DNA of 64,000 nucleotides, taken from Heteronotia binoei (lineage: Eukaryota). The DNA is taken from the NCBI RefSeq assembly GCF_032191835.1, contig NC_083237.1, positions 18,910,001-18,974,000 of the forward strand, written 5' to 3'. The position numbers and the translations under genes are program-made. Shown here one piece after another: positions 1 through 64,000 of the stretch. The number at the start of each line of letters is the position of its first letter. Position 1 is the stretch's first letter. The notes beneath the pieces were generated by a model. It did not search any database. It worked only from the letters and a program-made list of their open reading frames with translations, and had not been told where the DNA came from.

Positions 1-916
1 GATTTGATTCCCCACTGCTGCTCCACATGTAGCCAGCTAGGTGACCTTGAGTCGGTCACAGCTCTCTCAAGAGCAGTTCTCAAAGAGCTCTCTCAGCCCC
101 GCCTACCTCTCAGGGTGTCTGTTGTGGGAAAGGGAAGGGAAAGGAGATTGTAAGCTGCTCTGAGGCTTCAAGTAAAGGGTAGAGTTTAGGGATGGACATG
201 AACCGGGGGAAAGGCTGGTTAATTTCATTTTGCGGTTCGTTGATGTCACTAACCAAATGAAAACGAACCAACAAAAACCCCACAAATCCCTGAAGAATTC
301 ATGTTTGGGGGATTTGTGGTTCGTTATGGCTCCCTTCTGCAGGTCAAGAGCTCTCCACTGTATCCTATGGGCCCATAGGATATGATGGAGAGATCTCTCC
401 CCAATCTTTCTTGGCAGGCTGGCTGTGGAAGTGAATAAAGATCGAGGAGACCTCTTCCCAACTCGGGCTCTGCTGGGGTGCCCAGTTGAAACCGGGCAGC
501 CCAGCAGAGCTTGCAAAGCAGCCGATCCTGCAGGGAGAGGTTTGTGGTTCAGTTCGTGCCCATCACTAATGAAGTTCAAATCCAACACTTCTCCTCCTCA
601 CACATTCATTTGACCATTATGCTCCTGTTGCATCACAACCTTAAACATCAGGGATGCATTATTCCCACTGGGAGGAGGAGAAGGCCATGCCCTGCACTCG
701 AGTCCTATGTAAATAGGGTTGCCAGCATCCTAGTGGGGCCCAGAGATCTCCCAGAGCTACAACTGATCTCCAGACCACAAAGATCAGTTCATCTGAGACA
801 AAATGGCAGCTTCAGAGAGTAGACTGGTTTTATAACTCTCTGAGGCTCCTCCCAACTATCCCCGGTCTCCATTCCCCAATACTCCAGGATTTTCCCAACT
901 CAGAGCTGGCAAACGG

Positions 917-1190
917 AGAGCCAGTTTGGTGTAGTGGTTAAGTGCCCAGACTCTTATCTGGGACTCTGGGAGAACCGGGTTTGATTTCCCACTCCTCCAC
1001 TTGCAGCTGCTGGAATGGCCTTGGGTCAGCCATAGCTCTCGCAGAGGTTGTCCTTGAAAGGGCAGCTGCTATGAGAGCCTTCTCAGCCCCACCTACCTCA
1101 CAGGGTGGTTGTTGTGGGGGGGGGGAAGGTAGAGGAGATTGCGACCGCTCTGAGATTCAGAGTATAGGGCAGGATATAAATCCACTATCA
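917..1190 (+). mobile_element. tRNA-derived SINE, Squam3-like
   Basis: Head GAGAGCCAGTTTGGTGTAGTGGTTAAG with B box GGTTTGATTCCC and body CTCTCAGCCCCACCTACCTCACAGGG. Related copies at about 1-185, 23148-23600, 24565-24845, 26520-26705, 33760-33930, 51895-52865, 61975-62150, 63790-63985. Confidence 0.7.
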
Positions 1191-2464
1191 TCATCATCAA
1201 CCCTAGGGTTACTCTAGGGTGTTTGGAATACAGAAACGCTTTATGAGTATGGACTGTTAGCCATATTTGGAGATAAAAGAAAGAGGAAAGATTTGGACTT
1301 AGAGCCTCACCATGAGAAGGCAATTTTCTCCACTTCTCCTTCCTACTACAGACCCCTCTTCTCCCCTCAACTGTCCAAAGGGGTTCCAAGACCACTGGGG
1401 CTGCAGCAAGAGGAGGGCAGGAAAATTCACTTACATAAGTTTATTTCCATTTGTACCAGAGAACAGTTGGATCCAGACAGGTTTCTCACTCTGTCTCACT
1501 CAAGTCCCCTCCTTTCCACAGTCCCTATGCCACAAGACTTACATTCATATTAGTCCTATGATCCCCAGCATAGCCTTTTCTTGATGGTTAAAGGTATCTG
1601 TCCTTCCTGTTTCAACCACAGAAAAGCTGCATGGATCTAAATCTCAGTGTCCATCTGTAGCCGAGAGCCATCCTCATAAACAGAATGACCTCCGTCCCTT
1701 TTCAGCCTCGGTCCTTTAGAGACCAGCTAAGCATCTAGCCCAGATAGCTCCCTAATATCCCCATTTTCTATGTACTAGAAAGTATTCTTGTTGCTGTTTT
1801 GATTCTGTGGAGGTAGGTCTTTCCTCGACAGACCTATCAACAGGAGACACTCCATGTTTACCAAACACAACTTTCTGGAAGGAAAAACAGATTACTCATG
1901 GCAATTGTCTGCATATCTTAATAAAAGGAAGCTAAGCTGTCTTCAGAGTATAGGCCTCTAATGCCAAGGGACCATTTCCCACAGGACACCGATAATGTAT
2001 CAGTAATGTTTCAGTTTGTTCTCTCACTTCCCACCCAGCCAGCCCCATGACCAAAGCTATAAGTAAACATCACTGTCAGACCAACATCCATTTTCCCAAA
2101 ATTTGGTCTACCGCTTCTGATGAAGTTTTTGCTGGGCAAAGAAGCATTTTGAACACTGCTGAGGAACATAAATAGGGATCTTAAGAAGATAACAAACATC
2201 AGGATGGAGCCATGAAGGGGTGGATTCAAGAGAACATTGCCTGAATTCAGTAGATGTGGGCTTCATCGAGAAATTATGGTGGACTATTATAAAAGTATGT
2301 CTGTATTGGAAAAGGGTGTCTGATGTACAAAGAAGAGAAGGCCCTGCAGAGGGCAGCAAGAAGACAATTAGATAGGATAATGAGGTCAGCATCATCTCTT
2401 CTTTTAAGTGTTATTCTTTCTCTGTCTCCAGATTGCTACTTTTAGGACAAGTTTGATGCTCAGT

Positions 2465-2590
2465 TAGACCTGACTTTGATAGCCCAGGCTATCATCAGAT
2501 CTCAGAAGGTAAGCAGGGTCAACCTGGGCTAATATTTGGATTACCAGGGTCATGACGCAAACCACCTCTGAAACATCTCTTGCCTTAAAA
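2465..2590 (+). mobile_element. 5S rRNA-derived SINE (5S-Sauria-like)
   Basis: Degenerate 5S core (GATCTCAGAAGCTAAGCAGGGTC...GGATGGGAGAC) joined to a Bov-B-like tail. Other copies at about 3232-3330, 7190-7330, 9625-9770, 13975-14170, 18680-19070, 29935-30120, 54920-55035. Confidence 0.65.
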
Positions 2591-4011
2591 AAAAAACAAA
2601 AGTCTAGCTCACCACCTCCAAAAGAGCTAGAATTTGTGGCTACCAGACAGCCTTAGGATCTCCTGGCTATACTACCCACGCTGCCATATGACACTTATTA
2701 ATTATTCTCAGCTAGAGATATAGTTAGGAACTAATGCTCCCTCTACACTGTGGAGTCTTGTGAGCAAAACTTCTGCTTTGTGAGCCACTGGCATTAAAGT
2801 TGTAAGCTACTGCACAAATTACTTTGCTCTGGAGCCATTTTTCCTGAGTTAAGACAAAAATGTGTGAGCCGGAGGCTAAAAAACTGTGAGCTAGCTCACA
2901 TTCACTCAGCCTTAGAGGGAACAGGAACCTATCTTTATCTCTCTTCTTTCTTGTGAAATATGTTAATTCCTACATAAACCTTTATCTACACTTTAATCTG
3001 GTTGTGCACCCATTGCTGTGTTAATTCCCCTGCCAACTGTCTGAAGAGAGACTAGAAGGAAGAGTTCATGTTTTGCATCTGTGATTCTTCGCTGGTTTAA
3101 TTGACTTTAACTAAATTAAACCATGATTAATGTTTTATTGATTTTAACTAAATTAAACCTTGTTAACCAGTTTAACTAAACTGACTGTTTTCTTCCGGTC
3201 AGATCTATCTTATGGGGTTCATCATGCTGGCTTGCCCTGACTTAGATGGTCCAAGCTAGCCTGAATCAGGATCGGCCCTGGTTAGAACTTGGATGGGAGA
3301 CGATAAACTCTATGCAAAGGCAGGCAATGATTTTTTTTTTTTAAATCTGTATTCAGAGTAATCTGTATGGCTCCTAAAACATTTTTAAGCAGGAACTCAC
3401 AGGAACGCAGTTCCGGCTGGTTTGGTGTCAGGGGGCATGGCCTAATATGCAAATAAGTTCCTGCTGAGCTTTTTCTACAAAAATCCCTGTGCAGAACGCT
3501 GGTGACATCAGAGGGTGTGGCCGAATATGCAAATTATTCCTGCTGGGCTTTTTCTACAAAAGAAGCACTGGAAAAAGCATTTCATATGATTTAATTGGGA
3601 CTTTGGTTTTATCACAACATAGGTGAGTTTTGTTACATGAGGGGTTCCCTCCCACCACCACCACCAAAAAAAATGTAATTTTATGTAATAAAACTCACCT
3701 ATGTTGTGGAAGTTGTATATTCCAGCTTAGCCTCACTGGCATTATTTTGGCCTTCAGTCAGCCAAGACATGAAAAAAATTAACATATGCAATATAGGAAG
3801 GGAATGGTTCCCAGCCAGGTTCAAAAACATAATATGCAAGACGATGTGACCTCAAGTTACTCTTCAGGCTTCACAGTGCATCGCTACTCAGTGGAGCAGT
3901 TGTTTCTGTAGAAAATTCACGCTATTAGCCACAGTATATATATGTGTGTGTGTATATATGTATGTATGTATATGTGTGTGTGTGTATATATACACACACA
4001 CACACATATAT

Positions 4012-4230
4012 TGGCCACTGTGTGACACAGAGTGTTGGACTGGAGGGACCATTGGCCTGATCCAACATGGCTTCTCTTATGTTCTTATGTGACTCAGAGT
4101 GTTGGACTGGATGGGCCATTGGCCTGATCCAACATGGCTTCTCTTATGTTCTTATGTGACTCAGAGTGTTGGACTGGAGGGACCACTGGCCTGATCCAAC
4201 ATGGCTTCTTTTATGTTCTTAAGTTCTTAT
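4012..4230 (+). repeat. Three tandem 67-bp copies of a CR1/L2-class LINE 3' end
   Basis: Unit AGTGTTGGACTGG...CATGGCTTCTCTTATGTTCTTATG starts at 4031, 4098, 4165. Single copies at about 11100-11340, 28690-28830, 42160-42480, 57563-57640. Confidence 0.75.
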
Positions 4231-4369
4231 GAGATCTGAAAACACAGGAGGACTGTTCTCCTTCCCTAACCGAATGGCATGTCTCTTTAGTATTTCTTTT
4301 TCTAGGGATACAAATAACAGGCAATAAAAGTGTGTCATATGTAATGCTAGTTTGCTTATCTATTTATAG

Positions 4370-5343
4370 ATGGAGCTAGTCAATGGGACGAGAGTTCAGG
4401 AATTCATTTTGCTGGGATTTGAGCTTGGGCAGCAGAAGCGTTTCCTCCTTCTCGTCTTCTTCAGCATTCTCTATGTGTTGACATTCTCTATGTGTTGGCT
4501 GAGAACTTCACCATCATCACACTGGTGGTTGTGGACACCCACTTGTCCCGGTTTCCTATGTACATCCTGCTGAGCAACTTCTCCTGGCTGGAGATCTGTT
4601 ACGTGAGCACCACTGTCCCCCGCATGCTCTTCGACCTGGCTTCCCTTCGTGGCATCATCTCCTTCCCTGCTTGCTTCCTCCAGTTCTACATCTTCTTCTC
4701 ACTGGGCACAACAGAATGCTTCTTCCTCTCCGCCATGGCCTTGGACCGGTACTTGGCCATTTGTCACCCCTTGCGCTATCCCCAAATGATGTCCCCAGAT
4801 TCTTGTTATGTTTTGGTAACTGCTTGCTGGCTCCTTGGATTCCTAGTATACGTCATCCCAGTCATTTTGATCTCCAATATGTCCTTCTGTGGCCCCAATG
4901 TTATTGACCATTTTTTGTGTGATCCTGGACCAATTCTGTCCCTGGCTTGTCCTCCATTAGCGAATGCTCCCATTGTCCTTCAGACTGCCATGAATGTTGT
5001 TGTTTGCCTAGGCAATATGTTCTTTGTTGTGCTCTCCTACGGGGCTGTGATTCTCACCCTGATGAAAACCTCTTGCCAAAGTAACCGAATGAAGTCTTTC
5101 TCCACCATATCTTTCCACTTACTGGTGGTGGCACTTTTCTATGGCCCCGTGGCAGGGTCTTATGTCGTCCCGGTTGGAGAAAGTGAGATGAAGGTCATTA
5201 AGGTGATAACCCTCTTCTACACTGCTGTGACACCATTTATCAACCCCATGATCTATTGTCTGAGGAACGATCAGGTGAAGGAGGCACTGGGAAGGCTGTG
5301 GCAGAGAAAGACAATATTACTGGAGAGCAGAGTGACAGTGTAG
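4370..5343 (+). pseudogene. Olfactory receptor, OR11-like (class II), disrupted by an 11-nt insertion at 4486-4496
   Basis: ATG directly after a splice acceptor (tatttatag|ATG). N-terminal ORF MELVNGTRVQEFILLGF shifts frame into the 283-aa ORF carrying OR motifs PMYILLSNFS, MALDRYLAICHPLRY, DHFLCDPGP, PFINPMIYCLRN. 974 nt = 321 codons + 11. Confidence 0.88.
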
Positions 5344-6231
5344 AGAGGAGAGAAGAAGATAAGGAAGGAACACTCAGCTTACCAACATTAATGTACTCAT
5401 CATTGGACAAGAAGAGTTGTTGTGTTGTTTCTGTTTGGTTTCCTTTAAGATCATATTTAATGGAACATGATATTGTATCTCAGAATTCATTTTACGGAAA
5501 ACTGATTTATTTTTGATTTGGAGTTATTTTGTCTATTCTGCACAACTGACTTTTAGACTTTGTACTTTGTTTTCAACATTAGATTGATCTTATCTATGTG
5601 AACTGTACGGACATGTCGTGGTTGTAATTGTAAGCATGAAATAAAATTTGTTTTTTTTTAAAAAAGAGTACCTTTCGCTGCTCATAAATTCAGGTGGGCA
5701 GCCATGTTGGTCTGAAGCAATGGAACGAAGTTTGAGTCCAAACTTTGAAGACCAATAAGTTTAATTCTGGATATAAGCTTCCGCGTGCACACACACACTG
5801 TATCTGAAGAAGTGTGCTTGCACACAAACTTGTTGATCTTAAAAGTTCCACTAGACTCAAATGTTCTATTTCTCTGACCAGTATTTCTTGGATTGCCAGT
5901 CAAAAAGCCTTCCAGTTAAGCTGGAGGAAGAGCCTAGTTTGTTGCTTTCTTGGAAATTCAGAGCTCCCCCTCAAGAAATTTCTCTGATCGCTTTGTGAAC
6001 CAGAACCCAAATTTGCAAACATTTGAAATCCAATATTACCAAGAGCTCTCTGTTGTGCAAGTCTTCTGTAATACTTAAAACGAGAGGCATGATCTATTCT
6101 TATACAGCAGCCTCAGCTGTATAGTTTTTAGGTATTCCATCAAATATATTCAGAAGAACTGTGTGCAGAAAGCAAGTTTTATTTGTTTTTCCCTCTAATT
6201 CTCTTGTAGGAAATAGGTCTGTTTGGATCAA

Positions 6232-6334
6232 TATTGTTATGTTCTGATAACTGTTTGTTGGTTCCTTGGATGCCTAGTGTATGTCATCCCAGTAATTTTG
6301 ATCTCTGATATGTCCTTCTGCGGCCCCAATGTTA
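6232..6334 (+). pseudogene. Olfactory receptor fragment (TM4 region)
   Basis: Translates to YCYVLITVCWFLGCLVYVIPVILISDMSFCGPNVI, closely similar to the 4.8-4.9 kb part of the upstream OR; no flanking OR sequence. Confidence 0.75.
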
Positions 6335-7974
6335 TCCAAATCAACTCTATCTCAGGTTTCTTGTTCAAGGTCTACCAGAAGAAAAGAAGCAAATCATATC
6401 TCAAATCTTCCCAGGAATTTTGAAGGATACGTGTAATACATATGTACCTAAGATCAATATAGGAGGAAGTGCAGCAACACATGAATGACCTACTGATTCA
6501 ATTTCCTCAGTAGCAAGGACATAGATGCTCCTTGAGCGGCACACCACAGTATCTCCCTTCTAATAAAGCAGATGGGAGAATATTGAGCCAAGTCGCGGTG
6601 GAAGCTGCCATGTGTTTAGGAATCAACCAATTCACTAAATAATTTGACAACACCAGTTTCTTGTTCCTGGAAGTAATGGAATTGTGCAGGAGAACCTAAA
6701 TGGTGTTGAAAGTTGATGTCCCAAACCCTTTACTTGATTTCAGATTTAGTTTGGAATAACCTAAGGCTATTAAGTTACTAGTAGAGTCTCCAATAGATCC
6801 AAGGGACCTTTTCCATTTTGACTGAAATGTGTCTGTTAAGTGTTAAAGGTGCAAGAATATATGAATCAAATATTGTAATTGGCTTTTTTTATTGTTATGC
6901 TGCTGTGATTTTATTGTGATTTTGTTATTTATGTTGTGCTCTGCCCTGAGCCCCTACGGGGGAATGGGTGGAATATAAATAAACAAATAATAATAGCAAC
7001 AACAGGAGGGGGGAAACCCAAGCTTCAGCCAGGAATTAGTCCTGAGTATCCATGCACAAGCTTCCAGAGAAATTAAACCCACTTCTACATGCAACACTGT
7101 ACCAGGGACACAGCAGGGGGACTGTAAGTATGGCTCTCAGGAATTTGGTCTGAATGGTTTCAAAGGGTCTAAAGCTGTCCATGATGTGGATAGCTTAGGC
7201 TAGCCCAGTTTCATCAGATCTTGGCAGCTAAGCAGGGTCAGCCAAGGTTAGTATTTGGAGGAGAGAAATCAAGGAAATCCAGGGCTGCTACGCAAAGGCA
7301 GGCAGTAGCAGAACCCCATAAATCAGCTGCAACTTGATGGCAAAAAACAGCTGGCAGGTATACATAACTGGGAGCCATATAGCAATTGTGTAATAACCTT
7401 GGCCATGGAAACACAGATAGCTGAAAGGACATACTCAGGGGTCCTTTGTAGAAAAATAGGTGGTGGAGCTCACCCAGGGATTGTTATGCAGCTGCACCTA
7501 CTATTCAAAGGACAAGGTGGGGAGGAGGAGGGGGGACCCTCAGAAAGGTTCAGGAACTGTGCTCCTGTGAGCTCCTGCTGAATCTGAGGCCTGGACATAC
7601 TCACTTCCTCCGGTATAAATTATTTTTCTCAAAGCAGGGACACTTTTCTAGGCATTCCCAGACACATTCTTAATTTGAATAAGCAAATGGATCGATACAA
7701 TTCCAGATTTGCAAACTGCACTCTTTTCAAAAATGAGAACATGACTCCTTTGTTGAGTTCAAAGCCCATGCCATATAAGGCTCCATCTACACATTACAAA
7801 ATGCTCATGTTTGTTGGGGAAGAACACAAGCCTTTGTATCAGACACTCTATGGGAGTTTTGTCCTCATGTTGTTTCCTCATTCTAGCCTTATCCTAGATA
7901 CAGTGGCAGGAATATGGGGGGGGGGGGGGGTCGCTGTTGGCCTCATAACATTTTTGCTGATTCCTAGAGAGGAC

Positions 7975-8660
7975 TGACATCACTTACAGGGCAAAAAATT
8001 GGCAAAGATGAATAACAAGATGCCAGACGTTGGAAATGTAAAAAACATGAAGGTTCTTTCTACCATATGTGGTGGACTTGTGAAAGAGCTAAAATGTTTT
8101 GGCAGATGATTCAGCAAGAGATTTCTAAGATCTTCGGATATGAGTTTAATAAAGCTGCAGAGACATTTTTGTTGGGATTACAAATGGAAAAAATTTCCAA
8201 AAGAAGATAGAACTTTAATCTGGTACTTGCTCTCAGCTGCTAGGACATTGTATGTGCAGTTGTGGAAGCAAGAAAAAATACCAGAGAAATGGGATTGGAT
8301 TATAAAAGTTATGACATGGAGTGAAATGGTCAAATTAACAAGAATATTAAGAGACTATGATTTGGAAGTTTTTAAGACGGAGTGGAAAAAGTTTAGAAGA
8401 TATGTAGAAAAAGAGTGGAAAATAAAAGGACATTGGACAATTTTTGATGATGATTAAGTTTTACAAAGAAGAATATAAATTTTTGTTTTAATAGTTAAGG
8501 GTACCTTTAAATATTTGCTTTTTAAGTAAATAACACTGGCGGGGGTCAAGTAACGGGGGGAGGGGTGGGTAGAAAGTAAGATATGGGGTAGATAAAAGAA
8601 GTTTTTAAAGATGTAAGATATAGATTTATTACCATATGTTACCAATAAAATTGTTTTAAA
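7975..8660 (+). mobile_element. L1/Tx1-clade LINE 3' fragment
   Basis: ORF2 C-terminal Cys/His motif (WKCKKHEGSFYHMWWTCERAK), Trp-rich tail, AATAAA near 8644. Confidence 0.8.
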
Positions 8661-9293
8661 TTATAGAATTCCAGGGGTAGAGGGTTTCCGATGGAAACTG
8701 CCTGCTTTACTATACCAGGAGGAGCTAACCTGCCTCCTTCTGTTGATGCTGCTCAACAGGGAGGCTTTCTCAAGGGTCACCAGATATTTATCAGTAGCAT
8801 TCCACTTTGTTCTTCCCACATAGCCTCTCTATCTTCCCTCTCTTTGACCACATGATCACCTAATGTTACAATTGGTCATCATCATCCAACAAAAGGAAAA
8901 ACAACATATCTCCTCACAAGATTTGATCCCAAATTTATGATGAAGCTTTTACAGGATGGAGCAGCATTTTAGACACTACTAAGGTACAGAAATGGGGGAA
9001 AGGTTGCAGAAAGCAGGATGGAACCCTAGAAGGATGGATTTGAATGGGTGTCACGTTCAATAAACAGATGTGAGCATCATCAGAGAAACTACAACACAGC
9101 ATTACAAAGGTAAGGCTGTTGAAAGAGTGGAAGGGAGGGCTTATGACATACCTGTGATTCTTGTTGGCATCCTAGATTTTAACAGTTAATAATAAAGGCA
9201 GGAGGGAAGGCAGCATGGTATAACCCAGGGGTGGCCAAACTTGCTCAACGTGAAAGCCACATAGTATAACCATCAGAAGTTTGAGAGCCACAA

Positions 9294-9426
9294 NNNNNNN
9301 NNNNNNNNNNNNNNNNNNNNNNNNNNNNNNNNNNNNNNNNNNNNNNNNNNNNNNNNNNNNNNNNNNNNNNNNNNNNNNNNNNNNNNNNNNNNNNNNNNNN
9401 NNNNNNNNNNNNNNNNNNNNNNNNNN
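9294..9426. other. Assembly gap (133 N)
   Basis: Run of N inside a hAT-type element. Confidence 1.
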
Positions 9427-9834
9427 GAGGTGGAAAGAATGCAACTTCAGCTTTAAATGCATTCTCCAAGCCACCCGTTGGCTTGACTTGGAGAAGTGAT
9501 TTAAAGAGACAAATGCCTTCTCCAATCTGGCTGACAGGGCAGTGGGGGCTTCAAGAGCCACACAATATGTGTAAAAGAGCCCCATGTGGCTTGCAAGCCA
9601 CCATTTGGCCACCCCAGGTACAGTCAGATCGTGGAAGCTAAGCACAGTTGGTACATGGAAAGCAGACCACCAAGGAAGGCTCTGCAGAGGAAGGCAATGG
9701 CAAACCCCCTCTGATTCTTTCTTGCCTTGCTGGGGTTGCCATAATTCGGTGCAGACTTGATGACACATAAATAAGTAAAAATGAAGTCGAGGACAACCCA
9801 TTTTGTTGCCTTTTTATATATAGAGAGAGAGATG

Positions 9835-10570
9835 ACCTTTATTGGCATTAATGTAAGAATACAGTATAGTTTGAAACCAACAGTAACACTATAGAATATA
9901 ATAAAACCTTAAAAACCAGCAAAAGTTAAATGACATAAACTAGCTGTGGGCTATGCATGAGTAAAAGCCTCTCTGATTTGGATCGCAACCTGTAAAAAGC
10001 AAGCAACATGAGTAGTGACAAAGTTGTGTTTCCCGTGGAGTAAAAAGCGGACCTTGGCATTGTCAGAAAGGCCTTGATGGTCGGAGAGCAGTGCATCTAG
10101 GTATCTTGCTCATGGGCTGCTATAGAAAGAGCAGTCCAGAAGGACATGAGGGACCGTTTCGATGACTCCTTGGCTGCAAGGGCATCGTCTAAGATTGTGG
10201 GGGATTCTGTGGTATCTTCCAAAAAGGATGGCCGATGGTGATGCATTGAATCTAGCCAGCATGAGTGCTCTTCTTTGGTGAGGATCAGTTAAAAAGAGGA
10301 AATAGGGAGCTATTTTATATAATTCAGCACACTGCTGAGAGGGCATCAATGTGGCAAAGTGCAAATCTGGTGGCATTTGGAAAAACAATAATAGTCTGTC
10401 AAAATCTAAGTACTATGCCAAAATGCACAGCAATGACGCCAGAGAACGTTCTGAATGAAATAAGCTAAGCAGGTGTCCCCTACCTGGGACAGTGCCGGGG
10501 GGGGGGGGGGCGGGCCATGTAAGCAACAGTAAGCTTCCAAGGGGTGTGGAGGATGCATGTAATAAATGAA
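9835..10570 (-). mobile_element. Non-LTR retrotransposon ORF2 3' fragment
   Basis: RRALMLARFN...RCPCSQGVIETVPHVLLDCSFY zinc-knuckle-like C-terminus, followed by AATAAA and a simple-repeat tail. Confidence 0.7.
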
Positions 10571-12240
10571 AAGTAGAAGAAGGATCGACTTACTTTGATG
10601 CAACATGTTCACTTCTGAGCTCAGCAATTTGAGAATAATTCAGCACACTGGAACAGTAGCAGAAGAGGGCAGTGAAGATGATCATGCAGATCAGACCTGT
10701 GAGGAAATGCTGAAGGAACTGGGTATGTTTCGGGTGAAGGGGAAAGCAAGGCATCCCCCAGATACCTCAAGGGCTGCCTCACAGAGGAAGGCAAAACGCA
10801 TGTTCCCTGCTGTCCCAGAATACGAGACCTTATCTAAAGCCCTCGCAGTTTTATCTAAAAATGTCCAGTTCTGTATGAATTTTGATGATGTGCTGGCTGA
10901 TATGGGATCTTTAACTCTTCTTTTGTGCATTTGGTCAATAACTGTAGAATAAATTATGTATATCCAGCTATGTCAAGAACGTCAAAGAAGTTTCTTGTAT
11001 CATTTAGCAATGTTGAGAACTATCACCATAGTTACTGTAGGACACATAAGGTCTGAAGAGATAAGGTGAAATAGAAAAGTTTTAAATAAACAGGTTACTG
11101 AATCATAAGAACACCAGAGAAGCCATGTTGGATCAGGCCAGTGGCCCATCCAGTCCAACACTCTGTGTCACACAGTGGCCAAAAAATCCAGGTGCCATCA
11201 GGAGGTCCACCAGTGAGACTAGGACACTAGAAGCCCTCCCACTGTTGCCCCTCCCAAGCACCAAGAATACAGAGCATCACTGCCCCAGACAGAGAGTTCC
11301 ATCAATACCCTGTGACTAATAGCCACTGATGGACCTCTGCTCCAGATGTATAAGAACATAAGATCACTTCAGGCAAGCAGCCTACACCTTTTCCATACTT
11401 CTAATACATCCTGCAGTAATAGTTAGCCAAGGGAGGCTCCTTTTGATAGTTGGACAATAAACACACGAAGCTTCCATCTACTAAATCAGTCCACAGGTCT
11501 ATCAAGGTCATTGTTGTCTACTCTGACTGTTGTCTACTTGAACAGGAGTTTCTCCACACCCTCTTCTGAGCTAGCCAGGAATTAAAACATTGGAATGTGG
11601 TGTCTTGACCTACACTCAAACACCATTCCAGCAGGATACCATGCTCAGTGGTGCTGAAAGCCAGAAGGACAGGAGAATCAACATGGACTAGCTCCTTGTC
11701 TTGCTGTAGAGCATCTGGCAGGTTCAGTCCCAAACCCAGGCCTGAGTTGAATTAAAATGGTTTCTCAGTCTCATCAAACACTGCCCCCCTCCCCTTGAGA
11801 ACACTGAATGTAAATGGGACTTTCTGGTGCCAAGGAAGTCTTCTTCAAGTCTTCCTACCTGATCTTTTTGCTTAACTGGAGATGTCAGGGACTGAAGCTT
11901 AGACCTTCTGCATGCAAACCAGTGCTTAAATGCCAAGTTAAGGCCCCTTTCAATGTCAGCAGCCTCCTTATTTTTCATCTTGTGGAAGTCTCTGGTTCAA
12001 ATCCAAGCTCAGCTCATGAGGGGAATGTAGGCAAGATGCCAGTCTTCATTTAATTGGAATATCACCAGTTTTATGGGGGTTCATAATATCAATGTACTTT
12101 ATGTGGTCCTTTTGAAGGAGTCTGGGATATTACATGAAGTCCTTTAAATACCTGAGTGAAAACACTGTATGCATTTTCAAATGTATTAAAGCAGGAAATG
12201 AAAAGAAAGAGACAGAACCATCTTAGACAACTAATGGTTG

Positions 12241-12276
<36 letters not shown>

Positions 12277-12363
12277 CATCTATCATCTATCTATCATCTA
12301 TCTATCCATCCATCTATCTATCCATCTCTAGATAGAGAGACAGATAGGTAAATGGTAGATAGA

Positions 12364-12720
12364 TGATAGAGTTGTTGTTGTTCAGTTTCACAGTCAAGTC
12401 CGACTCTTTGTGGCCCCATGGACAAAGTCACGCAAGGCCCTCCTGTCTTCCACCATCCTCTGAAGTCTGCTCAAATTCGTGTTTGTTACATCAGTAACTC
12501 TGTCCAGCCATCTCATCTTTTGCCATCCCCTTCTTCTTTTGCCTTCTGTCTTTCCCAGCATCAGGGTCTTTCGTCTCCAGTGAGTGCTCCCTTCTCATTT
12601 GAGCTTCAGCTTCAGCATCTGACCTTCCAGGGAACTGTCTGGGTTGATTTCCCTTGGGACTGACTGATTTGATCTTCTTGCAGTCCAAGGGACTCTCAAG
12701 ATTCTTCTCCAGCACCACAT
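12364..12720 (-). mobile_element. Bov-B (RTE) LINE 3' end flanked by (CT)n/(GATA)n microsatellites
   Basis: VLEKNLESPLDCKKIKSVSPKGNQ...DAEAEA is the Bov-B ORF end; CAA-repeat tail at 12364-12380. Confidence 0.85.
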
Positions 12721-12920
12721 AGATAAAATTAGACTCCAGATAGACAGACAGATAGAGAGACAGGTAGGTAAATGGTAGAAAGACGATAGATAGATGAGAG
12801 AGAGAGACGAACAGTAGATAGATGATAGATGATGAGAGAGACAGAGACAGATTTCTCATGGTTTTGGTGGTTTCAGCCACATGGTGGCGTCTAAACAATA
12901 ATTCTGCTCTCTAATTCCAG

Positions 12921-13859
12921 ATGGATCCAGCCAACGGGACTGGAGTGGAGCAATTCATTTTGCTGGGATTTGAGGTTGGGCAGCAGAAACGGTTCCTGCT
13001 TCTGGTCTTTTTCACCATCCTCTATGGGCTCACTCTGGCTGAGAACATCACCATCATCACCCTGGTGCTTCTCGACACCCACCTGGCCCGCCTTCCCATG
13101 TACATCCTGCTGAGCAACTTCTCTTGGATAGAGATGTGTTATGTGAGTGCGACGGTCCCCCGGATGCTCTTTGACCTCACGTCGCCTCGAGGGATCATCT
13201 CCTTCCGCAACTGCTTCATCCAGTTCTACGTCTTCTTTGCTCTTGGCAGCACTGAGTGCTTCTACCTTTCAGCCATGGCCCTAGACCGGTACTTGGCCAT
13301 CTGCCACCCACTGCGCTACCCGCAAATCATGTCCCCAAACTCCTGCTATGGTCTGGTGGGTTCTTGTTGGATCATTGGCTTCCTGTGGTATCTCATCCCA
13401 GCTGTTTTGATCTCCAGGTTGTCCTTCTGCAGCTCCAACGTCATCGACCACTTTTTGTGTGACGCTGGGCCCATTCTGTCCCTGGCCTGCCCTCCGCTAG
13501 GAATTGCCCCCATCATCAGCCAGTTTTGCCTGAACGCTCTCATCATTGGCAATATGTTCTTTGTCGTGCTGTCCTACAGCACCGTGGTTAACACTCTAAT
13601 GAAGACCTCTAGCCAAGGCGGTCGGATGAAGGCCTTCTCTACCATATCGTTTCACTTGTTGGTGGTGACGCTTTTCTATGGCTCGGTGGCAGGGATGTAC
13701 TTGATCCCAGGTGGAGAAAACCAATCAGCAATAACTAAGGCTGTAACACTTTTCTACACTGCGGTGACACCTTTTCTTAACCCTATGATTTACTGCCTGA
13801 GGAACGATCAGGTGAAAGAAGCACTGGTTAGGCTTCTGAAGAGAAAGACAATGATGTAA
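12921..13859 (+). CDS. Intact olfactory receptor, OR11-like, 312 aa, single coding exon
   Basis: Acceptor ctaattccag|ATG; N-glycosylation site NGT; motifs PMYILLSNFS, MALDRYLAICHPLRY, HFLCD, KAFST, PFLNPMIYCLRN; no stops. Confidence 0.95.
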   Translation: MDPANGTGVEQFILLGFEVGQQKRFLLLVFFTILYGLTLAENITIITLVLLDTHLARLPMYILLSNFSWIEMCYVSATVPRMLFDLTSPRGIISFRNCFIQFYVFFALGSTECFYLSAMALDRYLAICHPLRYPQIMSPNSCYGLVGSCWIIGFLWYLIPAVLISRLSFCSSNVIDHFLCDAGPILSLACPPLGIAPIISQFCLNALIIGNMFFVVLSYSTVVNTLMKTSSQGGRMKAFSTISFHLLVVTLFYGSVAGMYLIPGGENQSAITKAVTLFYTAVTPFLNPMIYCLRNDQVKEALVRLLKRKTMM

Positions 13860-14539
13860 ATAAAGGGGAAGGACAGGAAAATGAAAGAAAGGGGGGGTGG
13901 GGAGAACCTTCTGGAAAATTAGGGCAATTGTGTGTGGTGGGGGGGAGTTGTTTCCTCATGGGTTTTTACAACCTGTACGATATATGTATGTGCCACCAAG
14001 TCGCAACCGACTTACGGCAACACCAACAAGTGGATTTGAAACCAAATAATTAAGCAGATGTGGCTTGCTATTGGCCTTCTCTGCCCACCCTTCCTTGGTA
14101 GTCTCCCATCCAAGTACTGATCCTCCTTAGCTTCCAGGAGCTAGTGGCTATCCGTGACCTGGACTAGATGCCCCAAATCAAGGTTTGGAACTAAGTCAGG
14201 GAACAGCTTGTTGGTTTCTCGGCAACAATATACCAAAACGAGACATTTTCCCACTTATACTGAGAAACAAAAGACAAGTCATGAAAATATAAATAATGTG
14301 AAAAATTAGCTAGGCAAGTACCCTGAAACTTAATATTAAGCAATGGTACAATAAAATGGATGCTGTTATACTCTGTGTGTTTATTTGTGCGTGTGTGTAT
14401 GTGTTCTATGAAATGGACCCAACATGAGATGGATTGACTCAGTAAAGGAAGTCACAACCCACAACTGCAAGACCGAAGCGAGGCTGTTATGTTAGAACGT
14501 TTTAGAGGACATTAATTCACAGGGTTGCCATAAATCCAA

Positions 14540-15727
14540 TAGCTGGGAAACAGGGTTAAAACAAATAAAATGAATTTTAAATGTAAAGCTCTGCATTTAG
14601 ATAGGAAAAATCAAATCCATCATTATAGGATGGGGGAGACTTGTCTTGGCAGTAGAATGTGCGAAACCCTGAACATGAGTCAGCAACGTGACATGGCGGC
14701 TAAAAAGGCAAATGTGATTTTGGACTGTATTGACAGTAGTGTCCAGATTATTCGAAGTCAATGTTCCCTCACAGCTACAGAGTCTTGTGAGCAAAAATTC
14801 TACTTTATGAGCTACTAACATTAAAGCTGTGAGCTACTGACATTCTAGTTATGAGCTGCTGCATAAATTAGTATGCTCTGGGGACATCCTTCCTGAGCTA
14901 AGACAAAAATGTGTGAGCTGGAAGCTAAAAATCTGTGAGCTAGCTCATGCTAACTCAGCTTAGAGGGAACACTGCCTGAAGTGATGGTATTGCTTTACTC
15001 CCCTCAGGTCAGTCCTCACCTAGAGTATTGTGTTCAGTTTTAGGCACCACAATTTAAGAAGGATGCAGAACAAGCTGGAATGTGTCCAGAGGAGGGCGAT
15101 GGAGATAGATGGTGAGGGGTCAGGAGACCATCCTATGAGGAAAGCTTGAAGGAGCTGGGTATGTTTAGCCTGGAGAGAAGACGACTGAAAGGGGATATGA
15201 TCACCATCTTCAAGTACTTGAAGGGCTGTCATATAGAGGAAGGTGCTGAGTTCTTTTCTGTTGCCCCAGAAAGTTTTCAGCTAAACGTTAGGAAGAACTT
15301 ATTGAGAGTTAAGAGCAGTTCCTCAGTGGAACAGGCTTCCTCAGAAGGTGGTGGGCTCTCCTTCTTTGGAGGTTTTCCAACAGAGGCTAGATGGCCATCT
15401 GACAGCAATGAGGATTCTGTGGAACTTAGACTGATCATGAAAGGGAAGGCAGGAAGCGTGGCATCAGTGCTTAATTCTTGTGGCTCTTACACACCCAGGA
15501 TGCTGATCACCAGGGATGGAATTCTAGCAGGAGCTCCTTTGCGTATTAGGCCACACCCACCTGATGTAGCCAGTCCTTCCAGAGCTTGCAAAAAAGAGCC
15601 TTGTAAGCTCTTGGAGGATTGGCAGGGGTAACTGGGGCGGGAGGGGGGGGGGGACATGTGAATTTCCTGCATTGCAGCAGGTGTTGGACTAGATGACCTT
15701 GGAGATCCCCTCCAACTCTATGATTCT
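14540..15727 (+). mobile_element. CR1 LINE 3' fragment interrupted by MITEs
   Basis: KCKALHL...AAKKANVILDCI and [27 protein letters not shown]; tail CTCTATGATTCTA; MITE insertions at about 14760-14974 and 15500-15620. Confidence 0.85.
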
Positions 15728-16332
15728 AAGTCAGAAGCAACTTGACGGCACCTGGAAGGTGAGAAGCCTGGTAGGTGTGTTGATGTGACCCACTCCAAGT
15801 GTCAGTGCAGCGAAGACAAAAAGTGTCCACAAAAAATCCCTCGTGAGGACGGCCACAGCCAAAGAACCAGGAGGCAAGCAGCTGGAATGGTGCCGATGTT
15901 TGGGGTTTGTATTGTGTGGGTTCAATGCAATGAAGGCTCGGGAGCTACTCTAGTGTTAAGAAGCAATCTAAAATCAGACTACCATCAAAGCTCACTCAGT
16001 AATCACTCTAGGCTTACTGCGACATCCCAAGCTAAGTTACGTTCTTCTACATCCACTGAAGTCAGTGGTTTGGATGGCACTGCTGGCCAGTTCCCTGTCT
16101 CTTGGGCTAGTTTGTATACTGCAATGAGTTTTAATGCCTCTTCTATTTGGGAGAATTGACCATGAAATGACTACTATTCATAATTAGTCAGCCACTGAGA
16201 TTGGCACTAGCTCAAGGACTTGCTCAGGACCACTGCAAAATGGGAAACAGACCCAGTTCTCTTGCTCCAATTGCAATGTCATTAACATATCTGCACAGTC
16301 AGAAGGGCATTACAACAGGCCATCGTATATGC

Positions 16333-16467
16333 CAGGGGTGGCCAACGGTAGCTCGCCAGATGTTTTTTGCCTACAACTCCCATCAGCCCCAGCCAGCATG
16401 ACTGATGACTGGGGCTGATGGGAGTTGTAGGCAAAAAACATCTGGAGAGCTATCATTGGCCACCCCT
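16333..16467. mobile_element. Short palindromic hAT-type MITE
   Basis: CAGGGGTGGCCAA...TTGGCCACCCCT termini; internal near-perfect inverted repeat. Confidence 0.7.
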
Positions 16468-17453
16468 TATATATGCACTTCTTAATTTGGGGATAGCCGA
16501 CACATATAGATAGAATGGTGTTTGAAATTTGGCTGAAAATCAGATCCCTAGATGAATTGGCGAGCATGTCGACTTAGTAGCAATGAAGAGTGTTTTCCAA
16601 TCTTGATCTGTAAGTGTCTGGGTGAGTGCCATTCTGTGATTCGGTGTTAAATAGCCCCTGTCATGACTGTATAGTAGACATGGCAAATTTCTGTTTTACT
16701 ATAATTTTAAACTCGCTATTTTATGGGTATATGGCTTAAGAGCATTTTAAACCTAACAAACGATTATTTTTTTTAAAAAATGAATGCCATTAACATATTT
16801 AACCACATTTACACTGGGCCCTCCTGCCACCAGGAATCTTGGCAGCAGACAAAGGGGTCTCTCATTCAAGCACTCACCAGACCCCAGGCCTGCTTAGTGT
16901 CAACTCTATCGTGACTTCTTCCCAGAAGCAGGGACAGGACCGGAGGGTCCCACCTCTCCAAACCCACCCCTTCCCCATCCTATGATGGTAAGCAGCTGCA
17001 GCTTACGTTGTTTCACATCACAATTTTTTTATAGGGAGCCTGCCACCTCAGGACGACACTGTTTCAGGGAATTCCACCAGACTTACACCAGGAAAAGAAG
17101 AAAGCCACTTCAGCATCATTAACGTTGTTTTGTCTCTGAACTTCCCCGGCTCGCTTGCTTGGCCTTCCCCCACAGGAGCCAATTAAGAAAATGAGCTGGC
17201 TGGTTGCAACACTTGCTGAAGCTGGGCAATTAGGTGGCAGGCTTTGCCAGGCTAAGTCGAGAGAGGTCGCAGGGAGGTGAGCCCAGGGCAGAATTTGTAT
17301 TTCTTTAGTTGTCCGCTAGCAGGGTGATCCTTGGTTGATTCTTTGTTCAAATTTAACAAGGCTCCTTAAAGCCTTGGGGAGAAGGGGAAGCTTGAAATGG
17401 CACAGAAGGGAGAAATGTCTGCTGCAACCATTTCCCCTCAGCTGGAAGAGTAC

Positions 17454-17960
17454 AGATCATAGAATCATACAGTTGGAAGGGACCTCCAGGGTCATCTAGT
17501 CCAACCCCCCTGCACAATGCAGGAAACCCACAAACACCTCCCCCTAAATCCACATGATCTTCATTGCTGTCAGACGGCCATCTAGCCTCTGTTTAAAAAC
17601 CCCCAAGGAAGGAGAACCCACCACCTCCCAAAGAAGCCTGTTCCACTGAGGAATCGCTCTAACGGTCAGGAAGTTCTTCCTAATGTTGAGCCAGAAATTC
17701 TTTTGATTTAATTTCAACGCATTGGTTCTGGTTCTACTTTCTGCGGCCACAGAAAACAATTCTACACCCTCCTCTATATGAAAGCCCTTCCAAGTCCTTG
17801 AAGATGGTGATCATATCACCGCTCAGCCGTCTCCTCTCCAGGCTAAACATGCCCAGCTCCTTCAACCTTTCCTCATAGGACTTGGTCTCCAGACCCCTCA
17901 CCATCTTCAGCGCCCTCCTCTGGACCCGTTCCAGCTTGTCTATATCCTTCTTAAATTGTG
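17454..17960 (-). mobile_element. CR1 LINE 3' fragment
   Basis: [41 protein letters not shown]; ATTCTATGAT tail. Confidence 0.88.
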
Positions 17961-19784
17961 GTCCAGGTTGGGAAATTTCTGGAGGTTTGGGGATGGAGCC
18001 AGGGGAGGACGGGGACCTGAATGGAGTATGATGCCAGAGTCCACCCTCCAAAGCAGCCATTTTCTGATCTCTATAGTCTGGAGATGAGCTCTAACTCTGG
18101 GAGGGGGGATCCCCAGGCGCCACCTGGAGGCTGGCATCCCTAGCAGTAGAAGAAGTTAACCTGTTGGAATTTTCTTCTGTGCACGACTGATAAAAAGTTC
18201 TGTACAGAAACTGGCAATTCTAGCTATTAGCAAAAGGTAGAGGGAAGGTTAGCTGGTATAGTTGGCGGTGGGGGGGGGACAAATTATTAGGATAATGGAG
18301 TGGGAATGAAGAGAAGGAGGGCAGGTCTTGCAAGCAGAAGGCCCTTGTGTATCCTGCGACTGCATGGCCCCTTTGCTCTCAAAGGCATTTCCAGTGTTCC
18401 CTCTAAGCTGAGTTGGTATGAGCCAGCTCAGTTTTTTAGCCTCGTCTTAGCTCAGGGAAAATGGTCCCAGAGCAAACTAATTTATGGAGGAGCTCACAAT
18501 TTTAATGCCAGGAGCTCACAACCTTAATTCCAGTCACTCACAAGGTAGAATTTTTGCTCACAAGACTCCACAACTTAGCGGGAACACTTTCTTCCATTCC
18601 CGTGTGGATAACATAGAAGTGCAGCTCATTTTGGCTGGGATGTGCCTTTGATTTTAAAATGTGCCTTTAGTGCTTTCTATGCCCTAACCAGGCTAGCCTG
18701 ATCTCATCATATCTCAGAAGCTAAGCAGGGTTTGGTCCTGGTCAGTATTTGGGAGACCACTGATGCTCCCTCTTAGCTGTGCAGACCTGTGAGCTAAAAT
18801 TCTACTTTGTGAGCTACTGGCATTAAAGTGGTGAGCTACTGCATCAATTAGTTTGCTCTTGGGCTATTTTCCCTGAGCTATGACAAAAATGTGTGTGCCA
18901 GAGGCTAAAAAACTGTGAGCTAGCTCGCACTAGCTCAGCTTAGAGAGAACACTGGAGACCACCAAGGAATACCAGGATCGTGACCTGGAGGCAAGCAATG
19001 GCAAACCACCTTTGCACCTCTCGTCTTGGAAACCCCACCAGGGGTCACCATAAGTCAGCTGTGACTGGACAGCAAAAAAAAGAAGGGAGGCTTTCTAGTC
19101 CCCCCCCCTCATCAGCATTCACACAACCAGTGAGAGGGAAACTCAGATTTTGGGTCATGTTACACCTTCTATGAAATTTTGTGGGAACTACATGCCAATA
19201 TATTTAAATGCTGAACAGAAAACTGGCTGGTATAGTAGAGGGGATATGCTTAACTCTGTCCCAGCTGTTTATTTTTCCTGCTCACAATTGCAGGCAGTTA
19301 TCTACTTTTTCCTCTTCCATGAGAAGTTACAGTCCCAGTATCTTTTCCCCATATGGCAAAAGTAAAGCTGCAGGGGGCAGGGAGGGGGGGTGAAGCCAAG
19401 TTATGACCTCCCAGTCTTGCTGTCAAGAATGCAGCCTCGTGTCACATGTCGTTCAGCCCTGAAGTTCCACATCTCACACTTACAAATGACCTTCAGGAGT
19501 CTATGAAATTGAACTCAGATCTTAAAGAGGACACCAGGGGGCAGCAGTGTGTAAAGGATGGGGAAGTGGAAGGGAAGATGTTCCTTGATTTCCAGCCCAC
19601 TCATTCCTGAAAGTCACACTCATCGCTTAAGCCTCCTGGTGAAATGCCAGCAGGCCTCATAACAGACAGCGAGACTTGTAGGATTGGTGCAAGCAGCTGA
19701 TGCAGCACACAGAATAAGAAGCAAAGGCCTTCCCAGCAGGGCCCCTTTCTGTCCTTCCAGGGCCCCTTTCTAATTCCTCTAGGA

Positions 19785-20054
19785 CGGGGTGGCCAAACTG
19801 TGGCTCTTTCACACGTATTGTGTGGCTCTCAAAGCCCCCACTGCCCCATCGGCCGGCTTGGAGAAGGCATTTCTCTCTTTAAACCACTTCTCCAAGCCAA
19901 GCCAGCTGGCTGCTTGGAGAATATATTTAAAGTTGTTTTCTTTCCACCTCTCCCCCTCCATTTGCCTGCCTGCCTGCCAGCCTGCCTTTCGGCTCTCAAA
20001 CATCTGAGGCTTAGTCTATGTGGCTCTTACGTTAAGCAAGTTTGGCCACCCCTG
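19785..20054. mobile_element. hAT-type MITE with CAGGGGTGGCCAAAC TIRs
   Basis: TIRs at both ends. Relatives at about 9226-9617, 30225-30506, 42490-42690, 51125-51375. Confidence 0.7.
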
Positions 20055-20844
20055 CTCTAGGATGAGACCAGCTTCAGGACCCTCAGGGACCACTCCATCC
20101 TCCAAGGGCCAGAGACAGGCTTTGTCTCAAACACTGAGGCCCCTGGCCAAGCGGCCAGGCTCCACAATAAATACCAGAGACACCTAGAAGGGATTCCTAG
20201 TTAAGAAGCACAGGCATTCACACACAACTGTACAAATGAGAAGATGTGCACACTGTTACACACTCATAGACAGGCTTGTTCACAACTCAGTGCACAACTC
20301 CCTTCTTTCTTACAGCTGGAAAAGCCCCTCCTTTTTATTTACAGCTGTAACTCCACACACACACTTTGTAATAGAAACTATGGGCATTTTTGTTAACAGA
20401 TGGTAGGGCCATCAGAGGCCAGCTAATCTTGCCAGGGAGGCGTTGACCACACCCACAGGCTGCTACTGCCCACTGGGAGCTCTTGTCAAAATACAGAAGA
20501 CAGGCCAAGCCCGCTCATTCCCAAACCTCTAGCCCTGAAGCAAGGATCTCTCTTGCACTCTGCTGGCCCGCTGGTTCTTTGCAGGGGTCACACAACCTCC
20601 CTCAGCGGATGATTGCAAATCAGGAGGAAGAGGCGTTTAGAACTTGTGAGGGGCAAAAAGGGAACATTCAGGCTTTCAGGCAGGTCTTTCTCTGTGCTTC
20701 TGAGGAGAGTGGAGGAGAACTGTTTTATACCACTCAGCTCACTCTGAAGATTTCTCACTCAGGCCTTCCAAAAGAGGTGCACAGCAATAAAAGTTGGTTA
20801 ACAGTTATCAGGGCACAAAAGTTTCACAGAATGAACACCAGGGC

Positions 20845-21342
20845 CAGGGCTTTTTTTGGTAGCAGGGGCTCCTTTGCATATTAGGCCACACACCCCTGAT
20901 GTAGCCAATCCTCCAAGAGCTTGGAATTCTAGCAGGGGCTCCTTTGCATATTAGGCCACACACCCCTGATGTAGCCAATCCTCCAAGAGCTTTCAGGGCT
21001 CTTCTTACAGGGCCTACCGTCAGCTCCAGAAGGACTGGCTACATCAGGGGTGTGCGGCCTAATATGCAAAGGAGTTCCTGCTACAAAAAAAGTCCTAACC
21101 AGGGCCATACCCAACAAGGGGGCACAGGGGTGATGCCCCTGTAGAATCTGCAGGAGCCCCACCAAGGCTTTTCTTGTAGCAGCAGCTCCTTTGCATATTA
21201 GACCACACAGCCCTGATGTAGCCAATCCTCCTGGAGCTTCCAGGGCTCTTCTTACAGGGCTACTGTAAGCCCCAGGAAGACTGGTTACCTCATGGGGGTG
21301 TGGCCTAATAGGGAAAGGAGTTCCTGCTACCAAAAAAAGCCA
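20845..21342. mobile_element. Cluster of palindromic hAT MITEs (CAGGGCTTTTTT TIR family)
   Basis: Repeated CTCCTTTGCATATTAGGCCACACACCCCTGATGTAGCCAATCC arms. Relatives at about 3360-3572, 22135-22300, 29357-29540, 34010-34195 (8-bp TSD GCTATATT), 48046-48247. Confidence 0.75.
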
Positions 21343-21789
21343 TGCCCCCATCCACTCTTCAGTGAAATTGAAGGCTGGAGAAGACTGGATGAGGTGCTGC
21401 AAAATCTTCAATTGTAACCCCTCCTGGGGCTTACAAAATCTATAGGGAGCAGTGCCCCATGTCCCCCATGCTGGCTACAGCCCTGATGTACACCTCAGAG
21501 GGCGTGTATCATATGAATATATCACAAACATACCTCTACAGATAAAGCTGCCTCGCCTCTGGTGCTGTTTGTATGTCCTGATTTTTCATTTATCAGTGTG
21601 TTTGATGAGCAGTAGCGGGATTAAAAGTTAAGAACCACTGCCCTGGTCTCTCTCCCAGGGCTGCTACACAGACAAAATTCAATGCCATGTCTTAAACCTC
21701 TCTCGAGCAACTTCTAAATCCAATACGATGTCCTTCTGACATCTGGGAATCCCGACAAAGGACACCACACCGAGGGCAAAAAACAAATA

Positions 21790-21795
21790 TTTATT
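21790..21795 (-). terminator. Candidate TTC5 polyadenylation signal
   Basis: AATAAA on the minus strand about 1.1 kb after the stop, in unique sequence; not confirmable without transcripts. Confidence 0.35.
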
Positions 21796-22880
21796 GCCTA
21801 GGGAGAACAGTCTGAAAAATGTATTAAAAAACCTTACAAAAGCGAACTCAAACTTTTGCCAAATAAATACGGGTTATCTCCTATACATATATACACACAC
21901 GCATTCACTCACACACGAGGATAACAGACCTTAAGCAATCAGGGTTTTGCAAAAGGCTTCGAGCCCAAGGATTTGAAGGGCCCAAACTCAACTGAACCGG
22001 AGTGAGCAACTGGCCTCCAACAGTGAAGACTAAAACAATGTCTTGAAAGTGGGAGAAGTCTGAGGGCAAATGCTAGCTTGGGAATCACTGGATTCCCTTG
22101 GAAAGCTGCAGCTATTTCCCCTAATCAAAACCCTCAGGCCTTTTTTGGTAACAGGACCTCCTTTGCATATTAGGCCACACACCCTGATGTAGCCAATCCT
22201 CCAAGAACTCACAGGGCTTACTGTAAGCTCCAGGATTGGCTATATCAGGGGTGTGTGGCCTAATATGCAAAGGAGCTCCTGCTACCAAAAAAAACACCTG
22301 GAAACCATCACCGTCCACCTTCCCCAGGCAGGGGAAATATGAAAGGCATCTTCTCTTGGCTGCTGCTTTTCCCTTCCAGGAAGTCTGACATGGGAAATCA
22401 CACAGGGTTTTTGGTTTTTAAATGGTGACTTCATTCAGGACCTGCTGCAGCTGATTTTTAAGGCTCAGCTACGTATTTGGGGATCTGACTGCAGATCCTC
22501 AACGTCACACCTAGCATGACTTTGAAAGAACAGACAAGGAGGGGCATCACAGGCCCCCTCTCTCTTTTTTTTTTCCTGACCGATAAAGCCTTGTTTTGTT
22601 CAAAATGGTCAATCCAAGCACAGGCAGGACTGGAATGCTTTCGAGGAGCCGAGCAAAGCTATTCTCCAGGCGGAGCACACGCTCAAACGGCATTTCCTTC
22701 CCCCATCTCTTCCCTTCAGCTCTACAATGCCCAAACAGGAGACACAACCAGCGCCATTATCCTAAGTCACGGTTCGTCTCGGTCTGCTAAGTGCCACCCT
22801 CAATACAGGCCAGAAGGCAAACTCTGCTAGATAGGCAGTGAGGGGAGGCGCACCTTCATTCCTCCCCCCACCCACCCCAG

Positions 22881-23000
22881 TCATTCACTCTGTGCCTGGT
22901 AAGCCACCGTGGCAGCAGCCTGGCTCTGGGATCCCTGCACCTTGCCATTCACCACCAGCAGCAGGGGGGTCTCCACACGGATGCTCGAGAAGGCGAATGT
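22881..23000 (-). CDS. TTC5: TTC5 exon 10 (to stop codon)
   Basis: [39 protein letters not shown]; acceptor tttccag. Confidence 0.95.
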
Positions 23001-26000
23001 CTGGAAAGGAAAAAGGAGAGAGGGGGAGACTGAATCTTCCACCCAGTCAAATTAGGACCTGCTCCCCTGGGAATCGTAACAGTTACTGCACTGTGAAAGA
23101 GGAATGGGACTTCTGCGTTTTTTGACAACTGAAAGAAAGTTGTAAAAGCACTGGTTTGGTGTAGTGGTTAAGTGCATGGACTCTTATATGGGAGAACCGG
23201 ATTTGATTCCTCATTCCTCCACATGCAACGGCTGGGTGACCTTTGGCAAGCCACAGTTCTGGCAGAACTGTTTCCTCAAGAGCAGTTTCTGTCAGAGCTC
23301 TCTCAGCCCCACCTCCCTCACAGGCAGTGTTCCCTCTAAGCAGTTAGTGTGAGCTAGCTCACAGTTTTTTAGCCTCCAGCTCACATGTTTTTGTCTTGGC
23401 TCAGGAAGGATGGTCCCGGAGCAAACTAATTATGCTCACTCACAACCTTTTAATGCTTGTAGCTCACAAGACTCCACAGCTTAGAGGGAGCACTGCTCAC
23501 AGGGTGTCTGTTGCGGGGAGGGAATGAGAAAGAAGATCGTAAGCCGCTCTGAGACTCCAAGTGAAGGGCAGAGTAGAAATCCAAACTCTTCTTCTCTTCT
23601 CATTTAAAATGAAGGCTAGAGGCCTGAAAGCTGTTTTTAACCCAGATGAGCTGCCTTATACTAAACCAGACCACTGGTCCATCAAAGATCAGTCTTGTCT
23701 ATTCTAACCGGCAGTGGCTCCTGCAGAGTCTCAGGCAGACATATTTCACATCAAATACTGCATGGTCCTTTCAAATGGAGATGCCGAGGATTGAAGTTGA
23801 ACCTGGGACCTTCTGCATGTCAAGCACAGGTTCTTCCACTGAGCCATTCCTGCTTGCAAAATATGTCCCCAGGGAACAATTTTCACTCAGCAACAACTGA
23901 TCCATGGTTGAGCCACAGCAGCCGTATGGGGGGGGGGGGGGGGCAAACGGCAAGTTTTGCATTGTTTCCCCTGTTTTAAGAGTTGGTTGTTTCCAATACT
24001 CAAGGAATTCAGTTCAGCCTGCCCCAACTATGCAACTTCGGGGGTCTGGGATTATATGAGGCCCCTTGCTCATGCTAGGTGCTGGAGCACGGAAAGGCAG
24101 GGTGAAGGAGAGGGCAACCCAGGCTCACCTTGCCTTGATGCTGGATGTGATGGTGCCGAAGGTGAGGCTCGGGAATAGCCACCGAGTCCCCAATCAGAAC
24201 CCCCCAGCTTTGGGCCATGTTGTAAACGGTCACAGCAAAACAGGAGCCCTCAGCGGAGTCCGTCAAGCCAAAAGTGCTGTAAAGAAATAGAAAGGAAAGG
24301 ACGAAAAAGCATCCAGGTGCATCAGTGAGGGTGAGTGGAGAGACAAGCATTCCCGCATAATACACAATGACAAACTGATGACGCTTGGGTGAGGTTTGTT
24401 TTGTTTAAGCTGAATGGAGCTCTTAACTGTTTCTCTTGTGTTGAGTCCCTACTTTGAGGAAAAGCAGAATATAAATATTTTAAACAAATAACAAATAAAA
24501 GATTCAAGAAGCTGGTTGTGTCCTATGAAGTTCTAGAACTGATGCCTAAACTGAGCTAAAAATGTCCTGTTATAAAGAAGAAGAATTGCAGATTTATACC
24601 CTGCCCTTCTCTCTGAATCAGAGACTCAAAGCGGCTTACAATCTCCTATATCTTCTCCCCCCACAACAGATCCTGTGAGGTGGGTGGGGCTGAGAGAGCT
24701 CTCACAGCAGCTGCCCTTTCAAGGACAACTCCTCCGAGAGCTATGGCTGACCCCAGGCCATTCCAGTAGCTACAAATGGAGGAGTGGGGAATCAAACCCG
24801 GTTATCCCAGATAAGAGTCTGCACACTTCACCACTACACCAAACTGACTCTAAAACACATCAAAACGCACCATCCACCCCATTTGAATGCCAAGGGTACC
24901 TAGAGGGGAGCTCTTGGTAGATTATTCTTGTTGGAACTGCCTTTGCTTGGAGGTCTACTGAAACCTTAGCCTGAACACATTTCGGAATCAAAGTCAACAT
25001 ATTTCTTTTTATTTAAGCAAGCAAACATTAGAAGAGTGAAAAAAGGGGAACTGGGGAGAGCTCCTGCCGGTTGCAGTTCTCAGCTGTGTTTTTTGTCCCT
25101 TGCCTGTAGACCTAAAGGCTGGGTAAAGCCAGAGGCACCAACCCTCGGAGGACAGCCAAAGGGCTAGTTGAATAAGAAAAAGAGAATGAAATTAGCAAAG
25201 GCAAAAGCTACGCGTACAGGGGGGCCATGGAGAGATTGACACATGTGGGATGGATACTCACAAAGGCACCTTCTCCTCTGTGGTCAGGCTGAAGAGAACT
25301 TTTCCCAGCACCACAGTGCCTGGGTTAACCCCAGCCCTCAGGGTGTTCAGGGGCCGCTGCTTCAGCTCCACCTTCTGACCCGAAGGGCCCTGGTAACGTC
25401 CATCCCCACAGGGGCCTAGCTGAGAGGGACGCAGGCTTCCCAGCATGCTTTGCAGCCTCTTCCCTTTCACCTTTCCCTGAAAGGGAGAGAGCAGCAGGTT
25501 TCGTCAGTGTGGCTGAGGGGACTGCGTTCCTAAACACACAAGGCTGCGGAAGGGCAAGGCATCTGGTCTCGTTGCCACGATACCTTATTTTCAAGGAGGC
25601 TGGTGAGCCTCTCCAGGAAATCGACAAGGTGGTTGCTTCCGTTGACGTGGTTCTGGCCAAGCTGGGTCGAGGGCTCCGGCCTGCGCAAAACCCTCCAGAG
25701 CCGCCGTGTAGTTTTCTTCATACTTATAGAGCTACCCAAAAAGAACAAAGCACAGAGTGATGGGTTAGAAAAGAGGGGGAAATTCCCAAAGGAATTAGAA
25801 CTTGTAGCACTGTAAATATGAACATATGAAGCTGCCTTATACTGAATCAGACCCCTGGTCCATCAAAGTCAGTATTGTCTTCTCAGACTGGCAGCGGCTC
25901 TCCAGGGTCTCAAGCTGAGGTTTTTCACACCTATTTGCCTGGACCCTTTTTTTGGAGATGCCAGGAATTGAACCTGGAACCTTCTGCTTCCCAAGCAGAT

Positions 26001-29000
26001 GCTCTACCACTGAGCTACCGTTCCTCCCTAAATGAAGCAAGGAAGAGGGGTGGGACATGTAAAGGTGTCAAAACACCAAGGTCCAGGGAAANNNNNNNNN
26101 NNNNNNNNNNNNNNNNNNNNNNNNNNNNNNNNNNNNNNNNNNNNNNNNNNNNNNNNNNNNNNNNNNNNNNNNNNNNNNNNNNNNNNNNNNNNNNNNNNNN
26201 NNNNNNNNNNNNNNNNNNNNNNNNNNNNNNNNNNNNNNNNNNNNNNNNNNNNNNNNNNNNNNNNNNNNNNNNNNNNNNNNNNNNNNNNNNNNNNNNNNNN
26301 NNNNNNNNNNNNNNNNNNNNNNNNNNNNNNNNNNNNNNNNNNNNNNNNNNNNNNNNNNNNNNNNNNNNNNNNNNNNNNNNNNNNNNNNNNNNNNNNNNNN
26401 NNNNNNNNNNNNNNNNNNNNNNNNNNNNNNNNNNNNNNNNNNNNNNNNNNNNNNNNNNNNNNNNNNNNNNNNNNNNNNNNNNAGGTTGCCACCGAACGTT
26501 CCAGAGTCCTTTCAGATGGGTTAAACCAGCGTAGCAAAGTGGGTAAAGTGTTGGACTAGGATCTGGGAAACCCAGGATGGAATCCTTTTCCTGCCATGGG
26601 AGCTCACTGGGTGGCCTTGGGCCTGTCACACACACTCACAGCCTAGCCTCACCGGGTTGTTGTAATAAAACATAGGAGAGAACAATGAAAGCCGCTTTAG
26701 GTTTCCCAGGGGCACCAGGCCCCCTTTCCTTTCAGCTCACCGTGGCTCGATTGAGGTGCAGGTCAGGATTACACGAGGCCGTGGGGTCCACTTTCTCCTA
26801 CAGAAAGAAGACCAAGAGAAAGGTGTGAGCATTGCTTTCTCTACACCTCCTCCCGCAGGGCTTACAAATCCCACTGCTATCTTGGGAGCCTGGGTGAGTC
26901 AAAACCACAATTTTATGCAGAAAAGAGCCCTTCCCACCACCGCCCTTAATCCCTCTGCGAGAGCAGCTCTTTCCACCCAAGTTTCTGACGTCACACAGAG
27001 AGGCCCAACCGAGCCCACCGCCCCTTCCTCCCCAGACTGCAGCTTCTTCCAGAGCCCCTTCCAGCACCTACTGCTTGAGCGTAGGCACTCAGTGCCTGCT
27101 GAGAGATCTTGGGATTCTGTCCTGAGTTGAAGAACAAAGAGAGGTAGGCGTTGCCCAGGACATCTGTGGAAAGACAGAGAATGGGAATTACTGAGAACAC
27201 CGCCATCCCCTTCCTTCCCAGAGCCTCTCACCCTCAGGGAGTGGCTAAAAAGAGCACGGCAGACTCACACCAGGAGCGGCCATCACGCACGTCCATCTGC
27301 ACGGCCAGCTTGGCCTGCCGCACGCTATCCATGACGTTCTGCGCGTGCTCGTCGGCGGAGGTGGTGCGCAGCTGCCGTAGCACCATAGAGAGGTTCTGCA
27401 AGGACACCTTGTTTTTGCACTACAGGAAAGGGGGCAGGCGGGAGAAGAGAGAACCAGGTTTGGCGGACGTTAGGACCCTCCGTGACAAGATCTATGCATA
27501 GGCCAAAATCTCACCAAAACCACTAGCACAGCCCTGCCCATTTCCCAAAAAGTACTTTTATGGGGAGATGCCCTTCCACTGAAGTGCAATGGTATCTGTC
27601 TGATCCCCTACCGATGGAAATAACCTTTCGAAAAATTGAGAAGTACCACCAGATAGTCATTCAAACCAAAAACCCACCACCCTTCCTCTCACACGGAGGA
27701 ACTATGGGAGACTTACATGGCTCAGGGCTCCAGAGAAGCAGGTATGCGCAGCAGGGACGTCACCCTTTTTCCAGTAAACTTCCCCTAACTGATTCCAGGC
27801 CTCGACCAGCTCTGGGTCCAACTTGACCGCTTTGGAGAGCAGCTCTTCAGCTTGGGCGCTGTAATCTGGAGACGCATTCAGAGCTTTCCCTTTCAGCATC
27901 AGTGTGTGGGCTTGTCCCTGCTGCAGGCCTGGCCGAGGAAGGAAGGAAAAAAAACTATCTTTGCACTCCAGTTCAATGAACTCCACCCACCAGAGCACAG
28001 CAGGGCCCTCCTTAAAGGTGGTAGGAAAAGGAAAGGTCCCCTGTGCAAACACCAGTCGTCTCCGACTCTGGGGTGACGTTGCTTTCACAACGTTTTCATG
28101 GCAGACTTTTTATGGGGTGGTTTGCCATTGCCTTCCCCAGTCATCTACACTTTCCCCCCAGCAAGCTGAGTACTCATTTTACCGACCTCAGAAGGCTGAG
28201 TCAACCTCAAGCCAGCGACCTGAAAAGCCAGCTTCCACCTGGGATCTAACTCAGGTCATGAGCATCTCTAAAGGTGGTAAGCAGTTGTTAATTCTTACAC
28301 ACAGCACATGCCCCCTACAACACATTCAGGCATTTTCCTCATGTGCGTGCATGTTAAATGGACAGCTGAGGCTATTTAGCAGAGTACCCCAAATGGTAGA
28401 AAATCCTCAGAACTGGGAATCTGTAAAAAGTAATGCAGAGGAATCACACACAACATTCCATTATGCACTCCAAAGCTTTAACTGGAATAAGGGATATTTT
28501 AAAACTAAGAACAAGAGATAAAAAGATGGCAATGCAGGCCTCAGCTCACACTTTGTTGGTCCACAAGCTATGGCAGATCCTGCTGAAACAACCAGGCAAG
28601 TCCACTCTTAACAAACAACAAAGTTCGGTCTTAACAAACAACCAGGCAAGTCTGCTCCATATTCCACACAATATTCCTTGGGAGGGGCAACAGTGGGAGG
28701 ACTTCTAGTGTCCTGGCCCCACTGATGGACCTCCTGATGGCACCTGGGTTTTTTGGCCACTGTGTGACGCAGAGCGTTGGACTGGGTGGGCCATTGGCCT
28801 GACCCAACATGGCTTCTCTTATGCTCTTAATACAAGAAACTGAGAAGAAAACAGTATTTTAAGCATGTGGAGACTTTTGCAAGGGTGAAGACTCTGTGGA
28901 GCCCAGCATCAGAGGAGTTGTGGCTCAGTAGGTGTGCATCTGCTTGGCATGCAGAAGGTCCCAGGTTCAATCCCAGCATCTCCAGTTAAAGTATCAGGTG

Positions 29001-32000
29001 GCAAGCGATGTGAAAGACCTCTGCCTAATACCCTGTGAAGCCACTGCCAATCTGAACGGATGGCACTGAGCTTGATGTGCCAAGGGTATGGTTCAGTATA
29101 AGGCAGCTTCGTGTGTTCAGGTGTGAGTCTGCAGGGAATGCCTTTGGTGGGGAGACTGGAATGAGCCTGCTTGGTCAGGCCCTGAAGGGTCCCAGGAGCT
29201 GCAACTCCCCAGGCCACCTTTCACATTGTTACTGGTCACTCTGTACATCATCAAACACAACACAACATTTGTCCAACTTGTATTTTTTTTTTAAGTACAA
29301 CAACATTCAGAAAAGCATGATTTGTGACTCCTTGCAAAAAAAAAAATTAAGCCCTGTCCAAGGGGGTTTTTTTGTAGAAGCTCCTTTGCATAGTAGACTA
29401 CCCGCCCCCTGATGTAGCCAATACTCCTGGAGCTTACAGTAGGCCCTCTACTAAGAGTCCTGTAAGGTCTTGGAGGATTGGCTACATCAGGGGTGTGTGG
29501 CTTAATATATCAAAGGTGTTCCTGCTACAAAAACAGAAACCTGTCCCTGTCCCTGTCCCACAGGAAGTTCAACGTCTGAAAGGGTCCGATATTATCACCA
29601 TGGTTAACTTTAATGGATAACAAAGAAAGAAACATATTGGACGGTTCAGAGGAAGCCATGAGACATATTTAGGCAAAGTGAGAGAAAAAGAGGCTGGATA
29701 GAACACAAAAAAGGAGTTAAAAGTTTTCATGGGAATTACCTTCTATTGTTTCCATCGCCTTCAGAGTCTTCTCCATCTCCTCCCGCACATCCTGCTGCTT
29801 TTTCCCAGCATCCTCTACACTGTGGCTCTCAAAGTAATGGTCTCGGAAATGGTACAGCTGGTCAACTAGCTCCTATCAGAAAGTTGCCCAAACAAGACAT
29901 CTTACCATTAGAGAATTCCAGATGTTAATATCTTGCTCTAACCCTGACCCGGATGGTCCAGACTGGCCCATTCTCATGAGATTTTAGAAGCTAAGGAGGT
30001 TCAGCCCTGGTGAACCCTGGATCAGAGACCACCAAGGAAGTGCAGGGTTGCTATGAAGAAGCAGGCAATGGCAAGCCATCTCTAAAGGTCTCTTGCCTTG
30101 GAAACCAAACAGGGCAGGTATAAGCTGGCTGCCACTTGGCAGTGGTCTCCACCATCAACATCTTGCCTAGTCTACCCCCTGCATCTTGTGACTGTATCTG
30201 CTTCACATTTAACCTTCCACCAGATCAGGGGTGGCCAAACTGCAGCTCAGGAGCCACATGTGGCTCTTTCACACATATTGTGTGGCTCCTGCAGCCTCCA
30301 CCGCCCCATCAGCCGGCTTGGAGAAGACATTTTATATCACTTCTCCAAACCAAGCCAGTTGGCGACTTGGAGAATGCATTTAAAATTGCGTTTTTTTCCA
30401 CCTCTCCCTCCATCCTCCCTCCCTTCATCTATTTTCCCTTCCTGCTCTCAAACATATGATGTTTATTTTACGTGGCTCTTACATTAAGCAAGTTTGGCCA
30501 CCCCTGCACTAGATGTTATGTTTTGCCAACATTTAGGAGTCTCACACCCTCTCCAAATGAAATGATTACTTTTTACATTGCATCTTGCTTTGAACCAGCT
30601 TCCACCCCCACCTTTCTGTTGTGTATATATACCAGCCTGTTAGATGTACACTTCACATTCCTGATGAAGTGAGCTCTAATGCACCAAAGCTTATGCCAGA
30701 ACGAATTTTGCTAGTCTCCAAAGTGCCACCCGATTCCTGTTTTACTTATGAGATAATGTCAACCACATCTTGTCAATACACCTGTTCACTGGCATGAAAA
30801 GTTAACATACTCCATTCTTTTGGAAAGAAGATTGTAGCCAGGGGTATAAACTCTAGAGTCAGATCACTATCTAGCTATTTAGAGCAGGGGTGGGGAACCT
30901 CTGTCCTGAGGGGCGTATACGGTCCTCAAGGTCACTTGATGTGGCCCTCGGGGATTGCTGGATCGAACTGAGTTATGTGGCAGCCTCCCTGGGGCCTGGC
31001 TGGCCGGCCAGAATTGCTGCAGGGCCTGGAAAAGTTACTGTCACAGTTCAGTTTGCACTTGATTATCCCAGATGGTGAGACCTAATATGCTAATATTAGG
31101 GGATGTGGTCTAATATGCTATTGAGTTCCTGCTGGGGTTTTTTTCTACAAAAAAGCCTTGGACCTACGCATTTGCCTAGGGGGGCAGGCCAGGTGTGTGT
31201 GTGTGTGTGCACCAGATCAGGCTCTCCCCACATGACTTCAAATAGAAAAACAATTATTTGCATTAATTTTGCTGGCCTGAATCATTCTCCTTCGGCAGAG
31301 TACTGTTTTTTAAGTTGATAATTTTTTATGGCCCGCGAATGATGCTATAGATATCCATATGGCCCTTGGCAGAAAAAAGGTTCCCCACCCCTGGTATAGT
31401 GACTCTCAATGATATTTGAGATAAATCAGACTTAGAAAAATTTTAAAAGGAACTAAGAAGGTACATGATAGTGTAAATAAAACTGTGCCATGCACAGAAA
31501 GTAGAAGTAGGTATCTTTTCCCCCTTCCTTTCCATTAACACCATAACTTGGAGTCACTCACTAAAAGTGTACTTCTTCATACAATATATGACTTATGGAC
31601 TTCACTGTCCATAAGCAATTAACTGACTGCATTTACTGCCATTCTCACCATCAATCTCCAATTCTGACATGTTTATTACCTTTTTGCTGTTTTCCCACAC
31701 AACTTATACTATCCAGACCAAACTGCTATTCTTTCCGTTTGTTAATTTCACTATTTTGTCATTGGATTCTAACTTTGTAGAATTTGGCAAGCTTAACCCT
31801 ACTCACAAGCTATATTTAGCACTGCTAACTGCACCCCATTTCATTGTGTGATGAAGTGCGCTTCTAGCACACGCAAGCTTACATTCTCAACAAAACTTTT
31901 GGTCTTGAAGGTGCTACTGGACCAACTTTGTTCTATGGCTTCAGACCAACACAGCTGCCCACCTGGATCTATTCATCGTCCCATAGCACAGATGACCTTA

Positions 32001-33036
32001 AAGCAGGACTAGAAAAATCCATAGAGGACAGGACAATCAGAGGCTATTGACAGGATCTACCCTAATCAGAGATACTGCTAACTAGCTACCAAGCAGGGGG
32101 AAGCTATGACCTTCTCTTGGGGCTTCCTGAAAGCAATGACTGGCCACAATATGAAACAAATTGCTGCCCTCCATTTATTTATTTACATCATTTATACTAC
32201 AACTTTCTTCCCTGTCAAGACCCAAGGCAGCCTATATCTTCACAGCAACCCTCTTAGGTAGGTTAGGCTCAGAGTCAGCAACTGGCTCAAGGTCGCTCAT
32301 GCGCCATTCCTATAATTCAAGGGGGCTTTTCTTGTCCTCTTAATGAGGCACCCCAATTGATATGGTCAGGGCAGGCTAGTGGTACCCAGTTATAGGGAAA
32401 GCCAGGGATAAGAGAAGCTCTGAAATGTGCTAAGTAAAAGGGAGCACCTGAGCATGTGTGCGGTGCTTTTTTGTCGCTATTCAACAGCTTGTCGAACAAC
32501 TGCACCTGGAATAAGCCACCCCAGGGCTGCATTGTTCAAAAGGCTGGCCTGAACCACAGCAGCCTGCAGACGGCTCCGAATCACACACTGCACAGTGCGG
32601 AAGGAGATCTTCACGTACTACCCCGGCTCGAAACCCAGCTTTACTCCTCGTTCTCAGTGAACTGCTTCACAAGGGGCCGCGTTGCCACAACTAGTAGTCA
32701 GGCGCGAGGGTATCTTCACCCCGCAAATGCCCCTTCTGTCCCTTTACTACTTCCACACGCCCCTCCTCCATTGCATTGGGAGCCAACAAAGCAAAAAGCA
32801 CTGAGTAAAGCAGGAAGCTGGCGAAGAAGGCTAAAGGAGCAGCCCACTCCTCCCCCGTGGTTCAACGTCCCTATCTTTGCGCGTGTGAATGCCGAAACAA
32901 CCAGTCACAGGGCAAAACACAAGCCCAGCTTGCTGCAGTTTCTCGTTGCGGGGTTAATTTCGATGGGGAGAACTTTGGCTCGCCGTACCTGTAGGCTTTG
33001 CCGAGCCTGCGGGTTATCTTCTTCTTCCTCGGCCAT
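22881..33036 (-). CDS. TTC5: Tetratricopeptide repeat protein 5 (STRAP); 10 coding exons; exon 7 carries a +1 frameshift as assembled
   Basis: Exons 32989-33036, 29740-29872, 27717-27928, 27269-27419, 27072-27163, 26741-26797, 25584-25731, 25262-25476, 24129-24276, 22881-23000. All GT-AG with compatible phases; translation matches TTC5 throughout ([49 protein letters not shown]). Total 1324 nt = 441 codons + 1. Confidence 0.96.
23325..23495. mobile_element. hAT MITE (CAGTGTTCCCTCTAAGC TIR) inserted into a SINE
   Basis: 8-bp TSD CTCACAGG at 23317-23324 and 23496-23503. Relatives at about 2732-2925, 14760-14974, 18392-18588, 18761-18954, 50361-50540. Confidence 0.85.
24129..24276 (-). CDS. TTC5: TTC5 exon 9
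   Basis: [49 protein letters not shown]; 148 nt, phase 2 to phase 0. Confidence 0.95.
25262..25476 (-). CDS. TTC5: TTC5 exon 8
   Basis: [17 protein letters not shown]...[10 protein letters not shown]; 215 nt; donor GTGAGT. Confidence 0.95.
25584..25731 (-). CDS. TTC5: TTC5 exon 7 (148 nt, one base too long)
   Basis: [31 protein letters not shown], then a frame change to [16 protein letters not shown]. Confidence 0.92.
25820..26025 (-). mobile_element. tRNA-derived SINE, Squam2-like
   Basis: tRNA-like head GCTCAGTGGTAGAGCATCTGC...GGTTCAATTCC with a non-tRNA body. Copies at about 11790-11935, 23640-23845, 28910-29125, 60605-60815. Confidence 0.7.
26092..26482. other. Assembly gap (391 N) in TTC5 intron 6
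   Basis: Run of N. Confidence 1.
26741..26797 (-). CDS. TTC5: TTC5 exon 6
   Basis: [19 protein letters not shown]; 57 nt; donor GTGAGC. Confidence 0.95.
27072..27163 (-). CDS. TTC5: TTC5 exon 5
   Basis: [31 protein letters not shown]; 92 nt. Confidence 0.95.
27269..27419 (-). CDS. TTC5: TTC5 exon 4
   Basis: [17 protein letters not shown]...DVRDGRSW; 151 nt; donor GTGAGT. Confidence 0.95.
27717..27928 (-). CDS. TTC5: TTC5 exon 3
   Basis: [18 protein letters not shown]...CFSGALSH; 212 nt; donor GTAAGT. Confidence 0.95.
28025..28262 (-). mobile_element. Sauria SINE
   Basis: GGTTGACTCAGCC...GGTAAAATGAGTAC...GGCAATGGCAAACCACCCC...ACCTTTCC tail. Confidence 0.8.
29740..29872 (-). CDS. TTC5: TTC5 exon 2
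   Basis: [44 protein letters not shown]; 133 nt, AG/GT flanks. Confidence 0.95.
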
Positions 33037-33250
33037 GATTTTTGCCCACCCTCCTCCTCTTCCTGAGATTTCCTTCCCTGCAACCAGAGACCCGACGCAC
33101 CTGCGAGGACATCTAAAGGCCAGGAGGACACACTACGCCTCTGTCTCAGGAAGAGATCATCATAATGGAGTAGTAGTACTTTGAGGCAGCGAGAAAAGTT
33201 CGCTGAGCTCTCCACTCAGGTAGTTTCCCCCACCTTCCATGACATTTTTA
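32550..33250 (-). promoter_or_regulatory. CpG-rich TTC5 promoter / first exon region
   Basis: Marked local CpG enrichment around exon 1 in an otherwise CpG-depleted sequence. Confidence 0.7.
32989..33036 (-). CDS. TTC5: TTC5 exon 1 ([16 protein letters not shown])
   Basis: ATG at 33036, donor CAG|GTACGG, inside a CpG-rich region. Confidence 0.9.
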
Positions 33251-34603
33251 AAAAATAAAGCAATATTCTGACACCTAAGGTCTGCTGCAAAACAAACACA
33301 AAGAAGCTGGTTTTCTCTGTTAAGGAAAAGCATTCTGTACATGCCCTGAGGCTTTGTTTTCGGAAGTCTGTTTTTGACAGCAGAGCCAGCCTCGCTAGAA
33401 TTTTTGCAGTCAATTGCTGGTAATCCTAAATAAATATATCTGATTCTAAATGTGGCCAAATCTGTGGATACTTTAAATACCAAGACTGGAATGATGAACA
33501 GTGAAGACAGACAGAAGTTGAAAAAATATATTAGGGGGTTAAAAGCACCCCAAGTAATAGTAGTTCATGTAGATTTAAGAAACAAATGCCCTCTCAGTGG
33601 CCATTGTGGAGTTGCTAGGCAACCCCAACAGTATTGCCAGCCTTCAAGCCCAAGTTTCTGTTACTAAAAAGCAGGGGGAAAGCCTTTGAAGGAGAACACA
33701 TTAGGGCTAGGCCAGGCAGCAATCACTGGATGACCTGATAGATACCATGCCACTTGCATGATTCACCCAGGTTTGGCTAATTGCTACTGTTCAACAGCCA
33801 TGAAAGCTTGCTGGATGTCCACAAGCCAGTTACACCGTTTCAGTCTAACTCACCCCATGGGGTTTTTGTAAGGATAAAACGGGGAAGAAAATGGTGTAAG
33901 GTGAATGTAAGTGACTCCCAAATTCCTTACCTTTCCCTGCTTCTTTCTCTCCTTCCTACCTATCAATTAACCTACACCTTTTATCTGCCCCCCAATCTTC
34001 AGCTATATTTAGGACTTTTTTTGAGCAGGAACGCAGTTCCGGCTGGCTTGGTGTCAGGGGTGTGGCCTAATATGCAAATATCTTCCTGTTGGGCTTTTTC
34101 TACAAAAAAGCTGTGTGAAGCAATGGTGATGTCAGGTGGTGTGGCCTAATATACAAATGAGTTCCTGCTGGGCTTTTTCTACAAAAAAAGCCCTGGCTAT
34201 ATTTATTCATTTTACCCACATTTCTCCACAATGGGGCTATGCTGAGAATTAGATATACTGATATATAAATACATATTGCAACATTAAAAGACAGGAATGA
34301 TAATTTTGTTCACTGCAGTGAATAGGGTTAAAAAAATTAATTAATTGAACAGTCAGCATAGGGTGGTGTAATGTTTAAAAGCAGCAACTGTAGCAATGGG
34401 AGTCTTGGAGAGAGAACTGAACATTTGGCAGTGGGAACAATAACAAAGGTGCCATCCTTTAACAATACCTTCCCTATTTTCAGCAGTTCAGTAATGGAAG
34501 AATGCCATCTCCCCAAATAAGCTCACATTGTCTTCTCTCCAGAGACAAATCCCTGTTACTCCATCAGGCAGACAGAGTTCTACAGGTTGCTTCCACAGCA
34601 GCA

Positions 34604-34609
34604 TTTATT
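34604..34609 (-). terminator. Candidate CCNB1IP1 polyadenylation signal
   Basis: AATAAA on the minus strand about 0.8 kb after the stop. Confidence 0.35.
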
Positions 34610-35421
34610 TATCGACTGAATTCTCCACAAAGTTCTCAAAGGATTTCTGTCCTTATTTCAATTGTGTGTCTTTGTTGATTTGAAATATAGGCCACTTTGC
34701 AAACCCATCTACCTGGAAAATGGGATGTAAATATAAGAGATAAAGCAGAAGATGGAAGAGCTGACAAAATATAGCCCAGTAGCAAAAACAAGAATACAGT
34801 GGTGCATACCCAAGGAAATGTATTCACAAAGATCAAAGTCAACATATAGGCAAATAAAAACATTTCCCCCTGCACACCTGTACCTACAAGTGATAAACAA
34901 AACAATGCAATCTTGAGAACATTTTTATGCACATAATCAGAGGAAAACACATCCCTATGACATGCATCAAAGAGCATTCAAAGCAACAATCAAAATGAAA
35001 GGAAATATTACAATATACTACAGATACAACCATCATGTGTTGTAATAACAACTTGCAATATAACAGGATACAAAAAAGCCCTGATACTTGATTCTTAACA
35101 CATTTCATTTTTAAATACAATGAGATTAAGATCATAGCCAGAGCAAGAAAGATAGGCTGATGTTGTTGTGTCCATGTGGAGAGAGAGAGCTGTCATGAAC
35201 AGAATTGGGTTGCGGCTGATTATTCATTCTTTCAGTTCTTCTTGCAGAACCCCTTGTTTTGATGTTTTCTATGGTGCAATTTGGGGAGTTATAAATTAGC
35301 ACCCACTGGATTTCTCTTAGGTCTGGGCTGCAAATTTTTGTGAAACTCTCAGCTCTATTAAAATAGCTTCTTGTCCATTGTCTTCAGAAAGGTCTAATGA
35401 AGTGTCAATATGAATTCTAGA

Positions 35422-35621
35422 CTACATTCTCTTAATTTTATAGGCTCTGTTGCCTCCGTGGCACTGGTCCAGATCATTGCCAGGTGAAGCAAAAGAAAAG
35501 AAGCAGTTGCCAGACTCGCCCACTGGTGGAGAGGAAGCAAAGAAGGGTTTGAAATGGAAGTCCCCTTCACCATGCTGGCCCTGGTGAGGTGTTGTATCCC
35601 CAGAGAACCTGGCAGCATTTC
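35422..35621 (-). CDS. CCNB1IP1: CCNB1IP1 last coding exon
   Basis: GNAARFSGDTTP...NRAYKIKRM*; acceptor gtcgtag. Confidence 0.93.
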
Positions 35622-38600
35622 CTACGACATGCAAGAGAGAGAGAGATTAATCTTGGGGGGCAGAGAGAATTAAGCTGCAATCCTATACACATTTCTGGCA
35701 GTAAGCCCTGAATAATATAGGAATTACTTCTGAGTAGCCCTGTTAAGGATAGATCCCTTGATCTACAAAGCATTATTAGTTATACTAATATGTTAACACA
35801 CATAATATTATGCATCTAAAAGTGTGCCTGCATGTGATATTTTTAATATCAGCTAGAGAGAATCATCCAGGGCTAAGGCACAGGTTTTTGCAAACCTGAG
35901 GAAACCCCAAAGTTTCAGAAAAATGCAACTTTTTAATATTGTGGGACTAAAAGCCACCAAAATAGTAACAGTACCATCTGCACATGCAGATAGGTCATTT
36001 AAAAAAAATGCATTGTGTGGGGACACAAACCAGCACTCAATAATTCTGCAAAAGAAAGAGGCAAACGACAGGGAGCAGAAGTGGGGAAAGAACAGGGATG
36101 GAGAAGCCACATTTGCTGCAGTAGGAGGAAGCCAATGAAGGGATGGGTGAGAGTGGCAGGAGAGAAAAGACTGGGCAGGGTAGCTGGACCAGAGGACAGG
36201 AAGGAAGAAAGAAAGGTTAGGTGAAGGGGGTTATGGAAGTACAGGGAGACAAGAAGCAGAGGCAGTTAAAAGGAGGCACTTTCAGACTTCACTGTGTGGA
36301 AAAGCTTATTACATTTTAGCGCAACACCTTGTAACTGACTATGACAGAACACTTCAGCTCCCAAACTAGGGTTGCCAATCCCCAGGTGGGGGCAGGGGAT
36401 CCCCCGGTTTAGAGGCCGTCCCCCCGCTTTGGGGTCGTCAGAAGCGGGAGGGGAGGGAAAGGTCTGCTGGGAACTCTTGTTATTCCCTATGGAGATTTAT
36501 TCCCATAGAAAATCATGGAGAATTGATCCGCGGGTATCTGGGGCTCTGGAGGGGGCTGTCCTTTTGGGTAGAGGCACCAAATTTTCCGTATAGCATCTAG
36601 TGCCTCTTCCCAAAATATCCCCCAAGTTTCAAAAAGATTGGACCAGGGGGTCCAATTCTATGAGCCCCAAAAGAAGGTGCCCCTATCCTTCATTATTTCC
36701 TATGGAAGGAATTGAAAAGGTGTGCCGTCCCTTTAAATGTGATGGCCAGAACTCCCTTTGGAGTTCAATTATGCTTGTCACAGCCTTGATCTTAGCTCCA
36801 CCCCTAATGTCTCCTGACTCCACCCCCAAAGTCTCCTGGCTCCACCCCCAAAGACCCCAGATATTTCTTGAATTGGACTTGGCAACCCTATCCCAAACTG
36901 TGAAGCCACAATCCTTACCCAAAGGGAAACCAAAGACAGCTGGCTGAGGCATCATAGGAGGCTCATGAGCTGCCTCCTGACTGGCTACAGCAATATTACG
37001 CAAGCGTAGACTGTCATAGAGGCCCTGAAGTTTCTGATATTGACGGTTGCGCTCCATGAGTTTCTCAGAAAGTTCCGTGAATTTCTTTTTGTATTCCTCC
37101 AGCACTTTCTTCAAGGAGGAAACCTCACTCTTCATAGATGTCAGCTCCACATCCTTGCTTTGGAGTTGCTGGGTGTAAACTTTTTCCATCTGTTTCAGGT
37201 GGCCCTCAGCCTTGCTGTAGGTGTATTCTTGGTACAACCTTTCTTGATGAACCTGCCACGACAGAAGCAAAAGCAGGGATCATAATGGTGTTCTTAAATT
37301 TTTGAATTCAGTCTTCAATTATTTCTGCTTTTTTCATTTTAAGAACATGTTTCTGAACATCGTAGCTGTAGAGAAGAAACAGTTGCACAACTATTACCTG
37401 TTCTTATTTTCACCATGAAAATATCAATGGTCCAAAATCCTGTTTCATACAGCAAGCAGCCAGTTGCTCTGGGGGATCAACAAACCAGGCATAGAAGCCA
37501 AGGCCTTCCCTTGATGTTTTTTTATTTATTTATTTTTATTTATCTAAGATTTATATCCCGCCCTTCCCACTAGGTGGCTCAGGGCGGCTTACAACATATA
37601 AACTAACATGAAATCTAAAATTAAACATTAAAATTAACATTTCATAATTTACAGTTAAAAATCTAAACAATTGTTATATACATACACATTTGTATGTATA
37701 TACAATGTATGTTGCATCCTCACACTGGTAGGTTTGTTACCTCTGGATCTGGAGGATCCCTTTAACCATGGCTGGTATTGGCAGTAACTTCCACAATTTA
37801 ATGCCACCGTGGCACAGAGTGTTAAAGCTACAGTACTGCAGTCCCTAAACTCCGCTCATGACCTGAGTTTGATCCTCAGTTGAAGCTGGGTTTTCAGGTA
37901 GCTGGCTCGAAGTTGACTCAGCCTTCCATCCTTCCGAGGTTGGTAAAATGAGTACCCAGCTTGCTGGGGGGAAAGCGTAGATGACTGGGGAAGGCAATGG
38001 CAAACCACCCCATAAAAAGTCTGCTGTGAAAACGTTGTGAAAGCAACGTCACTCCAAAGTCGGAAACAACTGGTGCTTGTATAGGGGACCTTTCCTTTCC
38101 CTATTCCCCATCCCTTACTGATTTGTTCATAGTACACATTTGTAGATTTAAAACATTTGTAGATTTAAAAAATTTCTATATCTGCTACATTTGAAGCCAT
38201 AAAGGATGAGCATAGATGAAAACTGATGTTGATAATTGCAGTAAAATTTGCTGTGCAGCCTAGAGGAAAAAAATCTGGTTTCCAGTGGTCCAATTTGAGA
38301 TATCAAGATCTTGGTCTGGGTTTGTGAAAACGGGTTTGTGGAAATGAATAATATGTACATTCGGATTTTGTGGCAAAAATAAATATTTCCCGAGCTTATT
38401 ACCAAAACAGGACTTTGCTTATGGGCTTGTTGGATTTCATAGAACAGAATAAGAGATGACTAAATATAATGGGTTGGATCTGAAGGTGTATTTCCGCACA
38501 TAGGCCTCCTCTACTCACCAAACAGCTAGAGCAAGATGAATAGCTGTGTTAGTCTGTTTGTATCAGTAGAAAAGAGCAAGCGTCCAGTAGCACTTTCAAT

Positions 38601-39074
38601 ATTAACAACATTTGTGGCAGGGGATAAGCTTTCGCAAGTCACTGCTCACTTCTTCAAAGAGCTATTTTATTTTTCACCCTACAGCATTATGTGAGAAAAC
38701 TGCAACCAAATCTAAAGAAGTTAAGAAAGAATCTTGTTGGCACCTCAAAAGCTAACAAAATTAACCAGTAACTTTACCTGGTATGTCCAGAAGGCCAGGG
38801 CCCTGGAGCTGATGTCTAGAATAATCTCTGGACGAAGTCCTGCGAGGACCATCGCTTTATATTCTTCAGAAGGGTTGAGTTCTGTCCGAACAATATCTAA
38901 CTTGCCGGACAGGGCACTGTTGCAAGCAGGGCAGACTGCCGGTGAACGGCTGAACTCCCCACTACCATGCTGGTCACAGAAGATATGGGAGCAGGCTGTG
39001 ACCCACGCATAGCCTGAAAGCTTGACTCTACATTTGCGGTAATTGCAAAGAAGCATATCTTCACAGACGGACAT
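35422..39074 (-). CDS. CCNB1IP1: E3 ubiquitin ligase CCNB1IP1 (HEI10), 276 aa, 3 coding exons
   Basis: Exons 38778-39074, 36919-37252, 35422-35621 (297+334+200 = 831 nt, open). RING domain CNYRKC...CSHIFC...CPAC, coiled coil, C-terminus FKPFF...KIKRM*; canonical splice sites. Confidence 0.97.
36367..36890. mobile_element. hAT non-autonomous element (TAGGGTTGCCA TIR)
   Basis: TIRs and 8-bp TSD TCCCAAAC. Confidence 0.85.
36919..37252 (-). CDS. CCNB1IP1: CCNB1IP1 second coding exon (coiled coil)
   Basis: VHQERLYQEY...AVFGFPL; donor G|GTAAGG. Confidence 0.96.
37803..38100 (+). mobile_element. Sauria SINE
   Basis: Full head-to-tail consensus match. Confidence 0.8.
38778..39074 (-). CDS. CCNB1IP1: CCNB1IP1 first coding exon (RING domain); exon acceptor at 39143
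   Basis: MSVCEDMLLCNYRKC...AFWTYQ; donor CAG|GTAAAG. Confidence 0.96.
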
Positions 39075-39589
39075 GCTGGTGGGCCAGTGAGAAAGATGTA
39101 CAAGCGCTCCCTGTGGGACAGTAATGTACGATTAACCATGCACCTAAGGAATGAAAGATATATTAATGCTAAGGTTTGCAGATTTTTTTTTTTTTTTAGG
39201 ATTTTGATAAGGGAGGGAATATACACACACAAAAGATCCAGGATATCTGTATTTTAGTGTGTTCTTGCTGTGGGTTGGTTTATGAAAGTTCACCACCTGT
39301 TTCAACTTCAGCCAGCACCCCGCCACTGTCAGAAGCCCCTCATCCGTGATCTTAGGTGTTATATTACAATTATTATTTATCCTGCAGGGTTGGGGGTTTT
39401 GGGGGGGGGGGGTGGTTCTGGACGCAATCTGTTCCTGTGTAACAACTGCAAAAAAAATATTTATAGCAAGATGTGGGCTTGTGAGGAAGGAAGGCTGGAC
39501 TGTCCAAAGACGCTATTACACCTATGGTTTCCCCCTTCACATACTGCTTTTAAATCTATATATATTCCAGGGAAAACATGTGTCAAGAA

Positions 39590-39930
39590 AAGGCGGAAAT
39601 TGGAAATGACGCATGATACAGGCGGGCAGTTGCTCAAACGCTCACGCTTCCCGCCAAATTCAACCCTCCCCTTGGTTTAGCTAACGGGCGCACCTCGCGC
39701 CAGTCCCCCTCCGCTTTTCAAAGCTTCCCGCGCTTTCCTCTCCTAACGCTTCACCTGAGGCGCTCGGAAAATTAACGCAGGAGAGAGGAGGGGGCTCGGG
39801 TGGGCCGTACCATTGGTTGAAAGAAAGTGGGGTTCAATCAAGGAAATAAAATCGCCGCGTTAACTCCCCTCCCCCTCGCGTTGAGGACTTGTTTCCCTCG
39901 CCCTGCGTCTTCTTCACCCCACCCATGAAA
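39590..39930 (-). promoter_or_regulatory. CpG-rich proximal promoter candidate for CCNB1IP1
   Basis: CpG-rich patch 0.5-0.8 kb above the coding exon; CCAAT at 39812-39816; E2F-type TTCCCGCC at 39648 and TTCCCGCG at 39725; candidate donor CAG|GTGAAG at 39755. Confidence 0.6.
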
Positions 39931-40389
39931 TATTGCCGTCCCTTAGCTTCCAAAAAAGGCAGTTGCAAAGTCCACGCAAAACTGGTATAATCCAAAGCGA
40001 CATTTAAGTCCAGTTGAACAAAGTTAGAGTCCAGTGGCACCATTTACGACCAAGAAAGTTTTAATTCTGGGTATAAGATTTCGTCTGCATTGCACACCTC
40101 CTGCACACGAAATACCCAGATTTAAACTCTAGATCTTAAATGGTGCCACTGGACTCAAACTTCGTTCTATTGCTTCAAACAGGGCTACCCACCTGAATGT
40201 ATTTAAATCCAGTACTTGTTTTCCTTGCTGTAAGAAAACGTGTCTATGCACTAAAGCAGCATTTGCAACAAACCGGTGCTCAATTCTATTTAATTTTGAA
40301 AATCAAAATTATGGACCCTGCCCCAAGTAAAATCTAATTTTACAAGTTGAGAACATAATTCTTTTTGTAGTTGGTTATTAACAAAAAGA

Positions 40390-40878
40390 ACCCGGAGGCG
40401 CAGAGTGGTAAAGCTGCAGAACTGCAGTCCAAACTTCCTGCTCACGACCTGAGCTCGATCCCAGTGGAAGCTGGTTCAGGTAGCCGGCTCAGGTTGACTC
40501 AGCCTTCCATCCTTCCGAGGTCGGTAAAATGAGTATCCAGCTTTCTGGGGGGGAAGTGTAGATGACTGGGGAAGGCAATGTCAAGGAAGGAAAGGTCCCC
40601 TGTGCAAGTACCAGTCGTTTCCGACTCTGGGGTGACGTTGCTTTCAGGTTTTCACTGCAGACTTTTTACAGGGTGGTTTGCCATTGCCTTCCCCAGTCAT
40701 CTACGCTTTCCCTCCAGCAAGCTGGGTACTCGTTTTACCAACCTCCGAAGGATGGAAGGCTGATTCAACCTGGAGCCGGCTACCTGAAAACCCAGCTTCC
40801 TCTGGGGATCGAACTCAGGTTGTGAGAAGAGTTTAGGACTGCAGTACTGCAGCTTTAACACTCTGCACCACAGGGCTC
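40390..40878. mobile_element. Two Sauria SINEs tail-to-tail (40390-40578 +, 40585-40878 -)
   Basis: Two consensus matches in opposite orientation. Confidence 0.75.
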
Positions 40879-43595
40879 TTGCAATGGCAAAGCATGTAAA
40901 CAAGAAATCCCTAATAACAATCCCTAGCAATATAGTATCAGTCATAAAAATAGCATGCTTTTTATTTATTATTTTCAATTTATAGCCCGCCCTTTCCCAA
41001 ATGGGCTTTGGGCAGGTAACAACAGTGTATTAAAAGTGTATTAAGTTCTTAAACCTGTATCCCTAAAGGATAGAAATGTTAATGGAGTATATATATTTAA
41101 GTCATTTTCTTCTCCACATCTAATCAGACTTATTCAGGATGTATCAAATATGGGGGCTGCAACTTCTATAATTCTTGGGAAAGCAAAACTGCAGAACACA
41201 CCCTCAGGCAAACCTTATTTAGATGCATGTAGAATAAGTTTGGTTAACATTTACACCATATGAGTGTTTTCCATAAACCTCAGCACTGCCTTGATACAGA
41301 AGCTTCAAAGAGCATCTCTTCATTTTTTCAGTCTGTTGAACAAAAGATAAAGGGGGAAATGGATAGCAGAATATGCAACAAAGTTTAATTCAGGAGTGGC
41401 CAAACTACTTTATTAGAAGCAAAAGGCTTGAGGTGGGGGAAAGCAGAATACAGAGAAGGTTATCAAACATTGTTCTGCTAAGGGCTTTTCCCTGTTCGAA
41501 GCCTTAAGGATTCCAGATTCTCAGGTGTTTAAACTGCAATACTTAATGTTGCATATCCACAAAAATTAAAGAGTCCCCTTGAAACTTCATGGATGAAACC
41601 ATCCTGACCCAAAACAGTAAGAATGAACTGTTTTGTCCTCTAGTTCTACCAACTCTTTCAGGTCTTCAGTTAACACCTACCCTTCACCCCAGGAACCATA
41701 GTATCAAAAAAAGGAAACTGAAGACTGTAGGGGCTGAATATTGTACACTCACAAAACCTTTTTGCCCAAATTACACATGTTCCTTAAGGCTTAGAGCAAG
41801 CAAAGTTTAAGTCCATTGGCCACCTTTAAGACAAACAAAGTTTAATTCAGGTGTGACCAAACTTACTTAACATAAGAGTTACATAGAATAAATGTCAGAT
41901 GTCTGAAAGCCACAACAAGACATGAATGTCAAATATTTGAGCAGGGCCAGATCTAGGGGGGAGCAGAGGGGGTGCTTGCCCCGGGCGCTGACAGAGGGGG
42001 GGTGCCAAATTGGGTATGGAATCCATTGAATTCTATGGGGACCATAAGATAGAATGGCCCATAAGAGGGCATCATTTTTTAACCCCCCTCCCCTCAAAAA
42101 ACATGTAGATCCAATCCTGTGTTTGAGAGAAGGAAAGAAGGAAAATAGATAGGGGAGGAACATAAGAACATAAAAGAAGCCATGTTGAATCAGGCCAATG
42201 GCCCATTCAATCCAGCACTCTGTGTCACACAGTGGCCAAAAAAAGAGGCACCATCAGGACGTCCATCAGTGGGACCAGGACACCAGAAGTCCTCCCACTG
42301 TGCCCCCCCCAAGCACCAAGAATACAGAGCATCACTGCCCCAGACAGAGAATTCCAATAATATGCTGTGGCTAATAGCCACTGATGGACCTCTGCTCCAT
42401 ATGTTTATCCAATCCCCTCTTGAAGCTGTCTATGCTTGCAGCCGCCACCACCTCCTCTGGCAATGAATTCCATGTGTTAATCACAAAGAGAGAAGTGGAA
42501 AGAAAGCAACTTTAACTTTAAGTGCAAGTCACTTGGCTTGGCGAAATAATAAATAACTTGGCTTGGCAAAGTAATTTAAAAAGATATGCCTTCTCCAAGC
42601 TGGCCAACAGTGCGATAGGGGCTTCTAGAGTGACACAATGTGTGTGAAAGAGCCACGTGTGGCTCCCAAGCAACAGTTTGGCCACCCCTGGCTTAATTCT
42701 ATGTATAAGCTTTTTTGTGCATGTACACGAAAGGTTATACTCAGAATTAAACTTTATTCATCTTCAAGATGCCACTGGACTCAAATTTTGTTCTATTGCT
42801 TTATCCCCATGAATTTATCTTCTTGACAAGACAGGTGTCAAGATCTCTTGAGGTGAGGCAGCTGCCCTCTCCCAGGTGGTGGGACCCAAAGTTGCCAAGC
42901 CTGCCATAAATTGGCCCTTGCCCCACTGATAGATTTATCAGTGTTCCTCCACCCACATTCCAGACTGCGCTTGCTGCCAGGTTGCTCTGGGGAAGGGTGT
43001 ACATGTGGAGTATAACGGCAGCATTCCTGGCAGGCAGTCATGTTGAGATTCAGAACATGGACAGGAAATTTCTAAGAAAGTAGATGCCGCAGGTGGCAGA
43101 TTTCAGAATCAGATGTCTTGACAGCCTCTCTAGATTAGATTAGAGATTTGGGCTGCTTCCAAAAATCCCAAGGGGGATATTGAATTTGTGTTTCTCATTA
43201 AGCTAGTCTATTTTGCTCATATAGCATGCATTGCTTTGACTTGTCTCAGATACCTTAAGTGAGCTGGGGAGCACGTCTACAACTGTGTCAGGATATGATG
43301 TACTGCGGTGTTGTTTTGCTTAAATTGTATTTTCTCCTATTTTGAATGTTTAAGGTGTGTTGGGTCCCTGTTAAGGATAAAATAATTGAACAACTCCTAT
43401 AACTTCCCATTTTAAATATATCACAAACCATTTTGTCAGTACCCAATACATATCTATGTAGGGTAAATGCAGAAGACCCCCATGGGGCAGAGTGGTAAAG
43501 CTGCAGTACTGCAGTCCGAACTCTCTGCTCACGATCTGAGTTCGATCCCGGCAGAAGCTGGGTTCAGGTAGCCGGCTCCAAGTAGACTCAGCCTT

Positions 43596-44230
43596 TAGGC
43601 TTCCCAACCCTCCCGCCCTGGCGGGGGACTCCAGGATTTCCACCCTCTTCCCCCGCTCCCCCAAAAAATGGAAGCAGGGGGAGAGGGGGGAATGGCGCCA
43701 AGCCACCGGATCCTGGAGCCGGCGAGGCCACCGCGCCGCTGCCGCCCCCTCCCCACCCACCGCAGTTTCTCCTCCGAGATGAGCCCAGGCTGAGCCCATC
43801 TCGGTGGAGCAGCCAAGAGGCGGCAGCAGTGCAGGGGAGGGCGAGGCAGGCCAGGAGCATGGCGAGCCGCGAATCCGGGCCCTTCTAGGACCCGGACTTG
43901 CGGCTGGCCACGCTCCCGGGCCGCCTTCACACCCCCCCCTCTGCTTCTATCCCAGAGGTGGAGCGGGCGAGGCTGCCGCGCCGCTGCCGCCTCTACTCTG
44001 CTCGCCGTGGCTGCTCCTCCAAGATGGGCTCAGGCTGAGCCCATCTCAGAGGAGCAGCCACGGCGAGCGGAGCAGAGGCAGCAGCTGCGGGGCGGCTTGC
44101 CACGCTCCCCGGCGCTGTTTCCCCCCTCCCTCCTAGCTCCACCCCAGTGTCTCCTGGCTCCATCCCCAAAGTCTCCTGGCTCCACCCCCAAAGTCCCCAG
44201 ATATTTCTGGGGTTGGATTTGGCAACCCTA
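43596..44230. mobile_element. GC-rich hAT non-autonomous element inserted in a Sauria SINE (43475-43595 / 44231-44420)
   Basis: TAGGCTTCCCAA...TTGGCAACCCTA termini; 8-bp TSD TCAGCCTT; the SINE sequence resumes exactly after it. Confidence 0.85.
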
Positions 44231-45159
44231 TCAGCCTTCCATCCGTCTGAGGTTGGTAAAATGAGTATCCAGCTTGCTGGGGGGGGGGGAGTGTAGATGA
44301 CTGGGGAAGGCAATGGCAAACCACCCCGTAAAAAAGTCTGCCATGAAAACGTTGTGATGTGACGTCACCCCAGAGTCGAAAACGACTGATGCTTGCACAG
44401 GGGACTATCTTTATCTTTAGGGTTAATGCAAACAGAGAAAGGAGCAGAATCTCTGCCACTGACCCATCCCCACCTATATACGAGTTTTATGCGTGTGTAG
44501 ACTCTAACCTTTAGATCAGGAAACCTGAAAAAACACTGTTCCCTACAGCCAGGACAGAACTTAGGTGTGTATATTTCCACACAATAATGCTCTGAGCTAA
44601 TATTAGACTGAATCCGCACAGGCTGGGAGCAAGGCCACTTGGTGTGATCCTGCTCCCCCATACACACAGCATTGCCTGTATAGATGTCACAGTCTCTGTG
44701 TGTGCTTGTCATGTGTGTGCACGAGTAGCAGAGCTTTACATCCTAGCTTCAGCTGTCTGATCTGTACAATGTCCAGGCCTCAGATTCAGCAGGAGCTCAC
44801 AAGAGCGCAGTTCCTGAACCTTTCTGAAGGTTCCCCCTCTTCCTCTCCATCTACCTTGTCCATTGAATAGCAGGCGCAGCCGCATAACAATTCCTGGATT
44901 AGGAGAGGGGGCAGCCATCCAGCCATCAGGGGCTTTGCCACGCCCCCAGCAGCCCTCATTAACCCCTAGAGAAGCTTGCGTCACCCTTTCTCCATTTCTT
45001 ATGTGATTTTGGGCAGCGGGTGACTTGCTGGCCTTTTGACTGGGGGTGGGTGGCCCAGGAGAGTCCCGGGTGAGCTCTAGCCAGCCCAAGCAGCCCTCAC
45101 TCGCCCGGGGCTCTCCTTTCTTGTATCAAGTTGCTTTTGGCTGGGGGGGCATATGCTAA

Positions 45160-45624
45160 TAAGGTTGCCAATCCCCAGGTTTGGAGACCCTCCCCCCGCT
45201 TCAGGGTCGTCAGAAAGCGGGGGGGGGGGGAGAGAAATGTCTGCTGGGAACTCTATTATTCCCTATGGAGATTTATTCCCGTAGAAAGTCATGGAGAATT
45301 GATCCGTGGGTATCTGGGGCTCGGGGGGGGCTGTTTTAGGGGGTAGATGCACCAAATTTTCAGTATAGCATCTAGTGCCTCTCCCCAAAATACCCCCCAA
45401 GTTTCAAACAGATTGGACCAGGGGGTCCAATTCTATGAGCCCCAAAAGAAGGTGCCCCTATCTTTCATTATTTCCTATGGAAGGAAGGCTCTGAAAAGGT
45501 GTGCCGTCCCTTTAAATGTGACGGCCAGAACTCCCTTTGGAGTTCAATTATGCTTGTCACAGCCTTGATCTTGGCTCCACCCCAAAGTCCCCAGATATTT
45601 CTTGAATTGGACTTGGCAACCCTA
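45160..45624. mobile_element. hAT non-autonomous element (TAGGGTTGCCA family) nested in an older MITE (about 44754-45685)
   Basis: 8-bp TSD TATGCTAA; highly similar to 36367-36890. Confidence 0.85.
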
Positions 45625-48045
45625 TATGCTAATGAGTTATGCTAATGAGCTCCATCACCTATTTTCTACAAAACGACCCCTGACAATGTCTGTCTGAAAA
45701 CTCAATTAGATATTTGGCAAAATCACACTGTACAAGCCTTCCCTCCTCCCCTTAAAGCTTGGCAATATCTGAAATCAGATAGATGAATAGAATTGGTATG
45801 CATAAGAACTAGACGGCAAAAAATGCCTATATTTTAAAGATCATAGAATCATACAGGGTCATCTAGTCCAACCCCCTGTGCAAGATGTTGGAAAGCTTTT
45901 CTGGATTATTGTTTCTGTATGATTAGCATGAATATTGATTGGCTGGTTTCAGCCATTTTCCTTAGCTGAAACAGTGCTAGGGGGCATTTTGGAGCCCCAC
46001 TCCTCCCAGGTTTAGGAAAATTGGGGGGGGGGGGGAGAGCCCCTTTGCCCCACCCCTCCACAACATGATAAGTCCCAAGCCAAACCAGGCCCCTATAGCA
46101 TTGTTAAAAGGAATTGCCTATAGCATTGTTAAAAGGGTTTTGGTTATATCATCGGTTTTCTTCCTGATTATGCATGTTTTCTTATAACTGTGGATTGATT
46201 TCAGAGTTAATCCACAGTTATTCTGATTGCATAACGGTTTTTGAAATCTTTGACAGTTAATTAAAACAGTTCCTGAAACATTAGATTGTACTAGAGATTA
46301 AAAATTGTTTAGCCTTCCAATCTTGCTTAAAAGGAAAATTAGCACATATTAAATGTATTTTTAGATGCACCTGTTTGATTATCATCAGTAGTTAAGAACC
46401 AATTATTTACCTGGATGATGATCACATGTTTAAAATTTAGCATAAGATATGACTACAACTTTTCTATAAAAATGTGTTGCTGTGATAAGCAAATCAGATA
46501 TCTCTGATTCTTCTATCAGAAGAGCATAGGTGAGATTTCTTTGTGTGTGTGTGTGAGAGAGATAGAGACAGACAGACAGACACTTGGGTTTATAGAAAAA
46601 TTTGTATAGCAGTTTAAGACAATAACCTTGCATCTGATTTGCCTTATCTTATTTATTCAAATATGGTTGATAAATGTTAGATAATTTTGGCACTTATTTT
46701 TTGCAGTAGCTATAAGGGTTCATATTCTTGTATTTTCTAACATCTTGTCAATAAAAGATAGAATCTCTTTGAAGGTTTTCTGCCTGATTTGCTAATAATT
46801 GTTCAAAGAAGAGAACTCACAATTAATTTGTGAAAGCCTTGTAGCTTGTCTGTTTTCTTGTAGTTCCGAAGTTCTGAATCTATTGTGTTTCACAGATTCA
46901 GCCCCAACAAAAAGAAGTACTTGCTGTCAACTTCTAAATCATTTTTAGACCCTGCTTTGTACCAGTTATTTCCTTGCAGGGAAATCAGGCCACAGGTAAA
47001 TCAAGACACTACTTCTGACCCATTCCTTGCTGACTTCCTTTCAGAAAAAAAAAAATTAAGGCAAGGAGAGTGGGTTGGACAATTGAAAAAAGTGACTGAT
47101 GGATTTTTCCCTCCTTTGCCGCTATGAACATTCCAAATGCCAGCTATTTCACTAGAATTTTGCAGTTAAAAGAACTGGATTCCCTATCCTGTTTGGGGGT
47201 TGGGGGGGGGGGGTGTTCAACTTTGCAAATAGTGAGTTTGACGTGTAAAATTTGAATTTTGTCCAAAATTAGTTGTTTAGACAGTACGATAACTTTCAGA
47301 TTTGAAACAGAATGTGACCAGTAAGAATACAGAAAATGTCATACATTTTAAAATGCCTGTATTCTGATCCAGTCCACACTTGAGCCTTTTCAAACCTTCA
47401 TATCCAATGGCATGAATACGTGTAGGAGTGGGGGGCAGGCTGTTGCCAGCGCTGAACTATGTATATTTAGCGGAAGACTGGAACAGTCTACATGCATGCA
47501 CACATACTTGCGTAGGTTTCACTGCACATGATCAGGAACCCTGGGTTTTTAATCACATATAATTTTGTACCCATGAGCTCTGACCCAGGTGAGGGAGGTG
47601 AGGCCTGATGCCACAAGTCCACTTCCTCTCTCCACAGCTTTTCAGAAGGTTTCTGCCTCCTTTGCAGGAGAAAGGGTCCTGAAGGAGACAATTAGCTGGG
47701 TTTGGAAGAAATGTTTGATCCAAATAGCCCTTCCCCCACCCCAGAGCTCTTTAAGCGGAATTGGGATCTGAAGATATACACCTAATTCTCACACTCCTTG
47801 ATAGTATTTATTCCTTGGGTCTGGATTCCCCCTCATGCGCGCCCCCCCTGTTAAAAAAACTGATATATTCCCTGGCTTATGGAGGACACTAAGAATGCCC
47901 AGTCTTCACTAGACTGATGAGGCAGAAGTTTTTTAAAAATGTATCCTTCTAGTCATTTGGAACCTTTCGGTATTTAGTTTGTGAATGGCTCCATTTCACT
48001 GTCCTGCTGTACCAATTCACCATATCAATTTATGATACATTTATC

Positions 48046-48247
48046 CAGGGCTTTTTTTGAGCAGGAACACACAGGAACGCAGTTCCAGCTGGCTTGGCAT
48101 CAGGGGGTGTGGCCTAATATGCAAATGAATCCTTGCAGGGCTTTTTTCTACCAAAAAAAGTGCTATGTGGAACAATGGTGACATCAGGGGATGTGGCCTA
48201 ATATGCAAATGAGTTCCTGCTGGGCTTTTTCTACCAAAAAAGCCCTG
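48046..48247. mobile_element. hAT MITE (CAGGGCTTTTTT TIR)
   Basis: TIRs at both ends; two ATGCAAAT octamers inside. Confidence 0.8.
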
Positions 48248-48377
48248 CGCTTACCACCGCTGTATTTTCTCAGCTTGTTGCAATCACCTATTTTCCAGTA
48301 AACCAGGAAAAGCATTTGATTCCACTTGCATATCATTAATATTATATTGTTGTCGTCGCTTCCTAGGATCAAACACG

Positions 48378-49418
48378 ATGCCTCAAATACTCCACAAGAG
48401 CAAAGCGCCGGGAGTTGATTTCTGCGGGGTGGATGACTGTTATTACATTGTCCGCTCCGACCTGGGCTGCTACATGAGATCAAGCAACTTCAATGAGGGC
48501 AAGGACCTGGTAGTGTTTAACCTGCACAATTCTTGCCAGGGTGGAGATCACTACTTAGCCCACGAGGACAGCTTGTTCTACATCATCAAAGGAAACAACT
48601 ATCGCCGTGTCGCTAACATGAATAAGGATGAAGATGCTGTCGTGTACAGCCTTCACCCCAACTGTCAAGGAGGGGACCACTACCTCTCTGCCTTTGGAGC
48701 CTTCTACATTATTTTCCAAGGCAGATGTGTTTACCGCAGGGTCTCTAATATGAATACAGATGAAGATGCAGTTGAATACACCCTTCACCCAAATTGTCAG
48801 AACGGCCTTTATTACTGGGGTGTGAAGGATTACTACTACTTTGTGAAACCGCACGATGAATGGGGGATCCAGTACTTTAGGTGCACTAACTTCCATGAAA
48901 ACCTAGATGCTGTTACCTATTCCTTCCATGGGAGTGTGGTCCCCTTTCTCCCTGGAGGGCTGGCCATCGATAAAGGTTCAGCTTTTGGTAGATGGGAGGC
49001 CATCAAGACCATCTCCAACAACTCTGACAGTCCTATCCAGTGGAACAAGAAGATCACAAAGAAGGTGGGATACAACAAGATGCAGATGAACAGTGTGGAG
49101 CACAACTGGAAAATCAGCATGAGTGCCTCCTATCAGGCGGGGGCCCTCACTGAAGCCATTGCCAAGTACCAGTTCTCCCTCTCAGCCGAATATGGAGGAA
49201 GCGCTGTCCAAACCCAGCAGGAAGACTGGAGCGAAGCCACAGAGATGGAAGAATCTGTTCATGTGAACCTGCAGCCCAAAAGCCAGATGTACATATGGCA
49301 ATACCAACTGGGCTTTGGCAAGCAGCCTGTCTTGTTCTGCCGTGACCTGATGTTTACTAATGATTCCACTCCGCCCACAACAGTTCCATTGCCGCCTTCC
49401 AGCACATCAGCACGTTAA
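48378..49418 (+). CDS. Uncharacterised 346-aa protein: four ~44-aa repeats (probable beta-propeller) plus putative aerolysin/lysenin-type beta-pore-forming domain
   Basis: 1041-nt stop-free ORF; splice acceptor ttcctag| 11 nt before the ATG; tandem AATAAA about 205 nt after the stop; internal repeats GDHY...FYII...YRRV.NMN.DEDAV.Y.LHPNCQ; alternating Ser/hydrophobic hairpin at aa 244-274. High confidence that it is a gene; the product call is an inference. Confidence 0.85.
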   Translation: MPQILHKSKAPGVDFCGVDDCYYIVRSDLGCYMRSSNFNEGKDLVVFNLHNSCQGGDHYLAHEDSLFYIIKGNNYRRVANMNKDEDAVVYSLHPNCQGGDHYLSAFGAFYIIFQGRCVYRRVSNMNTDEDAVEYTLHPNCQNGLYYWGVKDYYYFVKPHDEWGIQYFRCTNFHENLDAVTYSFHGSVVPFLPGGLAIDKGSAFGRWEAIKTISNNSDSPIQWNKKITKKVGYNKMQMNSVEHNWKISMSASYQAGALTEAIAKYQFSLSAEYGGSAVQTQQEDWSEATEMEESVHVNLQPKSQMYIWQYQLGFGKQPVLFCRDLMFTNDSTPPTTVPLPPSSTSAR

Positions 49419-49623
49419 AGTCAAGTCCAAATCAGTAGTTTGATCAGGAACTAGGGCTGCCAGATCATCCTAAATCCCTGTATCTGTAAGGTGGGGGGTA
49501 CTGTTATCATAGGATGGGGCTTGGTGATGCACACTGAACATCTGCATTAATAGGTATGTACACCTCGTGGTATATATGTGTAGACACAATCATGTGACTC
49601 TGAAGACATGGGCTGTTTCTCAG

Positions 49624-49636
49624 AATAAAAAATAAA
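49624..49636 (+). terminator. Tandem polyadenylation signals of the 48378-49418 gene
   Basis: AATAAA at 49624-49629 and 49631-49636. Confidence 0.7.
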
Positions 49637-50765
49637 ATGGAAATTACATGCTAAATGTAAAATGCAGCTGTGTTTTAAATGCCACTTCTTACCTCCATCA
49701 TCAATGTGTACGGGCAGCAGGCATCAAAAGTATTAGTGTACCTACATCCATCTCTGAAGAGATGCTGCATGGCCGTAAGGTACAGGGCAGGATTCCAGAC
49801 TGGGGAAGACAGGAGCAAAAGATATCAGAAAGTACCATAATTACTAAAATTGGAGATTCCTAAATTATTCCACCGGCATAGATATTATCCCCTAAACCCA
49901 GTTAGGAAGATGTCTATGGTTATGGTGTAGCGAGGGGAAAACGTTCTGCCTACATGAAGAACACTTGCATTGTTAGCATACAGATAAATTACGCTTGGCA
50001 TAGATTAGTTAGAACCTTCTATCATACTTAATTTTAGTGAGAGGTGATGGGAGTCAAAAGTGCCTGGGGATACCAGTCTTCCTGAAGCTTCCAGTAGTAC
50101 AGTGCTTATTTTTCAATAAGAGGTTTTGCAGTTTAAACCCGTCGGTGCATTATGCCTCTTCAGTCCTTATCCCAGATTTTAGGTCAGGTATGAAAAGGGA
50201 CTCAACAGCGATTGTTCATTGGTGAGTAAAAAGCATTCAGCACTCGCCCAGACATTCACTCCAGCGGTAACAGCAAACTATTAAAATCAGACCCCAGGCT
50301 GAGTGAAACTGGGCGTTTAATTTTCTGGTCTTGTCACAGGGCCTTATTTACTCCCAAGCAGTGTTCCCTTCCCTCTAACCTGAGTTAGTGTGAGCTAGCT
50401 CACAGTTTTTTACTCTCTGGCTCACCCATTTTTGTCTTACCTCAGGCAGGGTGGCCCCAGAGCAAACTAACGTATGCGGTAGCTCACAACTTTATAGTTC
50501 ACAAAATAGAATTTTTGCTCACAGCTTAGAGGGAACATTGCAGTCCCAAGACAAATTTTTCACTACAGAACAAGAAGGCAAGCCCAAAAGTGGAACTCGC
50601 ACCACAGCTTTCTTAGGCTTTATGTTTTCATTTTAGACATTAGAGAGGAAGGGGGGGGGGTTAAGGAGAGAGAAAAGATTTGAGGAGAAAATTACATGGG
50701 ACAGGGCAAAGGAGAATGAATTTGATCAAGAAGGAGTTAATAGGCTCCATGACAACTATTTTGAG

Positions 50766-51065
50766 ATCCGTGGCGCCGTGTTAAAGCTGCAGTACTGCAG
50801 TCCAAAGCTCTGCTCATGACCTGAGTTCGATCCCCAGCGTAAGCTGGGTTTTCAGGTAGCCAGCTCGAGGTTGACTCAGTCTTCCATCCTTCTGAGGTCA
50901 GTCAAATGAGTACCCAGCCTGCTGGGGGGAAAGTGTAAATGACTGGGGAAGGCAATGGCAAACCACCCTGTAAAAAGTCTGCCGTGAAAACATTGTGAAA
51001 GCAACATCACCCCAGAGTTGGAAAAGACTGGTGCTTGCACAGGGGACCTTTCCTTTTTTCCTTTC
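50766..51065 (+). mobile_element. Sauria SINE
   Basis: Consensus match. Confidence 0.8.
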
Positions 51066-51974
51066 CCCTCTTTCTCCTGCTCTGTGACAAAAACTGCTAA
51101 CTCCACAATAGAAAGGGCTAGAGCAAGGGGTGGCCAAACTGTGGCTCCGGAGCCACATGTGGCTCTTTCACAAACATTGTGTGAAAGCCCCCACTGCCCT
51201 GCAAGACAGCAGCCTGGAGAATGCATTTAAACTTAACGTTGCTTTCTTTCCACCTCTCCCTCTCCCAAAAATCTATTTTCCTTCTCTAGTGGTTCTCAAA
51301 CTAATGTCTTGCGGTTCTCAAACATCTGATATATATTCTATGTGGCTCTTAAATTAAGCATTTTTGGCCACCCCTGGGCTAGAGTGTTTCATTTCTATAC
51401 TCCATTTCTTTACTGTTCAGCAGCAGCTTGTTACAAAGCAAGCAAACTAACACAAGTGCCATTAAAACCAAGCCGGGGGAAAGTCTGCCTGAATACATAG
51501 CCTCTTAAAACTGGGTGACAGAAGGCCTCACTTCAACTGATAGCCTCTTAAATAAGGGATCTCCACAGAAAGTCTTTTCTGTGGCAGTCGCAGCTCCCAC
51601 CTCCTTTAAGGAAAGGAAAGGAAAGCCAACTTTGTTGAGACAATCTAAACGCCTGTCTGATCTAAAGGTCCTGCATATGGGAAGAGAGGCTTCTTCAAGT
51701 AAGAGGGAACCAGGCCAAAACCAAGGACTTGAATTGGATGTGTGCAGGCTGGTAGCCAATGCATAAACCAGTTTACATTAGACAGCTTAACACTCTAGAC
51801 CAGGAGTCCTCAACCCCTGGTCCGTGGCCTGTTAGAAACTGGGCCGTAAGTTGTAGAATTATTTCATTATATATTACCACGTAGTAGTAATAAGACAACA
51901 CTGGATTTATGTCCTGCCCTCCACTTCGAATTTCAGCGTCTCGGAGAGGCTCACAATCTCCTTTACCTTCCTCC

Positions 51975-52406
51975 TGTCAAGTCGGCTGAATTCAATAACG
52001 AGTCTCTTGATAAAGTAACAAGTTTATTGTAATCAGAACTGTAGACCATGGCAGAGATTGAAGGACTGAAACACATATGCACTAATCCAGTATTTAAAGT
52101 ATGAATCTAAAGGATTCCTACGGGGGGCAATCTATGCAACACATCTTCACACTAGGATGCTACTTCTTTCGTTCCCCGACCGAAGTCTTGACACCCCATA
52201 CTCCCCACAGAGAACAAGGCTGGGAAGGCGCCACTATCTTGTTCACAGGTTAGCATTTCAAAGCAGGTTACACAACAAAGGCCTTTCTAGAGAGGGGGCA
52301 GGAAAGTGAGCTAGCAGCCCCCGGTGTACACTGTAAAGTACCCAGACTCCTTCACTTCAGAACCAAACTTAATACAGATATTGGGTAACCCATAGCAGAC
52401 TTGACA
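51975..52406 (-). mobile_element. Probable solo LTR (432 bp) inserted in a Squam3-like SINE
   Basis: TGTCAAGTC...GACTTGACA termini; perfect 5-bp TSD CCTCC; TATA-like TTTAAATA at 52098-52091 and AATAAA at 52028-52023 on the minus strand. Confidence 0.75.
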
Positions 52407-52411
52407 CCTCC

Positions 52412-52819
52412 CCCACAACAGACACCCTATGAGGCGGATGGGGCTGAGAGAGCTCTCACAGAAGCTGCCCTTTCAAGGACAGCTCTGCAAGAACTACGGC
52501 TGACCCAAGGCCATTCCAGAAGCTGCAAGTAGAGGAGCAGGGAATCAAACCCACAACAGACACCCTGTGAGGTAGGTGGGGCTGAGATCTCCCCAGAAGC
52601 TGACCTTTCAAGGACAACTCTGCGAGAGCTATGGCTGACCCAAGGCCATTCCAGCAGCTGCAAGTAGAGGAGCGGGGAATCAAACCCACAACAGACACCC
52701 TGTGAGGTAGGTGGGGCTGAGATCTCCCCAGAAGCTGACCTTTCAAGGACAACTCTGCGAGAGCTATGGCTGACCCAAGGCCATTCCAGCAGCTGCAAGT
52801 AGAGGAGTGGAGAATCAAA
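52412..52819. repeat. Tandem triplication (135-138 bp unit) of the SINE body
   Basis: Units start at 52412, 52550, 52685; units 2 and 3 are nearly identical. Confidence 0.85.
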
Positions 52820-55800
52820 CCCGGTTCTCCTAGATAAAGAGTCCACACACTTAACTACCACACCAAAACTAATAGAAATAAATACACAATTGTATAATCC
52901 CAAAACCATTGCCCCCACACCCACCCCGGGGTCTGTGGAAAAATTGTCTTCCATAAAACTGGTCCCTGGTGCCAAAAAGGTTGGGGATCGCTGCTCTAGA
53001 TTGTAAAACAGCTGCACCAGCCAAATCAATGCACAGCAGCTGCATATAGAGCATTTGAATTAAAAATACTTGGCTGCCCCATGGAAAAAGAATGCATTTA
53101 CACTCCTGTGGTAACACCAAGGAAAAATTTCAGTGTAGCAGGACAAAGGGGAATGTTTTTTGTCCAAACCCACCTCCCCACACCGCTGAATAAATACTGC
53201 CCTCCCTGTGGCACCAAGTGAATCTTAATGCAACCCCCCCCACCCCTCCAGTGTTCAAGTTCACAATTCAGTATCTCTGCTTGGAGCTGGAGATTAAGAG
53301 AGATCCACCCCCAAGAGCTACTAGATCCAGAGAAGTCAACCTGCGATGTCTCAACTTTGAAAGACATCACCTTTCTCTTCCAAGAAACTGATACCCATGT
53401 CTCTGCCTCGCATATACTTATTAGTCCCCACACCAAGTAGAGTGCAACCTAGCTGCCAACAGTCACAACAGCTGTCTTCATTTTCTCTTCAGCACCCTTC
53501 ACAAAAAGTAGCCACAATCTGAAGGAAAATGTTGTCCTTTTATGGCTTAATGCGTGGAAACAGGCAGTTGTTTCTTGTGGCATGGAGGTGGACATCATGT
53601 TAAGTCTGTATTAAGAGTCAGAATACTTTTTCTCTAGGTTGTCAATGATACAAATATGTTTGTCATTAAAAAAAACCTTGCGCTGACAAAAACCTCCGTG
53701 AAAGTGGTCCCCTTCTGCAAATGTCGACTAAGCATGGCCGTAAGCTATAGTCACTGCTGGCTCAAGTACCTTTGCTTAATACCTTACTTTTTATGGTCTT
53801 CCTTAAGCCTGGTCTTTTAAGAATGAGTGACATTGACTATCTTTCAGAGTCTGTGTGCAGGAATACACGTGGCAGATGACCACAATGGTGACAAAATGTT
53901 TTGCAACACCCAAACATCTGGAGCTCCTCCAAGTCAAGGCTAACCAAACAACCTGAGACATCATGACAGTCAGAAGCAATGAGTCATTTCTAGCTCAACA
54001 TTTTGGAATTTTAAGCATCGTCATTTAGGAATATGCTAGACTGTTTCTACACTCAAGCACAATGAAAGACAGCAGTTCCAAATACTGTCTCTGGCCACAA
54101 CCATGCTTTCAGCAACAAGACTGGAAGATATGTAGCATGCATGCAGGTACTTGGGCAAACTGGCATTTCCTACTTCTGCACAAGCATATTTTAAACTGGG
54201 ATCAAACTGATGTTTTAAAACCTGCTTTGTGGGAGGATGGGGATGAAAAGGAAATAAAATGCTGTTTGACCAAGTAGCCACATTGAAGGTTTTATGGATC
54301 CAGGGGGGAGGAACAAGCATGCAAATGCCACTAATAATTACATCTTATTCTAGTACCACCTACAGTTAAATCAGATTTATCCTCACTTCTGAATACAACC
54401 AGTTTGCAGAAACAGTGAGGCAGAAAAAATCAGTCTGAAATACAATCTCACTTTGTGAGATCACGATTAAAATCTATTTGAGTAAGCATTCGTATGGAAG
54501 AATTTCCACAAAGTCTGGGTTCCCCATGTTTAGGAGAACTCTGGTTACAACAGAAGGAAAACAAAATGCAAATCACAATCCAGAACCTAAACACCAATTG
54601 ATTTCAGGGATGAAAGCAACTTCAAAGGTATTCTATCTTCACAATACATAGGTAAAAGGCAGCGCGCTTCCAGTTAAAATCAGTCTTAGTTATGTGCCTT
54701 AATGACACTGTATTTCCATCTCAGCAAGGCCAGGCTAGATTGGTATTAATTTGGGGGCAGAATCACAGGAAATGCAAACTAGGAAACTCAGGGTTGTTTT
54801 ATATTTTGTGTATGTGTGTGTGTGAGTAATCGCACCTAAAAGTTATGGCAACCTCTGGTGACTGACCTAAACCAGGGGCCTGGAGAATATTCATAGAGAT
54901 GGTTGGATAAAGCCTGCCCATCCTCCCGACTGCTGGTATTCCAAGGAGGTCTCCCATCCAAGTGCTTACCAGGTGACCCTGCTTAGCTTCCAAGATCTGC
55001 CAAGATGGGGCCTGCTTGGGCTATCCAGGTCAGGGCAAAAAACTCAGATTTTAAATGCATGCTCAACTTCATTCCAATAAATACTCTGCTAAATAAAACA
55101 AGTATTAAGCTGCAATTCTATTCAGGCAATGATTTTATTTATTTTAGCTGGCCATTCAAAAATTAAGGGGGATTTTCAGAATCCACTGTCTTCATTTTCA
55201 AATGTTATGACAGAATTCCTGTGTCTTCTATAAAGGCTTTCTTCCCACTAGTAATAGGATGCCATTTGCATCTTGAAGTCCAGCTTGAACACCCTATTGG
55301 GGGGAAAAATTTGGCAAAGTTAGAGATGAGCACAGAACAATTCTTTCATGAAAGAATATATGCATTTCCAAACCCATGCCTGTGGACAGGAAAAGAGCCC
55401 TCCCCTCCCATCAGCATGGACCAATCAGATCCAAACAGGCTGCATGGAGTGAAAGAGGGGGAAAAACCTGAGGGGACTTTAATGGTCAACAACCAATCAA
55501 CAGAACTGTTGGGATTTGGAGGGAGAATAGGAGGTTTTCTTACTAGGCAGGATGTTGACAAGGGACTGCAGTATATTTTTATTTATTGGCAAGGTTCAGA
55601 TGCTGTTCCCTCAAGGCAAACTTTAAGGAATCTTGCAGGTGTTTGTCAGGATAGAATCAATTTACTTAAAACATTTGTTAACTGCATTTCTACCTAAATG
55701 CACTCAAGACAGCTTACAATATAAACAGTTATAAAACATAAAATATGGTATTTTTCACGTTATCTCACACACCTAAATTAACAGATAACCCAGTGTAGTA

Positions 55801-55980
55801 ACAGGAGGGTGTGGGTGATAAGGTGGGGTCCCAGATCTCCAGCCTGAATGACGTTTTACTGGCCAAGTGGTAGAAATTAACAAGAGAAAAGCCTTCCTCA
55901 CGGGTTGTAACACCATGTGATGAGAAGATACCTCAGCCAACACCTCAGACTGTGTTTAAACCTCAGGTGCCTTTGTTTCA

Positions 55981-56131
55981 GCATGTGTGACCCCGCAAAA
56001 TTCAGTGCAGAACCATGGGATGGCCCAAACCCATCCCTAGGCTCTCCTGAGTGAAGAAAGGCCATCATTAATATACGATGACACAAAAACCCACTGCCCA
56101 AGTCTTGTGACAGTGAGAGGAACGGTCATCG
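55981..56131 (-). ncRNA. SNORA79: H/ACA snoRNA/scaRNA SNORA79 (ACA65)
   Basis: Minus strand CGATGACCGTTCCTCTCACTG...GGCAGTGGG...ATATTA (H box)...TCTTCACTCAGG...ATTTTGCGGGGTCACACATGC (ACA box 3 nt from the end). Matches human SNORA79 as I recall it; pocket sequences are complementary to U6 around U31 and U86. Confidence 0.9.
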
Positions 56132-56959
56132 GGAACTTTTATGTACAACCCACTTATCATTCCACCACCACACAAACACTCAAGCTTCTTTCCACAGTTT
56201 TACTTTTTTTGTATAGAACAGGGTTCTCAATACAGTGCCTTGAGATTGAAACGGAACTTTAAAAACCAGGGATCTTCAGGCTGCACCTTATCGGCTGACT
56301 GGTGAGAAGACTACCGTCTTCTGTCCCAGCCAGATGCCCTTAATTTATCCACTAACAAGAACTGTGGGACTCTGTGGCTGGACCGTAACAAAAACCAAAG
56401 CAAAGGACTGATCCTGCCCCACTGGTAGAGATTTTGGGATGGCTCCATTTCAGTGGCAGGCACTGTGATTTGTCCCCTCCACCTATGGTCTTCCATGGTG
56501 GTGGCGCCTGCCCAAAAATGCTGAGCTTGAACAAGATTGGGAGCCCTTGGTTTACAGCCAACACAGCAGCAACATTTAGAACCACTCCATCTTTGGCTAT
56601 GATTTCTGCTGCCCTTCAGGGCTAGAAGCTCAGCAGGCAAACTAAATTTGTACCCTCTTCTCTAAACAGCCTTTCAATTTTACCTACCTCAGTCCAAAGG
56701 AAGGAGTGTGCTAGATGAAAAGTCACTAGGGGAGCAGAGAGAGATCAGTTTCCATTTCTTATGCAGCTTTTCTACATCAGGATGGAAAAAAGGCTACGGC
56801 GGCTTTCTCATATTTGCAGACTCGCCACACCTATGAAAACCAAGAACAGTATAGGTTAGCGACTGATCTTCAAATGATGGCTTTTAGCTGACTACATACA
56901 TAACAGTGGGGAGGGAGGGGGTTCCTTCCTTTGAAGCCCTCACATAGCTGTTGGTGACC

Positions 56960-57065
56960 CGCAGCGAAACAAGCTTTGAGTCCAGTGGCACTTTTAAGAC
57001 CAACTAAGTTTTATTCGAGATATAAGCTTTCATGCGCATGCACATTTCATCAGATGTGACCACAC
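56960..57065 (-). mobile_element. Penelope-like element terminal-repeat remnant with hammerhead core
   Basis: CTGATGA-stem-GAAAGCTT...AATAAAAC...GGTCTTAAAAGTGCCACTGGACTC. Relatives at about 5685-5880, 30640-30750, 31850-31975, 38540-38660, 40000-40200, 57330-57430, 58260-58470, 59220-59390, 60840-60930. Confidence 0.6.
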
Positions 57066-57756
57066 GTATAGATAGAGGGTGAGCAGCAGACCTACATATA
57101 GGTAGGTGAGCAGCAAATTAGCATGCAATATAATTAAGGTGTTTAACAGATGCAAGGACCAAACATGAATAACAAGTTTAGTTTATATGTTACCATTTCT
57201 TAGGATTTAATTCCAGGAGAAAACATAATAAAGGATATTCATTCCTTGCATCTGTTAAATACCTTCATTCTGCTGTGTGCTAATTTGCTGCTCACCCTCT
57301 ACTTAAATGTAGGGACTGCCAACTTCCATTTCAATGTATCTGATGGAGGCTGCTTGCACATGAAACCTTGTACTTCCAATAAAACTTTGTTGGTCTTGAG
57401 TGCGCCACTGACCTCAAACTTTGTTCTGGTGGGAAAGCTGATGGAGAACAGTATTGGAATTCCAGGAACACTCCAACTCATTTTTCAAGGGACCCAGTTT
57501 ACATTGTATTTGTGAGCCAAAATAAAAGAAACAGGCTACACAATACTATGCAATTCCCAACACATAAGAACATAAGAGAAGCCATGTTAGATCAGGCCAA
57601 TGGCCCATCCAGTCCAACACTCTGTGTCACACAGTGGCAAAAAATGTTTATATATATATATATAACACAGAAAAGGGAGGAACATTCTTTACGTAAATGT
57701 GCAGCCACCTCCATTTGCTAATTTTTACATTTGTGGATGCATCTGCTGTGCCTAAG

Positions 57757-57834
57757 AATCTGCTCAGTGCATTCACATAATCAGGGTTAATCAGGTGAAA
57801 CACGGACAGAATGTGCAGCTCATCACAGCAGACT
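57757..57834 (-). ncRNA. SNORD126: C/D box snoRNA SNORD126
   Basis: AGTCTGCT-GTGATGA (C box)...GTCCGTGTTTCACCTGAT...CTGA (D box)-GCAGATT with a terminal stem; core matches human SNORD126 as recalled; same order relative to SNORA79 and CCNB1IP1 as in human. Confidence 0.9.
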
Positions 57835-59389
57835 CTTCAAAATATTCTCCACTTCCGGCTAATCCCCGAAGGAATGGGAAATCAAAATCAAACCAACTAA
57901 GGTACAGGAACTCATCGGTTCAAGAGAAGAGATCATACCTTTCTCCTACTGACCACCGAGGGCACCGAAGTCCCACTACAAGTTCTGAAATCCTTGGCCT
58001 TTTGTGGATTCGCTCAGCCCGTCATGTGACGGTGTCAGTCACTTCAGAATTCTATGGAATCAAGGTCTCTCGTTCATTTCCCTTCAAACCTGTGAATGAA
58101 AGCATCTATTATTACCACCATTCTAAAAGCAGGCAGACTGAGCCAACAAATCAAAACAGTCGTACTGATGCTTCTTCCATTGCAACATCTGTGTTTCATC
58201 TAACTAACAAGAATGCCAAATGTTAAGCCACAATCTATGCAATATTCCGGACTTGCTAACCACAGACAGATTTTAAGTGGGTAGCCATGTCGGTCTGAAG
58301 AAACAGAACAAAGTTTGAGGCCTGTGGCACGTTTAAGACCAACCAAGTTTTCTTCTGGGTTTAAGTTTTTATGTATGCACATTCTTCTTCAAGCAATGTG
58401 CATGCACCTGAAAGTTTGCATCTTGAATGATACTTTGTTGGGTCTTAAATGGCACCACTGGACTCAAAAAAATTTCTCACCAGACAATACAGCTAGTTTC
58501 AATGCAAGTTCAAAAACATGATGTGTTTTGAAGCAAATTAATTGATCATCTCAATCGGGCTTCTTAGATTACTACTACATTACTATGTTTATATTTTTTA
58601 TTCACATTAGGTCTTCCGCACCCCAGATCAGAGTTCTCTGGGGCAGGCAACACACAGAAGTTACAACTGCTATTACCTTTATAGAAACGAGCCTGTAGAA
58701 CTTTGTCTACATTGAGCCTTACATCAATGCATAGGGGACATTCAACGTTTACACCAGACCAGTGCTTTCCACCAACTACAGCAGGGCTTTGATACAGAGG
58801 TCTCAAACAGAACCTCTCCATTTTTTTTTCCCAACCTGGAAAATAAGAGACGTAAACATAACAGGTTACCAGAACACACAAGGCACCTTCACACATTAGA
58901 ATCAAATCTTGAAGGAAACGCAGTGCAAAGGCTACTGAATATTATGCTACATGCACAGTTAAAGGTGTTTTTTTTTCACATATGGAGCCCAAACAGCCCT
59001 TGAGATTCTCAAGATATTCACTTAAAGTTCAAGTGTTTCTAAGGTTGCACTTGCACAGAAATTACGTGGACAAAAACACCTTATTTAAATCTCAGGGATT
59101 AAAATGGCCTCGATTGAAGCAGCAGTACATCACCATCTTTCCAGCACTTTGATTAGCAAACTGCTCTTTTCTATCTCTTCCATCTTCCTCCCCAAGAGGA
59201 AAGCTAACCTAGCATCACTATAGATCCAGATGGGTAGCAGTGTTGGTGTGAAGCAGTAGAACAAAGCAAGAGTCAAGTTGCTCCTTTAAGACTAACGAAG
59301 TTTTATTCAGAATGTAAGCTTTCGTGTGCTTCTAGCACACGAAAGCTTACATTCTGAATAAAACTTCGTTAGTCTTAAAGGTGCAATTT

Positions 59390-59683
59390 GGGAAAGGAAA
59401 TGAAAGGTCCCCTGTGCAAGCACCAGCCGTTTCTGACTCTGGGGTGACGTTGCTTTCACGGCAGACTTTTTTACAGGGTGGTTTGCCATTGCCTTCCCCA
59501 GTCACCTACAGTGTCCCCCCCCCCAGTAAGCTGGGGGCTCATTTTTACCGACCTCGGAAGGACAGAAGGCTGATTCAACCTGGAGCCGGCTACCTGAAAA
59601 CCCAGCTTCCGCCGGGGATCCAACTCAGGTCGCGAGCAGAGCTTAGGACTACAGTACTACAACTTTAACACTCTGCGCCACGG
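59390..59683 (-). mobile_element. Sauria SINE
   Basis: Consensus match; flanked by a GGTGCAA duplication. Confidence 0.8.
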
Positions 59684-59699
59684 TGCAACTTGACTCTTG

Positions 59700-60300
59700 C
59701 TTTATTCGAGCATCACTATGTTAAAGCTCGCGACAATCCGTCCGATTTCCGCCTAGTGCCGCTTCAAAATAAAACAAAGTGGCCACAAAGCCTCTCCCGG
59801 CTCCAGGTATGTTCAGTGGTCCAAAGAAAACCCGGGGCGCACGCGGGGCTTGCATAAAGGGGCGTCGCACGTGCAGAGATTCGCCTTCAGCGCTGCAACG
59901 AGCAATGAATGGCGCATCAGGGCAGATGCGGCGAGCAAAACACGTGCCAAGGCCTGACCTGGAAAAGCGACCCCACGTGCCATCACACACCTTGGGTCCA
60001 GGGGCTGCCACACCCAAATATTCCAGCCGAACAACCCCTACTGCGATTACAGATCACCCCAAAAGAAAAAGAGGGGCGGATGACAAAACTAACCTGGGAT
60101 TAGCAGCAGATCCGTTTGCAGGCCCGAGAGAAGCTATGCACACCAAGGCCGCTTAGGAGACAAAGCGGAAAAGGATGGGCGGAGCAGGAAATACTGCCAC
60201 GCTGTCTTGCTATTGGCAGAGAAGACACGCCAATCACCTTTTTTTTTTGTTTGTCACGTGAGCTTGCGGTGGGGGACGGGTAGAAGGATGCATCCGAATG
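59700..60300 (-). promoter_or_regulatory. CpG-island promoter with TCT/5'TOP start, GC box, CCAAT boxes and four CACGTG E-boxes
   Basis: Minus strand TCCTTTTCC at 60175-60167; GGGCGG at 60177; CCAAT at 60212 and 60230; CACGTG at 59868, 59941, 59974, 60255; donor CAG|GTTAGT at 60094. Confidence 0.75.
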
Positions 60301-62166
60301 TGTCCCATATGGTGAAAATGCTTTGCAGGTCGTTCGCATGAGTTGCAGTTTTCTGGCCAAACTACCCACGTATCTGAATACTAAGTAATGTGTGATGCGG
60401 GAACATTTGTGTCTAGGGAAGATGCATGTCGTACCTCGCTGGAAGCGCAGACAGTGCTAATTCTTAATCCACGGGCCATCCCCCACCAGCACTCAGACAC
60501 CACCCCCCCCCCCCGCATTTCCTAATGTCTCAAGATTAAGAACAAAGATCGAGTCCAAATGGCACCTTTGAGACGAACAAAATTTTATTCTAGGTATACC
60601 CTTGAACACATGAAACTGCCTTATACTGAATCAGATCCTTGGTCCATCCAAGTCAATGTTGTCTACTCAGACTGGCAGCTGCTCTCCAGGGTCTCATGCT
60701 GAGGTTTTCCACACCTATTTGCCTGGACCCTTTTATAGTTGGAGATGGCAGGGATTGAACCTGCGACCTTCTGCTAACCAAGCAAATGCTCTATCATTGA
60801 ACCATCGTCCCTCCCTTTCGTGTGCACACAAATGTGCTTATACTCGGAATGAAATTTTGTTGGTCTTAAAGGTGCCACTGACCTCAAACTTAGTTCTGCT
60901 GCTCTAGACCCAACACCGCTACCCATCCATATCTTTCTCAAGGTTAATTATTGTCAATACTGTGAACACAGGGTGGTTAGGTTGCCAGCCTCCAGGTGGG
61001 GCCTGGAGACCTCTTGCTTTTACAACAGATCTCCAGCTGACAGAGATCAGCTCCCCGGGAGAAAATGGCTGCTTTGGAAGGTGGACGTGGCGTTGTACCT
61101 TACTGAGGCCCCTCCCCTGTCCAAACCCCACTCTCTCTCAGATCCACCCCCAAAGTCACCAGGTGTTTTCCAGCACAGACCAGGCAACCCAATGGGGAGG
61201 GGATTTCAACATGTAAGAAACCGGACCGGGTGGTGGATTTCAAAATCAGATGACTTTAAGCCACACCGCAGTTATCCTTGCCCAAGTAGGCCTGGCACTT
61301 AAGTTTGTCGAGTGGTAAGGCCAAGTGGTTCACACTGCAAACCAGTCTGGGAGGTTCCATTGAGACACACTCATGAGTGTGGGATGGGGTTGTCAATCTC
61401 CAGGTGGGGCCTGGCGATCTCCTGTCATTACAGCTGATCTCCAGACTACAGAGATCAGTTCCCCTGGATAAAATGGCTGCCATGGAGGGTGGCCTTGTTC
61501 TCCACTGAGGTGAGGTCCTGCTTCCCCAAACCCTACCCTGCCCTCCCGGTCTCCACCTCCCAAAATTCCATGAATTTCCCAACCCAGAACTGGTAACCCT
61601 AATGGGCGAGGCCACAATATGTGGGTACCGTTTTGTCATTTGCTTATTTAAGTCGGGGTTTTGTATTTTGTAAATCACTTTGGGCCCCAAAGGGCAGCAA
61701 TTTTAAATAGGTCAGAAATAAAACAGAAATAGGTCAGAAATAAAACAGAACGTAACAGCTAAGCTTAACTTAACCAACTATAAACTCTACATTTTTCCTT
61801 CTCTTTGCTTCCAGGTTCCCCGTGAACTAGGAACTACAATAGCTGTTTTTAGTACAATTTGAGGCTGCAATAATAGTTCAGCAAAATCTTAATGCAACCT
61901 GCATTACCATGCTACCATGCAATCTGCATGCCTCACCCACGTCCAGCTGCTTGCTACTGTTCAACAGCAGACACCCCACAAAAAGTGTGATTTAGTGGTT
62001 AAGAGGGTAGGATTAGGGAGACCCTTGTTTGAATCACCATTCTGCCATGGAAGCACACTGAGGGACCTGACATTCTCGGGCTAATTACCTCACAACATTG
62101 TTTTGAGGATAAAACAGGGACAAGAAGAATGACATAAGCTGTTTTCCCATTCGAATCACCCACAAC

Positions 62167-62353
62167 CAGTGTTCCCTCTAAGCTGAGTTAGCGTGAGCTA
62201 GCTCACAGATTTTTAGCCTCCAGCTCACACATTTTTGTCTTAGCTCAGGAAGGAGGACCCTAGAACACACGAATTCATGCAGTAGCTCACAACATTAAGT
62301 AGCTCACAAAGTAGAATTTTTGCTCACAAGACTGCAGCTTAGAGGGAACATTG
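62167..62353. mobile_element. hAT MITE (CAGTGTTCCCTCTAAGC TIR)
   Basis: 8-bp TSD CCCACAAC. Confidence 0.85.
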
Positions 62354-62394
62354 CCCACAACTATATTGTTCATTATTATGACCACTAGTGTGTA

Positions 62395-62915
62395 TAGGCT
62401 TCCCAATCCCCAGGTCCCAGAGAGGGATCCCCCAGTTTTTCAGGCTTCCCCCCTCCCCCAGCCAGCTGGCCGGCGGGGGAAGCCCCACCCCCAGAGCCAT
62501 CATGCACCTCCATGAACGATTCTCATAAAGAATTATAGGGAATTGATCTGCGGGTATCAGGGGCTCTGCGGGGGGGGGCTGTTTTTTGAGATAGAGGCAC
62601 CAAATTTTCAGTATAGCATCTAGTGCCTCTCCCCAAAATACCTCCCAGGTTTCAAAAAGATTGGACCAGGGGGTCCAATTCTATGAGCCCCAAAAGAAGG
62701 GGCCCCTATCCTTCATTATTCCTATGGAAGGAAGGCATTTAAAAGGTGTTCAGTCACTTGAAATGTGATGGCCAGAACTCCCTTGGAGTTCAATTGTGCT
62801 TGTCACAACCTTGCTCCTGGCTCCACCCCCAATGTCTCCTGGCTCCACCCCCAAAGTCTCCTGGCTCCACCCCCAAAGTCCCCAGATATTTCTTGAATTG
62901 GACTTGGCAACCCTA
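62395..62915. mobile_element. hAT non-autonomous element (TAGGGTTGCCA family)
   Basis: 8-bp TSD AGTGTGTA. Confidence 0.85.
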
Positions 62916-64000
62916 AGTGTGTACTGGATGTCTGCAAGGAGCCTAATTAAAAAAAAAACACAATAACACAAAAAGTACAAAGCTAGCCCCGTGGCAGGTT
63001 TCCTGCGTAAGGAAGCAAGAGCAAGCAAGGTGGGGCAACTTGGATGAAATTATGTTGGAGTGATACTTTAGGGGGGGTTAGCATGAGACTTACGAAGGAC
63101 CAAGAAAATCTGGCTGAAAGGTCAAGGTAGAACAAACTCTGCAGTTGCTCAAGTTTCTTAACTTTTCAAGGAAAGAATTTGGTCAACAGAATAGTCAAAC
63201 ATGCAGCACAGTATATAAGGCGGCTGAAAAGGTGAGTAGGATCAGAGGAGAATACAGGAAGACGTGAGTTTACTGCAAGATTCTCCACTGTCCGGATAGA
63301 CGTTTGGGGAAGCCACAGGAAAATCCCTGGCTGGATAGAGAAACTCTCTGATTTAAGGAGTGGTAAGACCTTATATATGTACAAGGGGGGAGTCACAAGA
63401 GTGGGAGGGGAGTCTAATTTCTCCTTCTCCCACTATTTTCTCTTTCCTCCATAGGCTCTCCCCTTTTCCTGCTTCCTTCCCACCCAACAGCCAACCTATC
63501 TTCCTTTGCATCCCACCATATTTTCAGCTTTCCCTCCTTCCCTCTCCCTGGCAGCCTCTACCCAACAAAACTATAGTCCAATTGTGTTATGCTGCTCAGT
63601 GGAGAACCTGCAAAGACTTGCAGAGGGCACCCCATTTCCCCTTGCATCTCCTCCTCATAATTTTCTCTTTCCCTCCTGGTCATGCCCACATCTTCACCTC
63701 TTCCTTCTTCCTTCTCTCCTTCCCACCCACCAACAAACCCAGCTTTTATCTGCCCTCTCATCTACATTTATATTTATCATTTATTTACCTCATTTTTCAC
63801 CACAACCCGAAAGAGCTTATGTCATTCTTCTTGTCCCCGTTTTATCCTCAAAACAATGTTGTGAGGTAATTAGCCCGAGAATGTCAGGTCCCCCAGTGTG
63901 CTTCCATGGCAGAATGGTGATTCAAACAAGGGTCCCCCTTATCCTACTCTCTAAAACTCTTAACCACTAGATCACACTGGCTTTTGTGGGGTGGCTGCTA

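Follow-up and report, generated by a model that had tools for sequence, protein, structure and literature searches.

The open reading frame (ORF) located between a snoRNA host unit and CCNB1IP1 in the gecko Heteronotia binoei is best explained as a functional gene, transcribed as a unit of its own, that belongs to an old bony-vertebrate family, has descended vertically beside CCNB1IP1, and encodes a pore-former-like product, a joint reading to which we assign a probability of about 0.72. The ORF, here called the propeller gene, would be a type-A member of this unnamed family in which a short non-coding first exon precedes the single coding exon. In the window, the whole 64-kb stretch of DNA that was analyzed (N runs at 9294-9426 and 26092-26482 were kept unchanged), the 346-aa ORF is intact and present in a single copy. 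Features of the interval are listed by window position and strand.

36920-37252, minus strand: CCNB1IP1 coiled-coil coding exon (at least this span), assigned by protein identity to annotated CCNB1IP1
38778-39143, minus strand: CCNB1IP1 exon with start codon (39074) and RING finger (zf-RING_5, E 7e-8); acceptor 39144/39143, donor after 38778
39301-40100, minus strand: unique CpG island with an observed/expected ratio of up to 0.94; probably contains the proximal promoter and a 5'UTR exon of CCNB1IP1
47462-47588, plus strand: candidate promoter and first exon of the propeller gene; TATA-like TATATTTA at 47462-47469, donor CAG/GTGAGG after 47588
48365-48366, plus strand: probable 3' splice site, an AG preceded by a pyrimidine tract, 11 nt upstream of the ATG
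48378-49418, plus strand: full coding sequence (346 aa and a stop codon) of an uncharacterized two-domain protein, type-A family member
49624-49636, plus strand: two overlapping AATAAA polyadenylation signals, ~206 nt past the stop codon
55981-56131, minus strand: SNORA79-family H/ACA snoRNA; 96.7 bits against an Rfam gathering score of 55, model positions 1-143
57757-57834, minus strand: SNORD126 C/D snoRNA; 66.9 bits against an Rfam gathering score of 55, model positions 1-77
60093-60300, minus strand: putative first exon of the snoRNA host transcript with its 5'TOP-like promoter

CCNB1IP1 (HEI10) was identified from its N-terminal RING finger exon and from the coiled-coil exon that comes next, which is highly identical to annotated CCNB1IP1. 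The exons were queried unjoined; for the coiled-coil exon, the stop-free frame 36686-37279 was used, and scoring was restricted to residues 10-120. This query returned 261 matches that carry the name CCNB1IP1, with 100% identity over 111 aa to the Gekko japonicus protein and 95 to 96% identity to those of turtle, Anolis, and alligator. Both snoRNAs are full-length, and their covariance-model scores exceed the Rfam gathering thresholds. The ORF lies between the snoRNAs and the CCNB1IP1 coding exons and on the strand opposite to both, as a preliminary description of this DNA had stated. Its account of a tract filled with MITEs and SINEs also agrees with what was found: the interval is rich in interspersed repeats, with SINE-like copies at 40.4-40.9, 43.5, 44.2-44.4, and 50.8-51.1 kb and hairpin elements, and contains a tandem repeat (135 bp, three copies) at 52.4-52.8 kb.

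The probable 3' splice site immediately before the ATG implies an upstream non-coding exon. Turtle isoforms carry differing N-terminal extensions that all converge on the residues NT/MP at the position equivalent to the gecko acceptor, and a 5' intron just upstream of the ATG appears to be common to the gecko gene and turtles. The promoter and exon 1 are placed tentatively by their sequence motifs. The earlier view of a single coding exon thus holds for the coding sequence, to which a predicted 5' intron is now added. With these boundaries, the propeller gene would be arranged head-to-head with the proximal CCNB1IP1 CpG-island promoter, ~7.7 kb away, and tail-to-tail with the 5'TOP host unit that carries SNORD126 and SNORA79.

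Two separate CpG islands flank the interval. The distal island (59301-60500) contains the putative host promoter and first exon, which display CCAAT-type (attgg) and E-box motifs, a pyrimidine start (ccttttccgctttgtctcc), and a donor, cccag/gttagt, near 60093. Across the host-exon region at 53.5-60.2 kb, only this 5'TOP-like promoter and the first-exon donor near 60.1-60.2 kb are discernible. The proximal island is directly upstream of the CCNB1IP1 start-codon exon, has no repeat match, and contains a CCAAT box and a donor, CAG/GTGAAG, near 39757. This points to a start site below the propeller gene for at least one CCNB1IP1 isoform; judged from these signals, the propeller gene may simply sit between two transcription units.

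Alternatively, a long CCNB1IP1 transcript could harbor the propeller gene, in antisense orientation, within one of its introns, so that the gene would be truly nested, as was originally proposed. Initiated from the 5'TOP promoter (~60.2 kb), such a transcript would have SNORD126 and SNORA79 as intronic snoRNAs and would be spliced into the CCNB1IP1 coding exon at 39143, and host transcription would traverse the propeller gene with possible interference. Human SNORD126 is intronic in CCNB1IP1 (PMC8148486; PMC1636440), in agreement with the preliminary description. In the gecko as in human, SNORD126 and a SNORA79-family snoRNA lie upstream of the CCNB1IP1 coding exons on the same strand, and the opposite-strand ORF between them is likewise in keeping with nesting. 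Furthermore, the acceptor on the start-codon exon means that at least one exon lies upstream of it. However, the unique CpG island lies only ~0.6 kb before this acceptor, and its CCAAT box and good donor suffice for an isoform with a short 5'UTR. The gecko would also differ from the human arrangement, as the literature describes it, in having a protein-coding gene on the opposite strand between these elements and a separate proximal CpG island before the coding exons. We therefore regard nesting as possible, with the balance leaning somewhat against it. A long transcript of this kind would be compatible with the favored explanation, as an extra isoform.

Residues 2 to 195 of the 346-aa protein form a hemopexin-like four-bladed propeller, residues 200 to 346 form a probable aerolysin-type pore module, and no signal peptide is present. 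Structure was assessed with an alignment-based AF2 model, the single-sequence model being unusable (pLDDT 33). The propeller matched several solved hemopexin domains over its whole length. Compared to hemopexin-fold proteins (MMP C-terminal domains, serum hemopexin, vitronectin, and legume PA2 albumins), the gecko protein is non-secreted and has its propeller fused to a pore-like module; its blades carry their own conserved motif, Cys-x-Gly-Gly-Asp-His-Tyr, and the window protein has no match to the Pfam hemopexin repeat (PF00045). The propeller probably binds a target ligand.

In the full-length model, the C-terminal module has a 2+3 strand topology with an insertion at residues 234 to 285. 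This would correspond to the aerolysin-type order of two long strands, an amphipathic insertion hairpin, and three long strands. The period-2 hydrophobic moment, averaged over 84 sequences, peaks at residues 239 to 255 and 259 to 273, and the conserved amphipathic arms at 244 to 253 and 262 to 272 are flanked by invariant W244 and W284, a Ser/Thr-rich pattern of the kind found in pre-stem hairpins. This pattern is kept in a bacterial homolog from the Microscillaceae. A Foldseek search matched zebrafish Dln1 (E 6e-4), and CEL-III, a hemolytic lectin of sea cucumber, was the closest fold match that reaches into the C-terminal domain.

The protein could instead be a soluble hemopexin-fold binder, lectin-like or metal/heme-binding, in which the beta-rich C-terminal domain serves some other purpose, for instance oligomerization or cargo binding. 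Consistent with this, no sequence match ties the protein to aerolysin, ETX/MTX2, or another toxin family: neither the window protein nor 12 diverse family members matched PF01117 or PF03318 at E ≤ 1, and a PDB profile search was empty or irrelevant. Pfam, NCBIfam-type, and PDB searches gave no sequence match that connects the C-terminal module to aerolysin, and matches to CEA, Porin O, and YEATS were discarded as noise. The propeller is also the only part with a strong fold match, and in the AF2 model a section of the insertion is helical, at reduced confidence. However, in CEL-III, helices refold into the barrel. The strand-insertion-strand topology and the Ser/Thr-rich alternating hairpin, which the family keeps from bacteria to vertebrates, are typical of beta-pore formers, and language-model neighbors all fall in the aerolysin clan. 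Szczesny et al. (2011, PMC3110756) used profile methods to describe a Xenopus protein (gi 73853870, LOC613112) with a tachylectin-2-like propeller and an aerolysin-like domain in tandem, which may be a relative of similar plan. On this evidence, a protein that does not form pores is unlikely.

The preferred reading, a pore-former-like product, is also in line with several known systems. Dln1/Aep1, the natterin-like proteins, lamprey LPFP, and Bombina BmALP1 (beta-gamma-CAT) resemble the predicted gecko protein in combining an N-terminal binding domain with a C-terminal beta-pore module that has an amphipathic insertion hairpin. Vertebrate aerolysin-like proteins, like the gecko family, have no signal peptide and occur in multiple copies with lineage-specific expansions; they are missing from placental mammals, as the gecko family is among the matches listed. 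The gecko protein differs from these relatives in its N-terminal domain, which is a hemopexin-fold propeller rather than a jacalin, DM9, or beta-gamma-crystallin domain, and in its short C-terminal module of ~150 aa, which matches neither Pfam Aerolysin nor ETX_MTX2. By analogy with natterin-like proteins, Dln1, and beta-gamma-CAT, the module would oligomerize and insert a beta-barrel into membranes as a pore, and its likeliest role would be in innate defense.

The 346-aa protein is 82 to 83% identical to gecko proteins annotated as uncharacterized and 55 to 75% identical to proteins from turtles, coelacanth, sturgeon, gar, amphibians, and teleosts. In total, 353 homologs were found at 99% coverage, and an alignment of 84 sequences contained 23 invariant and ~80 near-invariant columns. 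The family thus spans coelacanth, amphibians, turtles, squamates, and ray-finned fishes. Distant homologs with 25% identity and signal peptides were found at two Microscillaceae (Bacteroidota) loci with a three-sequence alignment. A gene tree that includes the bacterial homologs, a check suggested in the preliminary description, follows the species tree, with a gecko clade (99) within squamates (97), turtles as their sister group, amphibians and fishes separate, and the bacteria on a long separate branch. A recent gain in reptiles through retroposition, DNA transposition, or horizontal transfer, one of the two origins offered in that description, would account for the single-exon coding sequence and a presumed absence from the human interval and would suit the repeat-rich flanks and the existence of bacterial homologs, but it is rejected as highly improbable because conserved orthologs extend to fishes, the tree is species-like with bacteria far apart, the predicted 5' intron is common to turtles, and the chromosomal position is common to geckos and lacertids.

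Mammals and birds are absent from the matches listed (the best 120 of the 353 homologs and the complete type-B list of 57), and loss in mammals is the simplest reading. The other origin that had been put forward, loss in mammals, fits the family as a whole, and mammals would lack the propeller gene for this reason. In sauropsids the family appears to be split into a slowly evolving type A, which includes the window gene, and a fast-evolving type B found in squamates, tuatara, turtles, and alligator; snake type B is known from entries apparently derived from venom-gland transcriptomes. The snake protein P0142, four locus tags from Naja CCNB1IP1, was rejected as an ortholog since it belongs to the type-B paralog lineage, and it was left out as evidence for the position of type A.

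Linkage to CCNB1IP1 was deduced from matching scaffold lengths, accession numbers, and locus tags rather than from coordinates. The type-A gene and CCNB1IP1 are found on scaffolds of identical length in Gekko japonicus (121,679 bp), Heteronotia, Eublepharis, Sphaerodactylus, Paroedura, three Podarcis species, Tiliqua, Chelonia, Eretmochelys, and Caretta. In Podarcis muralis, CCNB1IP1 (XP_077773074) is followed by family members XP_077773075/076, and in P. lilfordi, the two genes have near-adjacent accessions (CAI5791142 and CAI5791140). Adjacency is thus found in geckos and lacertids, and linkage in a skink and sea turtles. Counter to this, the listed copy and CCNB1IP1 are on different scaffolds in Mauremys turtles. 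The family member and CCNB1IP1 occupy separate chromosomes in the coelacanth (Latimeria) and in each of 16 amphibians, which indicates that the neighborhood is sauropsid-old and not ancestral to vertebrates. The position is therefore derived, and relocation or duplication into the CCNB1IP1 neighborhood in stem sauropsids or amniotes is likely. The propeller gene would have been beside CCNB1IP1 at least since geckos and lacertids last shared an ancestor, and its location in this chromosomal neighborhood would go back to the ancestor of squamates and turtles.

The arrangement itself is ordinary, with a conserved gene between two promoters and possibly within an intron of a long 5'UTR. The value of the analysis lies in the gene family, which is widespread and conserved from fishes to reptiles yet is annotated everywhere as "uncharacterized" and matches no Pfam family. 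Its propeller is confidently predicted, and its tail is likely to be pore forming. If pores are formed, the family would add a new type of binding domain to the vertebrate aerolysin-like effectors. It would also lend itself to studying how a gene family relocates, duplicates, and is lost across amniotes. A more extended reading is nearly evenly balanced and falls marginally on the doubtful side: a bony-vertebrate-wide class of cytosolic pore formers, which join a hemopexin-fold propeller to a minimal aerolysin-type module and have secreted relatives in Bacteroidota, would have moved next to CCNB1IP1 in stem sauropsids and split into types A and B, and antisense placement inside or next to the snoRNA host could couple expression to a housekeeping TOP promoter.

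The following features define the neighborhood of the type-A gene, the pore-former-like gene of the window.

37252-36920, minus strand: coding exon of CCNB1IP1 next after the start-codon exon; 111 residues 100% identical to Gekko japonicus CCNB1IP1
ATG 39074, acceptor 39144/39143, minus strand: start-codon exon of CCNB1IP1, encoding the RING finger (zf-RING_5, E value 7e-8; pyrimidine tract and AG)
39.3-40.1 kb: CpG island 2, immediately 5' of the CCNB1IP1 start-codon exon (CpG observed/expected)
48378..49418, plus strand: type-A ORF, intact, 346 aa (ORF reading)
55981-56131, minus strand: SNORA79 (Rfam, full length, well above the gathering score)
57757-57834, minus strand: SNORD126 (Rfam, full length, well above the gathering score)
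59.3-60.5 kb: CpG island 1, which holds the TOP-like promoter of the snoRNA host (CpG observed/expected)

The preliminary description had placed the ORF antisense, between minus-strand snoRNA-host exons and the CCNB1IP1 coding exons in a repeat-rich tract; Rfam, the RING exon, and the ORF agree with this layout, which was largely right. A protein search with the exon at 37252-36920 returned 261 matches named CCNB1IP1, and tblastn found no second copy or fragment of the type-A ORF in the 64-kb window. The tract from 39 to 53.5 kb is dense in repeats, with several SINE-like copies, hairpin elements, and three tandem copies of a 135-bp unit (52412-52822, 93% matches) that are the source of long spurious minus-strand ORFs. 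The frame of the CCNB1IP1 coiled-coil exon continues into a repeat-derived peptide (36686-36919, minus strand), 'RVAKSNSRNIWGLWGWSQETLGV', that also occurs in ORFs at 43996-44364 and 62753-63049, which indicates an interspersed element in the intron directly after this exon. Two intact single-exon olfactory receptor ORFs (4423-5340 and 12915-13856, both plus strand; 7tm_4, E values 2e-33 and 3e-37) indicate that the window reaches from a cluster of olfactory receptor genes into CCNB1IP1. Rfam also gave tRNA-like matches at 25953-26024 (minus strand, 62.5 bits), adjoining an N run at 26092-26482, at 28914-28984 (plus strand, 41.6 bits), and at 60740-60812 (minus strand, 38.1 bits), the last two called tRNA-Ala(GGC) and tRNA-Thr(GGT) by ARAGORN. 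The weak matches, in repeat-like sequence, are probably SINE heads.

A good 3' splice acceptor lies 11 nt 5' of the type-A ATG, and turtle isoforms with three differing N-terminal extensions join at the equivalent point ('..NT|MP'), which argues for a noncoding 5' exon and one coding exon common to geckos and turtles. A candidate first exon is plausibly marked by a TATA-like box at 47462-47469 and, after 47588, by a CAG|GTGAGG donor, both on the plus strand, and two AATAAA signals about 206 nt past the stop codon may serve in polyadenylation. Inside the putative 5' intron, just before the coding exon, a 63-nt direct repeat (48095-48241; 83% identity, 84 nt apart) holds 'ATATGCAAAT'-like octamer motifs.

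Both CpG islands are unique sequence, and the background CpG observed/expected ratio is 0.28. The only host features readable within 53.5-60.2 kb were a putative 5'TOP-like promoter and a first-exon donor near 60.1-60.2 kb. CpG island 2, with a CCAAT box and, about 0.6 kb from the 39144 acceptor, a CAG|GTGAAG donor, resembles a proximal promoter of CCNB1IP1 together with a short 5' untranslated exon. A short isoform from this island would leave the pore-former-like gene upstream of and divergent from CCNB1IP1, not nested. Alternatively, a long CCNB1IP1 isoform starting at 60.2 kb would span the type-A gene and make it nested, an arrangement that we put at somewhat below even odds and that would match human CCNB1IP1, where SNORD126 is intronic (PMC8148486; PMC1636440).

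A word-based protein search with the type-A ORF returned 353 homologues, of which the best 120 have about 99% query coverage, are 340 to 350 aa long, and are all annotated as uncharacterized. Identity is 82 to 83% in Gekko japonicus, Heteronotia, and Paroedura, 73 to 78% in amphisbaenian, skink, lacertid, and turtle proteins, 70% in the coelacanth, and 55 to 69% in sturgeon, gar, salamanders, many frogs, and many teleosts. The maximum-likelihood gene tree agrees with the species tree, with a gecko clade (99) within squamates (97) adjoining turtles, amphibians and fishes apart from this group, and the included bacterial homologues on a long branch separate from vertebrates. With this agreement, neither a recent horizontal gain nor a recent retroposition within reptiles is tenable. 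The suggested insertion by retroposition, transposition, or horizontal transfer was wrong. The other suggestion, loss in mammals, holds for the family: neither a mammal nor a bird is among the best 120 of the 353 homologues, and there are fish, amphibian, turtle, and squamate members.

Linkage to CCNB1IP1 was assessed from the scaffold lengths reported for family members and for CCNB1IP1, identical eight- or nine-digit lengths being read as one scaffold. Matching lengths place both genes on one scaffold in geckos (Heteronotia, Eublepharis, Sphaerodactylus, Paroedura), in Podarcis muralis, P. raffonei, P. lilfordi, and Tiliqua, and in the sea turtles Chelonia, Eretmochelys, and Caretta; in Gekko japonicus they share a 121,679-bp scaffold and so lie at most 122 kb apart. 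Accession numbers of such records run in genome order. Given this, the accessions in P. muralis (CCNB1IP1 XP_077773074, family members XP_077773075 and XP_077773076, then at least six more copies) and P. lilfordi (CCNB1IP1 CAI5791142, family member CAI5791140) point to direct adjacency in lacertids. The offset in sea turtles is 8 to about 60 records. In Chelonia mydas, an old gene model (P0181, EMP26819.1) joins the Rel domains of NFATC4 to a RIPK3-like kinase carrying a RHIM motif and to the C-terminal domain of the family, which suggests that a turtle copy directly adjoins RIPK3. The listed Mauremys copy and CCNB1IP1 occupy separate scaffolds. The two genes share no chromosome in Latimeria or in any of 16 amphibians (Ambystoma, Pleurodeles, both Xenopus species, Ascaphus, Pelodytes, Rhinophrynus, Mixophyes, Engystomops, Hyla, Dendropsophus, Eleutherodactylus, Pyxicephalus, Phyllobates, Leptodactylus, and Dendrobates). 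The position is sauropsid-old. The simplest history is that of an old family, originally unlinked, that entered this neighborhood in stem sauropsids or amniotes, was kept directly adjoining in squamates, and was lost in mammals, from this position or another.

Among 1.84 billion representatives, a profile search recovered only 228 proteins. A second, fast-evolving lineage, type B (about 337 aa, 35 to 37% identical to type A), is restricted to sauropsids: snakes, iguanians, anguimorphs, lacertids, skinks, geckos, tuatara, turtles, and alligator (proteins P0142 and P0482-P0510). The type B clade (100) has a long stem and an internal branching that matches the species tree, and no bird or mammal was among all 57 matches of the search for this lineage. 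The snake entries are UniRef records of Hypsiglena, Crotalus horridus, and Micrurus, presumably from venom-gland transcriptomes. The Naja naja type B locus tag, E2320_003394, is four from that of CCNB1IP1, E2320_003390. Microscillaceae (Bacteroidota; L001:4378-5541 and L002:4945-6087) encode homologues that cover the whole two-domain protein (25% identity, BLASTP E value 3e-30) and carry a signal peptide, on contigs with ordinary bacterial neighbors: a regulator of the AraC family and a PD-(D/E)XK nuclease. Many environmental or assembly-derived family sequences lack a signal peptide, as do the vertebrate proteins; one divergent Podarcis paralogue has one.

AlphaFold2 with an 84-sequence alignment gave a confident model (pLDDT 87, pTM 0.83) in which residues 200 to 346 form two long strands, a 50-residue lower-confidence insertion, and three long strands. 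In the family average, the insertion has two Ser/Ala-rich arms (244-253 and 262-272) of strict polar/hydrophobic alternation flanked by invariant tryptophans, a pattern shared by the bacterial homologue and the signature of a putative aerolysin-type pre-stem hairpin. Two leads speak for a pore module: the nearest named language-model clusters were Aerolysin/ETX_MTX2 (0.77 to 0.79), and Foldseek matched zebrafish Dln1 (E value 6e-4, low probability). Against it, Pfam, PDB sequence, and profile searches of whole proteins matched no toxin family. We put the probability that residues 200 to 346 are a beta-pore-forming module at roughly 0.65 to 0.7. A tandem of a tachylectin-2-like propeller and an aerolysin-like domain reported from Xenopus (Szczesny et al. 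2011, PMC3110756) probably belongs to this family. If it works like natterin-like, Dln1, and beta-gamma-CAT proteins, the type-A protein would use its predicted hemopexin-like propeller to recognize a glycan, lipid, or other ligand and would then oligomerize, its hairpins assembling into a membrane-spanning barrel. The family has expanded in tandem (at least eight copies in Podarcis and many in frogs), has been lost in some lineages, and includes the fast type B lineage, all of which fit an immune or defense effector. As a genome arrangement, the type-A gene beside CCNB1IP1 is ordinary; the interest lies in an unstudied protein family.
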